Below, in pieces: positions 1 through 64,000 of a DNA stretch of 64,000 nucleotides. Source of the DNA: Puia sp. (GTDB lineage: Bacteria; Bacteroidota; Bacteroidia; Chitinophagales; Chitinophagaceae). Below the pieces are notes generated by a model. The model was not told the DNA's origin. It searched no databases and was given only the letters and a program-made list of their open reading frames with translations. Numbering within the stretch: the first letter of the stretch is position 1; each line of letters opens with the position of its first letter. Position numbers and translations under genes: made by a program. The stretch is taken from assembly GCA_036499285.1 (NCBI GenBank), contig DASYEB010000040.1, positions 8,151-72,150 on the forward strand, in the 5' to 3' direction.

Positions 1-2885
1 AGAATTCCTGGATGGCCGCCGGCAGCCCCATCACCTGGAACATGGTACATTATGACGTTCAGCTCATCGGCGGTACGGTATTGCATCAGGGAAAGATTGC
101 CGAAATGGCTACCGGTGAAGGTAAAACACTGGTTTCGACCTTACCGGCCTACCTGAATGCCCTGGCCGGCGAAGGGGTGCACATCGTGACGGTCAACGAT
201 TACCTGGCCCGTCGTGACTCTGAATGGAATGGCCCTATTTTCGAATGGCTGGGGTTGACAGTCGATTGTATCGACAAGCACGAACCAAACACCGAAGCCC
301 GCCGCAAGGCTTATCTGGCCGATATCACCTACGGCACCAACAACGAATTTGGGTTCGACTACCTCCGTGATAACATGGTGCATTCCCCGGAAGAGATGGT
401 ACAGCGCAAACACCACTATGCGATGGTGGATGAAGTGGATAGCGTACTGATCGACGATGCGCGTACACCATTGATCATCTCCGGTCCTGTTCCGAAAGGG
501 GACGACCAGCAATACCATATATTAAAAGGAAGGGTATTGAATCTGTTTGAAGCGCAGAAGAAAGTAACTACCCAGTTCCTTATAGAAGCCAAAAAGAAGA
601 TTGGCGAAGGCAATGATGACCCGAAGGACGGAGGACTGGCTTTGATGAGAGCCTTCCGGGGCCTCCCCAAATCCGGCCCGCTGATAAAGTTCATGAGCGA
701 GCCGGGCATCAAGGTAAGACTGCAGAAGACCGAGAATTACTACCTCGCTGACCAGTCCAAGGAAATGCCAAAAGTAGACGCGGAGCTGTTCTTTTATATC
801 GACGAGAAAAATAATTCGGTCGACCTTACCGATAAAGGCATTCAAATGATCACCCGGGAAGGGGAAGATCCTGATTTCTTTATCCTGCCCGACATCGGCA
901 TCAAGTTGGCCGACATTGAGAAAGAGCCGCTGAGTACAGAAGAAAAGCTGCAGCGTAAAGAAGTGCTGCTGAACGAATATTCGATCAAGGCCGACCGTAT
1001 CCATACCGTTCAACAACTGCTGAAAGCTTATACCTTATTCGATAAGGACGTAGAGTATGTGGTCCTGGAAGGTCAGGTGAAAATCGTGGATGAGCAGACA
1101 GGTCGTATCCTGGACGGCAGACGTTACAGCGACGGGCTGCACCAGGCAATAGAAGCCAAAGAAAACGTGAAGATCGAAGCCGCCACTCAAACCTACGCAA
1201 CGGTTACCTTACAGAACTATTTCCGTATGTATCATAAGCTGGCCGGTATGACCGGTACGGCCGAAACAGAAGCTGCGGAATTATGGGACATCTACAAGCT
1301 GGATGTGGTGACGATCCCCACGAATATGCCGGCTATCCGCAAGGACCACCAGGACATGGTCTTCAAAACCAAACGGGAAAAGTATAAAGCCGTCATCGAC
1401 GAAATAGAAAAGCTTCGCGCCGAAGGAAGACCTTCGCTTGTAGGTACGACCGATGTGGCTGTGAGCGAGTTGCTTGGCAAGATGCTGCAGGCTAAAAAAA
1501 TACCCCACAATGTATTAAACGCCAAACAACACTCCCGGGAAGCACAGATCGTTGCCGAAGCCGGTATGGCCGGCGCCGTGACGATCGCAACCAATATGGC
1601 CGGTCGTGGTACGGATATCAAGCTGGGAGCTGGCGTTAAAGAAGCCGGCGGTCTGGCTATCATTGGTACGGAAAGACATGAAAGCCGCCGTGTAGACCGC
1701 CAGTTGAGAGGTCGGTCGGCACGTCAGGGCGACCCGGGCAGCACCCAGTTCTATGTATCACTCGAAGACGACCTGATGCGTATGTTCGGCAGCGAACGTA
1801 TCGCATCCCTGATGGATAAAATGGGATATAAAGAAGGAGAGGTGATCCAGCACAGCATGGTGACGAAGAGTATCGAAAGAGCCCAGAAAAAAGTGGAAGA
1901 GAATAACTTCGGTATTCGTAAGCGACTGCTGGAATATGACGACGTCATGAACAAACAGCGTAATGTCGTCTATAAGAAACGTAATCACGCCCTCTTCGGT
2001 GATAGACTTGCCCTTGACCTCGACAATGCATTTTATATTGTTGCCGAAGGCCTGATCAGCTCTTTCAGGGAACAGGACGATTACGAAGGATTCAAGCTGT
2101 CGACCATCGTCAATTTTGGGATCGATACATCCATCGACAAGGAGGATTTCCTGAAAAATAATGTCAACGAACTGTCGGAAAAACTTTACCAGGAAGCTAT
2201 ATCCAATTATGAACATAAGCTGGATGAGCTGCGCAAGCAAGCCGTTCCGGTCTTCCAGAATATCCGTACCACACAGGGCAGCCACGTGGAAAATGTGGTG
2301 GTGCCTTTCACCGATGGAAAGAAAAGGACCAATGTCGTAGCCAGCCTGCAAAAGACACTGGACACCAACGGACGCGAGCTGACCAATGCCGTGGAAAGAC
2401 AGATCACACTGTCTATTATCGATGATGCCTGGAAGGAGCATCTGCGGGGCATGGACGATTTGAAACAAAGCGTACAGACAGCCTACCTCGAACAAAAGGA
2501 TCCGCTGGTCATCTACAAGGTGGAAGCTTTCGAATTATTCCGGCGCATGGACAGCGACGTTAACAGGGATATCATCAGCTTCCTTTGCCATTCCGGTATC
2601 CAGGCCGGAAACCAGGAATCCAATACCATCCGGGAAGGAAGAGAGCAGAAAACGGATATGAGCAAGCTGAAAGTACGGAAGGATGAGATGGCCGCCAACC
2701 CCGTAAATGCAGGAGGCCCGCCAAACGGCATCGCACAGGAAGGAGGCAATGATTATTATGAGCCTTCCGAACCGGTACGGCAGGAGCCTGTAAAAGTGGG
2801 ACCCAAGATCGGCAGAAATGATGCCTGTCCCTGCGGAAGCGGCAAGAAGTATAAGAATTGCCATGGAAAGGATGTGATAGGGTAA
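1..2885 (+). CDS. secA: Preprotein translocase subunit SecA, 5' end lies upstream of the window
   Basis: Motifs [18 protein letters not shown] (Walker A), [49 protein letters not shown] and C-terminal [18 protein letters not shown]. The frame is open to the window edge. Confidence 0.98.
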
Positions 2886-2967
2886 GATTAAAAGAAGACG
2901 CCCGGGCACGAAATCGTTTGCGCAGATGCAATTTGCAATTGCCAACGGACAAGGTATCTTGCAATAT

Positions 2968-4095
2968 ATGAACCGTCTACTTTGCATGATAGCTGTAACC
3001 GCCTGCTTTTCGACCCCGCTGCACGCACAATACGTTGGTTTTAATCAAAAGGAAATAAAGGAGCTGAAACGTATCACCCTCGAGCGCGAAGGCCGCCGGG
3101 ACAGCGTGGCGGCGGAAGTAGCAAAGACCTATGACTCAATAGAAAAGGTGGCAGCCCTTGCACTGTCGGAAGAACCCCACCCCATCGATACGATCCGGAC
3201 CGAGGGCCTCCTGGCAGGAAATCCAAAGAAGACAGCTACCCAGCTTGCCCTTGGGGACATGAATAAATTATACGCACTGGCCCTGGTGTACAAAGTCGGC
3301 AGCGACAAAAGATACCTGGAGCATGCTACCCAATTCCTGCTCGCATGGGCCCGTATCAATCACGGCAGAGGTGACCCCATCGATGACACCAACCTCGACA
3401 GGGCCATCGAAGCCTATGATATGCTAAAGGCACAGCTGCCAAAAGCCGCCAATGACACTATCCGGGACTGGCTAAAAGAAACGGCAGGGGCCGAACTGAA
3501 GGGCCGTTATTATCACCCCGACCGGCCCAGCTTCTATAATAACTGGCATTCCCACCGGCTGAAGATCGTCGGCGAGATCGCATATGCCATCGGAGATACA
3601 GCTTTACAGGGGTATACGATCCGGGAATTAAAGATCCAGCTGGAGAAGAACTTAAATCCCGACGGATCGAGCATCGACTTTGTTTCACGGGATGCCCTGC
3701 ATTATCACGTATATGACCTCGAACCCTTGCTGAAGCTGGCTATCGTATTGTCCCGCGCTACCGGAGCCGATTTTTACAACTACCCTTCGCCGACGGGCTC
3801 TTCCATAAAAAGATCGGTCGACTGGCTTTTACCCTATGTGAACGGACAGAAGACACATCCGGAATTTGTCAATAGTACGGTGGACTTCGACAGGAAAAGA
3901 GCACAAAACAACGAGTCTGCCTATAAAGCAGGGACCCAGTTCGAGCCAAAGAATGGGATGGCCACGCTGGTGCTGGCAACATACTTCGACAAGGGATCGT
4001 TTAAACAGGTCCGGGAGCTGATGACAGAAACTCAAACAGCAAAATCGCTGGCATGGCTGGCCGCCACTGTTACGCTGATGCGATTTAATAAATAA
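2968..4095 (+). CDS. Secreted alginate-lyase-family (alpha/alpha toroid) polysaccharide lyase
   Basis: Signal peptide ending PLHA-Q; NNWHSH and RDALHYHVY motifs resemble the catalytic Asn/His/Tyr of the Alginate_lyase family. ATG at 2968 chosen over 2926 because it gives a clean signal peptide. Confidence 0.7.
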   Translation: MNRLLCMIAVTACFSTPLHAQYVGFNQKEIKELKRITLEREGRRDSVAAEVAKTYDSIEKVAALALSEEPHPIDTIRTEGLLAGNPKKTATQLALGDMNKLYALALVYKVGSDKRYLEHATQFLLAWARINHGRGDPIDDTNLDRAIEAYDMLKAQLPKAANDTIRDWLKETAGAELKGRYYHPDRPSFYNNWHSHRLKIVGEIAYAIGDTALQGYTIRELKIQLEKNLNPDGSSIDFVSRDALHYHVYDLEPLLKLAIVLSRATGADFYNYPSPTGSSIKRSVDWLLPYVNGQKTHPEFVNSTVDFDRKRAQNNESAYKAGTQFEPKNGMATLVLATYFDKGSFKQVRELMTETQTAKSLAWLAATVTLMRFNK

Positions 4096-4330
4096 TTTTA
4101 TATTTCAGCTGATTTCTTAACGATTTAGCGGCGATCATAAGTCTGGATTGAAAAATATCTAGCCAGAAGGCTTGATCGGCATATATTATCTATGGCTTTG
4201 GACCTACGTCTCTCCCACTCGTCACTTTTTCTGCGCATACTACGCGTGGTTTGTTAATTTCATCCGCATTTTTATTTTACTCATCGGAAAGGGTTTTCCC
4301 GATCCCAATTAACCAAGTAGATTGACTATT

Positions 4331-6889
4331 ATGAGAAAAGTTCTAATCGCGCTGACACTGCTTTCCGGTATCTCAGCTGCTGTCGCGCAGCAACGCCCCG
4401 GCAATCCAACTCAAACACCCCCGGCAGGCGCCCCGGCAACGGCACGCGCGGGAGCTGCAGCCCAGCCCAAACCGTATAAAGAAGTTATCACAGACAAAGC
4501 GATCAGCCATAGTGGCCTGTTCACGGTGCATAAGATCGAAGACAAATGGTATTTCGAGATCCCCGATTCAATTCTTGGGCGGGATATCCTCGTTAGCACC
4601 CGTTATAGCAAGACCGCTGCCGGCGGCGGCTTCTACGGCGGGGAACAGGTGAACCTGCAGACGATCAACTGGGTGAAAGGCCCTTCTCACACCCTGTTCC
4701 TGAAAGTGCTGACCATCGTCAGCGTAGCGACTGACAGCAGTCAGCCCATCGCGCAGGCCGTGACAAATTCGAATATGAACCCCATAGCAGCCGCATTCGA
4801 CATCAAAGCCTATGGCAAGAGTGCAGATTCTTCTTCCGGTACCACAGTGATCGATGTGACTGATTTCTTTAAAGGCGATAACCAGGCGGTGAGCCTGACG
4901 CCGGGTATCAAAAGACGTTTCAGCCTGGCTGCCATCGCCGCAGACCGGAGTTATATAGAGAACATTCATACCTACCCGATCAATACGGAGATCAGGACGG
5001 TGAAGACGTTCACCGCCTCGCCTGCACCGGCTGCCCCAAATGCCGGCGGACGTGGAGGAGCCGGCAGCCTGCCTGCCGCAGATATTACCGGAGCCGTGTC
5101 GATAGAGCTGAATAATTCCTTCCTGCTCCTGCCGAAAACACCGATGCGCAAACGGCTGTTCGATGCCCGTGTAGGCTTCTTTGCCAGTCAGTATACAATC
5201 TATGGAGATGATCAGCAGCGGGTGGAAGAAAGCCGTTTCATACACCACTGGCGCCTGGAGCCAAAAGACGAAGACATCGGGAAATGGAAACGCGGAGAGC
5301 TGGTAGAGCCCAAAAAACAGATCGTTTATTATATCGATCCCGCTACGCCAAAAAAATGGCGTCCTTTCCTCATTGCCGGTATCAATGACTGGCAGGCTGC
5401 TTTTGAAAAGGCTGGGTTTAAGAATGCCATCGTCGGTAAAGAATGGCCGGAGAATGACAAGACGATGAGCATGGAAGACGCACGGTTCTCAGTGATCCGG
5501 TATTTTGCCAGCGACATCGAGAATGCTTATGGCCCCAATGTTGCCGACCCACGCAGCGGCGAGATCCTGGAAAGCCATATCGGCTGGTACCACAACGTAA
5601 TGAAGCTGGTACATGACTGGTATATGATCCAGACCGCTGCCGTAGACCCAAGGGCAAGGAGGATGAAGTTTGACGACGAGCTGATGGGCGACCTGATCCG
5701 GTTTGTCTCATCTCACGAAGTCGGCCATACGCTGGGTCTGCGTCACAACATGGGCAGCAGCAGCAAGACACCGGTAGAGAAGCTCCGTGACAAAGCCTGG
5801 GTAGAAGCCAACGGACATACGGCCTCCATTATGGACTATGCACGTTTTAATTACGTCGCACAGCCAGAGGATAATATCTCCTGGAAGGGTTTGTATCCAA
5901 GGATCGGCGATTATGACAAGTGGGCGATCCTTTGGGGTTACAAGGGTATTCCCGGTACCAAAAATGAAGAGGAAGATAAAATGATCCTCAATAAATGGGT
6001 CATCGATAGTCTGAAGTCTAATCCACGCCTCTGGTTTGGAGGAGAAGGTCAGAATCCCGACCCCCGCGCCCAGACAGAAGACCTCGGTGACAACAGCGTC
6101 AAAGCGAGCGAGTACGGTATCAAAAATCTGAAACGCATCCTGCCCAACCTGCCTGAGTGGACGAAGGAAGAGGCCGACCAGTACGATAACCTGGAAGAAA
6201 TGTATGGCCAGCTGGTGGGACAGTTCAGCCGTTATATGGGACATGTGGTCAAAAATGTCGGCGGTATCCAGGAGACCTTCAAGAGCGTGGAACAACCCGG
6301 AGATACCTACGAGGTCACACCCAAAACCACACAGAAAGAAGCGGTGGATTTCCTGAATAAGCAATTGTTCGCAACACCAGCGTGGCTGTTGAATAAAGAG
6401 ATCCTCAATAAATTTAGTAATCCGGGAAGTGCAGAACAGGTCGCGACGATACAGGCCAATGTTTTAAAAGGCCTTTTGTCTTCTGCCCGCCTGTTCCGCA
6501 TGTCGGTGTGCACGGGCCGTTATGGCAGCGCGGCTTATGGTGTGGATGAAATGCTGGCTGATGCCAAAAAAGGCGTTTGGACAGAGCTGACGGCAGCCTC
6601 CCCCATCGATATCTTCCGGCGGAATCTGCAAAAGGTATATACCGATGCCCTTATTAACCTCATGAATGCGACTCCGCCTGCAGTGCCAGCGGGACTGCCT
6701 CCGGGATTGGCATCGTTATTTGGAGGAGATATTAAGAATACGGACGTGCCTTCCATCGCAAGGGCTCAGCTGGTGGAGCTGAGAACCGAAATAGCTGGCG
6801 CAATACCGCGTGAGACCGATAAATTGAGTAAATATCATTTGCAGGATGTGCAGGAGCGAATTAAACAGGCGCTGAATCCAAAACAATAA
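4331..6889 (+). CDS. Secreted zinc-dependent metalloprotease (metzincin, EcxA/DUF5117-DUF4953-like)
   Basis: Signal peptide, HEVGHTLGLRH zinc motif and downstream Met-turn SIMDY. Confidence 0.88.
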   Translation: MRKVLIALTLLSGISAAVAQQRPGNPTQTPPAGAPATARAGAAAQPKPYKEVITDKAISHSGLFTVHKIEDKWYFEIPDSILGRDILVSTRYSKTAAGGGFYGGEQVNLQTINWVKGPSHTLFLKVLTIVSVATDSSQPIAQAVTNSNMNPIAAAFDIKAYGKSADSSSGTTVIDVTDFFKGDNQAVSLTPGIKRRFSLAAIAADRSYIENIHTYPINTEIRTVKTFTASPAPAAPNAGGRGGAGSLPAADITGAVSIELNNSFLLLPKTPMRKRLFDARVGFFASQYTIYGDDQQRVEESRFIHHWRLEPKDEDIGKWKRGELVEPKKQIVYYIDPATPKKWRPFLIAGINDWQAAFEKAGFKNAIVGKEWPENDKTMSMEDARFSVIRYFASDIENAYGPNVADPRSGEILESHIGWYHNVMKLVHDWYMIQTAAVDPRARRMKFDDELMGDLIRFVSSHEVGHTLGLRHNMGSSSKTPVEKLRDKAWVEANGHTASIMDYARFNYVAQPEDNISWKGLYPRIGDYDKWAILWGYKGIPGTKNEEEDKMILNKWVIDSLKSNPRLWFGGEGQNPDPRAQTEDLGDNSVKASEYGIKNLKRILPNLPEWTKEEADQYDNLEEMYGQLVGQFSRYMGHVVKNVGGIQETFKSVEQPGDTYEVTPKTTQKEAVDFLNKQLFATPAWLLNKEILNKFSNPGSAEQVATIQANVLKGLLSSARLFRMSVCTGRYGSAAYGVDEMLADAKKGVWTELTAASPIDIFRRNLQKVYTDALINLMNATPPAVPAGLPPGLASLFGGDIKNTDVPSIARAQLVELRTEIAGAIPRETDKLSKYHLQDVQERIKQALNPKQ

Positions 6890-6893
6890 TATC

Positions 6894-6927
6894 AAAAAGA
6901 ACCCTCGCTGACGCGAGGGTTCTTTTT
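6894..6927. terminator. Bidirectional intrinsic terminator
   Basis: Perfect 14-bp inverted repeat AAAAAGAACCCTCG-ctgacg-CGAGGGTTCTTTTT between convergent genes. Confidence 0.92.
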
Positions 6928-6932
6928 ATCCT

Positions 6933-9389
6933 TTAGTTGGTAAACCCACCGGATGAATTAGCCCGTTTGCTTTCTTCCTCAAGGCCGGATTTTCGCTGGC
7001 GGGCATTCTTTACCTGTGAGTTTCCAAACTTGTAGGTGAATGAGACCTTTAGCTGGCGACTTTCATTTCCGCCGGTGACGCGGAGATATTGACCCGCAAA
7101 GTCACTGGTGGCAGTCCATTGCAGCGTATGAAAGATATCGCTTACCGAGACTTTAACCGTTCCCTGCTTGTTAAGGATAAGTTTTTGTATCCCTGCATCC
7201 AGGTTGCCCAGCGCATGCGTTTTAAAGGTCCCCTGCCAGACAGAGGGCGAGGTATAAAAGCCTGACAGCTCCGCCGTCCAGCCCTTGCCGAGGCGCGCGG
7301 TCTGCTGGGCAAAGATATTGGCGGAAAAGACGTTGACATCCACCGCCCGGCCAGTTCCGAAACTGGCCTTATAGACAGAATAATAGGTATTCACATTTGC
7401 AAACACGCTATACCATTTATACTGGAAGGGATAGCTGATGTTTAGGCTGACGATATCCTGTGTCGCGAGGTTTTGCTTGCTGATAAAGGCTTTTGACCTG
7501 TCCGCCGTATCCACAAGCTGGGTAAATACATCCTTTACGTGGCTGTAGTTCAAGGTAGTGGTCAGCTTGTATTTGTAGACATAGGTGAGTCCAACGCTGT
7601 TTGTATATTGCGGGCGCAGTCCCGTATTGCCTTTCTGATAGGTATATTCGTCGAGCTTGAACTCAAATGGATTGAGGTCCTGGTAGGCGGGCCGGTCTAT
7701 CCGCCGGCTATAGGCAAGCGTCCATTGTTTCATCGGATCCTTGTTATAGGTTATGGCCCCACTGGGAAAGAAGCCTGTATAGTGACGGCTAAAGGAGGAG
7801 TCGTATGTTGCATAACCACCCGCCGACTCTTTATAACCGATAGAGATCCCTTTGGCATTGGTGTTTTCCACTCTGAGCCCGGCCTGGATCATAAGTCCTT
7901 TAAAGTTCCTGTTATAGTTGGCATAGACGGCATTGATATTTTCTTTATAGTTGAAGCCATTGCTGTGGAGGGTGTCTTTTACTTTCGCATTGGGGTAGAC
8001 ATTATATTGCTGAAAGTCGTTGTCACTGGTTGTGTAGGTCGTTTTAAAGCCGAGGCCCAGGCGTCCCTTTTTAAAGTTCTGCTCGTAGTCGGTCTTGAAG
8101 CTGTAGAGATCGATGTCAGTAGGGGCAAGCATATTAAAGACATCACTGTAGAGCAGGACGCCCCCGGAAGGATCAAAATAGAGGTTGGGCTGAAGCTGAT
8201 TACTCCGCAAGCGATAGATGCCATAGTCTGCGTCCATATTCAGGTCATGACCCAGCGAGTCGGTATGCCGGTAATTCAGGTTCAGGTTGCCATTGTTCTT
8301 CTTTCCATTATTGCTGTTATTAGCTTGCAGGACCTTTACGACGTCCCCGTCGGGAATATAGGAAATGGGAGTGCTGCTTTGGGTCCGGGTATTATAATTG
8401 GAAAGAGAGCCATCGACCATTATTCCCAGCGTGTTGTTCCTGTTCAGGAAATAATCAAGACCGGTCTTGAAAGTATGCGTTTCGGCAGCGTTGATGATCT
8501 TTGAATGCTGATCAAATAAAGTATCCAGCTGTTTGCGATAGAGATCGAGACGGATGGCATTGGTCGTATTGCTATAGTTATAATTCCCGAACCAATTGAT
8601 ATGGTTGTCCCGGTGATTCAGGGAAAGACCGCCATTGTAGTTGGAATGGATGCCGATGCCATATCCACCGGTGAGAGAGCCATTGTTACCAAAGGATTTG
8701 TTCTTCTTCAGACGGATGTTGATAATGCCGGCATTCCCCGATGCATCATAACGGGCCGAAGGATTGGAGATGATCTCTATCGATTCGATCTGTGAAGACT
8801 GTATGGTCTTCAGGTAATCAGAGAGATCGGTGCCGCTGAGCGGTACCTGTCGTCCATCGACATAGACCTTGATGCCATTCTTGCCGCTAAGGCTGATATT
8901 ATTATCCTTGTCAACCATTATACCCGGAGACTTCCGCAGCAGCTCCAAAGCATCCTGCCCTACGGCATTGATACTGCCTTCCACATTGAGAATAGTCTTG
9001 TCTGCCTTTACCTCTATCATTGGTTTGCGGGTGCTGACGACGACTTCTTTCAGATTGTCGCCGGATGCCCTGCCCAGTTGGACAACCGCGACGATCCGGG
9101 GTTCCTTTTCGCTAACCATAAAAGAAGGAGAAACACGGACGGGATATCCCACATGGGAAAGCTGCACGAAATAGCTGCCGGGCTTAATGTTATCAAAGCC
9201 GTATCTTCCTTTTTCATCGCTGGTTGTGTATTTTACGATCGATGAGTCCGGCGCATTTATCTTTCGAAGACCGACGGAGACACCTGGTACGGGCTTTTGG
9301 GTTTCATCGACGATAGTGCCGGAGATCTGCTGCGCTGTCACCGCAAAGTGAAGAAGGGCTGTGAGGATAAGTAAAGTAAATTTTCGCAT
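6933..9389 (-). CDS. TonB-dependent receptor / outer-membrane beta-barrel family protein with N-terminal carboxypeptidase-regulatory-like domain
   Basis: Signal peptide (ATG 9389, alternative 9410), plug motifs LKEVVV and IESIEIISNPSARYDASGNAGIINI, alternating beta-strand pattern, C-terminal SFTYKFG. Confidence 0.88.
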   Translation of the reverse strand: MRKFTLLILTALLHFAVTAQQISGTIVDETQKPVPGVSVGLRKINAPDSSIVKYTTSDEKGRYGFDNIKPGSYFVQLSHVGYPVRVSPSFMVSEKEPRIVAVVQLGRASGDNLKEVVVSTRKPMIEVKADKTILNVEGSINAVGQDALELLRKSPGIMVDKDNNISLSGKNGIKVYVDGRQVPLSGTDLSDYLKTIQSSQIESIEIISNPSARYDASGNAGIINIRLKKNKSFGNNGSLTGGYGIGIHSNYNGGLSLNHRDNHINWFGNYNYSNTTNAIRLDLYRKQLDTLFDQHSKIINAAETHTFKTGLDYFLNRNNTLGIMVDGSLSNYNTRTQSSTPISYIPDGDVVKVLQANNSNNGKKNNGNLNLNYRHTDSLGHDLNMDADYGIYRLRSNQLQPNLYFDPSGGVLLYSDVFNMLAPTDIDLYSFKTDYEQNFKKGRLGLGFKTTYTTSDNDFQQYNVYPNAKVKDTLHSNGFNYKENINAVYANYNRNFKGLMIQAGLRVENTNAKGISIGYKESAGGYATYDSSFSRHYTGFFPSGAITYNKDPMKQWTLAYSRRIDRPAYQDLNPFEFKLDEYTYQKGNTGLRPQYTNSVGLTYVYKYKLTTTLNYSHVKDVFTQLVDTADRSKAFISKQNLATQDIVSLNISYPFQYKWYSVFANVNTYYSVYKASFGTGRAVDVNVFSANIFAQQTARLGKGWTAELSGFYTSPSVWQGTFKTHALGNLDAGIQKLILNKQGTVKVSVSDIFHTLQWTATSDFAGQYLRVTGGNESRQLKVSFTYKFGNSQVKNARQRKSGLEEESKRANSSGGFTN

Positions 9390-9445
9390 AAAATCAGTTT
9401 TATAAAGCATAAAACTAATTCGGAGGAGGGGCGGGGATAAACGTT

Positions 9446-9499
9446 TTTAGCTGAGGTGGATGGGATTTAGCTGAAATGCAGGATTTGCCCGACGAACGG
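9446..9499 (-). promoter_or_regulatory. Candidate LytTR-binding repeats upstream of the receptor gene
   Basis: Minus strand CCGTTCGTCGGGCAAA (9484-9499) matches the box at 11386-11401 at 13/16 positions. TCAGCTAAA is directly repeated at 9446-9454 and 9466-9474. Confidence 0.55.
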
Positions 9500-9523
9500 T
9501 AAGGTCCGGCACACGAAGTAAGA

Positions 9524-10231
9524 TCATTTGTAGATCCTGTCCAGGACTTCCTGACGGTGTTCGCGGGAGATGGGGATAAGCTTGCCGTCAATTTCAACAC
9601 AGTTGCCATCGATCATGCTCACTTTGTCGATCGCTATCGTATACGAACGGTGGACGCGGACAAATTTATCGGCGGGCAGCTTATCGGTAATGTCAGTCAG
9701 CGATTGATAGCTTATCCAGGCCTGGCTGGGTGTTTTTACCCGGATATAGTCTTTCAGGCTTTCGATGTACAGGATATCGTTGACGAGGACTTTTACGAAC
9801 TTTCTGTCCACTTTAAGAAAGAGATAGTCGTTGCCGGCTGGCTTGTCCTTTTCTTCTTTTTTGGGTGCAGGCTGACTAAGTTTCACTACTTTTTCCAGCG
9901 CTTTCATGAACCGGGGGAAGGAGATGGGCTTGACAAGGTAATCGATGACTTCCAGTTCAAAGCCTTCCACAGCATAATCCCGGTAGGCGGTGGTAATAAT
10001 GATGCGCGGCGGATCTTTAACGCTTTTCAGAAATTCAAGCCCCGAAAGAAGAGGCATTTCAATGTCGAGGAAGATGAGATCATAGGGTTTGGCTTGCAGG
10101 GCCTGGAAGGCTTCGACGGCGTTCTCACAACGGGTGATGTTACGGGCGTCGAGCCGTTGAAGATAGTTCTCGATCACATCGATGGCGAGAGGTTCGTCAT
10201 CCACGATCATATAGTTGAGGGACCTCAGCAT
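9524..10231 (-). CDS. LytR/AlgR-family response regulator (REC + LytTR)
   Basis: IVDDEPLA, LIFLDIEMP (phospho-Asp), FTTAY-like ITTAY, DYLVKP, and LytTR motifs YIESLKDY and FVRVHRSY. Confidence 0.96.
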   Translation of the reverse strand: MLRSLNYMIVDDEPLAIDVIENYLQRLDARNITRCENAVEAFQALQAKPYDLIFLDIEMPLLSGLEFLKSVKDPPRIIITTAYRDYAVEGFELEVIDYLVKPISFPRFMKALEKVVKLSQPAPKKEEKDKPAGNDYLFLKVDRKFVKVLVNDILYIESLKDYIRVKTPSQAWISYQSLTDITDKLPADKFVRVHRSYTIAIDKVSMIDGNCVEIDGKLIPISREHRQEVLDRIYK

Positions 10232-11322
10232 AATGGCATTTTTAAGGATACGCTGAATTTTGCATCTTCGGTCCGGATATCCAGGGTATAATTGTCACCA
10301 TACAGAAGGTCAAGCCTCCGCCGGACATTTTTAAGACCGATGCCTTTGCTTTCCGCCGGCGCCTCGTCTTCCGTGACAGGGTTGTCAACTCTGAACTAAA
10401 GGAATTCTGTGTCGAGCTTCAGGGAGATCTCAATATGGATCTTGCTGATGTTATTCTTGACGCCGTGCTTGAAGCTGTTTTCAAGAAAGAGGATGAGGAT
10501 CATAGGCGGGATGTTTACCTCCTCTATAAAACCCGTCCGCGTAAAGGAAACGGAAAGACGCTGGCCAAAGCGAAGCTGCTCGACGTCCAGATAGTTTTGC
10601 AGGTAGTCGATCTCTTTCGACAAAGGTACCAGCGGAACGTTGGATTCATAGAGCATATAGCTCATCAGGTCGGATAATTTCAGGATGATCCCGGGAGCCT
10701 CGTCTGATTTTTTCAGGGTAAGCGAGTAGATGTTATTAAGGGTATTGAAAAAGAAATGCGGATGGATCTGGGAACGGAGGAATTTCAGTTCTGTTTCGAG
10801 ATAGTGTTTTTCTTTTTCCTTCATCCATTGCTGGTTGAGAATGGAGTCTTTAACGAATTTCATTCCGGTGACCATCCCGACCAGATAGGTCTCCTGGATA
10901 AAGCCGACAGCCAGGTTGTTCCTGGTAAAGATGGGCATGTCGCCGGCACGCCAGGAACCCGTTTTGAAGAAATGGTAGATCTCGTCCAGTACCATAATAA
11001 ATACAGAACAGGCTATGATGGTCAGGAACAGGACAACCGCATAGGTTTTATATCTTTTTGTAAAGAGGAAACGCGGGATCAGTATATAGATATTCAAATA
11101 GGCGAATGAAGCCTGAAACGCCAAAAAGACGAGATACGTGATGCAGGAGACCAGGGTCAGCTTCTCATGCAGGCTCATATACAGGATCAGCATCAGCACG
11201 TAATACGCAAGCCAGAAAAGCAGGTGATAGAGCCAGCGTTTCTTAAGGAGGCCCGAGCCCTGCAGATCCTTTGCAAAGGAGGGTCCGGTAAGAGCGCTGA
11301 TATTTGGGGTGGGATCCGACAT
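10225..11322 (-). pseudogene. LytS/YehU-type membrane sensor histidine kinase interrupted by an in-frame TAG at 10396-10398
   Basis: Four TM segments, LRSQIHPHFFFNTLNNIY H-box and ENSFKHG N-box. After the TAG the same frame continues FRVDNP...KGIGLKNVRRRLDLLYG...LKMPLC to TGA at 10225-10227, which overlaps the LytTR ATG. Confidence 0.75.
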
Positions 11323-11385
11323 GGCAATTGACCAAAATTAAGGGTTTTGGAAAAAGAGGATGCAAGAGTTCTCCGGATTGCATGG

Positions 11386-32894: not shown

Positions 32895-33761
32895 CTAACG
32901 GGAGATAGTTTTTCCGAAGACCTTTTTCGCCATTTCGGGACGGCGTATTATAGTCGTGCTGCCTGATATGAAATTGAGTGGGTCCTGGTTCAACACGCAA
33001 GCCATGGCCTCATATAGTTCGGGAAGCTCGTGACGGAAAGGCACGGAGCTTTCAAAAAAAACTTCCACCGCAACGGCCCAGAACTCATGATAATTGGTGG
33101 CTGCATAGTCGCCGAGGAGATTTTTGGCACGTCCTTCCCCCTGCTGCATGGCAGTGAAGATGGGGCGGGCGACCTTGGAGAAATTGGGAAACTCCTTCTT
33201 GAAATGTTTGTCTTCCTCTGTTTGAGTGATGAAGTTGACATAAGCAAGAGCATGAGCCATTTCATGGAGCCCGACATTACAATTGGCCGCCTGGCCGGAG
33301 ATCCCTTTTATAAAATTATCCCAGGAGAGATAGATACCGGTCTGGTCAACATGTCCCATAAAGGGGCGGGAATAAAACCCATAATGATAGTCATCTCTCA
33401 GGATGAAGATGTCATCGAAATAATTCAGCTTGAATTTTTCCAGGCCGAAGGTCAGCTGAACAGCCGCAGCACTGACCAGGATAGGCATTTCAGTCGTTTC
33501 CTGCACCTCTATATAGTGAAAGTTCTTGGCGTGCTGGAAAAGATAGGTGCGGAAAAGGAATTTCCGTTGCTCTTCGAGGCTCAGCCTGTTGTAATATCTG
33601 AAATGCCGGGAGATAACCGAGTGATAAAAAGTTTCCCGCGCGATGAAACGCTTGAACTGATGTCTGTTGTAAAGACGTTGAAAGAGGAGCGTGACAGGAC
33701 GATTCAGGAGAAGTATCCCAATTACCAATGAAATAATGACAACGATTTCCATAAGGTTCAT
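32895..33761 (-). CDS. Zinc-dependent peptidase, M90/MtfA-like (copy 1)
   Basis: N-terminal TM segment; NVGLHEMAHAL (HExxH) and YAATNYHEFWAV. Confidence 0.85.
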   Translation of the reverse strand: MNLMEIVVIISLVIGILLLNRPVTLLFQRLYNRHQFKRFIARETFYHSVISRHFRYYNRLSLEEQRKFLFRTYLFQHAKNFHYIEVQETTEMPILVSAAAVQLTFGLEKFKLNYFDDIFILRDDYHYGFYSRPFMGHVDQTGIYLSWDNFIKGISGQAANCNVGLHEMAHALAYVNFITQTEEDKHFKKEFPNFSKVARPIFTAMQQGEGRAKNLLGDYAATNYHEFWAVAVEVFFESSVPFRHELPELYEAMACVLNQDPLNFISGSTTIIRRPEMAKKVFGKTISR

Positions 33762-33992
33762 TTTTCTTTGTGATTCGAGAACGATCGGGTTACGATCGAG
33801 AAAAACGGTCTTACATTGGCTTTGGATACGGAACTACGGCTTTCAGGTTAGAATGGAAAACCGGTAGGCGGGTTTAATTCAAGAGGAATGAATCGTACGG
33901 ATGCGAAACAAAGTAAAAAGAATTTTTGAAAATGAGAAGAGTTGTGGAAATGTTTTATTTTATCTCTGAAAATCAATACATTACGTCAATTT

Positions 33993-34835
33993 TCAGATCT
34001 GCGGTTCGGAGATCAGCACCTTTTCGGGCGTAAGAGGGTCCTGGTTCAGGAGGGAACAGAGGGCGAAGTAAAGTTCGGGAAGCTGGCGTTTTAAGGAATT
34101 GGAACGTTCGAAGAAGGTTTCGATGCAGACGGCCCAGAATTCCTGGTAGTTGGTGGCTGCATAGGAGTTAAGGACATTAGTTTCACCTGCCTGCATGCGT
34201 TCGAAGATAGGACGCGCGACAAGCGAAAAATCGCTAAAATGATGATAGAACGAGTTGTCGCGGCCATTCTGAACAGTAAAGTTGACATAGGTCAGCGCGT
34301 GGGCCATTTCATGCAAGCCGACATTCTGACCATCCGAATAGTCGGTGTATTCCCGGATGAAATGGTTCCAGGACAGGTAAATTCCTTCTTCGCTGACATG
34401 CCCCTCGAAGGGCATATTATAAACCCCGTAGCGATATTTGTCCTTTAGTATATAAATAGTATGGAAATAGTCCAGCAGGAAATTCTCCAGTCCAAAGGTG
34501 AGCTGTACGGCCGCGGCACTAACCAGCAGGGGCATGATCTCCTCGGGTTCGAGGTCGATATATTCAAACTTTTTTAATTCCATAAATAACAGCACCCGGC
34601 GAAGGAAACGCTCCCGGCCGGCTTTGCCCAGGCTCTTAAAATAGGGGTTGTTCCGGCAGAGCAGGGTTTCGAAATCCCGGTGCTTTTCTTCGTAGACGCG
34701 CACGATCTTTTTCTTTTTAGCCCATACCCACACACGGGGAGTCAGGCGAGCCACAGCTAACCCAAACAGGATAAGGCCAATCATATTGACAGCACCATTG
34801 GACATTAGTAGGAAAAATAACATTTTTTCCCGCAT
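33993..34835 (-). CDS. Zinc-dependent peptidase, M90/MtfA-like (copy 2)
   Basis: N-terminal TM segment; NVGLHEMAHAL and YAATNYQEFWAV. Confidence 0.85.
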   Translation of the reverse strand: MREKMLFFLLMSNGAVNMIGLILFGLAVARLTPRVWVWAKKKKIVRVYEEKHRDFETLLCRNNPYFKSLGKAGRERFLRRVLLFMELKKFEYIDLEPEEIMPLLVSAAAVQLTFGLENFLLDYFHTIYILKDKYRYGVYNMPFEGHVSEEGIYLSWNHFIREYTDYSDGQNVGLHEMAHALTYVNFTVQNGRDNSFYHHFSDFSLVARPIFERMQAGETNVLNSYAATNYQEFWAVCIETFFERSNSLKRQLPELYFALCSLLNQDPLTPEKVLISEPQI

Positions 34836-34897
34836 TGGCCAACGGATGGAAGGCTAATTAATGTGTATTTTTGCCCCTCTTATAAAAAGAATAAAGC

Positions 34898-36754
34898 ATG
34901 TATCGAACTCATACCTGTGGGGAATTAAGGTCAGCACATATTGGACAGTCAGTAACCCTTGCCGGCTGGGTACAGACGGTGCGCAAATTCGGCAGTATTA
35001 CATTTGTCGACTTGCGTGACCGTTATGGTCTCACGCAGCTGCTGTTTGGAGAAGAATTAAATAAAGAGCTGGCAGAAAACCCTTTAGGACGCGAGTTTGT
35101 CCTCCAGGTAAAAGGGGAGGTCAGCGAAAGGACGAGCAGGAACCCGCAGCTGACGACCGGAGATATAGAAATAAAAGTAAATTCGTTTACCATCCTGAAT
35201 AAATCTGTTACCCCTCCCTTTACGATTCAGGATGATACGGATGGCGGAGATGACCTCCGGATGAAATACCGGTATCTCGACCTTCGACGCCAGGCAGTGA
35301 AAAAGAACCTGGAATTGCGGTATGCCGTCAACAGGGCTGCGCGCAATTATCTCCATGAAAATAATTTCATAGACCTTGAAACGCCTTTCCTTATAAAGTC
35401 TACGCCCGAAGGAGCCCGGGACTTTGTAGTGCCCTCCCGGATGAATCCCGGACAGTTCTACGCGCTGCCACAATCGCCGCAGACCTTCAAACAGCTGTTG
35501 ATGGTCAGTGGTTATGACAGGTATTACCAGATCGTCAAATGTTTCCGCGATGAGGACTTGCGCGCAGACCGGCAGCCGGAATTCACCCAGATCGATTGTG
35601 AAATGAGCTTTGTAGAACAGGAAGACATTCTTGCCATGTTCGAGAGCATGGTAAGGTATATTTTTAAGGCTGTAAAGAATATCGATTATACCGAAGCAAT
35701 TCAACGGATGAGCTGGGAAGAGGCCATGTGGCAGTTTGGGAATGACAAACCTGACATCCGGTTTGGCATGAAGATCCTGAATCTGAAATCCGCTTTTAAG
35801 CTGGGTGGCAGGCTGCTGGCTAACGGAGAGCTTATCGGGAACGCAGGCTTCGGGGTCTTTGACAATGCCGAGACCGTGCTGGCTATCAGCGTCCCCGGTT
35901 GCAGCGAATATACCCGTAAACAGACGGATGAGCTGACCGACTGGGTCCGGCGTCCCCAGATAGGCATGCAGGGATTGGTCTATATCAAATACAATACGGA
36001 CGGCAGCCTTAAAAGCAGCGTCGATAAGTTCTATCCCGAAGACAGACTAAAGGCTATTGTCGAAGCGGCGGGCGCCCAACGCGGCGATCTGCTGCTCCTG
36101 CTGGCCGGCAGAGAGGAAAGAACGCGTAAGGCTATGAGCGAGCTCCGCCTCGAAATGGGCAAACGCCTTGGCCTGCGTAAGGAGAATGAATTTAAATTGC
36201 TGTGGGTACTGGATTTCCCGCTGTTTGAATATGCCGAAGAAGACAATCGCTGGGTAGCCCGTCACCACCCTTTTACTTCCCCCAAGCCTTCTGACATCTC
36301 CGTCATGATCAACAATAACCCGGTGATCGAAAATGCGGAGAAATATCTTGAACACCCCTACAATCATATCAAGGCCAACGCCTATGATATGGTATTGAAC
36401 GGAAATGAGATCGGGGGCGGATCGATCCGGATCTACCAGCGTGAGCTGCAGGAAAAAATGTTTGCGGCCCTGGGGATGAGCCAGGAGGAAGCCTTGCATA
36501 AGTTTGGATTCCTGCTGGGAGCTTTCGAATACGGAGCCCCGCCACATGGAGGCATTGCCTTTGGATTTGACAGGCTCTGCTCTATCCTCGGTGGTAGCGA
36601 GAGCATCCGGGACTTTATTGCGTTCCCAAAAAATAACAGTGGCAGGGATGTCATGCTGGATGCGCCGAGCAGCATCGATGACAAGCAGCTGACCGAATTG
36701 TCGATCAGGCTGAACATTAGTGGAGCACAGAATATCGGGAGGGAAAATATATGA
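34898..36754 (+). CDS. aspS: Aspartate--tRNA ligase
   Basis: [66 protein letters not shown]. Confidence 0.98.
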
Positions 36755-37269
36755 AGACAACCCTTAAGATAGCGAGTGTTCTAACCTGGTTCAACCTGAT
36801 CTGGTGGGGGCTCAACCTGATCACAAGCCTTCCTGGTGCTTTTGCAATGGGTGTACCGATGTTGGCCTTTATTGTCGTGCTGGCTTCGATCCCGCTAAAT
36901 TGTTATGCCGCTTTGCAACTGCATAAAAGTATCCGCCATCCATCCGTGAGATTAAGCTCCCAGGTTCCTATAGGCATCCGCTTTGTTGGACTGGCCGCAG
37001 AGTTTTGTGGTTTTATCCTGATCATCCTTGGATTTTTCTTCCTCATGTACACTGCACAGCTTCTGACGATTGCCAAAGACCCTGCAGTAAGATCCGAAGG
37101 TATCAAGGAGTTTTTAAACCCTCGCGGCATAAGGCTGCTGGGAGGTTTTCTTCTGTTTCTGGGGCTTTGCATAAGCGCGAATGTGATCCTTAACTTCCGG
37201 CTGCTGCGCTGGTATTACCTGGTCAGACAGAGCGACGCCGATACGTCAGAATCTAACGACGGGCACTGA
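36751..37269 (+). CDS. Hypothetical membrane protein (about 4 TM segments)
   Basis: ATGA overlap with the aspS stop; several hydrophobic segments; no recognised family. Confidence 0.65.
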
Positions 37270-38734
37270 CCAAGGCCACCAGGCCTATCAGCAGCAGGAA
37301 AAAACAAGCGATAAACAGGAGGCGGGTTATAGGCTCGAATGATCTGCCCCTCCCATTCCTGATATTCTCCCGGCAATCGGCGATATAGGTATAGAGTCCC
37401 GGATAATGGTTGTTGTATTTCCGGACGGCTTCAAATTTATTGAGCGCAGCCTGGTAATGATGCTGGTGCCAGGCGGACAGGGCATGCGCAAATAGCTGCG
37501 TGGAGCGGCTGATGCCGGGGCTAACGCCAGCACTATCGAGATATTCGTCCAGAATAGAGACAGGCACCGCAAAGTTAAGCCCTGCTGCCAGCCCACCTGA
37601 ATTCTCCAGGCTCCCAAAGGTCGTCAGTCCAATGACCTCTCCTCTTTCATTACAGACAGGCCCCCCACTGCTGCCATGATTGATATTGGCATCCATCTGT
37701 ACAAGGGGCCAGCCGCCGACAGATTTCTTGATCGCGCTGACGATGCCTGTGGTCATAGTAGGCTCGATAGCAGAAGCAGAAGATACGAAGTCATTATTCG
37801 TCACAGGACCGGGATACCCATAGACAAATAGCTGTTCGCCCACCTGGGGAAGCCCCGATCGCGTAAGGGTCAGCACCGGCATCTCTTCACTTGCCGCGAT
37901 CTTCAGAATAGCGATGTCTTTTCCGGGCATCGGCTGGCCTTTGCTGACGATCGTTGCAGGTTTCTTGACGGTATCACTGTGTCGGTCGCTGCTGTCACTC
38001 CTGTAAACGACATATATGTTTTTCCTGAGATCATAAAGGATCATAGAGAAAAGACGGGAGTAGACACTGGCATAGGTATTATAAAGAAGACTGCGCTGCT
38101 GTTCGGTAAAATGAGTGGCCCAGGACGATTCCAGGGCCGCAATGCTGGCATCGGTGATCTGATGGAAGGCAGAAAGGATAAACTGACGACGGATAAACGA
38201 TTCCTCCCTGTCTATGAGGTGGCAATTGGTAGCCACATATCCGTCACCGGTGATAAAAAAGCCCGTGCCGCTGGCAGTGATCTGTTCGGGCTGTTTGATA
38301 TAATCGAAAGTCGTTTGAAAATAACGGGCAGGCTGATTGTTCATTTCCCTCAGGACGATGTCGAGCTTTTGTTCGGCCGTGACGCCGCCGCCGTGGTCCA
38401 GGTTTTGAATAGAGTCCAATAAGGCGTTGAAAGCCTTATTGTCCATTTTCATGCTGTTGACATAGACATTGGCAGAATACTCGGTCCGGATCATGACGAT
38501 GCCGGGCCTGTTGAGTCCATAATTCTCTACGCCGGAGAGCTTGTTGAACTGGGAGGAAGAAAGGCCGCCGGAAAAGTGGCCCTGACCGGGAGACTGACCG
38601 TCTTTGGAAGACTGGCCGGAAGATGTGGAGACATCGGTGGGTTCGTCGGATACGATAGCCTGGGCAGAGGAGTTTAATCCCAGGATCGTAAATACGACTA
38701 TAAAAAACAACGGCTTTACCCCCATCGAACCCAT
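37253..38734 (-). CDS. Trypsin-like (S1C) serine protease with N-terminal signal and C-terminal TM anchor
   Basis: GTGFFI...ATNCH (His), DIAILKI (Asp), INHGSSGGP (Ser); hydrophobic C-terminus. Confidence 0.87.
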   Translation of the reverse strand: MGSMGVKPLFFIVVFTILGLNSSAQAIVSDEPTDVSTSSGQSSKDGQSPGQGHFSGGLSSSQFNKLSGVENYGLNRPGIVMIRTEYSANVYVNSMKMDNKAFNALLDSIQNLDHGGGVTAEQKLDIVLREMNNQPARYFQTTFDYIKQPEQITASGTGFFITGDGYVATNCHLIDREESFIRRQFILSAFHQITDASIAALESSWATHFTEQQRSLLYNTYASVYSRLFSMILYDLRKNIYVVYRSDSSDRHSDTVKKPATIVSKGQPMPGKDIAILKIAASEEMPVLTLTRSGLPQVGEQLFVYGYPGPVTNNDFVSSASAIEPTMTTGIVSAIKKSVGGWPLVQMDANINHGSSGGPVCNERGEVIGLTTFGSLENSGGLAAGLNFAVPVSILDEYLDSAGVSPGISRSTQLFAHALSAWHQHHYQAALNKFEAVRKYNNHYPGLYTYIADCRENIRNGRGRSFEPITRLLFIACFFLLLIGLVALVSARR

Positions 38735-38802
38735 TTTTTGTTATCTCAATTTAAACATCAAAAACGATAACTTGTTGTACTATTGTTACTTAATATTTTG
38801 TC

Positions 38803-40068
38803 ATGGCATCTCCTCAAGCACCTCTTGCAGAGCGGTTAAGGCCGCAAACGCTGGATCAGCTGGTCGGTCAGCAGCACCTTACCGGCAAGGGTAGTGTACT
38901 CAGAACCGCTATAGCGCATGGGAAACCGCCTTCCATGATCCTCTGGGGCCCTCCCGGGACCGGGAAGACAACTATTGCAGGTATTATTGCCAATTCCCTG
39001 CACGTGCCTTTTTATACCCTCAGCGCCATTTCAGCAGGCGTAAAAGAGGTCCGGGAAGTAATTGCCGAAACGCGGGAGAAAGAAAAAGCCATTTTGTTCA
39101 TCGACGAGATCCACCGTTTCAATAAAGGACAGCAGGATGCCTTGCTGGGAGCCGTGGAAAAGGGCATCGTCACGCTGATAGGTGCAACCACCGAAAATCC
39201 CTCATTCGAGGTCAACAGCGCCTTGCTCAGCAGGTGCCAGGTATACGTATTGCGGTCCCTGACCGAAGAAGATCTCATCCGGGTTTTACACAATGCTTTC
39301 AGGGATGACGCGTGGCTCCGGGATTCCGGCATCGAGCTGAAGGAGACAGCGGCCCTGATCAGGATCTCCGGCGGGGATGCCCGGAAACTCCTGAATCTGC
39401 TTGAAGTAGTGTGTGATGCGGCCGGCAAGGGCGCAGTCATCACGGATGAAAAAGTAATGGAGATTGCACAGCAGCGCATTGCTCTTTATGATAAAAAAGG
39501 GGAGCAGCACTATGATATCATTTCGGCATTTATCAAATGCATCAGAGGCAGCGATCCAAATGCAGCGGTGTACTGGCTGGCAAGGATGATCGAAGGCGGA
39601 GAAGACGTAAAGTTCATCGCCCGCCGACTGCTTATATTAGCGAGTGAAGACATTGGAAATGCCAACCCCAATGCATTGCTGCTGGCCAATGCCTGTTTTG
39701 AAGCGGTGAATAAGATAGGTTACCCTGAGTCCAACCTGATACTTTCACAATGTGTGACCTATCTGGCATCTTCGCCGAAGAGTAATTCCGCAACCGTGGC
39801 TATCGGCGCCGCACAGGCAGCAGTGCGGACACATGGAGACCTCCCGGTCCCCCTACATATCCGTAACGCACCAACGAAGCTAATGAAGAATATGGACTAC
39901 GGAAAGGGATATCAGTACAGTCACAGCTATGAAGGTAATTTCTCCTTGCAGGAATATTTACCAAAGGAAATTGCAGGGACGAAATTTTATGACCCGGGGA
40001 AGAATGCAAGAGAAGAAGAGCTTCGCAGGTTCCTGAAGGGACTCTGGGGAGAAAAATATGGATATTAA
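38803..40068 (+). CDS. rarA: Replication-associated recombination protein A (MgsA/RarA AAA+ ATPase)
   Basis: [55 protein letters not shown]. Confidence 0.95.
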
Positions 40069-40084
40069 ACAGCCACAATACTAA

Positions 40085-40537
40085 ATGACAACCTGGAACT
40101 GCAAGAAATTTAATCAGCTGAGCCCGGAAGAATTATATATGATCCTGCGTCTGCGCAGCGAAGTATTTGTAGTCGAGCAAAATTGCGTTTTTCTCGATAT
40201 GGACAATAAAGATCTTTATTGTGATCACTTGATGGCATGGGAGGGAGAAAAACTCCTCGCATATTCACGAATAGTACCCGCGGGCATTTCCTATGGGGAA
40301 TCTTCGATAGGAAGGATCGTAAGTTCACCTGCTGCAAGAGGCCGGGGAATAGGCAGGGAGCTACTTATAAAAAGTATAGACGCCTTATATACACTACATG
40401 GAAAAAAGGATATACGCATTGGAGCGCAGTATTATCTGAAAGATTTTTATTCCTCTTTCGGGTTTGTCCAAAAAGGAGAAATCTATCTCGAAGATGGAAT
40501 AGAGCACATTGAAATGTTATTACCTATTGAACCTTAA
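40085..40537 (+). CDS. elaA: ElaA-family GNAT acetyltransferase
   Basis: LRSEVFVVEQNC, IGRIV...RGRGIG, GAQYYL, YLEDGIEHIEM. Confidence 0.88.
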   Translation: MTTWNCKKFNQLSPEELYMILRLRSEVFVVEQNCVFLDMDNKDLYCDHLMAWEGEKLLAYSRIVPAGISYGESSIGRIVSSPAARGRGIGRELLIKSIDALYTLHGKKDIRIGAQYYLKDFYSSFGFVQKGEIYLEDGIEHIEMLLPIEP

Positions 40538-40688
40538 GGTAGTTCCCTTAATTAGTCGGGCTGTGGATAAAATAGTTGACGTTAGATACACAATTTAACG
40601 CCCTTTTTGCGTTTCTTACATGAGGCCCCTTCTTTAAATTCGTTTGAGAGGCGGAATCCAAACCATCGGAAAACTAAATCTAATATCA

Positions 40689-41663
40689 ATGAAACAGAGT
40701 TTACACTCCTTGTCATGGAAGTGTTTGTTTGTATTGGCCGCTACCTTATGTCTGAGTTCTTCTATTTACAGTCAGGAGGAGGCAAGAAACAACACGGAGA
40801 TTGGTCTGACCTTAGGACCAATGGTGTTTCTGGGTGACCTTGGAGGTCATGCCGGCAAAGGCACTACCTTTATCAAAGACTACAATATGACTACCACCAA
40901 GCTTGCGGTGGGTGCCTACGTGGCAGCGTATCCCATGCAGTGGCTGGGATTCCGGTTTTCCTTAAACTATGGCTCTATTGAAGGTGCGGACAATGAGATC
41001 AAGCCTAAGGGCGGTGATGAAGAGAGCCGTCTGGCCCGTAATCTCGATTTCCGCAGTAATATACTGGAAGGGACTGTGATGGCAGAGTTTTATCCAACCG
41101 TTTTCCTGGAAGAGGATCCGGAAGACATTACAGCCCGTCTCCGCCCTTATGGCGTGTTGGGCCTGGGATTCTTCCATTTTAAGCCCCAGGGCAGCTACAG
41201 ATCTCCTAATGGCGATACTTATTGGGTAGATCTGCAGCCGCTGCATACGGAAGGTCAAGGTTTCCCCGAATATCCCGACAGAAAGGATTACAAGCTTACA
41301 CAGCTGAATATTCCGATGGGCGTGGGTATCAAATACTTTATCAGCGAGAATGTAAATGTAGCGTTTGAGATCATCCACCGTAAGACCTTTACAGATTATA
41401 TCGATGATGTGAGTACAAAGTATGTCGATCCAAGTCTTTTCTACAAATATCTGTCCCCTTCACAGGCGCCTATTGCGGCCGCGATGGCGAATAAGACGCC
41501 CGTAGCACAGCAGGATCAGGGTTACAGACCAGGCAATAAAAGAGGCGACCCTTCTCAGAATGACGCCTACTTCACGGCACAGTTCAAGTTAGGTATTCGT
41601 CTTGGCGGCAATAGTGCGAGCCGCTGGAGAAACTCTACACACTGTCCGTTGCTGAGATTCTAA
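40689..41663 (+). CDS. Outer-membrane beta-barrel protein (PorT/DUF6089-like)
   Basis: Signal peptide ending IYS-Q; FLGDLGG, RNLDFRS, IPMGVGIKY, RKTFTDYIDDVS, RGDPSQNDAY. Confidence 0.7.
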   Translation: MKQSLHSLSWKCLFVLAATLCLSSSIYSQEEARNNTEIGLTLGPMVFLGDLGGHAGKGTTFIKDYNMTTTKLAVGAYVAAYPMQWLGFRFSLNYGSIEGADNEIKPKGGDEESRLARNLDFRSNILEGTVMAEFYPTVFLEEDPEDITARLRPYGVLGLGFFHFKPQGSYRSPNGDTYWVDLQPLHTEGQGFPEYPDRKDYKLTQLNIPMGVGIKYFISENVNVAFEIIHRKTFTDYIDDVSTKYVDPSLFYKYLSPSQAPIAAAMANKTPVAQQDQGYRPGNKRGDPSQNDAYFTAQFKLGIRLGGNSASRWRNSTHCPLLRF

Positions 41664-41780
41664 GAAAGAGTTACACGTTGTTGATCGTACTATATTTTGA
41701 TCGTTGTTTTTAGTTTGTTTTAGTTGTTGTTGTTAATCCGTACCCTATCTTTTTTATTGATTCATGAAATCAATAGTATT

Positions 41781-42218
41781 ATGGTTAAAACTGTACCCCT
41801 AAAGAAAACTTTTTTATCTCCGAAAGCGCTTACCCGCCTGGCCGCCTTTGGCCTCGCCTTATGCCTTCAAAGTAATTTTGCCTATGCTGCTGCCGGAGAT
41901 CGTGCGGTCAGCGGTCATCATCCCCCGGGTAACGATACTATCCATAGTATCCAGATCAATAAATCCCTGAGTAGCAAAAAACACAAGATCCGGCTGTATC
42001 CGGATGCCCGTCAGCAAGTGCTGTTCTTCTCTGCCAATGGAGAGAATGGAAAAGTGTATCAGTTATTCCTTTTCGACATGGATGGCAGATTAGTCGCTCA
42101 AACACAAATCCGTAACCGTGAAACAACGGTACTAACCAATATTTCTGAAGGTAATTTCCTCTTCGAGGTCTTTACCGACGACGAGCGTATTGAAAATGGA
42201 CAGTTGTTGGTAAGATGA
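41781..42218 (+). CDS. Small secreted protein consisting essentially of a T9SS type-A C-terminal sorting domain
   Basis: Signal peptide followed by IRLYPD...LFLFDMDGRLV...EGNFLFEV...LLVR, the pattern of Por secretion CTDs. Confidence 0.7.
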   Translation: MVKTVPLKKTFLSPKALTRLAAFGLALCLQSNFAYAAAGDRAVSGHHPPGNDTIHSIQINKSLSSKKHKIRLYPDARQQVLFFSANGENGKVYQLFLFDMDGRLVAQTQIRNRETTVLTNISEGNFLFEVFTDDERIENGQLLVR

Positions 42219-42256
42219 CTGTCCGGGACCGGACCCTGTCCGGTTCAAACGAACAA

Positions 42257-42386
42257 CCAATAGGCAAGCAGGGAAATTGGTAAAATCCGAATATCCGAAG
42301 GTTAAGTAAAACCTGATCCGTTCCCTATTCTAGGTACCCTTTACAAACAAAGATTTTATTAATCACTCCCTGCTGCCGCCTGTTGG
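42257..42386 (+). ncRNA. Candidate structured non-coding RNA, rod-shaped and 6S-like in topology
   Basis: Three stacked helices (9+8+12 bp) pair 42257-42287 with 42352-42386. All three non-Watson-Crick pairs are G-U on the + strand. No ORF in this intergenic gap. Confidence 0.45.
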
Positions 42387-42439
42387 AATCGCGGGGATCC
42401 GTTAACCAGACCCCACAACCCCTAACCTCTAAAAATTGA

Positions 42440-42472
42440 AACCCGCGACAAACAAGCCGCGGGTTATTTATT
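42440..42472. terminator. Intrinsic terminator between convergent units
   Basis: AACCCGCG-N11-CGCGGGTT stem followed by ATTTATTT on +; flanked by AAAAATTG on the other side. Confidence 0.65.
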
Positions 42473-42507
42473 TATGGAAGATCCCGCCTATTTGAGGAAG
42501 GTGCTGG

Positions 42508-43035
42508 CTACCTGAGAAAGATGTCCGCTGCTTCCTTCCAGTTGTTAATGCGGTCGTAGCCGGTGACCTCGAGATTATGAGCAGCGGTATAGATGTAGGG
42601 TTTCCCTTTGAAGCCCTTCAGGTTCTTTACGTGATCGTCGATCATGAAGTCGCCGAATACAAGGTCCTTACTACCGGTGAGGGCTATTTGCTTCCAGCTA
42701 AAGAAGGGGAAGTGATCCATCAACCATTCCAGCTTGTCTTTTAGGGAATTGGGAAATTCCATAGCCGCAGAGACGATAAAGACCTCGTATTGTTTGTTAA
42801 GTTCACGAAGCACGTCGACGCTGTCTTCCATCACCGTCAGATGGCGAAAGAAACCAGGAGCCTTGAGCCGTTCCATGATCATGGTCTGATGCTCTTCCGG
42901 AAAACCTTTTACCCAGGAGCCGACGAGCATTTTATCCCAGTCGACTTCGCCGCCATGTTCGGCACGATACCATTCTATCATATCACCCATAGGATCGGCG
43001 ATGACTTCGTCCATGTCGATTATAATACGTTGCAT
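42508..43035 (-). CDS. 5'(3')-deoxyribonucleotidase (HAD, NT5C family)
   Basis: IIIDMDEV (DxD), PGFFRHL, IVSAA, K...WL..HFPF, MIDDH. Confidence 0.9.
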   Translation of the reverse strand: MQRIIIDMDEVIADPMGDMIEWYRAEHGGEVDWDKMLVGSWVKGFPEEHQTMIMERLKAPGFFRHLTVMEDSVDVLRELNKQYEVFIVSAAMEFPNSLKDKLEWLMDHFPFFSWKQIALTGSKDLVFGDFMIDDHVKNLKGFKGKPYIYTAAHNLEVTGYDRINNWKEAADIFLR

Positions 43036-43037
43036 AG

Positions 43038-45917
43038 TTATTTTGAGGGGCGTAATTCGTCCTTTAAAAATTTAGCGGTGAAACTTTCTTTGTTTTTGAT
43101 CAATTCCTCCGGTGTGCCCTCGAAGAGTATCCTGCCGCCGCCATCTCCCCCTTCGGGTCCCAGGTCTATAATATGATCGGCAACCTTGATCACGTCGAGG
43201 TTATGCTCGATGACGAGAACGGTATTTCCCCTGTTGACCAGTTTGTTAAGCACGTCAAGCAGGTGGCGGATATCTTCAAAGTGAAGGCCGGTGGTCGGTT
43301 CGTCGAGAATATAAAAGGTCTTCCCCGTATCCTTCTTACCCAGCTCTGTACCCAGCTTTACCCGCTGGGCTTCACCCCCGCTGAGGGTTACAGCCGACTG
43401 ACCCAGTGTGATATACCCCAATCCTACTTCCTCCAGGACTTTGATCTTGCGGTAGATGTACGGGACATTCTGGAAGAATTCGACGGCTTCTTCGACGGTC
43501 ATGTCCAGCACATCACTGATGGATTTGCCTTTGTAGCGGATCTCGAGGGTCTCGCGGTTATAGCGTTTGCCGTTGCATTTTTCACAGTGAACGTATACGT
43601 CGGGGAGGAAGTTCATTTCAATGACCCGCATGCCGCCGCCCTCACAGACATCACAACGGCCGCTTTTGACATTGAAAGAGAACCGGCCTGCATTGTAGCC
43701 CCTGATCTTTGCTTCCGGCACGGAGGCGAAGAGAGTGCGAATGTCCGTGAAGAAGCCGCAGTAAGTAGCCGGGTTGCTCCGCGGTGTACGGCCGATGGGC
43801 GACTGGTCGATCTCGATGACCTTGTCGATATTTTCCAGTCCCTTTATGCTTTTGAATTCCAGGGGAGTGACCCGGGAGTTATAAGCATGTTTGCTGAGGA
43901 TGGGATAGAGTGTCTCATTGATGAGCGTACTTTTGCCGCTGCCGCTGACCCCCGAGATGACAATAAATTCACCCAGCGGGAATTTTGCATCGACATTTTT
44001 CAGGTTATTGCCCTTTGCACCTTTCAGCTCCAGGAATTTTCCATTTCCCTTTCTTCTTTCTGCAGGCACTTCGATCCTTCGGTGGCCATTGAGATAGGAA
44101 GAGGTAAGGGTGTCCAGCTTTAATAAAGCGGGCGGCCGGCCCTGGGCGACAATGCGTCCTCCGTGAAAGCCTGCTTTTGGACCGATGTCCACCAGGTAGT
44201 CTGCGGCCATCATAATGTCCTTATCATGCTCTACCACCAGGACGCTGTTGCCGATGTCCCTGAGATTCTTCAGGGCCTGGATCAGCTGGTGATTGTCCCG
44301 CTGGTGCAGGCCGATGCTGGGCTCGTCGAGAATATAGGTGATACCCTGCAGCTGCGAGCCGATCTGGGTGGCCAGGCGGATCCGCTGGGATTCGCCGCCG
44401 CTGAGAGTTCTCGAAGACCTGTTGAGGGTAAGATAGGTAAGGCCAACATCTGACAGGAATCGAAGACGTTCGCGGATTTCCTTCAGAATATCTTTGGCAA
44501 TAATATTCTGTTTGTTGTTGAGCTTCTTTTCGACTCCATCAAACCACTCCACCAGCTTGTTGAGATTCATAGCGCTCAGCTCGGCAATGTTCTTCTCTCC
44601 TACTTTAAACCAGAGGCTTTCCTTACGAAGACGCGCGCCGCCGCATGTTTCGCAGGTCCTTAGTTCCATAAATTTCTCGACCCATTCCCGGAGGGAGTCG
44701 GTCGTCCCGCCGGAGAACCAGCGTTTCAGGGCATTGATGATCCCTTCGTATTCAGCAGCGTAGATCTGGCCCGGAGCGGCATTTTCATCATAGTCCAGGT
44801 CCAGCGAGGTCTCGCCTGCTTCCGTACCATATAGCACGACGTTCAGCGCCTTTTTTGGCATGTCACCGATCGGGGTGTCAAGGCTGAACTTATTTTTCTT
44901 CGCTATTTGCTGTACTTGTTTAAACATGTAAGCTTCCCGTTCCTCACCCAGCGGAGCGATGCCCCCTTCATTGATACTTTTTGCCGGGTCGGGGATGATG
45001 GCATCCATGCTTATCTGGTACACAGCCCCGAGTCCTTTACAGGTGGGACAGGCGCCATAAGGCGAGTTGAAGGAAAAGCTATTGGGCGAAGGCTCTTCGT
45101 AGCTGATGCCGGAGTCTTCGCACATCAGCTGCTTGCTGTACTGCAGGACCTTATTGTCGTCGTTCAGCAGAAGGAACAGCAGGTCTTTTCCCATCTGCAA
45201 TGCTTTCTGGACGCTCTGGGCAAGACGGACCTTCATGTCCTCGGTGACAGCCAGCCTGTCGATAACGACCTCGATGTCGTGGATCTTATACCGATCGACC
45301 TGCATCTTTGCAACGAGGTCTTTTACTTCGCCGTCGACCCGCACCTTCAGATAGCCTTTTTTACGGATGTCTTCGAAGAGCTCCCGGTAATGCCCTTTAC
45401 GTCCCCTTACGATGGGAGCAAGGATGGAGATCTTTTTATTTTTGAATTTCTTAAAGACATTTTCAACAATTTCTTCCTCGCTGAATTTGATCATCTTCTT
45501 ACCGGTATTGTAAGAATGCGCTTCTCCTATACGGGCATATAAAAGGCGAAGGAAGTCATAGATCTCGGTGACCGTGCCAACCGTACTGCGGGGATTCTTG
45601 TTGGTCGTCTTTTGCTCGATCGAGATGACCGGACTGAGGCCGGTGATCTTGTCTACGTCCGGCCTTTCCATGTCGCCAATGAATTGGCGGGCATAGGCTC
45701 CAAAACTTTCCATATACCGCCGCTGACCCTCGGCATAGATCGTGTCGAAAGCAAGAGAAGACTTACCGCTGCCGCTAATGCCCGTGATGACCACGAGCTG
45801 GTTTTTCGGGATGCGGATGTCGATGTTTTTCAGGTTGTGTACCCGTGCTCCGGATACGTCGATAGTCTCTTCGCCGGGTTGGAGGCCGGTGTCCCCATAA
45901 TTCACAGATATCTCCAT
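43038..45917 (-). CDS. uvrA: Excinuclease ABC subunit A
   Basis: GARVHNLKN, two Walker A motifs (GISGSGKS, GVSGSGKS), two LSGGE signatures, zinc-finger CxxC pairs. Confidence 0.98.
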   Translation of the reverse strand: MEISVNYGDTGLQPGEETIDVSGARVHNLKNIDIRIPKNQLVVITGISGSGKSSLAFDTIYAEGQRRYMESFGAYARQFIGDMERPDVDKITGLSPVISIEQKTTNKNPRSTVGTVTEIYDFLRLLYARIGEAHSYNTGKKMIKFSEEEIVENVFKKFKNKKISILAPIVRGRKGHYRELFEDIRKKGYLKVRVDGEVKDLVAKMQVDRYKIHDIEVVIDRLAVTEDMKVRLAQSVQKALQMGKDLLFLLLNDDNKVLQYSKQLMCEDSGISYEEPSPNSFSFNSPYGACPTCKGLGAVYQISMDAIIPDPAKSINEGGIAPLGEEREAYMFKQVQQIAKKNKFSLDTPIGDMPKKALNVVLYGTEAGETSLDLDYDENAAPGQIYAAEYEGIINALKRWFSGGTTDSLREWVEKFMELRTCETCGGARLRKESLWFKVGEKNIAELSAMNLNKLVEWFDGVEKKLNNKQNIIAKDILKEIRERLRFLSDVGLTYLTLNRSSRTLSGGESQRIRLATQIGSQLQGITYILDEPSIGLHQRDNHQLIQALKNLRDIGNSVLVVEHDKDIMMAADYLVDIGPKAGFHGGRIVAQGRPPALLKLDTLTSSYLNGHRRIEVPAERRKGNGKFLELKGAKGNNLKNVDAKFPLGEFIVISGVSGSGKSTLINETLYPILSKHAYNSRVTPLEFKSIKGLENIDKVIEIDQSPIGRTPRSNPATYCGFFTDIRTLFASVPEAKIRGYNAGRFSFNVKSGRCDVCEGGGMRVIEMNFLPDVYVHCEKCNGKRYNRETLEIRYKGKSISDVLDMTVEEAVEFFQNVPYIYRKIKVLEEVGLGYITLGQSAVTLSGGEAQRVKLGTELGKKDTGKTFYILDEPTTGLHFEDIRHLLDVLNKLVNRGNTVLVIEHNLDVIKVADHIIDLGPEGGDGGGRILFEGTPEELIKNKESFTAKFLKDELRPSK

Positions 45918-46012
45918 AATATTTCATTCTGGACTCCGTCCAGTTTACGCTAAGTTAAGAATAACAAGCAAAATGCTACAAAAGTTGGCAAAAGAGAGCT
46001 ATAAATTAATAA

Positions 46013-46033
46013 GGCCGGGAATAAATCCCGGCC
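46013..46033 (-). terminator. Intrinsic terminator after the DUF4382-like gene
   Basis: GGCCGGGA-ataaa-TCCCGGCC followed on the minus strand by TTATTAATTT. Confidence 0.75.
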
Positions 46034-46062
46034 CTATCTAAGGTTAAATGATTATGGATGAA

Positions 46063-46950
46063 CTATTTATGCAAAGTTATGGTCGGAAGCTTGACCACCT
46101 TCGTGGAGTCTACTTTGATATTGGCAAGGGTAGTATCCTGGTAGCCGCCGCGTCCTTTGAAGTTGACCGAGTAGGTACCGGCAGGTACGCCGCGGAACTG
46201 GTACTGGCCATTCCAGAAGGGGACAGCATAGAGGGTGTCGGTCGAATTGTAGGCCGTGACAAGGGCGGCAGCGCCGGAAGGTAATACCTGGCCCTGGACT
46301 TTTGCGGTGACCTGGTCATTGAATACAACGAGATAGGGCTTCAGCAGGAATTCCCCGTTCCAGAATACGACAGATTTGGAGAGATTGAAATCAAGCCAGA
46401 GCTTGAAGTCGTTGCTGGCGAGGGAGGCCACGTTAACCCTGCTGACATTAACTGTAAAATAAGGATTTGGACCAAAGACTTCGAGTGGATAGGATGTCGT
46501 GCTGTCCGTGAAGATAGTGTTGTCCGAGCCAAGAGTTATTTTAAGCTTCAGGATCTTACCGCTGGGGAATTGACCCGATGCAAGCAGTGTATCAGCGCCA
46601 TTGCGCAGCTGGAGCAGGTCATATACGCCGGGTGTGATGCTCAGCGTATCCCAGATAACTGACTTGTTGGATTTGTCCCGATGCCAGCCGCAGTAGTTGT
46701 CATCCCATTGGTCGTCATGGTCCTGGCCGCTTTGCTGGTCGGCCGTGTCGATCTGAACGGCCACCTGGCGAATGTCGATAAGTACTTTTGTGAACTGGAC
46801 AGGTCCGTCCATCATGTACAGGGAGAGCCGGGATTGTCCGGCCGGAATACTGGAATTGGTGTTGGAGGAGTTGTTCTTGTTGCAAGCAAATACGAGGAGT
46901 ACGGCTGTGACGCTGCTGGCAGCTGTCAGCCACTTGGTTACCGTTTTCAT
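46063..46950 (-). CDS. DUF4382-like lipoprotein with C-terminal carboxypeptidase-regulatory-like beta domain
   Basis: Lipobox VFAC; LYMMDGP...VLIDI, GVYDLLQLRNG, LWLDFNLSKSV. Confidence 0.7.
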   Translation of the reverse strand: MKTVTKWLTAASSVTAVLLVFACNKNNSSNTNSSIPAGQSRLSLYMMDGPVQFTKVLIDIRQVAVQIDTADQQSGQDHDDQWDDNYCGWHRDKSNKSVIWDTLSITPGVYDLLQLRNGADTLLASGQFPSGKILKLKITLGSDNTIFTDSTTSYPLEVFGPNPYFTVNVSRVNVASLASNDFKLWLDFNLSKSVVFWNGEFLLKPYLVVFNDQVTAKVQGQVLPSGAAALVTAYNSTDTLYAVPFWNGQYQFRGVPAGTYSVNFKGRGGYQDTTLANIKVDSTKVVKLPTITLHK

Positions 46951-47082
46951 GTTTGTGTAGTTTTATAGGTAGAGATACTGCATCGTATGAAAGATGGTTG
47001 CCAAAAATCATTCCAAAAATGCGTTATCAGTCTGTTAAGCCCGGTGAAGCCGGAGGCGTAATCAAAATTTTTCACCACCAAA

Positions 47083-47115
47083 TTTGGAAATATGGAAACC
47101 CTGTTGTTATCTTTG
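47083..47115 (+). promoter_or_regulatory. Bacteroidota housekeeping-sigma promoter of the met operon
   Basis: TTTG at 47083-47086 (-33) and TATCTTTG at 47108-47115 (-7 consensus TAnnTTTG), 21-nt spacer, about 20 nt upstream of the riboswitch. Confidence 0.7.
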
Positions 47116-47132
47116 TCCCAGTTCTTACAACA

Positions 47133-47258
47133 TCTCTTATCAAGAAAGGCTGAGGGAAATGGCCCAAAGAAGCCTTGACAACCTGCATTCGGTTACGGAA
47201 GTAATCGTATGTAAGGTGCCAACTCCATCCCGATGGAATATCGGGACAGATAAGTCAG
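47133..47258 (+). promoter_or_regulatory. SAM-I riboswitch aptamer
   Basis: P1 CTTATC/GATAAG, AAGA, kink-turn GCTGAGGGA..GGCCC, CAACC...AAGGTGCCAACTCC core, P4 CCCGAT/ATCGGG; upstream of methionine-pathway genes. Confidence 0.93.
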
Positions 47259-47306
47259 ATTCCGGCTTGACAATATTGCAGAACTACATTCAAAGCATAT
47301 TCGAAG

Positions 47307-47337
47307 CTCTTCTGACGAATCAGAAGAGTTTTTTTTT
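47307..47337 (+). terminator. Riboswitch expression-platform terminator
   Basis: CTCTTCTGA-cgaa-TCAGAAGAG followed by T9. The 5' arm can alternatively pair with GTCAGA (47254-47259) next to P1. Confidence 0.88.
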
Positions 47338-47442
47338 GCCTGTCCGGGTATAACCCAACCCTCCATGGCGAAATTCTCTTCTGATGGCATTGGTAAGTGG
47401 TGTCGCTGAACAATTTTAGTTAACAATTAAAATCTGTTTATC

Positions 47443-48642
47443 ATGCAAGCGACAACACAACTCATTCACAGCATTCCTGTTGATCCTTTAACCGGCGCGG
47501 TGTCCGTGCCTATTTACCAAACCTCTACATTCGTGCAGGATGCACCGGGTGTCAACAAAGGTTATGATTATGCCCGGACGGGCAATCCAACACGAGCCGT
47601 CCTCGAGGACCTGGCTGCACAGCTGGAAGGCGGCAGCACCGGAGCGGCTTTTGCCAGCGGCCTGGCGGCTATAGACGCAGTGCTCAAGCTCCTGCAATCC
47701 GGAGATGAGGTTATTGCGGTGGATGACATTTACGGGGGCGCATTTCGTCTTTTCGAGCAGGTGTATAAGAAGTTCGGTATTACGGTGCATTACGTCGACA
47801 CGACAAATCCTTCAGCCGTGTTTCACGCGCTGACGCCGAAGACAAAGCTTATCTGGATCGAGACACCGACCAACCCCACCTTAAAGATCACGGATATCAG
47901 GGCTATTTCAAAGATCGCCAGGGCGCACAAGTGTCTGCTTGCCGTGGACAATACCTTTGCTTCGCCGGCTCTGCAGCAGCCTTTGCTGCTTGGCGCCGAC
48001 CTCGTGGTTCATTCGGGTACCAAGTACCTGGGCGGCCATAGCGATCTTATCGCCGGTCTCGTGGTGACAGCAGACCCTGAGCTGGGACAGAAGATCAAAT
48101 TCCTTCAAAATGCAAGCGGAGCTATTCTTGGACCGTTTGACAGCTGGCTGCTGATCCGGGGTATTGAGACCCTGCATCTGCGGGTAAGACAGCATAGTGC
48201 GAGCGCAAGGGCTATCGCCGCCTTCCTGGAACAGCATCCTGCCGTCGGCAAGGTCTATTATCCGGGCTTGGCGACACACCCGGGACACGCCATTGCCGCA
48301 TCCCAATCAAAAGGTTTTGGAGGGATTGTCTCCTTCTCGCTGAAAGAAGACACTATTGAGGCCGCGACAGCCTTCGTGACGTCGACAGGCTTGTTCAAGC
48401 TGGCAGAAAGCCTGGGCGGCATCAAGAGCCTGTTGTCCCATCCGGCGCAAATGACGCATAAGACGATACCGGCGGAAAGACGCAAGGCGGCGGGGATAAG
48501 TGATGGCCTGATACGGCTGTCCGTGGGATTAGAAGATACCGAGGACCTGATAGAAGACCTGCGGCTGTCGCTGGATAGGATCGGGACGGGGAAAAGACCC
48601 GCTGAACTGAAACGGTCAAGAATTGTTATAGAAACAAATTAA
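47443..48642 (+). CDS. PLP-dependent transsulfuration enzyme (cystathionine gamma-synthase/lyase family)
   Basis: YDYARTGNPT, FASGLAA, IETPTNP, VDNTFASP, HSGTKYLGGHSD (PLP Lys), AESLGG, IRLSVGLE. MetB versus MetC/CGL cannot be resolved from motifs. Confidence 0.93.
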   Translation: MQATTQLIHSIPVDPLTGAVSVPIYQTSTFVQDAPGVNKGYDYARTGNPTRAVLEDLAAQLEGGSTGAAFASGLAAIDAVLKLLQSGDEVIAVDDIYGGAFRLFEQVYKKFGITVHYVDTTNPSAVFHALTPKTKLIWIETPTNPTLKITDIRAISKIARAHKCLLAVDNTFASPALQQPLLLGADLVVHSGTKYLGGHSDLIAGLVVTADPELGQKIKFLQNASGAILGPFDSWLLIRGIETLHLRVRQHSASARAIAAFLEQHPAVGKVYYPGLATHPGHAIAASQSKGFGGIVSFSLKEDTIEAATAFVTSTGLFKLAESLGGIKSLLSHPAQMTHKTIPAERRKAAGISDGLIRLSVGLEDTEDLIEDLRLSLDRIGTGKRPAELKRSRIVIETN

Positions 48643-48658
48643 ACAACACATACAAACA

Positions 48659-49912
48659 ATGGAAACACACAAGCAGCTTACCATCGGGCTCTTTGGGTTT
48701 GGCGTAGTCGGGGAAGGGTTGTATAAGGTATTACAACAGACTCCCTCATTAAAGGCATCTATCAAAAAAGTATGTATAAAGAATCCCGGTAAAAAAAGGG
48801 ACGCACCCGACGATCTGTTCACAACAGAAAGGGACGCCATTTTAAATGATCCGTCTATCAATGTGATCGTAGAGGTAATAAATGAGTCAGGACCGGCATT
48901 CGAGATCGTGTCAACGGCATTGAAGAACGGAAAGTCCGTAGTCAGCGCGAGCAAGAAAATGATAGCCGAGCATTTGCCGGAGCTCCTGGAGCTACAGAAA
49001 CAAACAGGAGAATCTTTTTTATATGAGTCGGCTGCCTGTGCTTCCATTCCCGTTATACGTAACCTGGAGGAATATTATGACAATGACCTCCTGCATTCCA
49101 TAAAAGCCATTGTGAACGGCAGCACAAATTTTATACTGACGAAGATGTTCGAAGAGAAGCTGGGATTCCGGGAGGCATTGCTGCTGGCCCAGGAGCTGGG
49201 GTTTGCGGAAAGTGATCCTTCCCTCGACGTAGAAGGATATGACGCCGCCAACAAGTGGACCTTCTTACTGACCCACGCCTATGGCATTGTTGAAAAGACA
49301 AAGAACCTGGTGTTTACCGGCATCCAGTTCGTACAGGCCGGAGACGCCGAAGTAGCCCGGGAAAAACATTACGATATCAAGCTGGTAGCACAGGCTAAGA
49401 AGCTGGAGAACGGGAAGGTGGCGGCTTTTGTTCTGCCACAGTTCATTAAGCAGGACGACCACCTGGCCTTTGTTAAAAATGAATACAACGGAGTGGTGAT
49501 CGAGAGTGGATTTGCCGACAAGCAATTCTTCTACGGCAAGGGGGCAGGGTCCTTCCCTACCGCCAGCGCCGTGCTGAGTGACCTTTCCGCGCTGCGTTAT
49601 CAGTACAAATACGAATATAAAAAGCTATATCACCATACGCCGCATGAGCTGACCAACGAATTTTATGTGAGGGTGTACCTGAGCTTTGATGACTGGAAGC
49701 ATATTCCCAGGGACAGGTTCGAGTGGATCGAGGAATGGCATGCCGAGAGTGATAGAAAATACCTGGTTGGAGTCATCCATTTCCGGGAAATAAAAGAAGG
49801 CAGATGGTGGAAGGAGAATAATACTTCGCTTTTGCTGACACCGGATCCCATTATAGAAGACGCGGAAGTGCGCAGGCTGAAAAAGAAGAGACTGGAGCTG
49901 CAGGTTAATTAA
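48659..49912 (+). CDS. hom: Homoserine dehydrogenase
   Basis: IGLFGFGVVG, NGSTNFIL, AQELGFAESDP..DVEGYDAA.K, GKGAG..PTASAV. Confidence 0.93.
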   Translation: METHKQLTIGLFGFGVVGEGLYKVLQQTPSLKASIKKVCIKNPGKKRDAPDDLFTTERDAILNDPSINVIVEVINESGPAFEIVSTALKNGKSVVSASKKMIAEHLPELLELQKQTGESFLYESAACASIPVIRNLEEYYDNDLLHSIKAIVNGSTNFILTKMFEEKLGFREALLLAQELGFAESDPSLDVEGYDAANKWTFLLTHAYGIVEKTKNLVFTGIQFVQAGDAEVAREKHYDIKLVAQAKKLENGKVAAFVLPQFIKQDDHLAFVKNEYNGVVIESGFADKQFFYGKGAGSFPTASAVLSDLSALRYQYKYEYKKLYHHTPHELTNEFYVRVYLSFDDWKHIPRDRFEWIEEWHAESDRKYLVGVIHFREIKEGRWWKENNTSLLLTPDPIIEDAEVRRLKKKRLELQVN

Positions 49913-49923
49913 CCCGCACCGGA

Positions 49924-51699
49924 TCAGACATCGGAGCGGGTCTCTTCTTTTTGGTGACGCCACATTTCCTGGAAGATAGGGTTGTGGTCGCGAAGGTCTT
50001 CAAAGCTGCCTTCCGCAACGATGCCGCCCTGGTGAAGGATGTAGACATAGTCGAAACGGGCGAGCAGGTGCAGGCGGTGGATGGATGAGATAATAGCCTT
50101 GTCAGAGAAGGCTTTGAAGAGGCCTTCGTATATCAGCGCTTCAGTGCGGGGGTCGACGCTGCTGGTAGGTTCGTCGAGAAGGATCAGGTCACTGTCACGG
50201 GCGGCGAGAATACCACGCGCCAGCGCAAGCCGTTGTTTCTGACCACCGGAAAGGTTGACGCCCTTTTCCCGGATGTCCGATTGCAGTCCCAGGGGCAGCT
50301 GGTGGATGACTTCTGTTAAATGGGCGCTGTTGCAGACCTGGCGGATTTCCTCTTCGGAGAAAGGAAGTCCAAGGGTGATGTTATAAGCAAGAGTGTTCTC
50401 GAATATTTCCGGTTCCTGGGGGAAAAGAGTGACGGTTTCGTTGAGCTGATCGAGGGATTCGGTATCCCCATCCACCCGGAGTGTGAAACCCGGTTCAGGA
50501 ATATAGAGGCCGCGCAGCAGGGCCAGAAGAGTACTTTTCCCGCTGCCGCTTTCCCCGACAAGGGCTATCCGCTGCCCACGACGGATGGTCAGGTGAAGGT
50601 CGTGCAGACTTTGGGCGCGACGGGTCGTATCATATGATTCATTGTAGGTGAAATTCAGCCGGCTTATATCGATGGTTCGCCAGTTGGCAGGAAGAGCGTC
50701 GGGGCGGTCCGCGCGGTGTTGTTCCGCATAGGCCTCGCTGATGACAGAGGCAGTCTGGACATAGGTATTGAATTGTACGATGTCTGTATATTGCCAGGCG
50801 ATGTCCTGGAATACACTGGTGAACTGGTTGACATAGCCCAGCAGGGTAACAAGGCTTCCCACAAGGAAGAGCTTGTCCGGGGTCCAGTGCTGAAAGACAT
50901 ACCCGAGCGTAATGGTTGCATAGATACAGACGATAAGCATTTCGGCACAAAACCACTTCCATTCATTGATCAGCGCACTCTTACGAAAAGGGCTGAAGAT
51001 ATGGCTCACCTTATTCATCAGACCCGACTCCATGCTTTTTTCCAGCCGCAGAGTAATAACGGTCATTATATTGGAAAGGCTGTCAAACAGGGTGGCGGAA
51101 ACTGTATGTTCTCTTTCGTTGACCTCATCCAGCGCCTTTATAAAAGGTTTATCAAAATTCCGGATGATAAAAATAGTAAAGACGCCCATACAGATCGCAA
51201 TGCTTCCATACAGGGGTGAAAAGTATAACATGGCGGTGACGGACACAAAGAATTTACCCAGGGCATAGACATACAGGAACCCGCGGTCGAAGAATTCACG
51301 GAGAGCCTCATATGCTTTACGAACGCGGTTGATAGTGGCGCCACTATGGTGTTCCTGCTGCCATTTTACGGGGAGATGCAGCACCTGGTGATATTTTTCC
51401 TGCAGGAAATTGCGGCTGAGGTGAAAGGCCAGCGAACGTTCCATGATCCGGGCAGGGCCATGAAAACACCACTGAAGAAATTTTATCACAATATAACCGG
51501 CAGCATAACGCATCACATGACGCGGGATATTTGCCGGGTCCTGCACGATCCTGTCGATAAACCAGCCTAAGAGTATGGGATTGAGAGAGTAGGCCAGGTT
51601 TGCCAAAATAAACAGGCAATATACCAGCACATATTTTTTCCTCTCCTTACGGGCATAACGCCAGGCAGTACGAAGCAGAGAGATATAAGGATTGGCCAT
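49924..51699 (-). CDS. Fused ABC exporter (TMD + NBD)
   Basis: Several TM helices, GESGSGKST, LSGGQKQR, LLDEPT, HRL switch. ATG at 51699 preferred. Confidence 0.92.
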   Translation of the reverse strand: MANPYISLLRTAWRYARKERKKYVLVYCLFILANLAYSLNPILLGWFIDRIVQDPANIPRHVMRYAAGYIVIKFLQWCFHGPARIMERSLAFHLSRNFLQEKYHQVLHLPVKWQQEHHSGATINRVRKAYEALREFFDRGFLYVYALGKFFVSVTAMLYFSPLYGSIAICMGVFTIFIIRNFDKPFIKALDEVNEREHTVSATLFDSLSNIMTVITLRLEKSMESGLMNKVSHIFSPFRKSALINEWKWFCAEMLIVCIYATITLGYVFQHWTPDKLFLVGSLVTLLGYVNQFTSVFQDIAWQYTDIVQFNTYVQTASVISEAYAEQHRADRPDALPANWRTIDISRLNFTYNESYDTTRRAQSLHDLHLTIRRGQRIALVGESGSGKSTLLALLRGLYIPEPGFTLRVDGDTESLDQLNETVTLFPQEPEIFENTLAYNITLGLPFSEEEIRQVCNSAHLTEVIHQLPLGLQSDIREKGVNLSGGQKQRLALARGILAARDSDLILLDEPTSSVDPRTEALIYEGLFKAFSDKAIISSIHRLHLLARFDYVYILHQGGIVAEGSFEDLRDHNPIFQEMWRHQKEETRSDV

Positions 51700-51753
51700 C
51701 GAAGCGAATTTGTGACGGCTGCCGGCAACCGGCGTCACCGGCCCGCAAATTTA

Positions 51754-53058
51754 CTAAAATGACTCGTTCAGGTTCAGGAAAAATCCCTTGTTGCCAAATT
51801 TCCCAAATGCGTAGTCCAGCGCCAGGTTTGTGCGCGTAGCCTTATTGAAAAGCACGCGCAGGCCGCCGCCGTAGCCCGGCTGAAATACCTGGAATATTTT
51901 GGTGCCGTGGTCATCATTACCGGTTTGCAGATTTCCGAAAACTACGCCGCTGATAAATTTATTGGCCAGGATAGGAAATCGTAATTCCGCTTCCGTGTCG
52001 TTGAATTGCGTCCCTTTAAAGTATTGGGCCGTATATCCCCTGCCGCTTCGATAGGTTCCGTCTCTGGCCGTGCCGGGTAGTTCAAGAAAGGGTATCGACC
52101 CGCCGAGAAGGTACGAACCCCAGTTCCAAAATGCAAGTACTGTCTCCGGGCTGGCAGTCGATAAGCTAAAGTATTTCCTGAAGTCAGAGGTCAGCTGCGC
52201 CGAGTTCTTTGTACTTCCTATCCAGGTCTGGTTGACCCGGATGCCGGCATCAAAGTAGATCCCTTTGTAGGGTCGGTTTGGATTGTCACGGGAGATGTAT
52301 TCCACATTAAAGAGAAAGCCGTTTGCAGAATAACGATTCTGTGGAAATCCATTCCGGTTGTTGTAGACGCTGGAAGGGGTCGCATTATCGACCGTATCGG
52401 ACAGAGTTATCTGCCTCCTGATCTCAAAGGACATGCCTGCTCCGACAAAAAAATTCTTTCCCACTTTCTTATAGACCTTTTCCCTGATATTGTAATAATG
52501 GGAGTGGATCGGGTAGGCCTTATGTGTAGGATCCGCCAGTACAGAATCTGCGGCGGTCCCACCCTTGATCTTGTTGCCGATGCCAAAACCAAAGTCGGGC
52601 GTTACCGTCTTTGCAGCCACGAGGTTACCCTGGAAATTCCACTTGTTGCCAGGGGTAAACAGGTTATGATTCAAATAAAAATAAATAATCCCTTTAGTGG
52701 TAATAGAAGCAGATGTCGCCGCAACTGAAAAGAGAGTGTTAGGATCATTGCCCAGTCTCCTGCCTGCTACAGCCTTGATCCCCAGCTGCCCCCCGATAGT
52801 GGGATTTGCGGCAACGTTGGGCACAACTGTGATACCCGACTTATTATGTAAAGTATCTGCCTTCTTTTTAGGGTGAAGGATATTCCGCGTCAGATCCCCA
52901 AAATCATATTGCCCGCGGGTGTTCTCAGCCAGCTTTTGGGCTTTTAACGATTTGACACGCAAGGAATCAGCTTTCAGAGAATCGACCGGGACCTGGCTGT
53001 ATGCAACTCCATGTACGACAACAATTAATAGTAAAAATAAACTCCATCTAATGCTCAT
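51754..53058 (-). CDS. BamA/TamA-like (surface antigen) outer-membrane barrel without POTRA domains
   Basis: Signal peptide; GRGY...FKG, EAELRF, GGGLRVLFNK...LALDYAFG and C-terminal NLNESF. Confidence 0.7.
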   Translation of the reverse strand: MSIRWSLFLLLIVVVHGVAYSQVPVDSLKADSLRVKSLKAQKLAENTRGQYDFGDLTRNILHPKKKADTLHNKSGITVVPNVAANPTIGGQLGIKAVAGRRLGNDPNTLFSVAATSASITTKGIIYFYLNHNLFTPGNKWNFQGNLVAAKTVTPDFGFGIGNKIKGGTAADSVLADPTHKAYPIHSHYYNIREKVYKKVGKNFFVGAGMSFEIRRQITLSDTVDNATPSSVYNNRNGFPQNRYSANGFLFNVEYISRDNPNRPYKGIYFDAGIRVNQTWIGSTKNSAQLTSDFRKYFSLSTASPETVLAFWNWGSYLLGGSIPFLELPGTARDGTYRSGRGYTAQYFKGTQFNDTEAELRFPILANKFISGVVFGNLQTGNDDHGTKIFQVFQPGYGGGLRVLFNKATRTNLALDYAFGKFGNKGFFLNLNESF

Positions 53059-53222
53059 GAATTTGATTGCTCTAACGAATTAAAAAAATGTGCTATAGTT
53101 CTTCTGTCCGTAAATAACACAAACCTTGTTCCTTATTGTTCCGGGGAAGGAAATCTTTTCCTTAGGGCTGTTTTGACCGTATTAAGGCGTAAAATTAAGA
53201 ATCTGTAGATAATTTGACTGAA

Positions 53223-54437
53223 TTATACCCCAGATTGGGGAAGGGAAAGGATCGGCAGGGTAAAATAGAAGGAGGAGCCGGCCGTTTCATTCTTTTCAGC
53301 CCAGATAGCCCCTTTGTGTTCCCGTACTATGCCGGAGGTAATATAAAGCCCCATACCAAATCCGCTGTATTTGTCGGTAACGGTCTCTTCGCGAAAATAT
53401 TTATCAAAGATCCGGTTGATATTCTGTTTTGATATGCCGATTCCCTGGTCACAGACGCAAACGGTGAGGTCATCGGCATTGGAAAAGCATTTGATATCGA
53501 TGCTCGTATCAGGATCCGAGTATTTGGCGGCATTGTTGATCAGATTGGTCAGGACCTGTTCGATGCGCAGGATATCGATGGTGACCATCACTTCTCCGGG
53601 GCAGGGCAGCCAGGAAAGCCGGTGTGAAGGGACCAGGTGTTCCAGGATGGGCATAACTCCGGTCATATAGGTGTTCCAGTCCAGTTCCTGCATATTGTAG
53701 TCGAGCTTCCCGGATTCGATCTTGGAAATGTCCAGCAGCTGGATTATCAATGTGTGTAGCTTATGCACCTGGTGGTCTATCTTTTCCAGGTAATGATGCA
53801 CATTCCCGGAAGCATCCATTGAACTGTCCCGTAAGGCCAGCTTGGTAAAAGCCATGATGGAGGTCAGCGGGGTCTTCAGCTCATGGCTGGCGACGGAAAT
53901 GAATTCGTTCTTTTTTTCATCCAGCAGGCGGCTGTGTTTTAGTGCCTCATCCTTTTCTACTGACTGTTGGTTCAAAAGGAGGTTGCGTACCTTCAGCTTT
54001 TCGTATGGAGTGGTCGGCTGAATGGTGCGGAAGAATTCTGATGCTTCGGCGACCTTGCCCGGCGTAATCTTCAGCGATCGGGGAATCCCTATGCTTATAC
54101 AGATTGTAGCCGCTTCATTGTTTCTGTCAAAGGAGAATTCCGGCACGAGAAGCTGGGCATATTTCAATCCTTCTTCCGAAGGCCGGATGTCGATGTCCGG
54201 GGGGAAATTTATGCGGGCGATAAGAGAAAATTTGCCATCGGCTTTTTCCATGCCGATACTAAGCCATCCAGTATCCGTTTTATCGATGACTACCCGGCTG
54301 ATCTCCGCTGTAGCAGTTGCAATGGTTGCCTGCGTAGACAGTGTGAGGAAAAAGAATTGCGCCACACTGATCATGCGCTTGTGCGCTACCACTATGTCCA
54401 TTTCATTCTCCAGTGAAACCTGAGTGATCTCTGTCAT
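53223..54437 (-). CDS. Soluble histidine kinase with N-terminal degenerate RsbT-like domain
   Basis: FISVASHELKTPLT H-box, NLINNAAKYS N-box, DQGIGI, GFGMGL; no TM segment; N-terminus aligns with the RsbT two genes upstream. Confidence 0.9.
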   Translation of the reverse strand: MTEITQVSLENEMDIVVAHKRMISVAQFFFLTLSTQATIATATAEISRVVIDKTDTGWLSIGMEKADGKFSLIARINFPPDIDIRPSEEGLKYAQLLVPEFSFDRNNEAATICISIGIPRSLKITPGKVAEASEFFRTIQPTTPYEKLKVRNLLLNQQSVEKDEALKHSRLLDEKKNEFISVASHELKTPLTSIMAFTKLALRDSSMDASGNVHHYLEKIDHQVHKLHTLIIQLLDISKIESGKLDYNMQELDWNTYMTGVMPILEHLVPSHRLSWLPCPGEVMVTIDILRIEQVLTNLINNAAKYSDPDTSIDIKCFSNADDLTVCVCDQGIGISKQNINRIFDKYFREETVTDKYSGFGMGLYITSGIVREHKGAIWAEKNETAGSSFYFTLPILSLPQSGV

Positions 54438-54439
54438 GA

Positions 54440-55450
54440 TTAAACCGATTTACACACTAAAACGGAGGTATCATCTGTTCCCCGGCTAAATTCTTTGTAA
54501 AGAGCCGAAGCAATTATCATTCCATCGTGCTGCATAAGCATCGGGAATTTTGAAATATCCCATCTTGACTTAATGCCATCAGAGCAGGCGATGAACTGCG
54601 GGAATTCTTCCTGTGACATCAGCTGCTCATTCATTGTGCCGGGGATATTATAACCGATGATACCATTATAAGATACATGATTCCTTACATTCAATGCCCC
54701 CATCCATCGGGCGGCAATATTACCCACACCTGTCGTTCGCCAGGTACGCGCCTCGCGGTTGTAAAAAACAACGAGTCCGACGATCCCCCTGGTTTTTCTG
54801 ATCTGGCTGTGGATATAGCGGATCGTTTCGGTAGGGCTTTCTTCGGTACATACCGTAAATGCCGCACAGGCTTCTCTTACCGCTGTATTCGCATCCGGAC
54901 CATGCCCGAGTCCATCTGCTACCAGGATCCGGAATCCTTCTTCCGTCTCTTCGAGACAAAAGCCATCCCCGCTGACTTGCTCTCCACGTTTTGGCACATT
55001 AATACCGCGGCATTCCAGCCTTCTCTTTTTAAACAGTGCTTGCTCTGCCTTATACACCCGGGCGACCACGATCGTCCCCCAGTCCTTTACTGAATATACG
55101 TCAAACAGATCAGAAAGTCTTTTGATGCTACCCAGTCCATGCCCAAGGGTTGCCGTAGAAGAATAACCATCTGACAGCACCCGGCCGATATCCGGAATTC
55201 CTGGTCCCTGGTCAAGGCCGATGATCTCGACATATGAACCGCCGGCATCGCTACCGATGCCAAACAGCAACTCCCCGCCTTTTGCATACTTGTTCAGGTT
55301 GGAAGTGATCTCGGAAACGATGATGTCTATTTTACCGACCTTTACTTCATCGAAGCCGACAGAAGTCGCGGCCGCGTGAATATCCTTTTTGATCAATGAA
55401 AAATAACTCCTGTCGTCTGCACGGAAGCTTTTGTAAAACGTACTAACCAT
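54440..55450 (-). CDS. RsbT-like ATP-binding domain fused to PP2C/SpoIIE phosphatase (RsbX-like)
   Basis: SEITSN, DQGPGI, GHGLG in the N-terminal half; SGDG, VADGLGHG, CSDG, DD PP2C motifs in the C-terminal half. Confidence 0.88.
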   Translation of the reverse strand: MVSTFYKSFRADDRSYFSLIKKDIHAAATSVGFDEVKVGKIDIIVSEITSNLNKYAKGGELLFGIGSDAGGSYVEIIGLDQGPGIPDIGRVLSDGYSSTATLGHGLGSIKRLSDLFDVYSVKDWGTIVVARVYKAEQALFKKRRLECRGINVPKRGEQVSGDGFCLEETEEGFRILVADGLGHGPDANTAVREACAAFTVCTEESPTETIRYIHSQIRKTRGIVGLVVFYNREARTWRTTGVGNIAARWMGALNVRNHVSYNGIIGYNIPGTMNEQLMSQEEFPQFIACSDGIKSRWDISKFPMLMQHDGMIIASALYKEFSRGTDDTSVLVCKSV

Positions 55451-55856
55451 TAGCCCACTTTATAATTGTTACGACAGTTCCTTTATTTATTTCGCTGGTT
55501 ATGGTAAAGTCATTGACCAGTCTTTTTGCACCGGGCAGGCCAAGACCCAGGCTTTTACCCGTGGAATACCCGTCTTTCATAGCAAGCTGGATATCGCTGA
55601 TGCCCGGACCAGAGTCTCTAAACACCAGCCGGATACCATTTTCCCTGCCCTTGGAAACGACCTCTATTGTTATATTTCCTCCGTCTGCATATCTAAGCAT
55701 ATTCCGCACCAGCTCGCTCGCAGCGGTGATCAGCTTCGTTTGATTGACCAGTCCCATTTTTATCTTCTGGGCAAATTCTTTCACACGATTTCGGAACAGG
55801 ATAACATCCTGTTCTTTATTAATAACCACGAGATCTTTAGACAGAGATAGTATCAT
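55443..55856 (-). CDS. rsbT: Stressosome Ser/Thr kinase RsbT
   Basis: ITAASELVRN, DSGPGI, GYSTGKSLGLGLPGAKRL; follows rsbS. Confidence 0.92.
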   Translation of the reverse strand: MILSLSKDLVVINKEQDVILFRNRVKEFAQKIKMGLVNQTKLITAASELVRNMLRYADGGNITIEVVSKGRENGIRLVFRDSGPGISDIQLAMKDGYSTGKSLGLGLPGAKRLVNDFTITSEINKGTVVTIIKWANG

Positions 55857-56244
55857 CTTCTTCGTCGGTTATTTCCCCTTCTTCGCCGAGGGCTATTTTT
55901 GAACGTAAAAGATCCATTCCTTTTTCAACATTGAGCGCAGTGTGTACTCCTTTCAGGGGGAGTCCAAGCTCGACCAGTGTGATCGCTACAGCAGGTTGCA
56001 TACCGACTACTACAGTTTCGGCATCGAGGATCCTGGACATATTGGCAATATTGCCAATGATACGACCCATAAAAGAGTCGACAATGCTCACTGCAGAGAT
56101 ATCGATCAATACGCCTTTTGCGTCCGTTTGGCTGACCATCTGGACCAGGTCGGCCTCCAGGTTTAGTGCAAGCCGGTCGTAGAGGTCCACCTGGATAGTC
56201 ACCAACAGGAATGGGCCCATTCTCAGGATTGGAATTTTGTCCAT
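55837..56244 (-). CDS. rsbS: Stressosome STAS protein RsbS
   Basis: IPILRMG, LIDISAVSIVDSF (phospho-Ser site), VVGMQPAVAITLVELG. Confidence 0.92.
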   Translation of the reverse strand: MDKIPILRMGPFLLVTIQVDLYDRLALNLEADLVQMVSQTDAKGVLIDISAVSIVDSFMGRIIGNIANMSRILDAETVVVGMQPAVAITLVELGLPLKGVHTALNVEKGMDLLRSKIALGEEGEITDEEDDTISV

Positions 56245-56271
56245 CGCTAAAAGAGATTTTTATACAGGTAT

Positions 56272-57141
56272 TTATTGATTCAAATTACTGGACGATGCAA
56301 CTTTTCTGACCTGCAGGTTCAAATTATTAAAAGCATAACGCAAAGCGTTTGCCAAAGTGGCCTTGGTGATGATACCCGACAGGTCGATACCCAGGTGCAC
56401 GATCGTCTGAGCAATTTCAGGCCGGATGCCGCTGATTATGCATTCCGCACCCATCAGGCGGGTGGCGCTGACCGTCTTGATCAGATGCTGCGCAACCAGC
56501 GAGTCGACGGCAGGTACCCCTGAAATATCCAGTATGGTAATGCTGCTCCCTGTGGCTACTATTTCGTTGAGCAGACTTTCCATAATGACCTGCGTGCGCG
56601 AGCTGTCAAGAGTGCCGATGATCGGAAGCGCAAGAATGCCTTCCCATAGACGGATGACCGGCGTGGAGATCTCGGCCATTTCATCGGTCTGACGAAGGAT
56701 AACCTCTTCCCTTCCTTTTATGAAGGTTTCGAAACTGCTGATCACAAAGTGGTCAACTAAACGATTGATCTTCAGGCTTTCCTCATATAAAGCCTTGAAG
56801 TCATCCTTCACCTCAGCCTGCAGCCAGGACAATATTGCTTCTTTAAGACTGATGACGAACACGCCGGTCTCACGTGGACTGAAGCCCTGACGTGCCCGGA
56901 TCATGGCAATGCCCGACAGGATCTCGAGCACGGGTTCGAAGGAGGCGGAGGACGGATCGTTGAGATTCTCAGGTGTAAGGGTTTGCAGCAGGATGTCGAC
57001 GAGCTCCTCTGACTGAGCCCTCAGGTCTTCATTGCTGACGAGGTCTTCTCTTAATCCGTCACTGGCGAGCTGATTCTGCATCCAGCTTTCGAATAGAGAT
57101 TTCTTCTTGGATCTTAAGATCTTTGTAATGTCAAGTGCCAT
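56272..57141 (-). CDS. rsbR: Stressosome STAS protein RsbR with N-terminal RsbRD_N-like helical domain
   Basis: ISTPVIRLWEG, LPIIGTLDS, LDISGVPAVDSLVAQHL, ISGIRPEIAQTIV. Confidence 0.92.
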   Translation of the reverse strand: MALDITKILRSKKKSLFESWMQNQLASDGLREDLVSNEDLRAQSEELVDILLQTLTPENLNDPSSASFEPVLEILSGIAMIRARQGFSPRETGVFVISLKEAILSWLQAEVKDDFKALYEESLKINRLVDHFVISSFETFIKGREEVILRQTDEMAEISTPVIRLWEGILALPIIGTLDSSRTQVIMESLLNEIVATGSSITILDISGVPAVDSLVAQHLIKTVSATRLMGAECIISGIRPEIAQTIVHLGIDLSGIITKATLANALRYAFNNLNLQVRKVASSSNLNQ

Positions 57142-57237
57142 TGTAGTTGCTAATTTTATTGACTAAAATGGCTTTTAATCGGAGGATTTGTATAAAAATA
57201 GGGGATTTTATATTAGAATAGTCAAATAATTGGCTAA

Positions 57238-57263
57238 ATACATCCATATCTTATGTATATTTG
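57238..57263 (+). promoter_or_regulatory. PadR-gene promoter -7 element overlapped by an inverted repeat (candidate operator)
   Basis: TATATTTG at 57256-57263 matches TAnnTTTG; ATACAT-N9-ATGTAT at 57238-57258. Confidence 0.5.
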
Positions 57264-57286
57264 AACCAGGAAATAATCCTCACAGC

Positions 57287-57628
57287 ATGACCTACTCCAC
57301 CGAATTATTAAAAGGAACACTAAAGACAATTATACTGAAGTTATTGACAGACAATAAAAAAATGTATGGTTATGAGATCACGCAAAAGGTAAAAGAGCTG
57401 ACAACAGATAAGATCCAGATCACAGAAGGAGCATTGTACCCTACCCTCCATGCACTGGAGGCCGGGGGATTTGTGACAACCGAAACGGAGTTCATCGGCA
57501 AACGGGTGCGGAAGTATTACAGCTTAAGTCCGACCGGCAGGACAAAAGCAAAGGAAAAAGTAAAAGAGCTGGCAAGCTTTATCGAGACGATGGCTTCTCT
57601 TTTGGACATAAAAACAAAAATGGCCTAA
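57287..57628 (+). CDS. PadR-family transcriptional regulator
   Basis: LLKGTL, MYGYEI, ITEGALYPTLHALE, RKYYSLSPTG. Confidence 0.92.
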   Translation: MTYSTELLKGTLKTIILKLLTDNKKMYGYEITQKVKELTTDKIQITEGALYPTLHALEAGGFVTTETEFIGKRVRKYYSLSPTGRTKAKEKVKELASFIETMASLLDIKTKMA

Positions 57629-58143
57629 TGTATTCTATCAGCGACCAGCAGATCGATTTTATTCTCCATGATCTTGCCGCCAATGGCATTGAGACGGAGA
57701 GCCTTCAGCAGGATCTGCTCGATCATATCTGCACGATCATTGAACGGAACCTCGAAGTAGGCGGCGACTTTGACGGCTTTTATGCGGCTACGGTCAAAAC
57801 CTTTTACAAAAAGGAGTTGCGGGAAATAGAAGAAGAGACCAGCTTCCTGCTGACAATGGGTCATCGGCTGGTATTGAGCCGGAATATATTTTTCCTCTTG
57901 TTGTTTATATTATTTGGAGGTCCTTTTGTGGCCTATCTTGCTTCAGCGGCATACAGCCCGGGTCACTCCGGATGGAATATTCCTGCGGAGGTATGGAGGG
58001 CTACCCTGGTCTTCTCCCTTTTTCCGATGCTGGTGCTGCTGGTCCTGTTTCTGACACCCGATCGCCTCGACCCGGTGATCCCCTGGAAGTCGAAGATCCT
58101 GATCGGATTAAACCCTATTATACAAATTGTCTCCGTAAGCTGA
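57628..58143 (+). CDS. PadR-associated hypothetical membrane protein
   Basis: TAATG coupling with the PadR gene; N-terminal DLLDHIC helix then two TM segments. Confidence 0.7.
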   Translation: MYSISDQQIDFILHDLAANGIETESLQQDLLDHICTIIERNLEVGGDFDGFYAATVKTFYKKELREIEEETSFLLTMGHRLVLSRNIFFLLLFILFGGPFVAYLASAAYSPGHSGWNIPAEVWRATLVFSLFPMLVLLVLFLTPDRLDPVIPWKSKILIGLNPIIQIVSVS

Positions 58144-58952
58144 TGAAGAAATTGCCCCCCGTTCTCCTTTGTATCCTCGCGTTTGCCTGTACAAGTACAC
58201 CCAAAGAAGCCCCGCCACAGGTTAAGATCATGACGGAGAGCATTATTCCCTTTACGGTAACGGATTCATTCCCGCACGACACCACATCTTTTACTGAAGG
58301 CCTGCTGGTATACGACGGACAGCTGTTTGAGAGTACAGGACATACAGATTCCTATCCTGTTTCAAGGTCTTTGTTTGGAGTGGTAGACAAAAAGACAGGC
58401 AGGATCAATGTCGGATCCGAGATAAAAGACCCTAAATATTTTGGAGAAGGCATCGTTATTTTAAAGGATAAAATTTATCAGCTGACAGATACCAACCGGG
58501 TAGGTTTTGTTTATGACGCAAAGACATACCGGCGACTTTCGGAATTTCATTATGCCGGTGATGGCTGGGCGTTTACGACAAATGGCACCAGCCTGATCAT
58601 GAGTAGTGGCTCCAGTTCCGTTCTCTATCGCGACCCTCTGAGCTTCAGGACGGTAAAGGTGCTGTCTGTAACCTCGCCGGATGGCACGCCAGTTGGAAAT
58701 ATCAACGAGCTGGAGATGATCAACGGGTATCTCTACGCTAATCAATGGCTTACCAATTATATTCTGAAGATCGATACGGCCAGTGGGAGAATAGTAGGCA
58801 AACTGGATCTGTCGCCGCTGAAGAACGCAGCCATGGCGAAATATCCCCGAGCCGCCGAGACAAATGGGATTGCCTACGATTCCGCGTTGAACAGGATTTA
58901 TGTGACCGGCAAATTATGGCCGACCATCTACGAAATAAAATTCGACCATTGA
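58143..58952 (+). CDS. Glutaminyl-peptide cyclotransferase (beta-propeller type), lipoprotein
   Basis: Lipobox AFAC from ATG 58143 (TGATG coupling); FTEGL, FESTG, FGEGI, GWAFT, NELE, NGIAYD, VTGKLWP. Confidence 0.9.
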   Translation: MKKLPPVLLCILAFACTSTPKEAPPQVKIMTESIIPFTVTDSFPHDTTSFTEGLLVYDGQLFESTGHTDSYPVSRSLFGVVDKKTGRINVGSEIKDPKYFGEGIVILKDKIYQLTDTNRVGFVYDAKTYRRLSEFHYAGDGWAFTTNGTSLIMSSGSSSVLYRDPLSFRTVKVLSVTSPDGTPVGNINELEMINGYLYANQWLTNYILKIDTASGRIVGKLDLSPLKNAAMAKYPRAAETNGIAYDSALNRIYVTGKLWPTIYEIKFDH

Positions 58953-58956
58953 TCAC

Positions 58957-61900
58957 TTAGAATTGCGGACTATCACCACCCGCCGAATTTACAAATTCGA
59001 TAAGCCTGCGATAGACCGGGTTATTGGATAAGATAGCAGGATTACCCGTTATAAACAATTGTTTTCTGGCTCTTGTAAGTGCAACATTTAACTTTCTGTC
59101 TATCAGAATACCCTCATCCTCCATGTTTCTGGCAAGGAAATTCAGCTGGTAGATATAATTCACGCTAAAAGAATAGATGATAATATCCCGCTGAGATCCC
59201 TGGAAACGTTCGACCGTGTCGATCATGATCTTGTCCAGGACGTCGATGTTCAGCTGATGCAGCTGCCGCCTGATCAGGGCGATCTGGCTTCGGTAAGGAG
59301 CTATGATGCCGATACTCTTTTCCGGTTCAAATAAGAGGTTATTCCTTTGATATAAAGCATAGATGCTCTCGACCAGTTTTACGGCTATTCTCGCCTCATG
59401 TGAGTTGGTTTTATTATTATCGGACTCGCTTTTCTGTGAGGGTAAAAAAACCAGGCGTTTTGTAGCGATGAGCTTTTGTAAAGGATCCTGTGCATCGTAG
59501 GACAAAAATTCGAGAGAGGCAGCCTGGTGTGGAAGCGGTACCGGCTCAAGACGGCCCTCATAGAATTGCCTGTTCGAGAATTCAGCTACTTCCGGGTGCA
59601 TACGCCCCTGTTTGTACAACATTCCCCAGGCAGGCGAACTTTTATCCGTCTTATGCAGGTTATATAACCGTTCGAATAATGAATTCCGGCGATCGGGCAG
59701 TCCGATGGCATTCAGGGTGGGAGAATCCGTAGCAGAGTCCTGTTCTTTTTGCAGGACTACGGCAGGAAGCTGTTTGTTATCCCCGATGAGAATAAATTTT
59801 GAAATGGCATTCCGTCCTTCCGGATCTTTCGCGGATAGAACACCCAGAAGATGCGGTTCCAGGATCTGGGAGGCTTCATCGATGATCGCTACCTGGAAAT
59901 GTTTGAGCCGGAACAGCTCCATTTTGCCGGATATGGAGGATACAGTTCCGACGAAAATACGATACCCTTTAATTTTGATGCGAACATCCGCGCGTGTCCG
60001 GCAATCGGCGATGAGGCAGTCCAATAACCTTCCTTTATGCTTTTCGTCACAGGAAAGCGTATTCCCGATCCGGACATAAGGCGGCTGGCTGTCTATGCTA
60101 TCCAGCGCATCACAGATCTCGTCTACAGCCCTATTGGTATAGGAAAGCAGGAGTATGTTTATTTCCGGCGCGGAATAGAACTCATCTACCATTGCTTTCA
60201 GCGCCTTGGAGGTTTTGCCCGTGCCAGGCGGCCCCACCAGTAAAAAATAGTCTTTAGCCTGTTTGGCTTTCAGAACAATTTCATCGATCTCTTTACTGCC
60301 GTGTGTCCTTGCAAGTCTTATGGTGCTGTCAAACTGCAGCGGTCGCTGGCTTAACAAAAGATCCTTCCTGTCTGTTCTTGCCTGTAAGAAAAGAAATAAC
60401 CCCTTGAACATCCAGTTGTAGGAAGAATCCAGGAAATCGGGCTCAATGGCAAATGTGCTCCGGTCGGAAAAGATGTTCCGGTTACGTTGTTTAAAGCGCA
60501 GCCGGACAGTGACTTCCTGCTGATCGATCTGTTCTATCGCACCCTTAAAGATCTGCTTATTGGTGACCACATCTGACCCGCTGTTTCTTTCATATAAATT
60601 CACCACTTCTCCTTTTCTGAAATTTGGCAAGGCCTCTACTTCAGCCTGATCCGTTATGACAAAAGTTATTTTGGGGGCTGCGTCATCTGCCTTATTTCCA
60701 CCCGGTTTTATTTTCAGATCTGTCAGGATCTCCCCCGCCTCTATCTTATCATGGAGGTCGTTTTGCCATAAACCGGCGACACCCCTGTTACCAGGGCTAT
60801 CCTTATCCCCATCCCCTATTTTGGATACAAACAGCTCCCGGGTCAAAAAAGTATAAAAGGAATGGAAATACTCCCGTTCGAGCAGCGAACTATGAGCAAA
60901 GACGTCTGAGAACCTCTTAATATCCGGGATCACATAATTCTCCAGGAAAGAAGAGTTTACCTTTTCAAGGATCAGCCTCGCCGGTACTATTTGCTTAAAT
61001 ACCGTTTCGGAGTTGGAGCCGTTGATGCTCTTGGCAACAAAATGCTCTATAAGCACGATCTCATTACGCTTGTTTATTATATGCTTTAGCCTTGACAGCG
61101 CCGGTTTTTCGAATCTTAAATTATCGGTCGATGGTTTTGAGTATAGTACATATACGTTCAGGTTCTCCTTGTGTCTGTCACCTTCGTGAAGATTGTACAG
61201 GACGGCTAAATAGTAAAGGAAAAGCTGCGTACCATGGTTCTTTCCTATCCGGGTTGGGTCTGTATAAGGATAAGGAGGCTTGCCTGATTTTAACTCGATG
61301 ATATTAAAGTAACCATTCTCCGGCTGGTATTGAAAGAAGTCAAGCCGGCCCTGTACGCCGAAGTACTCACAAAAGAAAGAAGGTTCGACGGTCGCCTTAT
61401 CTTTGTTTATCCTGAAGGTGTTCTCAGTAAAAGTATGCTGGACCGTATTCCTGATATTCAGGTGCTGTCTTTCTGTTTCCTCTCTATATTTTTCCTCGTC
61501 AAAGTCGATGCAGGTTGAATATTCGAAAGGATAGGACCTGAAGGCATTGCCTCTTATCATATCCGCATCGATAGCATCTGCCGCCTGATTGAAGATCTGC
61601 TCATCCAGGCACATATTGGCAAAGTCACCGATCCGGAAATGCATTTTATTCTCCGGTATGGTAAGCCGGGAGATAGTATAGTTCAGCTGGTGATCTCCAT
61701 GTTCTTTATAACATTCTGCAAGGTTGCTGATGTCGATGAGATAGTCCGGTTCCAGCACCACAAATTCAGTGTAAAAGGCGCCTTCGGATTCGGTGACATC
61801 GATCAGGTTCACAGATGCACCAGCCCAGATATGTTTAAATGTCGACTCGAATTCCCGGTTGCCATAGTAGCCCTGAAAGATCTCTGCATCGACATTGGTC

Positions 61901-62406
61901 TTAACTTTATATAGCTCATCATTCGCAAATTCCTCAAATTCGCAAAACAGGGTATCGGCTGTGATGTCTCTGACAAAGGCCCTGATCCGCTTGAACCTTT
62001 TGCCGGTTAGTTTTTCTTTTGGAGCTATGACGTCGTTTTCAGGGAAGACCCGTATTAGTTCCGGGGGGATGGCTGTGTCATAGAAGTAGCCGATAGTTTC
62101 GCTGATGACTTTCAGGTCCTGCAGATAGTCGGGTGTCGACGGCTGCCATTGTCCATGCTGTATTTTATTGGCGTTGATCCGGAATGTATTCAGCTGGTAG
62201 GTTCTTTTTCGATCCAGTCCTTTCTTTTTACAGGCATAATTAAGCCGGGAGAAGAGGTTGGAAAACTGGACAGGTTCACCGGCGGTGATCTCTTTGCAGA
62301 CCCTTTCCAGGAGCCAGCGCAGTTTGGAGTATTTGCTATTCAGGCTGACCCGCTCCGAATGATATTCTATTATCTCATTAAAGAACTCAATGCCTGTTAC
62401 ATTCAT
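58957..62406 (-). CDS. Dna2/Nam7-like PD-(D/E)xK nuclease-SF1B helicase fusion
   Basis: PDYLIDIS, QGRLD, IIELKSGK nuclease motifs; [41 protein letters not shown] helicase motifs. Start 62406 or 62424. Confidence 0.88.
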   Translation of the reverse strand: MNVTGIEFFNEIIEYHSERVSLNSKYSKLRWLLERVCKEITAGEPVQFSNLFSRLNYACKKKGLDRKRTYQLNTFRINANKIQHGQWQPSTPDYLQDLKVISETIGYFYDTAIPPELIRVFPENDVIAPKEKLTGKRFKRIRAFVRDITADTLFCEFEEFANDELYKVKTNVDAEIFQGYYGNREFESTFKHIWAGASVNLIDVTESEGAFYTEFVVLEPDYLIDISNLAECYKEHGDHQLNYTISRLTIPENKMHFRIGDFANMCLDEQIFNQAADAIDADMIRGNAFRSYPFEYSTCIDFDEEKYREETERQHLNIRNTVQHTFTENTFRINKDKATVEPSFFCEYFGVQGRLDFFQYQPENGYFNIIELKSGKPPYPYTDPTRIGKNHGTQLFLYYLAVLYNLHEGDRHKENLNVYVLYSKPSTDNLRFEKPALSRLKHIINKRNEIVLIEHFVAKSINGSNSETVFKQIVPARLILEKVNSSFLENYVIPDIKRFSDVFAHSSLLEREYFHSFYTFLTRELFVSKIGDGDKDSPGNRGVAGLWQNDLHDKIEAGEILTDLKIKPGGNKADDAAPKITFVITDQAEVEALPNFRKGEVVNLYERNSGSDVVTNKQIFKGAIEQIDQQEVTVRLRFKQRNRNIFSDRSTFAIEPDFLDSSYNWMFKGLFLFLQARTDRKDLLLSQRPLQFDSTIRLARTHGSKEIDEIVLKAKQAKDYFLLVGPPGTGKTSKALKAMVDEFYSAPEINILLLSYTNRAVDEICDALDSIDSQPPYVRIGNTLSCDEKHKGRLLDCLIADCRTRADVRIKIKGYRIFVGTVSSISGKMELFRLKHFQVAIIDEASQILEPHLLGVLSAKDPEGRNAISKFILIGDNKQLPAVVLQKEQDSATDSPTLNAIGLPDRRNSLFERLYNLHKTDKSSPAWGMLYKQGRMHPEVAEFSNRQFYEGRLEPVPLPHQAASLEFLSYDAQDPLQKLIATKRLVFLPSQKSESDNNKTNSHEARIAVKLVESIYALYQRNNLLFEPEKSIGIIAPYRSQIALIRRQLHQLNIDVLDKIMIDTVERFQGSQRDIIIYSFSVNYIYQLNFLARNMEDEGILIDRKLNVALTRARKQLFITGNPAILSNNPVYRRLIEFVNSAGGDSPQF

Positions 62407-62470
62407 AGGAACATTTGGATGCAAAATTATTCATTTTTAATCTTAAATTACGACGTAATAATAATTATAC

Positions 62471-63448
62471 ATGAAGCATGTTTCAATACTGGTGCCGGAT
62501 GGCGAATGTAGCATAACTACCATCGAAGGGACCTACCAGATCCTGCTGCGGGTGAATGACTGGCTGGAGGAAGCCGGACGTCTGCCGCTGTTTACCGTTC
62601 AGTTGGTAGGGCAACGGCGGGAGGTCAGGATGAAGAACGGAATGTTCTGTATCAGCCCCGACGTGCTGATACAGGAAGTGGACCGGACCGATCTTATTCT
62701 CATTCCCTCCGTGCATGGAGACAAGAAGAAGATCCTCGCTGATAATGCTCCTATGCTCGAATGGATCGTAAAACAGTACCAGGCCGGGGCGGCTGCTGCG
62801 GCCATGTGTATCGGAGCCTTTCTCCTCGCAGGTACGGGATTACTGGATGGGAAAAGCTGCACCACACATTGGGAATTTACCGATGAGTTCCGCCGGATGT
62901 TCCCCGCCGTGAAGTTGGTAGAAGATAAGATCATCACCGATGAAAACAACATTTATACGAGCGGCGGGGCTTATTCCTGGCTCAACCTGATCCTATACCT
63001 GGTTGAAAAATATGCCGGCAAAGAGATTGCCGTCACCTGCTCCAAAGGATTTCAGATCGATTTTCAGCGCGACAGCCAGTCGCCATTTATCATCTTCAGC
63101 GGACAGAAGGGGCATGATGATGAAGCCATCCGAAAAGCCCAGGAGTTCATAGAAAAGAATGTCCATTCCAGGATCATGGTGGATGAGCTGGCCTCCATGT
63201 TAGCCTTGGGCCGGAGGAATCTGGAGCGCCGGTTCAAGAAGGCGACCGGCAACTCGATCATGGAATACATACAACGGGTGAAAATGGAAGCCGTAAAGAA
63301 AAGCCTGGAAACGTCCAGGCTGGGAGTGAATGAGGCAATGGATAAAGTAGGATATTCGGATCCGAAGGCCTTCCGGGTGATCTTTAAAAAAGTGACGGGA
63401 CTGTCGCCATTGCAGTATAGGAACCGCTATAACCGGGAGTTCGTCTAG
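62471..63448 (+). CDS. GlxA-family transcriptional regulator (DJ-1/PfpI + AraC HTH)
   Basis: MCIGAFLLAGTGLLDG..CTTHW, TSGG, RNLERRFK, VGYSD..AFR..FKK.TG.SP. Confidence 0.93.
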   Translation: MKHVSILVPDGECSITTIEGTYQILLRVNDWLEEAGRLPLFTVQLVGQRREVRMKNGMFCISPDVLIQEVDRTDLILIPSVHGDKKKILADNAPMLEWIVKQYQAGAAAAAMCIGAFLLAGTGLLDGKSCTTHWEFTDEFRRMFPAVKLVEDKIITDENNIYTSGGAYSWLNLILYLVEKYAGKEIAVTCSKGFQIDFQRDSQSPFIIFSGQKGHDDEAIRKAQEFIEKNVHSRIMVDELASMLALGRRNLERRFKKATGNSIMEYIQRVKMEAVKKSLETSRLGVNEAMDKVGYSDPKAFRVIFKKVTGLSPLQYRNRYNREFV

Positions 63449-63454
63449 TGTCCT

Positions 63455-64000
63455 TTATTCCAATCCATAAAGAGCAGGGTCATTCCTTTGGCTCATCGAT
63501 AGCTTACTCACCTTATAGCCGAAGGCAATGATAAAGGCGATACCGCTGAAACCCAGTGCTTCAAATACACTTGTCAACTCGTTACCATTATCCGTTGGAG
63601 GTGCAATGGCTGCCCGGGGGATATGCAGGAAAATAAACCAAAGGAAGATCATCGTACCCAAAAGGATCCCAACCAGCTTTATCCTGATCCGTAAAATGAT
63701 GGCCAGGCCCGCTCCAATAAGGGCCACGGCGGCGAGGTATGTCCAGAAAAGATGAGCAGGGATCCAGTTGGGGACGAGTGTGGCGACAAAGTTGACGTAC
63801 AGGAAGTGCTCTACGCCAAAAACGATCATGGTGATCGAAAAGAAGAGGCCGCCCATCGGAATAAACAATTCCAGCAGCCGGATAACAGCGGTCTTCTTTT
63901 GAACAGCAGCGGGCTCGTCCGGAAAAGACCCTGCCACGGCAAAAGCCCCGCCGGCAAATGCCAGTTCCTTAAATGCATTACCCCAGACGCCAATATGTTT
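63455..64000 (-). CDS. DoxX-like membrane protein, 5' end beyond the window
   Basis: Frame open to the window edge (NILGVWGNAFKELAFAGGAF...); FGVEHF, VPNWIP..LFWTY, LHIP; two similar halves. Confidence 0.75.
   Translation of the reverse strand, partial: KHIGVWGNAFKELAFAGGAFAVAGSFPDEPAAVQKKTAVIRLLELFIPMGGLFFSITMIVFGVEHFLYVNFVATLVPNWIPAHLFWTYLAAVALIGAGLAIILRIRIKLVGILLGTMIFLWFIFLHIPRAAIAPPTDNGNELTSVFEALGFSGIAFIIAFGYKVSKLSMSQRNDPALYGLE

Follow-up and report, generated by a model that had tools for sequence, protein, structure and literature searches.

A premature amber codon in a LytS/YehU-type sensor kinase gene of Puia sp.: probably a young nonsense mutation

In a stretch of 64,000 nucleotides of the genome of Puia sp. 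(assembly GCA_036499285.1, contig DASYEB010000040.1, forward-strand positions 8,151 to 72,150), which in its full length is called the window, a histidine kinase gene ends with an amber codon 56 codons short of a stop that overlaps the start of the adjacent response regulator gene. Does this codon represent a genuine nonsense mutation, an error of sequencing or assembly, or a stop that the organism reads through to obtain a full-length kinase?

The kinase ORF starts with the ATG at position 11322 and extends on the minus strand over 308 codons (10399..11322), ending in ...ISLKLDTEFL, upon which TAG (CTA on the plus strand) follows as codon 309 (10398..10396, minus strand). The changed base is window position 10396, a C on the plus strand, which is the G of the codon. 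Past TAG, a tail of 56 in-frame sense codons (10395..10228, minus strand) encoding FRVDNPVTEDEAPAESKGIGLKNVRRRLDLLYGDNYTLDIRTEDAKFSVSLKMPLC leads to the original kinase stop TGA (10227..10225, minus strand), and the frame between TAG and TGA contains neither other stops nor indels. The original kinase frame including its former stop (11322..10225, minus strand) would encode 365 aa if TAG were read through. Its end overlaps the regulator ATG (10231..10229) by seven nucleotides, the shared sequence being ATGCTGA. The sequence-only reading of this DNA, which had reported the amber codon at 10396-10398, the 56 codons and the TGA overlapping the regulator ATG, proved exact.

An open stretch of 56 codons is on its own unremarkable, as 15% of the long ORFs ended by TAG in this genome are followed by one. 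The feature is judged real not because the stretch stays open, but because the tail is homologous to relatives, sharing 54-55 of its 56 residues with the C-terminal ends of full-length proteins. Among the 24 PF06580 paralogues encoded by the genome this open frame is the shortest, with 313 aa versus at least 348 aa in the other 23. The stop site, CCTTTAGTTCAG, contains no homopolymer or repeat. Phase variation was considered and rejected, as neither a simple repeat nor an invertible element is present at the stop site.

The adjacent gene (9524..10231, minus strand) encodes an intact LytTR-family response regulator of 235 aa (PF00072, 77.9 bits; PF04397, 61.9 bits) with the receiver Asp56 and a LytTR DNA-binding domain, which is 93-96% identical to its relatives and carries two unique residues. 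The earlier description of the pair as a LytS-type kinase coupled to a response regulator agrees with the Pfam assignments, PF06580 for the kinase and LytTR for its partner.

Kinase domains on either side of the stop

The DHp domain is recognized by Pfam as His_kinase PF06580 at residues 177-256, with 93.1 bits versus a cut-off of 25.2, and harbours the phospho-acceptor motif SQIHPHFFFNTLNN (residues 184-197), which is invariant in 32 relatives and aligns with SQINPHFLFNTLN of the kinase GanS. The N-box LENSFKHG comprises residues 280-287 and precedes the stop; alignment with GanS places both the acceptor motif SQIHPHFFFNTLN and ENSFKHG of the N-box upstream of it. About four N-terminal membrane helices are predicted (residues 29-50, 57-86, 91-121 and 134-185). 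The Pfam match to HATPase_c_5 is weak, with 17.9 bits under the 22-bit cut-off, and spans the stop (residues 279-362).

What lies past the stop has been delineated by the GanS alignment and by an AlphaFold2 model built from 32 sequences, which is of moderate confidence (mean pLDDT 73) and has GanS and AgrC as its best fold matches. Alignment and model both position the Asp of the G1 box (D313-N-P, residues 313-315) and the G2 box G327-I-G-L (residues 327-330) with its helix (328-341) beyond TAG, as had been claimed for the G-box; the model adds the ATP-lid loop of 12 residues (316-327) and the last two GHKL beta-strands (346-352 and 355-363). At the G1 position VDNPVTED of the query is aligned with DNGVGMD of GanS, and at G2 GIGLKNV with GIGLHNV. 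Y309 itself falls in the model within beta-strand 307-315, which leads to the G1 box.

A complete GHKL ATPase with N, G1 and G2 boxes is thus not encoded in one uninterrupted frame, and the gene is a LytS/YehU-type kinase by descent, but broken. Its 308-aa product still comprises the membrane sensor, the DHp domain including the acceptor His, and the N-box; missing are the Asp of G1, the lid over ATP, G2, one helix and approximately three of the sheet's strands. As the G1 Asp, the lid and G2 are lost, the product should, judging from GHKL kinases in general, be unable to bind ATP or to autophosphorylate, and the leftover half of the catalytic domain probably misfolds. The proposal that the truncated product is kinase-dead is supported by the location of G1 and G2 beyond the stop, with the loss of activity predicted from sequence.

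With the kinases of the LytS/YehU(BtsS)/YpdA type the protein has PF06580 with the HPHFxFN acceptor motif, the N-box and the membrane N-terminus in common, with LytS/YehU-type systems also the adjacent overlapping LytTR regulator gene, and its relatives are named LytS/YehU or LytT-family sensor kinases by the sources. In contrast to the LytS/YehU type, the window ORF stops before G1 and G2, and the N-terminus displays only the approximately four membrane helices and no match to the 5TMR-LYT sensor domain. Furthermore, the G1 box of this subfamily is DNP and not DNG in all relatives. The kinase domain of GanS from Geobacillus stearothermophilus (PDB 6SWJ/6SWK) is the best match by sequence (E 2.4e-14) as well as by fold (E 2e-8, TM 0.63 on target), with an alignment that covers both the DHp and the catalytic domain, G1 and G2 included. 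However, the two are only 26% identical, and GanS, which is intact, has another kind of sensor and of regulator partner.

Codon 309 and its locus in relatives

A search of 5.8 billion proteins yielded thousands of full-length relatives, most of them about 360-365 aa long, the closest being 92-96% identical on the amino acid level. Codon 309 encodes Tyr in 32 of the 32 relatives examined (50-96% identity), in the context ...EFLYF[RK]VDNP.... This set consists of 12 top matches, 11 members of the 90% cluster, the orthologue from the same-genus genome G005 (locus L003; 69% identical, with Tyr at 309) and further contigs, all proteins being full-length or cut only N-terminally by a contig end. On the DNA level, the Tyr codon is TAC or TAT in all eight relatives inspected (TAC in L022, L023, L030, L031 and L032, TAT in L029, and Tyr likewise in L024 and L025). 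As the relatives possess TAC or TAT at this position, a single third-position substitution in the conserved Tyr309 codon would have given rise to TAG; that TAT or TAC is one substitution away had been pointed out beforehand, together with the comparison that has now been run.

Apart from the records that carry TAG, the searches brought up no genome or contig of this species, the nearest relative being about 91% identical on the nucleotide and 96% on the amino acid level. When the metagenome contigs were searched for an exact match to 29 nt in which the mutated base was set to N, no same-species contig with either allele turned up, and the pattern made degenerate at synonymous sites retrieved only four metagenome contigs, of 90-91.5% identity and all with Tyr codons.

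The gene order, with two amidohydrolases, the kinase, the LytTR regulator and a TonB-dependent-receptor-like gene, is conserved in relatives, and so is the 7-nt overlap of kinase and regulator (in one example the kinase ends at 6197 and the regulator starts at 6191). In L022 and in L024/L025, the small amidohydrolase and the kinase are separated by a MacB/FtsX-type permease gene of opposite orientation, with 793 aa in L024/L025 and as a 217-aa remnant in L022; at the permease site the window has only a 163-nt spacer (11323-11485) with a terminator-like hairpin (11432-11461). The TonB-dependent-receptor-like outer-membrane protein of the window (6933..9410, minus strand) is intact with 825 aa and syntenic, its relatives displaying CarboxypepD_reg, Plug and OMP_b-brl_3 domains. 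The gene is single in the window and in L024 (818-825 aa) and called as two pieces of 447 and 319 aa in L022 (7065-9520; a relative of about 91% nucleotide and 93% amino acid identity), which could reflect a separate disruption of this locus in a different lineage.

Two exact direct repeats TTTGCGCGATG (coding strand CATCGCGCAAA; 11386..11417), 21 bp apart, precede the kinase ATG by about 65-95 nt and lie within approximately 100 nt that are nearly identical in relatives differing by about 9% in the coding region. The repeats are a candidate LytTR autoregulatory site, as their spacing fits direct-repeat sites of the LytTR type. A third, weak copy with 3 of 16 mismatches, not significant alone, is found at 9484-9499 upstream of the TonB-dependent-receptor-like gene.

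With respect to the age of the stop, one of the 56 residues of the tail is unique to this genome (E353D, at a variable position), compared with 6 of 308 in the translated part, which is the same rate. As about five unique replacements would roughly be expected under free drift, we infer that the stop is recent on the branch since the nearest sampled relatives. Tail, regulator and promoter repeats are undecayed and the stop would therefore be young, although an undecayed tail is equally expected from a sequencing error or from efficient read-through.

Nonsense mutation, artefact or read-through

A sense codon one substitution away in relatives and homologous in-frame sequence past the stop together mark a nonsense pseudogene, and probably the codon is a real, evolutionarily young nonsense mutation, Tyr309 to TAG, in a LytS/YehU-type (PF06580) kinase. 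The gene would then be an ordinary bacterial pseudogene arising by a single nonsense substitution. Common to such pseudogenes and this locus are the one substitution from a conserved sense codon, the homologous in-frame tail and the intact neighbours, while the sole oddity here is the youth of the lesion, to which no secondary lesions have been added. Out of the three options that the sequence-only reading had offered, the nonsense mutation is favoured and read-through is unsupported, whereas sequencing error has become less probable without being eliminated.

An error of sequencing, consensus or assembly would mean that the organism really has TAC or TAT and an intact kinase. Such an artefact would be expected to leave tail, regulator and promoter perfectly preserved, as is seen, and only one base is changed. 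However, the exact 308-aa product is also encoded, with TAG, on a 477-kb JGI contig of the soil metagenome 3300036781 (IMG), which displays no mismatch to the window over the 6,927 bp and 26,318 bp sampled. According to coordinate arithmetic, position 1 of the JGI contig corresponds approximately to position 108,906 of the 151,599-bp contig that holds the window. As each contig extends past the other, the two are products of different assemblies and not copies, and a chance error of the assembler is unlikely when TAG appears in both despite their differing contig boundaries. On the other hand, the two records with TAG may, with 0 differences in 33 kb, share the same reads, and a systematic sequencing error common to both assemblies would fit as well. 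Against this, the site lacks the homopolymers or repeats mentioned above, and CTTCAG/CTGAAG, the only known methylation-type motif to which the ancestral sequence would give rise, shows no depletion in the genome (observed/expected 0.97), so that avoidance of CTTCAG (an AcuI/Eco57I-type site) or an error linked to its methylation was rejected. Real nonsense polymorphisms are much more frequent than erroneous substitutions in a consensus of normal coverage. Altogether, an artefact of any of these kinds is unlikely, although a consensus error is the main rival of the nonsense mutation.

Functional read-through, by a suppressor tRNA or by near-cognate decoding of UAG, would provide a useful full-length kinase in a hypomorphic or conditional manner, and is compatible with the frame open to the original TGA, with the undecayed tail and with the two tRNA-Tyr(GTA) genes of the genome; low-level basal misreading of UAG occurs in all bacteria. 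Nevertheless, we regard it as very improbable. No tRNA with a CUA anticodon is among the 48 tRNAs of the genome detected by ARAGORN at default and relaxed threshold, in an assembly that may miss a few tRNA genes, as the default threshold yielded no tRNA-Trp. Among the 4,283 ORFs that encode 200 aa or more, 992 (23%) are terminated by TAG, open stretches after TAG are genome-wide no longer than after TAA or TGA, and in the window TAG closes nine further ORFs of this size, five of which match the lengths of genes called independently on the JGI contig. The same nine ORFs uphold the previous argument that general recoding is improbable as other genes end in TAG. Programmed read-through sites are conserved, but TAG is absent at codon 309 from every relative examined. 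Elsewhere in the genome, TAG occurs in frame a second time, in place of the Trp of a WD repeat and not of a Tyr, which leaves TAG without a single consistent meaning. General recoding, either by a suppressor tRNA or by pyrrolysine, is excluded, there being no tRNA-CUA, no conservation of the stop and common use of TAG as a terminator. A codon-usage log-odds scan for stops flanked by coding-like sequence ranked this site first among 501 candidates but is too unspecific, and TAG is not in excess among these candidates (140 TAG versus 182 TGA and 179 TAA). An unprogrammed basal leak through TAG is possible, and nothing suggests more. Scarcely credible is a split kinase, in which the tail, the frame being open after TAG, would be translated separately by re-initiation and reassemble with the N-terminal piece: there is no in-frame ATG, GTG or TTG between TAG and codon 362, which is the only in-frame ATG of a tail devoid of in-frame GTG and TTG; the break would, according to the model, fall inside a beta-strand of the fold; and no relative examined shows such an arrangement.

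Other observations concern the genome at large. The second in-frame TAG resides in a WD40-repeat gene (G000:C23:46201-47397, minus strand; L028:1202-2398) at an expected repeat Trp (...SSIGV*DLTG...), with the WD40 Pfam matches running on across TAG. A 312-aa ORF upstream ends 2 nt before the WD40 ATG in another frame, and the gene may be a larger one broken by a frameshift and a stop. From about position 309610 of contig C41 (G000, plus strand), a tandem repeat with a unit of about seven codons, in frame NLRCSTNLRYGTDLRCSTDLRCSTNLRNSTNLRNSTDLQNST..., follows immediately upon the stop codon of an EamA-type transporter gene. In the 51 contigs, ARAGORN at default settings found no tRNA-Trp(CCA), tmRNA, tRNA-Ile(GAT) or tRNA-Ala(TGC), while tRNA-Ile(TAT) is present; as tRNA-Ile(GAT) and tRNA-Ala(TGC) are also among those not found, the contigs seem to lack rRNA operons and some of the tRNA clusters.

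Predicted consequences for the LytTR regulator and its likely targets

If codon 309 has become TAG by nonsense mutation, translation would halt within the beta-strand leading to the G1 box and the LytTR regulator would be deprived of its cognate phosphodonor. In addition, translation of the regulator may drop, because ribosomes would now terminate 168 nt short of the point where the stop and start codons overlap. The likely target of the regulator is the operon's own promoter via the direct repeats, and the downstream TonB-dependent-receptor-like gene is a possible target of the kinase/regulator system, perhaps affected as well. These targets would stay at the state set by the unphosphorylated regulator, unless another donor phosphorylates it.

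The stump with its DHp domain could possibly, if speculatively, possess residual phosphatase activity or a dominant-negative role. Taken further, the stump might be kept as useful, as a constitutive phosphatase or as a dominant-negative protein that locks the LytTR regulon off, or small amounts of full-length kinase might still arise through occasional near-cognate decoding of UAG; in either case the nonsense allele would be an adaptive down-tuning in the soil population rather than neutral decay, a scenario we hold to be decidedly unlikely.

For annotation, the young nonsense mutation, as the preferred reading, means that the kinase gene should be labelled a pseudogene or a truncated kinase, and its LytTR neighbour an orphan regulator, with TAG confirmed as a normal stop in this lineage. 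The locus would thereby represent a clear-cut case of a loss-of-function allele of very recent origin, affecting one out of 24 paralogous systems of the LytS type in a soil Chitinophagaceae genome.

Follow-up and report, generated by a model that had tools for sequence, protein, structure and literature searches.

Between the mini-protein gene up164 and a convergent NT5C nucleotidase gene, the genome of Puia sp. contains a 130-nt sequence that can fold into a long interrupted rod, and the question it raises is whether this sequence is a small RNA in its own right, a structured 3' end of the up164 messenger, or an element that acts as DNA. The initial annotation of the stretch studied here (64,000 nt, C40:8151-72150 in an assembly of 7.49 Mb and 51 contigs; hereafter the window) had proposed a 6S-like RNA or a new class of small RNA. 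Our study supports the new class, in that the element is single-copy, covarying, stranded and outside Rfam 15; of the 6S-like part of the proposal only the outer rod stands. The order of genes around the element is GNAT gene, PorG-like barrel, up164, RNA, convergent NT5C and uvrA, and the coordinates of its parts and neighbours are given in Table 1.

Table 1. Coordinates, in the window, of the rod RNA, its structural elements and the adjacent genes.
Feature	Position	Strand	Description
PorG-like DUF6089 barrel gene	40644-41663		Upstream of up164
up164 mini-protein gene	41781-42218	+	Signal peptide, T9SS type-A sorting tail; stop codon 38 nt before the rod
Rod core	42257-42386	+	P1-P4 and internal loops; conserved unit
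P1 5' arm	42257-42265	+	CCAAUAGGC; partner 42378-42386
P2 5' arm	42267-42274	+	AGCAGGGA; partner 42367-42374
P3 5' arm	42276-42287	+	AUUGGUAAAAUC; partner 42352-42363
P4, conserved apical hairpin	42299-42314	+	AGGUU-AAGUAA-AACCU; arms 42299-42303 and 42310-42314; G-A on each side
Invariant stretch	42312-42328	+	CCUGAUCCGUUCCCUAU (17 nt); 3' side of apical loop; first three bases are the end of P4
P3 3' arm	42352-42363	+	GAUUUUAUUAAU; partner 42276-42287
P2 3' arm	42367-42374	+	UCCCUGCU; partner 42267-42274
P1 3' arm	42378-42386	+	GCCUGUUGG; partner 42257-42265
Small post-rod hairpin	42391-42416	+	GGGG...CCCC, predicted fold; loop repeats GAUCCGUU; not kept in relatives
C-rich linker	42417-42439	+	ACAACCCCUAACCUCUAAAAAUUGA (CCCCACAACCCCUAACC); unpaired in MFE and centroid folds
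Intrinsic terminator	42440-42476	+	Predicted fold; hairpin 42440-42465 and AUUUAUUUAU tail
NT5C nucleotidase gene	42508-43035		Convergent, downstream of the rod

The rod consists of three helices, P1 (9 bp), P2 (8 bp) and P3 (12 bp), which stack into a 29-bp interrupted helix. All three were present in both the minimum free energy (MFE) and the centroid fold of the window copy, at the positions where the initial annotation had drawn them, and the three non-canonical pairs of this copy are indeed all G-U on the + strand. The MFE predicted for the + strand is -43.9 kcal/mol compared to -23.6 ± 3.3 kcal/mol for dinucleotide shuffles (z = -6.14), with none of 200 shuffles folding as well, whereas the minus strand has a weaker fold (z = -3.48). 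For the rod together with its 3' flank as far as the terminator (42251-42476, 226 nt), z was -5.66.

The interior of the rod proved to be organized differently from what had been suggested. A terminal stem of 10 bp (GTAAA/TTTAC plus ACCTG/TAGGT) can be drawn in the window, but 14 of the 25 sequences from the genus lack its partner columns, in half of them two positions of the stem do not pair, and no covariation is seen for it. The conserved element is instead the 5-bp hairpin P4, which is mutually exclusive with the ACCUG/UAGGU helix and is paired in 98.4% of cells in the 25 genus sequences and 93.7% in a broader set of 78. P4 sits in a strongly asymmetric bubble, with about 11 nt on its 5' side and 30-37 nt on its 3' side. 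It is on this 3' side that the most constrained part of the molecule is found: the 17-nt stretch CCUGAUCCGUUCCCUAU is without a single change in the 25 genus sequences, and its UCCGU-C-CUAU core is unchanged in all 81 sequences from several genera.

The pairing of the rod is well supported by covariation. Among the 25 genus sequences, 98.6% of cells are in standard pairs and eight pairs show compensatory double changes, while sliding the partners by one to three columns as a control reduced the paired fraction to 31-53%. When the set is widened to 78 distinct sequences and several genera, the paired fraction is 96.7% of cells and compensatory changes occur at 19 of 31 pairs, values matched by none of 500 shuffles. 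For P1-P3, where 26 of the 29 rod pairs were modelled, the paired fraction in this larger set ranges from 95.5 to 99.4% per helix: 99.4% for P1 (compensatory changes in 5/8 modelled pairs), 95.5% for P2 (8/8 pairs) and 97% for P3. A scan of all column pairs for additional covarying pairs or pseudoknots found none beyond P1-P4, since the interior of the rod is too conserved to covary.

The same alignments tell us on which strand, and in which molecule, selection acts. Within the genus, P3 varies solely by G-U/A-U and U-A/U-G exchanges; such exchanges are neutral in an RNA made from the + strand, but would create A-C mismatches on the minus strand and be disruptive in DNA, which settles both questions. 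Scores from a covariance model of the rod agree, with 68-144 bits on the + strand versus 25-37 bits on the reverse strand. The earlier reading of the G-U pairs as a sign of RNA-level selection with a direction is thus borne out by the wobble-only variation of P3 and by the model scores, and an RNA made from the minus strand, which we also considered, is ruled out by the G-U pattern and the same scores.

A long inverted repeat between convergent genes might also be a selfish or DNA-level element, such as a MITE, a REP-like palindrome or an inverted repeat bound by a protein. The number of copies is what decides this point. The rod occurs once in the Puia genome, other BLAST matches being chance similarities of 15-25 nt; the window holds no second direct-repeat copy, and the sole inverted-repeat pair touching the rod is 29 nt long with a 72% match. 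Exactly one copy is present in each of 24 other genomes of the genus (74-96% identity by BLAST), with alignments that begin and end at the ends of the rod. Its syntenic position is fixed in more than 100 genomes, phage and plasmid records contain no match to it, and variation confined to G-U exchanges makes sense solely in RNA and on one strand. A MITE or REP-like repeat is refuted for practical purposes by the copy number, and we consider any DNA-level explanation extremely improbable. Many dispersed copies and a lack of covarying homologues had been named at the outset as the observations that would speak against an RNA; what we found is a single copy with covariation.

Conservation of the rod extends to loci that were chosen independently of it. 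When 80 loci were retrieved through the neighbouring outer-membrane-protein gene alone, the rod model matched 77 of them, always on the same strand and in a constant relative position; the three loci left unmatched include one that is cut short and one from Hanamia (L109). Compared with the window copy, the rods of the genus have a mean nucleotide identity of 85%, as against 63% for the up164 coding sequence and 42% for the downstream DNA. On this comparison, the rod is shown to be under purifying selection at the RNA level that is stronger than the selection on the adjacent coding sequence.

The related loci that carry the RNA belong to Puia, Flavitalea, Pseudobacter, Flavihumibacter and other Chitinophagaceae. 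With lax filters, the model had no match in 12 other Chitinophagaceae genomes or in eleven other families of the order, and with strict filters 200 additional genomes from the order and 400 from the class gave none outside the clade. The searches show an RNA that, among the genomes covered, is confined to a clade of Chitinophagaceae made up of Puia, Flavitalea, Pseudobacter, Flavihumibacter and their allies. It does not correspond to a catalogued family either. The only match of Rfam 15 (4227 models) in the window at gathering score is a SAM riboswitch, with none at the rod; nothing meaningful was found in the rod region at E <= 10, and no family matched five full-length relatives at E <= 1. 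The comparison with Rfam that the initial annotation had recommended, with 6S and 6S-Flavo among the models, thus returned no family for the rod even at E <= 10. Our literature searches retrieved descriptions of Bacteroidota 6S RNAs and promoters (PMC9723704, PMC7366714, PMC2864571), in which this RNA was not found. From the comparative evidence, the rod is a real RNA family and a new one, absent from Rfam 15 and without a description that we could find in the searchable literature.

The genomic setting of the RNA is as constant as its fold. The up164 protein ends in a sorting tail that matches TIGR04183 (Por_Secre_tail) at 24.1 bits for a cut-off of 23, and protein identity is as low as 33% among members of the genus and about 22% when neighbouring genera are compared. 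The barrel-up164-RNA order was kept in 29/29 loci tested, with a convergent uvrA gene downstream in most, sometimes with NT5C between, and in all 81 loci the rod starts 10-60 nt past the stop codon of the mini-protein gene, on the same strand. In Hanamia L109 (4511-4675), a convergent uvrA gene lies about 160 nt after the outer-membrane-protein gene, and the mini-protein gene and the RNA are both missing; this joint absence fits the gain or loss of the two as one unit. In three loci of another genus (g26; L149-L151), the site between the outer-membrane-protein gene and uvrA contains a conserved CCCCUGAAACCAC string and a terminator in all three, and in L149 and L150 the syntenic site has a membrane mini-ORF of about 65 amino acids (MKNGL...) instead. 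A different small RNA may occupy the same slot in these genomes.

Such a tight association with a coding sequence raises the possibility that the rod is nothing but a 3' UTR structure of the T9SS mini-protein mRNA, acting in cis and with no life of its own, which would protect the message from 3' exonucleases, bind a factor for stability or localisation, or insulate it from convergent uvrA/NT5C transcription. The placement of the rod shortly after a stop codon, on the strand of the gene, in every locus, the intrinsic terminator after the rod and the joint absence at the Hanamia locus all agree with this idea, as do the transcription signals. Across 81 loci, the last 50 nt ahead of the rod contain a single sigma-A box (TAnnTTTG), 80 of the loci having none, and TA..TTT-like boxes gather before the mini-protein gene instead. 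In the window, the spacer that precedes up164 (41664-41780) contains TAGTTTGT and TATCTTTT boxes that resemble the TAnnTTGY (SM5) and TAnnTTTG elements of Flavobacterium, and these are likely to be the promoter of the mini-protein/RNA unit. Elsewhere in the window, a textbook Bacteroidota promoter, TTTG-N19-TATCTTTG (about 47075-47097), precedes the SAM-I riboswitch (47134-47256, 79.8 bits). As no TAnnTTTG box separates up164 from the rod, the simplest view for this genome is that the mini-protein mRNA ends in the RNA. Its position is that of a 3' UTR-derived small RNA, past a stop codon, with no promoter between and an intrinsic terminator at its end, and we think it most likely that it is made as, or behind, the 3' end of this mRNA in Puia, from which it may be released.

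Several observations nevertheless speak against such an exclusive role in cis. At the nucleotide level, the RNA has changed far less than the gene on whose behalf it would act (85% compared with 63% identity), and 17 invariant loop nucleotides exceed the needs of a stabilizing hairpin. In two other genera (G106 and G118), a second, shorter tandem paralogue is found 45-130 nt behind the first copy of the RNA, and not behind a coding sequence. These second copies, at L037 1343-1456 (-) and L038 1761-1859 (+), keep P2/P3-like arms, UAUCCGG and GGUACCC, and lack P1 and the invariant stretch. In G106 (L037), a U7 run comes immediately after the first copy, and the second has a closing helix of its own. 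Both second copies follow an AAG(C/T)TCTTT-N8-CATAAC motif (AAGCTCTTT...CATAAC in G106), and their location behind a motif of their own argues that the RNA can stand as its own gene. In about 25 of the 81 loci, whose spacers after the stop codon are longer, the AAG(C/T)TCTTT motif also occurs 18-20 nt upstream of the rod, and in some relatives a hairpin and a promoter-like motif part the gene from the rod. The shared upstream motif suggests that the RNA has its own promoter in the relatives with longer spacers and for the tandem second copy. On balance, a role limited to the 3' UTR in cis is doubtful, albeit with real points in its favour.

The upstream motif itself is not restricted to this RNA. 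Its extended form, AAG(C/T)TCTTT-N7-9-(C/T)ATAA(C/T), precedes the rod in, for example, L061, L066, L097 and L104, the second copies in L037 and L038, and another rod-shaped RNA at L132 (see below). A Flavobacteriaceae form, A(A/C)GTTC(T/A)TT, precedes eight of nine 6S-Flavo genes (L122-L129 among the loci), so that unrelated rod RNAs have the motif in common, about 18-30 nt ahead of the closing helix; a tRNA-Gly gene (C18:100098) and a cobalamin-riboswitch-like leader (C8) are likewise preceded by it. The motif differs from the TAnnTTTG sigma-A box and corresponds to no known Bacteroidota promoter. It is possible that this motif is a promoter element for stable RNAs.

Downstream of the rod, the window contains a small hairpin, an unpaired C-rich linker and an intrinsic terminator, from which a transcript reaching the terminator would be at least about 220 nt long. 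This terminator is probably the 3' end of the RNA, and by its predicted fold it can be bidirectional and common to the convergent NT5C gene. The loop of the small hairpin repeats the first eight bases of the invariant stretch (GAUCCGUU). The hairpins that the initial annotation had noted on either side of the rod (42228-42244 and 42393-42414), and the terminator after them, all exist in the window, but the flanking hairpins are not kept in relatives. The sequence of a possible TCGCGGG/CCCGCGA antiterminator pairing is likewise not kept in relatives. At the position of the linker, close relatives have strings that resemble CCCCUAACCCC or CCCCACAACC, and more distant ones have UAUCCUCAG.

The wider set of loci gives an idea of how this 3' region may have evolved. 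A + strand terminator is found within 150 nt of the rod in 52/81 loci, and 40/81 share a conserved 3' module composed of a short hairpin (YUGG...CCAR) with covarying arms, a UAUCCUCAG linker and a terminator of the form AGCCGGC-GAUGAGUAAUU-GCCGGCU followed by a U tract. The stem of this terminator, for which the 40 module carriers provide 37 distinct sequences, is 98.4% paired with compensatory changes in six of ten pairs, and its loop is conserved. The module appears to belong to a longer ancestral unit, which would have diverged to the C-rich stretch and a different terminator in the sub-clade of the window. The interval between rod and terminator is not kept across the clade, being C-rich in Puia and UAUCCUCAG in the other members, which argues against a conserved base-pairing seed in this region.

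The closing of the rod by a long interrupted helix formed from its 5' and 3' ends, with an internal bubble, is also a hallmark of 6S RNA. If the RNA were the 6S RNA of this clade or its analogue, the rod would mimic open promoter DNA, sequester the sigma-A holoenzyme and be released by pRNA synthesis. It resembles 6S (RF00013), 6S-Flavo (RF01685) and Bacteroidales-1 (RF01693), labelled in Rfam 15 as a suggested 6S RNA of Bacteroidales, in being a single-copy rod of the 110-200-nt class with a closing helix and a bubble, and every Puia genome has it once. The 6S slot of the genome moreover looks empty: neither RF00013 nor RF01685 has a match in the whole genome at E <= 10, nor RF01693 at E <= 1, and the scattered 20-26-bit matches to RF01693 elsewhere in the genus leave no 6S-type match that is convincing. 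The rod RNA is present in 24/24 Puia genomes and three neighbouring genera, and the genomes without it also show no clear 6S-type match. Some members share a similar AAGTTCTTT-type upstream motif with 6S-type RNAs, since it precedes the rod in about 25 relatives, eight of nine 6S-Flavo genes and the Bacteroidales-1-like RNA of L132 at a similar distance, and in one relative the closing stem is directly followed by a U run, as in 6S-Flavo.

The details of the molecule are harder to reconcile with a 6S function. No 6S-type covariance model matches at the rod (E <= 10), and the ACUCAAC...GGAGUUU sequences common to 6S-Flavo and Bacteroidales-1 are absent. The conserved helix past the bubble has 5 bp, well under the roughly 15 bp looked for and too short to mimic upstream promoter DNA, the longer terminal stem drawn earlier is not conserved, and the bubble is strongly asymmetric. 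An alternative partner for the GGGAA of the P2 5' arm is the invariant UUCCC, with which it could pair in 93.6% of cells, reminiscent of how 6S RNA rearranges on release; in 20 of 78 sequences, however, there is a mismatch in the middle of this pairing, which shows a single double change. Lastly, the rod RNA is missing from the 12 other Chitinophagaceae genomes and all other families sampled, a narrow distribution that would not be expected of a housekeeping RNA, and it is tied to the 3' end of a protein gene, whose stop codon it closely follows. An identity as 6S RNA or its analogue is, in our view, quite unlikely.

The searches for 6S RNAs led to two side results. Matches to the 6S-Flavo model are confined to Flavobacteriaceae, save two weak candidates in other Chitinophagales families, at L131 1501-1649 (-) and L132 665-846 (+), which match 6S-Flavo (38 bits) and Bacteroidales-1 (40 bits), respectively. 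Both fold into long rods with ACUCAAC and GAUUAC motifs, and they are probably divergent 6S RNAs of these two families. A 6S-Flavo-like RNA elsewhere in the Puia genome was sought with the regular expression ACUCAAC...GGAGUUU and by BLAST with the L131 and L132 sequences, and rejected, the matches all looking like coding sequence.

With respect to better-known RNAs, the closest parallel in location is provided by the 3' UTR-derived small RNAs of Enterobacteria, such as CpxQ (from cpxP), SroC (gltI) and DapZ (dapB). These are RNAs of 60-100 nt, mostly unstructured 5' of the terminator, that use a conserved single-stranded seed and Hfq. Like them, the rod RNA lies directly past a stop codon on the same strand, ends at a terminator that it would share with the mRNA, is conserved beyond the parent coding sequence, and has a parent gene from the sphere of the cell envelope. 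It differs from them in being conserved as a 130-nt stack of helices with an invariant internal loop, in that the stretch next to the terminator is its least conserved part, and in its occurrence in Bacteroidota, which to our knowledge have no Hfq, ProQ or CsrA. In the way it is defined, it comes nearer to the orphan structured-RNA motifs obtained by comparative genomics, of which 104 candidates were reported by Weinberg et al. (2010; PMC2864571): these too are defined by covariation and synteny alone, are lineage-restricted and have no known function. The rod RNA is not among them, however, and neither the window copy nor the full-length relatives match Rfam 15.

Together, we consider it reasonably probable that the locus is the gene, or the gene-terminal domain, of an uncatalogued structured small RNA encoded on the + strand and acting in trans through its invariant apical module. 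According to this model, the up164 mRNA would be transcribed through the rod to the terminator, with the RNA as its 3' end, possibly released from it. The P1-P3 helices would serve as scaffold and protection, and the invariant, largely unpaired apical module would be the putative working surface, most plausibly as a docking site for a protein partner; pairing of this module with another RNA is the less likely alternative. Complements of the invariant stretch occur in the genome at chance level, with no obvious target in an assembly that is devoid of the 16S 3' end. The RNA would then act in trans, in a regulatory or titrating manner, probably in the cell-envelope/T9SS context of its host gene. 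It should be kept in mind that a 3' UTR element acting in cis would account equally well for the very short spacer and for the strict inheritance of the RNA together with up164.

The RNA biology of Bacteroidota is poorly charted, and few of their small RNAs have known partners. The RNA described here merits an entry in Rfam, the more so as annotation pipelines now leave the locus blank. It is compact and easy to assay, with its strong covariation, its invariant 17-nt loop and its fixed link to a T9SS mini-protein gene, and cultured hosts exist (Puia, Flavitalea) in which its partner and function can be sought. A bolder reading, and an unlikely one, is that the rod RNA and the gene for the cargo-less T9SS mini-protein form one unit specifying a new ribonucleoprotein or regulatory module of the envelope, or else that the RNA is a 6S analogue built on a different plan. 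Such an analogue would have a long closing helix, a very small hairpin at its apex and an invariant strand on the 3' side of the bubble, and the common AAGTTCTTT upstream motif would then mark a type of promoter for stable RNAs in Bacteroidota. Should the partner of the rod RNA be RNA polymerase, the 6S gap of the Chitinophagaceae would be filled; should it be another protein, the locus would provide a new RNA-protein pair.

Follow-up and report, generated by a model that had tools for sequence, protein, structure and literature searches.

How a stressosome might hand its state to two-component signaling is the question raised by a locus in a soil Bacteroidota genome (Puia-like), where a histidine kinase gene closes a run of stressosome genes. 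In the 64,000-nt stretch of DNA analyzed here (the window), five open reading frames lie close-packed or overlapping on the minus strand from 57141 to 53223, in the order rsbR-rsbS-rsbT-TX-HK, where TX is a fusion of an RsbT-like kinase with an RsbX-type PP2C phosphatase and HK is the histidine kinase (Table 1). All five sit exactly where the preliminary description had placed them, and domain searches agree with its five-gene operon. The spacings in gene order (+27, -20, -8, and +2 nt; rsbS overlaps the start of rsbT by 20 nt, and rsbT and TX overlap by 8 nt) fit a single operon. The same description had seen no response regulator in the window, which proved wrong, since a REC+LytTR regulator is encoded at 9524-10231. 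That regulator adjoins its own LytS-type kinase, 43 kb from the HK operon, and is therefore part of a different system; the 64,000-nt window contains no cognate receiver gene for HK.

Table 1. Features of the rsbR-rsbS-rsbT-TX-HK operon (window coordinates).
Feature	Coordinates	Strand	Description
rsbR	56272-57141	-	289 aa; RsbRD_N sensor, non-haem-globin-type, and C-terminal STAS
rsbS	55837-56244	-	135 aa; single STAS domain (Pfam)
rsbT	55443-55856	-	137 aa; GHKL serine kinase; HATPase_c / HATPase_c_2
TX gene	54440-55450	-	HATPase_c_2 and weak SpoIIE match
TX N-terminal domain, aa 1-135	55046-55450	-	RsbT-like GHKL kinase domain, second in operon
TX C-terminal domain, aa 150-336	54440-55003	-	RsbX-type PP2C phosphatase
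HK gene	53223-54437	-	Soluble HisKA histidine kinase; HisKA 176-243, HATPase_c 288-396
HK pseudo-RsbT domain, aa 1-138	54024-54437	-	GHKL fold; hhalign, AF2, Foldseek, homology chain
HK helical linker, aa 144-175	53913-54008	-	Full-length AF2 model
HK HisKA/DHp, aa 176-243	53709-53912	-	Pfam HisKA 1e-16
HK catalytic ATP-binding domain, aa 288-396	53250-53576	-	Pfam HATPase_c 4.7e-24

RsbR has clear matches to both of its domains (Pfam PF14361, RsbRD_N, 8.8e-25; PF01740, STAS, 2.1e-14) and to Listeria RsbR (7b0u, 4.9e-35), and its Ser180 and Ser214 align with the Listeria phosphothreonines T175 and T209 (our own numbering of the Listeria protein). RsbS matches Listeria RsbS (6qcm, 8.3e-30), and its Ser57, in the motif VDSF (codon 56074-56076), aligns with the IDSF serine of the Listeria protein, whose phosphorylation site is Ser56 (PMC9237128). 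The acidic tail of RsbS (residues 118 to 135) is not kept in orthologs, and tblastn alignments span only about 117 to 119 of its 135 residues; with RsbS as the tblastn query, related loci showed no STAS region beyond RsbR and RsbS. RsbT matches HATPase_c (5.9e-14), HATPase_c_2 (3.9e-8), and SpoIIAB (4e-6), and its N box (E48, N52), G1 box (D81-G83-G85), and G2 box (G104-G106) are invariant in 16 orthologs. By homology, rsbR, rsbS, and rsbT together specify a complete minimal stressosome, with RsbR the predicted sensor and scaffold, RsbS a scaffold, and RsbT the switch kinase. The kinase half of TX (HATPase_c_2, 9.5e-7; BLASTP to RsbT, 32% identity, E 5e-15) has an N-terminal motif of its own (A.DRS) and intact catalytic boxes (E..TSNL, D.GPG, G.GLGS) that are invariant in 16 sequences. 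Its PP2C half bears the motifs GD...DGLGHG...DDTSV and has matches in MtX, the stressosome phosphatase of Moorella (3zt9, 1.2e-15), and in B. subtilis RsbX (3w40, 8e-4), while Pfam SpoIIE by itself matches only at 0.1. TX is the probable reset enzyme, and its RsbT-like kinase domain is apparently active.

In the HK core, His185 (codon 53883-53885) is the phospho-acceptor; it lies within SHELKTPL, and this histidine is invariant in 32 family members. The N, G1, F, and G2 boxes of the catalytic domain are intact, with N298, N302, D330, G332, G334, F344, G359, G361, and G363 nearly invariant in the family alignment. As had been described, the kinase has no membrane or PAS input: Pfam finds no PAS domain, and the hydropathy profile predicts no transmembrane segment (Kyte-Doolittle(19) maximum, 1.39). 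In the full-length AF2 model (pLDDT 89.6) a single helix spans residues 144 to 205, making the linker continuous with the first DHp helix; such a helical linker is the usual route for signals from an N-terminal domain into the kinase core. Judged by its domains, HK is a cytoplasmic output kinase whose sole predicted input domain is a catalytically dead paralog of RsbT.

Residues 1 to 138 of HK have no match in Pfam, NCBIfam, or BLAST, and pairwise BLASTP against RsbT is likewise blank. As profiles, 19 HK N-domains and 16 RsbT sequences align with 95.6% probability (hhalign; E 1.2e-8, 106 columns), in the very register given by the preliminary description, which had likened the HK N-terminus to RsbT and proposed a profile comparison of residues 1 to 150. 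The single sequence from the window reaches only 17% against the RsbT profile, and thirty shuffles reach at most 0.6%. Relatives supply a chain of profile matches, from the class with dead motifs to an intact class (99.9%, E 1e-35) and from the intact class to RsbT (99.9%, E 2e-32); dead-class N-domains score only 2% against the TX N-domain profile. A tblastn search with RsbT also picks up the N-domain of the Pelobium ortholog (29% identity over 120 aa, E 3e-11). The AF2 model of the domain (pLDDT 95.2) has a GHKL fold, and Foldseek matches it to SpoIIAB, RsbW, and UsfX at probability 1.0 (query-normalized TM of about 0.52 to 0.60), with the RsbW domain of Rv1364c also among the matches. The domain also keeps the E-x-D motif found at the N terminus of RsbT-type proteins, as well as the Arg preceding the N-box position. 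These comparisons support a degenerate RsbT paralog, more nearly related to RsbT than to the kinase domain of TX.

Alignment and a motif census bear out the reported loss of catalytic motifs: the N-box Asn is replaced by Val49, the DxGxG box is deleted, and the lid has shrunk by about 13 to 15 residues (from about 31 to 16 to 18), leaving one G2-box glycine, G90. With Asn, DxGxG, and much of the lid lost, the domain is a predicted pseudokinase that should be unable to act as a kinase. It is nonetheless constrained, with LENEMD (residues 9 to 14), E45, and R48 invariant and a mean column identity of 61% across Chitinophagaceae, Sphingobacteriaceae, and Flavobacteriaceae. Relatives at E ≤ 1e-10 form 210 clusters, in which the domain is always at the N terminus of a histidine kinase, a placement that recurs in 85 full-length relatives in the motif census. 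Other family members, a branch missed in the preliminary description, keep every catalytic motif, and the family grades into members above the Pfam HATPase_c_2 threshold. The dead N-domain of HK is, on its motifs, the decayed end of a family with catalytically intact members.

The genes rsbR-rsbS-rsbT-TX lie directly upstream of HK in 15 of 18 Bacteroidota orthologs. Every more distant relative with enough flanking sequence (six of six: L028, L033, L035-37, L038/39, L040, and L030) is found beside rsbR/rsbS, and rsbT and TX are present as well at all of them except L030. These orthologs and distant members support a link between kinase and stressosome that is not accidental. The orthologous loci L006, L007, and L015 keep the receiver gene and the kinase, its N-domain conserved to the same degree, but show no rsbRST-TX in the upstream sequence covered (4.8, 8, and 1.3 kb, respectively); either the stressosome genes are elsewhere in these genomes or the domain works without a stressosome. 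The receiver gene, also overlooked earlier, is a conserved single-domain gene that often adjoins the operon in relatives and is not in this window.

We give an even chance to a mechanism in which the pseudo-RsbT domain docks HK on RsbS/RsbR and so converts stressosome state into His-Asp signaling. The domain would keep RsbT-type partner binding and settle on STAS domains of RsbS/RsbR that are not phosphorylated, probably next to bound RsbT, and the HK dimer would hence be held on the stressosome in one signaling state; whether that state is on or off is a guess. Upon stress sensed by RsbR, RsbT would phosphorylate RsbS Ser57 and RsbR Ser180 and Ser214, to which the TX kinase domain may contribute. 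Phosphorylated STAS domains would no longer hold GHKL domains, the pseudo-RsbT domain would be released or re-seated, and the change would run down the linker helix to switch autophosphorylation at His185. Phosphate would then pass to the single-domain receiver protein, whose gene would lie elsewhere in this genome and is adjacent in many relatives, and TX would reset the system by dephosphorylating the STAS domains. STAS domains are known substrates of the RsbT-type kinase family, and since relatives with intact motifs presumably still phosphorylate something, STAS binding is likely the ancestral function of the domain family. In a docking model of the Listeria stressosome, one RsbS and two neighboring RsbT molecules make up each RsbT site (PMC9237128). 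By analogy, the RsbT-shaped domain of HK could slot into that RsbT layer. The deleted lid belongs to the SpoIIAB-type face that is turned toward the STAS partner in SpoIIAB-SpoIIAA structures, and its loss could therefore weaken STAS binding instead of keeping it. The lack of adjacent stressosome genes at L006, L007, and L015 and of a cognate receiver in the window also counts against STAS docking.

It is possible, in our estimate rather unlikely, that the domain is a receptor for free RsbT and not for the STAS core. Released RsbT and its dead paralog would form a GHKL-GHKL heterodimer, the linker helices would stiffen, and the kinase would turn on, much as RsbT acts when it binds the N-terminal domain of RsbU. 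Anti-sigma-type GHKL kinases such as SpoIIAB and RsbW do dimerize, the N-domain is specifically RsbT-like and not TX-like, and HK has no RsbU_N (Pfam), so another receptor for RsbT would be needed. RsbT-RsbT contacts are present in the published docking model (PMC9237128), and the HK linker helix into DHp matches the linker rigidification shown for RsbT-RsbU, which has been suggested to hold for histidine kinases as well (PMC12143880). However, relatives with all catalytic motifs point to a STAS substrate, rather than RsbT, as the ancestral partner, and, in what may be an analogous case, an interaction between VvRsbT and VvD1 was not detected in Vibrio vulnificus (PMC9237108).

Less probable still is that the N-domain is a decayed relic or a homodimerization module, with stressosome coupling by another route or limited to cotranscription. 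RsbT or TX might, for example, phosphorylate the kinase on Ser/Thr, in line with the proposal by Heinz et al. for Vibrio that downstream kinases without RsbU_N are transiently phosphorylated in an RsbT-dependent manner (PMC9237108). The disappearance of every catalytic motif and the three orthologous loci that keep the domain without adjacent stressosome genes are in line with this, but a relic is difficult to reconcile with a mean column identity of 61%, a surface-loop motif (LENEMD) that is invariant, and E45 and R48 kept in three Bacteroidota families, or with a domain that folds at pLDDT 95, is the only input domain of HK, is joined to DHp by a continuous helix, and is repeated at the N terminus of 85 full-length relatives. 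Chance adjacency of the five genes, with a chance or compositional likeness to RsbT, is barely credible: the blank pairwise BLASTP and the 17% of the single sequence would suit it, but it is contradicted by the profile comparison (E 1e-8) and the intact-relative chain (E 1e-35 and 2e-32), by a structure match independent of the sequence match, by shuffles reaching at most 0.6 to 2.4%, and by synteny, in that distant metagenomic relatives share the gene order with 15 of the 18 Bacteroidota loci and two gene junctions overlap, by 20 and 8 nt.

Like the Bacillus subtilis/Listeria stressosome (RsbRST and RsbX, acting through RsbU-RsbV-RsbW-sigma B), the Puia operon has an RsbRD_N+STAS RsbR, an RsbS that keeps the phosphoserine residue, an RsbT with intact kinase boxes, and an RsbX-type phosphatase; unlike it, the operon lacks rsbU, rsbV, rsbW, and sigB, its phosphatase bears an extra RsbT-like kinase domain, and its output is a histidine kinase rather than a PP2C phosphatase with RsbU_N. 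Two-component outputs of rsbRSTX modules have been on record since 2005 (Pane-Farre 2005, cited by PMC9237108 and PMC10014275), and such a module, VvRsbRSTX-VvD1-VvD2, was studied in V. vulnificus (PMC9237108, PMC10014275). The Vibrio type shares the order rsbR-rsbS-rsbT-phosphatase-sensor kinase, the absence of a sigma factor, and a presumed His-Asp output. Its RsbX, however, has one domain only (196 aa) in place of the fused TX, and its kinase, a large hybrid with REC, REC, and Hpt, precedes a REC-HD-GYP regulator, whereas the minimal kinase of the Puia operon consists of nothing but pseudo-RsbT, HisKA, and HATPase. The accessible literature lists no RsbT-like domain in Vibrio-type kinases; at a Vibrio aquimaris locus of this type (L041), comparison with the RsbT profile gives a match at residues 33 to 139 of the hybrid kinase (95.5%, E 1.6e-8), where shuffles reach 2.4% at most.

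For Gram-negative rsbRSTX modules, coupling is stated as not known where RsbU_N is absent (PMC9237108). Outputs coupled through RsbU_N are B. subtilis RsbU, the Moorella diguanylate cyclase MtG, and proteobacterial histidine kinases (PMC12143880); in contrast to this four-helix bundle, the HK N-domain has an alpha/beta fold of the GHKL type and is a homolog of RsbT itself, with no Pfam RsbU_N match. SpoIIAB, RsbW, and UsfX (Pfam HATPase_c_2) share its fold, but the HK domain is fused to a histidine kinase, lacks the Asn, DxGxG, and lid, and has no evident sigma factor partner. Vibrio fischeri SypE consists of an RsbW-like kinase, REC, and PP2C. Like TX, SypE (paired with SypA; PMC10120452) and M. 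tuberculosis Rv1364c (3ke6) join a GHKL serine kinase and a PP2C in one polypeptide, both acting on a STAS partner; TX differs in its order (kinase, then RsbX-type PP2C), in having no REC, PAS, or STAS, and in lying inside a stressosome operon beside a separate RsbT. The preliminary description had proposed an uncharacterized system, which is too broad, given that rsbRSTX with a two-component output is known (PMC9237108, PMC10014275). What appears to be new is the pseudo-RsbT coupling domain, of which the accessible literature holds no description, together with the fused kinase-phosphatase TX, and the family's linkage to stressosome genes suggests how stressosomes connect to two-component signaling.

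The histidine kinase gene (HK, 404 aa) is the last of a compact rsbR-rsbS-rsbT-TX-HK operon on the minus strand, in which, as the preliminary description had it, five ORFs occupy 57141-53223; the successive intergenic spacings are +27, -20, -8, and +2 nt. HK carries HisKA (PF00512, 1e-16) and PF02518 (4.7e-24), with H185 invariant and the N, G1, F, and G2 boxes nearly so; also as first described, it has no PAS domain in Pfam and no predicted transmembrane segment. Neither Pfam nor NCBIfam has a match for its residues 1-150, pairwise BLASTP gives no alignment between the N-domain and RsbT, a sequence-profile search of the PDB returned noise only (E 0.6 to 1), and cluster look-up yielded no name beyond "ATP-binding protein." A 29-residue BLASTP match of the N-domain to TX was set aside as spurious. 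Word-indexed protein searches gave almost only short metagenomic fragments, usable as alignment rows and taxonomically little informative. Profile-profile alignment (hhalign) of 19 orthologous N-domains with 16 RsbT sequences reached 95.6% with E 1.2e-8, covered 106 columns, and kept the register of the initial hand alignment of the HK N terminus to RsbT, which is thus upheld; shuffles of the single window N-domain sequence scored at most 0.6% against the RsbT profile. RsbT also matches the N-domain of the Pelobium orthologue directly (tblastn, 29% over 120 aa, E 3e-11). The AF2 model of residues 1-150 (pLDDT 95.2) has the alpha/beta GHKL fold anticipated for it, and its top PDB matches in Foldseek are SpoIIAB, RsbW, UsfX, and the RsbW domain of Rv1364c (probability 1.0 each). 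In the full-length model (pLDDT 89.6), a single helix (144-205) runs from the N-domain straight into the His185-bearing DHp helix.

The losses first described in the catalytic boxes are confirmed: the N-box Asn is replaced by Val49 and there is no DxGxG. One G2 glycine, G90, is kept. The N-box Glu (E45) and R48, which precedes the lost Asn, are likewise retained, and the lid segment has 18 residues versus 31 in RsbT. The domain belongs to a family of 210 representative clusters (exhaustive HMMER search, E ≤ 1e-10), whose division into an intact and a degenerate class is based on 85 full-length members. Intact members combine the ExxRN, DxGxGI, and GxGxG motifs with a lid of about 31 residues; several of those tested lie above the Pfam HATPase_c_2 threshold. 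Degenerate members, HK of the window among them, have a lid segment of 16 to 18 residues and no DxGxG, and the Asn is usually absent; this form currently escapes detection by Pfam and NCBIfam. The degenerate profile aligns with the intact one at E 1e-35, and the intact one with RsbT at E 2e-32 and with the kinase domain of TX at 9e-19; against the TX N-domain, the degenerate class gives 2% only. The family offers a natural gradation between catalytically intact and dead forms. Together, the profile chain, the structure matches, and the motif losses identify the HK N-domain as a dead RsbT paralogue: in fold and descent it belongs with the RsbT/RsbW/SpoIIAB-type kinases, but it is not itself a kinase.

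Upstream of HK, RsbR (289 aa) combines PF14361 (RsbRD_N sensor) with a C-terminal STAS domain (PF01740) and matches Listeria RsbR (7b0u, E 5e-35), with Ser180 and Ser214 aligned to its two phospho-threonines. RsbS (135 aa), a single STAS domain, matches Listeria RsbS (6qcm, E 8.3e-30) and keeps the phospho-serine position, Ser57 of VDSF aligning with IDSF in Listeria. RsbT (137 aa) is a GHKL serine kinase in Pfam, with N52, D81/G83/G85, and G104/G106 invariant in 16 orthologues. The C terminus of RsbS, beyond the STAS domain, is an acidic stretch of some 18 residues (ALGEEGEITDEEDDTISV; 55837-55890, minus strand) that is unconserved in orthologues; its coding region shares 20 nt with the start of rsbT. 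TX begins with a second RsbT-like kinase domain (32% identity to RsbT, E 5e-15), whose catalytic boxes are invariant across 16 sequences and which is apparently active. The best PDB matches of its residues 153-332 are the Moorella stressosome phosphatase MtX (3zt9, 1.2e-15) and Bacillus subtilis RsbX (3w40, 8e-4). TX may be bifunctional, both writing and erasing phosphorylation on RsbS/RsbR, and a fused TX in place of plain RsbX may alter how the system is reset. Longer phosphatases of this kind are found in the Bacteroidota loci examined and, at about 340 to 354 aa, in the distant loci with the gene on the contig (L028, L033, L035-37, L038/39, and L040, but not L030; L numbers are our handles for compared loci carrying HK relatives). 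Pfam finds both the kinase and the PP2C part in four of these five phosphatases; in that of L035-37 the N, G1, and G2 motifs are visible and Pfam gives SpoIIE only.

Genomic linkage of the N-domain kinase to stressosome genes is strong. Among 18 full-length orthologues from reference genomes of Chitinophagaceae, Sphingobacteriaceae, and Flavobacteriaceae, 15 have rsbR-rsbS-rsbT-TX directly 5′ of the kinase in identical order, and stressosome genes adjoin the kinase in all six distant family members examined that had enough flank. These distant kinases vary in architecture: the N-domain is degenerate and combined with PAS in L028 and L040, intact with PAS in L033, and part of a hybrid kinase in L035-37; L038/39 is likewise linked, and in L030 the kinase precedes rsbR-rsbS, a different order, on a contig that stops before the rsbT position. 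Three loci of the Puia clade (L006, L007, and L015) have no rsbR-rsbS-rsbT-TX within the examined flanks of the kinase and carry receiver, outer-membrane-like, and ABC genes. Their N-domains are as conserved as elsewhere (59 to 65% identity to the window), and in the L006 kinase the linker helix is shorter by about 18 residues. Culturable carriers of the kinase include Pedobacter sp. BAL39 (L013), Pedobacter ginsengiterrae (L014), and Mucilaginibacter aquaedulcis (L011).

The window was first thought to hold no response regulator. It does encode one receiver domain, in a LytTR regulator, although that gene is paired with a LytS-type kinase; we rejected it as the HK partner since its own kinase adjoins it. 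No receiver gene lies near the operon in the window. In nine related loci, a conserved single-domain REC gene (126-131 aa) lies beside the operon or kinase: divergently upstream of rsbR in L002, L004, L005, L008, and L009, divergently upstream of the kinase in the three loci lacking rsbRST (L006, L007, L015), and directly 3′ of the kinase in Mucilaginibacter (L011). In L028, L038/39, and L040 the gene right after the kinase encodes another single-domain receiver, in L038/39 with a REC-GGDEF-EAL gene behind it, and L010, L016, and L017 have REC genes at greater distance. The window and its closest relative, L001, have a PadR-family gene in the divergent position and no receiver gene there. Because the receivers of relatives adjoin the operon and that of the window is absent, the HK partner is likely a stand-alone receiver whose gene lies in another part of this genome.

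The DNA of the window is ordinary chromosomal sequence from a soil member of the Bacteroidota (Chitinophagaceae), with genes for SecA, UvrA, AspRS, malic enzyme, and an alpha-2-macroglobulin. Among public loci the nearest comes from a Puia sp. MAG, with a kinase that shares 88% identity with HK. One soil metagenome run contains 99% of the region's sampled words, and the sequencing-run search returned soil metagenome DNA runs only, with no RNA run. A promoter and terminator scan without a Bacteroidota promoter model stayed at background (9 sites versus 6.9 expected; 6 versus 4.3). The protein 3′ of the kinase has a signal-peptide-like N terminus and no Pfam match and is probably an outer-membrane barrel. 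It and the ABC genes are syntenic in the Puia clade only (L001-L007, L015) and so probably lie outside the conserved module; we rejected them as members. The N-terminal 700 or so residues of the helicase-type protein have no Pfam match. After the PadR gene comes a 171-aa membrane-like ORF, which the following glutamine cyclotransferase ORF overlaps by 172 nt; the true start of the cyclotransferase is probably further downstream than that of the mechanical ORF.

Coordinates of features in the window and in compared loci
Sequence	Feature	Position	Strand	Remarks
Window	REC+LytTR regulator	9524-10231	-	only receiver domain of the window
Window	LytS-type His_kinase (PF06580)	10396-11322	-	adjoins REC+LytTR; pair spans 9524-11322
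Window	Alpha-2-macroglobulin, bacterial, 2105 aa	24876-31193	+	MG2, A2M, bMG10 domains
Window	434-aa protein and ABC exporter (ABC_membrane + ABC_tran)	49924-53058	-	after the kinase, 164-nt gap
Window	TX, 336 aa	54440-55450	-	RsbT-like kinase domain 1-135, RsbX-type PP2C 150-336
Window	Glutamine cyclotransferase, mechanical ORF	57972-58952	+	within 57628-58952
Window	Helicase-type protein, 1155 aa	58957-62424	-	C-terminal AAA_11/AAA_12 superfamily-1 helicase region
L005	Single-domain receiver	4812-5192	-	divergent from rsbR
L006	Single-domain receiver	4289-4684	-	divergent from kinase
L006	Kinase	4821-5978		
L007	Kinase	8001-9182		
L015	Kinase	1321-2529		
L011	Single-domain receiver	9212-9556	+	Mucilaginibacter
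L041	Vibrio-type stressosome locus	7953-10694		Vibrio aquimaris; NZ_CP045351.1 ~967957-970698

How the dead domain might couple HK to the stressosome can be read in several ways. We see an even prospect that it docks HK on the STAS core of RsbR and RsbS. The pseudo-RsbT domain would bind unphosphorylated STAS domains on this core, perhaps beside RsbT; RsbT, and possibly TX too, would phosphorylate RsbS and RsbR, so that HK would be released or re-seated; this would switch autophosphorylation of His185, and TX would reset the system. STAS docking is favored because STAS binding is likely ancestral, given that intact-motif relatives presumably still have a STAS substrate, and because of the published Listeria model, in which each RsbT docking site is made up of one RsbS and two neighboring RsbTs (PMC9237128). 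The main rival, that the N-domain pairs with RsbT released from the stressosome, would be analogous to the binding of RsbU_N by RsbT with stiffening of the linker (PMC12143880), and we regard it as unlikely. Pfam finds no RsbU_N in HK at E ≤ 0.1, and the modeled fold is alpha/beta GHKL. In Vibrio vulnificus, binding of VvRsbT to VvD1 (VV2_0077) was not detected (PMC9237108). A third reading, in which the N-domain is a structural relic and nothing more and coupling runs through Ser/Thr phosphorylation as proposed by Heinz et al., who noted that RsbU_N is absent from most downstream proteins, leaving their coupling unknown (PMC9237108), seems improbable to us; a LENEMD loop, which corresponds to KEQD of RsbT, is invariant in the HK N-domains. 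The observation in the preliminary description is confirmed and its interpretation supported in part: homology and linkage are borne out, and the docking step we infer.

RsbT-derived domains, live or dead, could be a general handle by which effectors dock on the stressosome surface, a generalization that we offer tentatively and with some doubt. RsbT, the TX kinase domain, and the pseudo-RsbT domain of HK would then compete or cooperate for STAS sites, and the Ser/Thr phosphorylation state of RsbS and RsbR would be converted straight into His-Asp phosphotransfer, needing neither a sigma factor nor RsbU_N. Vibrio-type stressosomes would use the same solution, as a hybrid kinase there also appears to begin with a degenerate RsbT-like domain, and this, if true, would answer how Gram-negative stressosomes reach two-component systems. 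The locus of Vibrio aquimaris (L041) has the order RsbR(PASx3-STAS)-RsbS-RsbT-RsbX(196 aa)-hybrid kinase-REC/HD-GYP. In its kinase, no Pfam match covers the first 179 residues, and residues 33-139, as a single sequence, align with the RsbT profile at 95.5% and E 1.6e-8 (hhalign), with 30 shuffles reaching at most 2.4%. The N-box reads SEICHKM, so this RsbT-like N-domain too is degenerate. A protein search seeded with the kinase N terminus gave one fragment and the plasmid collection only the query, so the Vibrio result rests on one sequence against a profile, together with the shuffles; it suggests that an RsbT-like device may be hidden in Vibrio-type kinases too. On the Vibrio record, P0253 seemed to be covered to 90%, but this figure joins two pieces, one with its start inside rsbT and one in the kinase, and was not taken as evidence.

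Stressosomes are widespread, and to our knowledge an understanding of their output is limited to cases in which RsbT binds RsbU_N, as with Bacillus sigma B and the Moorella diguanylate cyclase. In most Gram-negative loci RsbU_N is missing from the downstream kinases, and the literature expressly calls their link to the stressosome unknown. The RsbT-derived N-domain, present in stressosome-linked kinases of Bacteroidota, of uncultured lineages, and of at least one Vibrio, offers a concrete, testable coupling element, and it turns the question of how stressosomes without RsbU_N reach two-component systems into simple binding and phosphorylation experiments; the practical value lies mainly in the understanding of bacterial signaling and in annotation. 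The papers covered by the literature search describe no RsbT-like domain on an output kinase, no Bacteroidota stressosome, and no TX fusion, although Pane-Farre 2005 or the 2017 review may already have drawn the fused domains. The system as a whole cannot be called uncharacterized, as first suggested: PMC9237108 and PMC10014275 trace rsbRSTX with two-component or c-di-GMP outputs back to Pane-Farre 2005, and the HK operon is a variant rather than a new system. The V. vulnificus rsbRSTX locus has been studied genetically and structurally (PMC9237108, PMC10014275), and histidine kinases bearing RsbU_N have been noted in stressosome operons (PMC12143880). Whereas RsbU_N-coupled outputs carry an RsbT-binding four-helix bundle, HK has a GHKL alpha/beta domain instead, and TX differs from the RsbX family norm, and from the RsbX of V. 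aquimaris with its shorter size, in that its PP2C is fused to a kinase domain.
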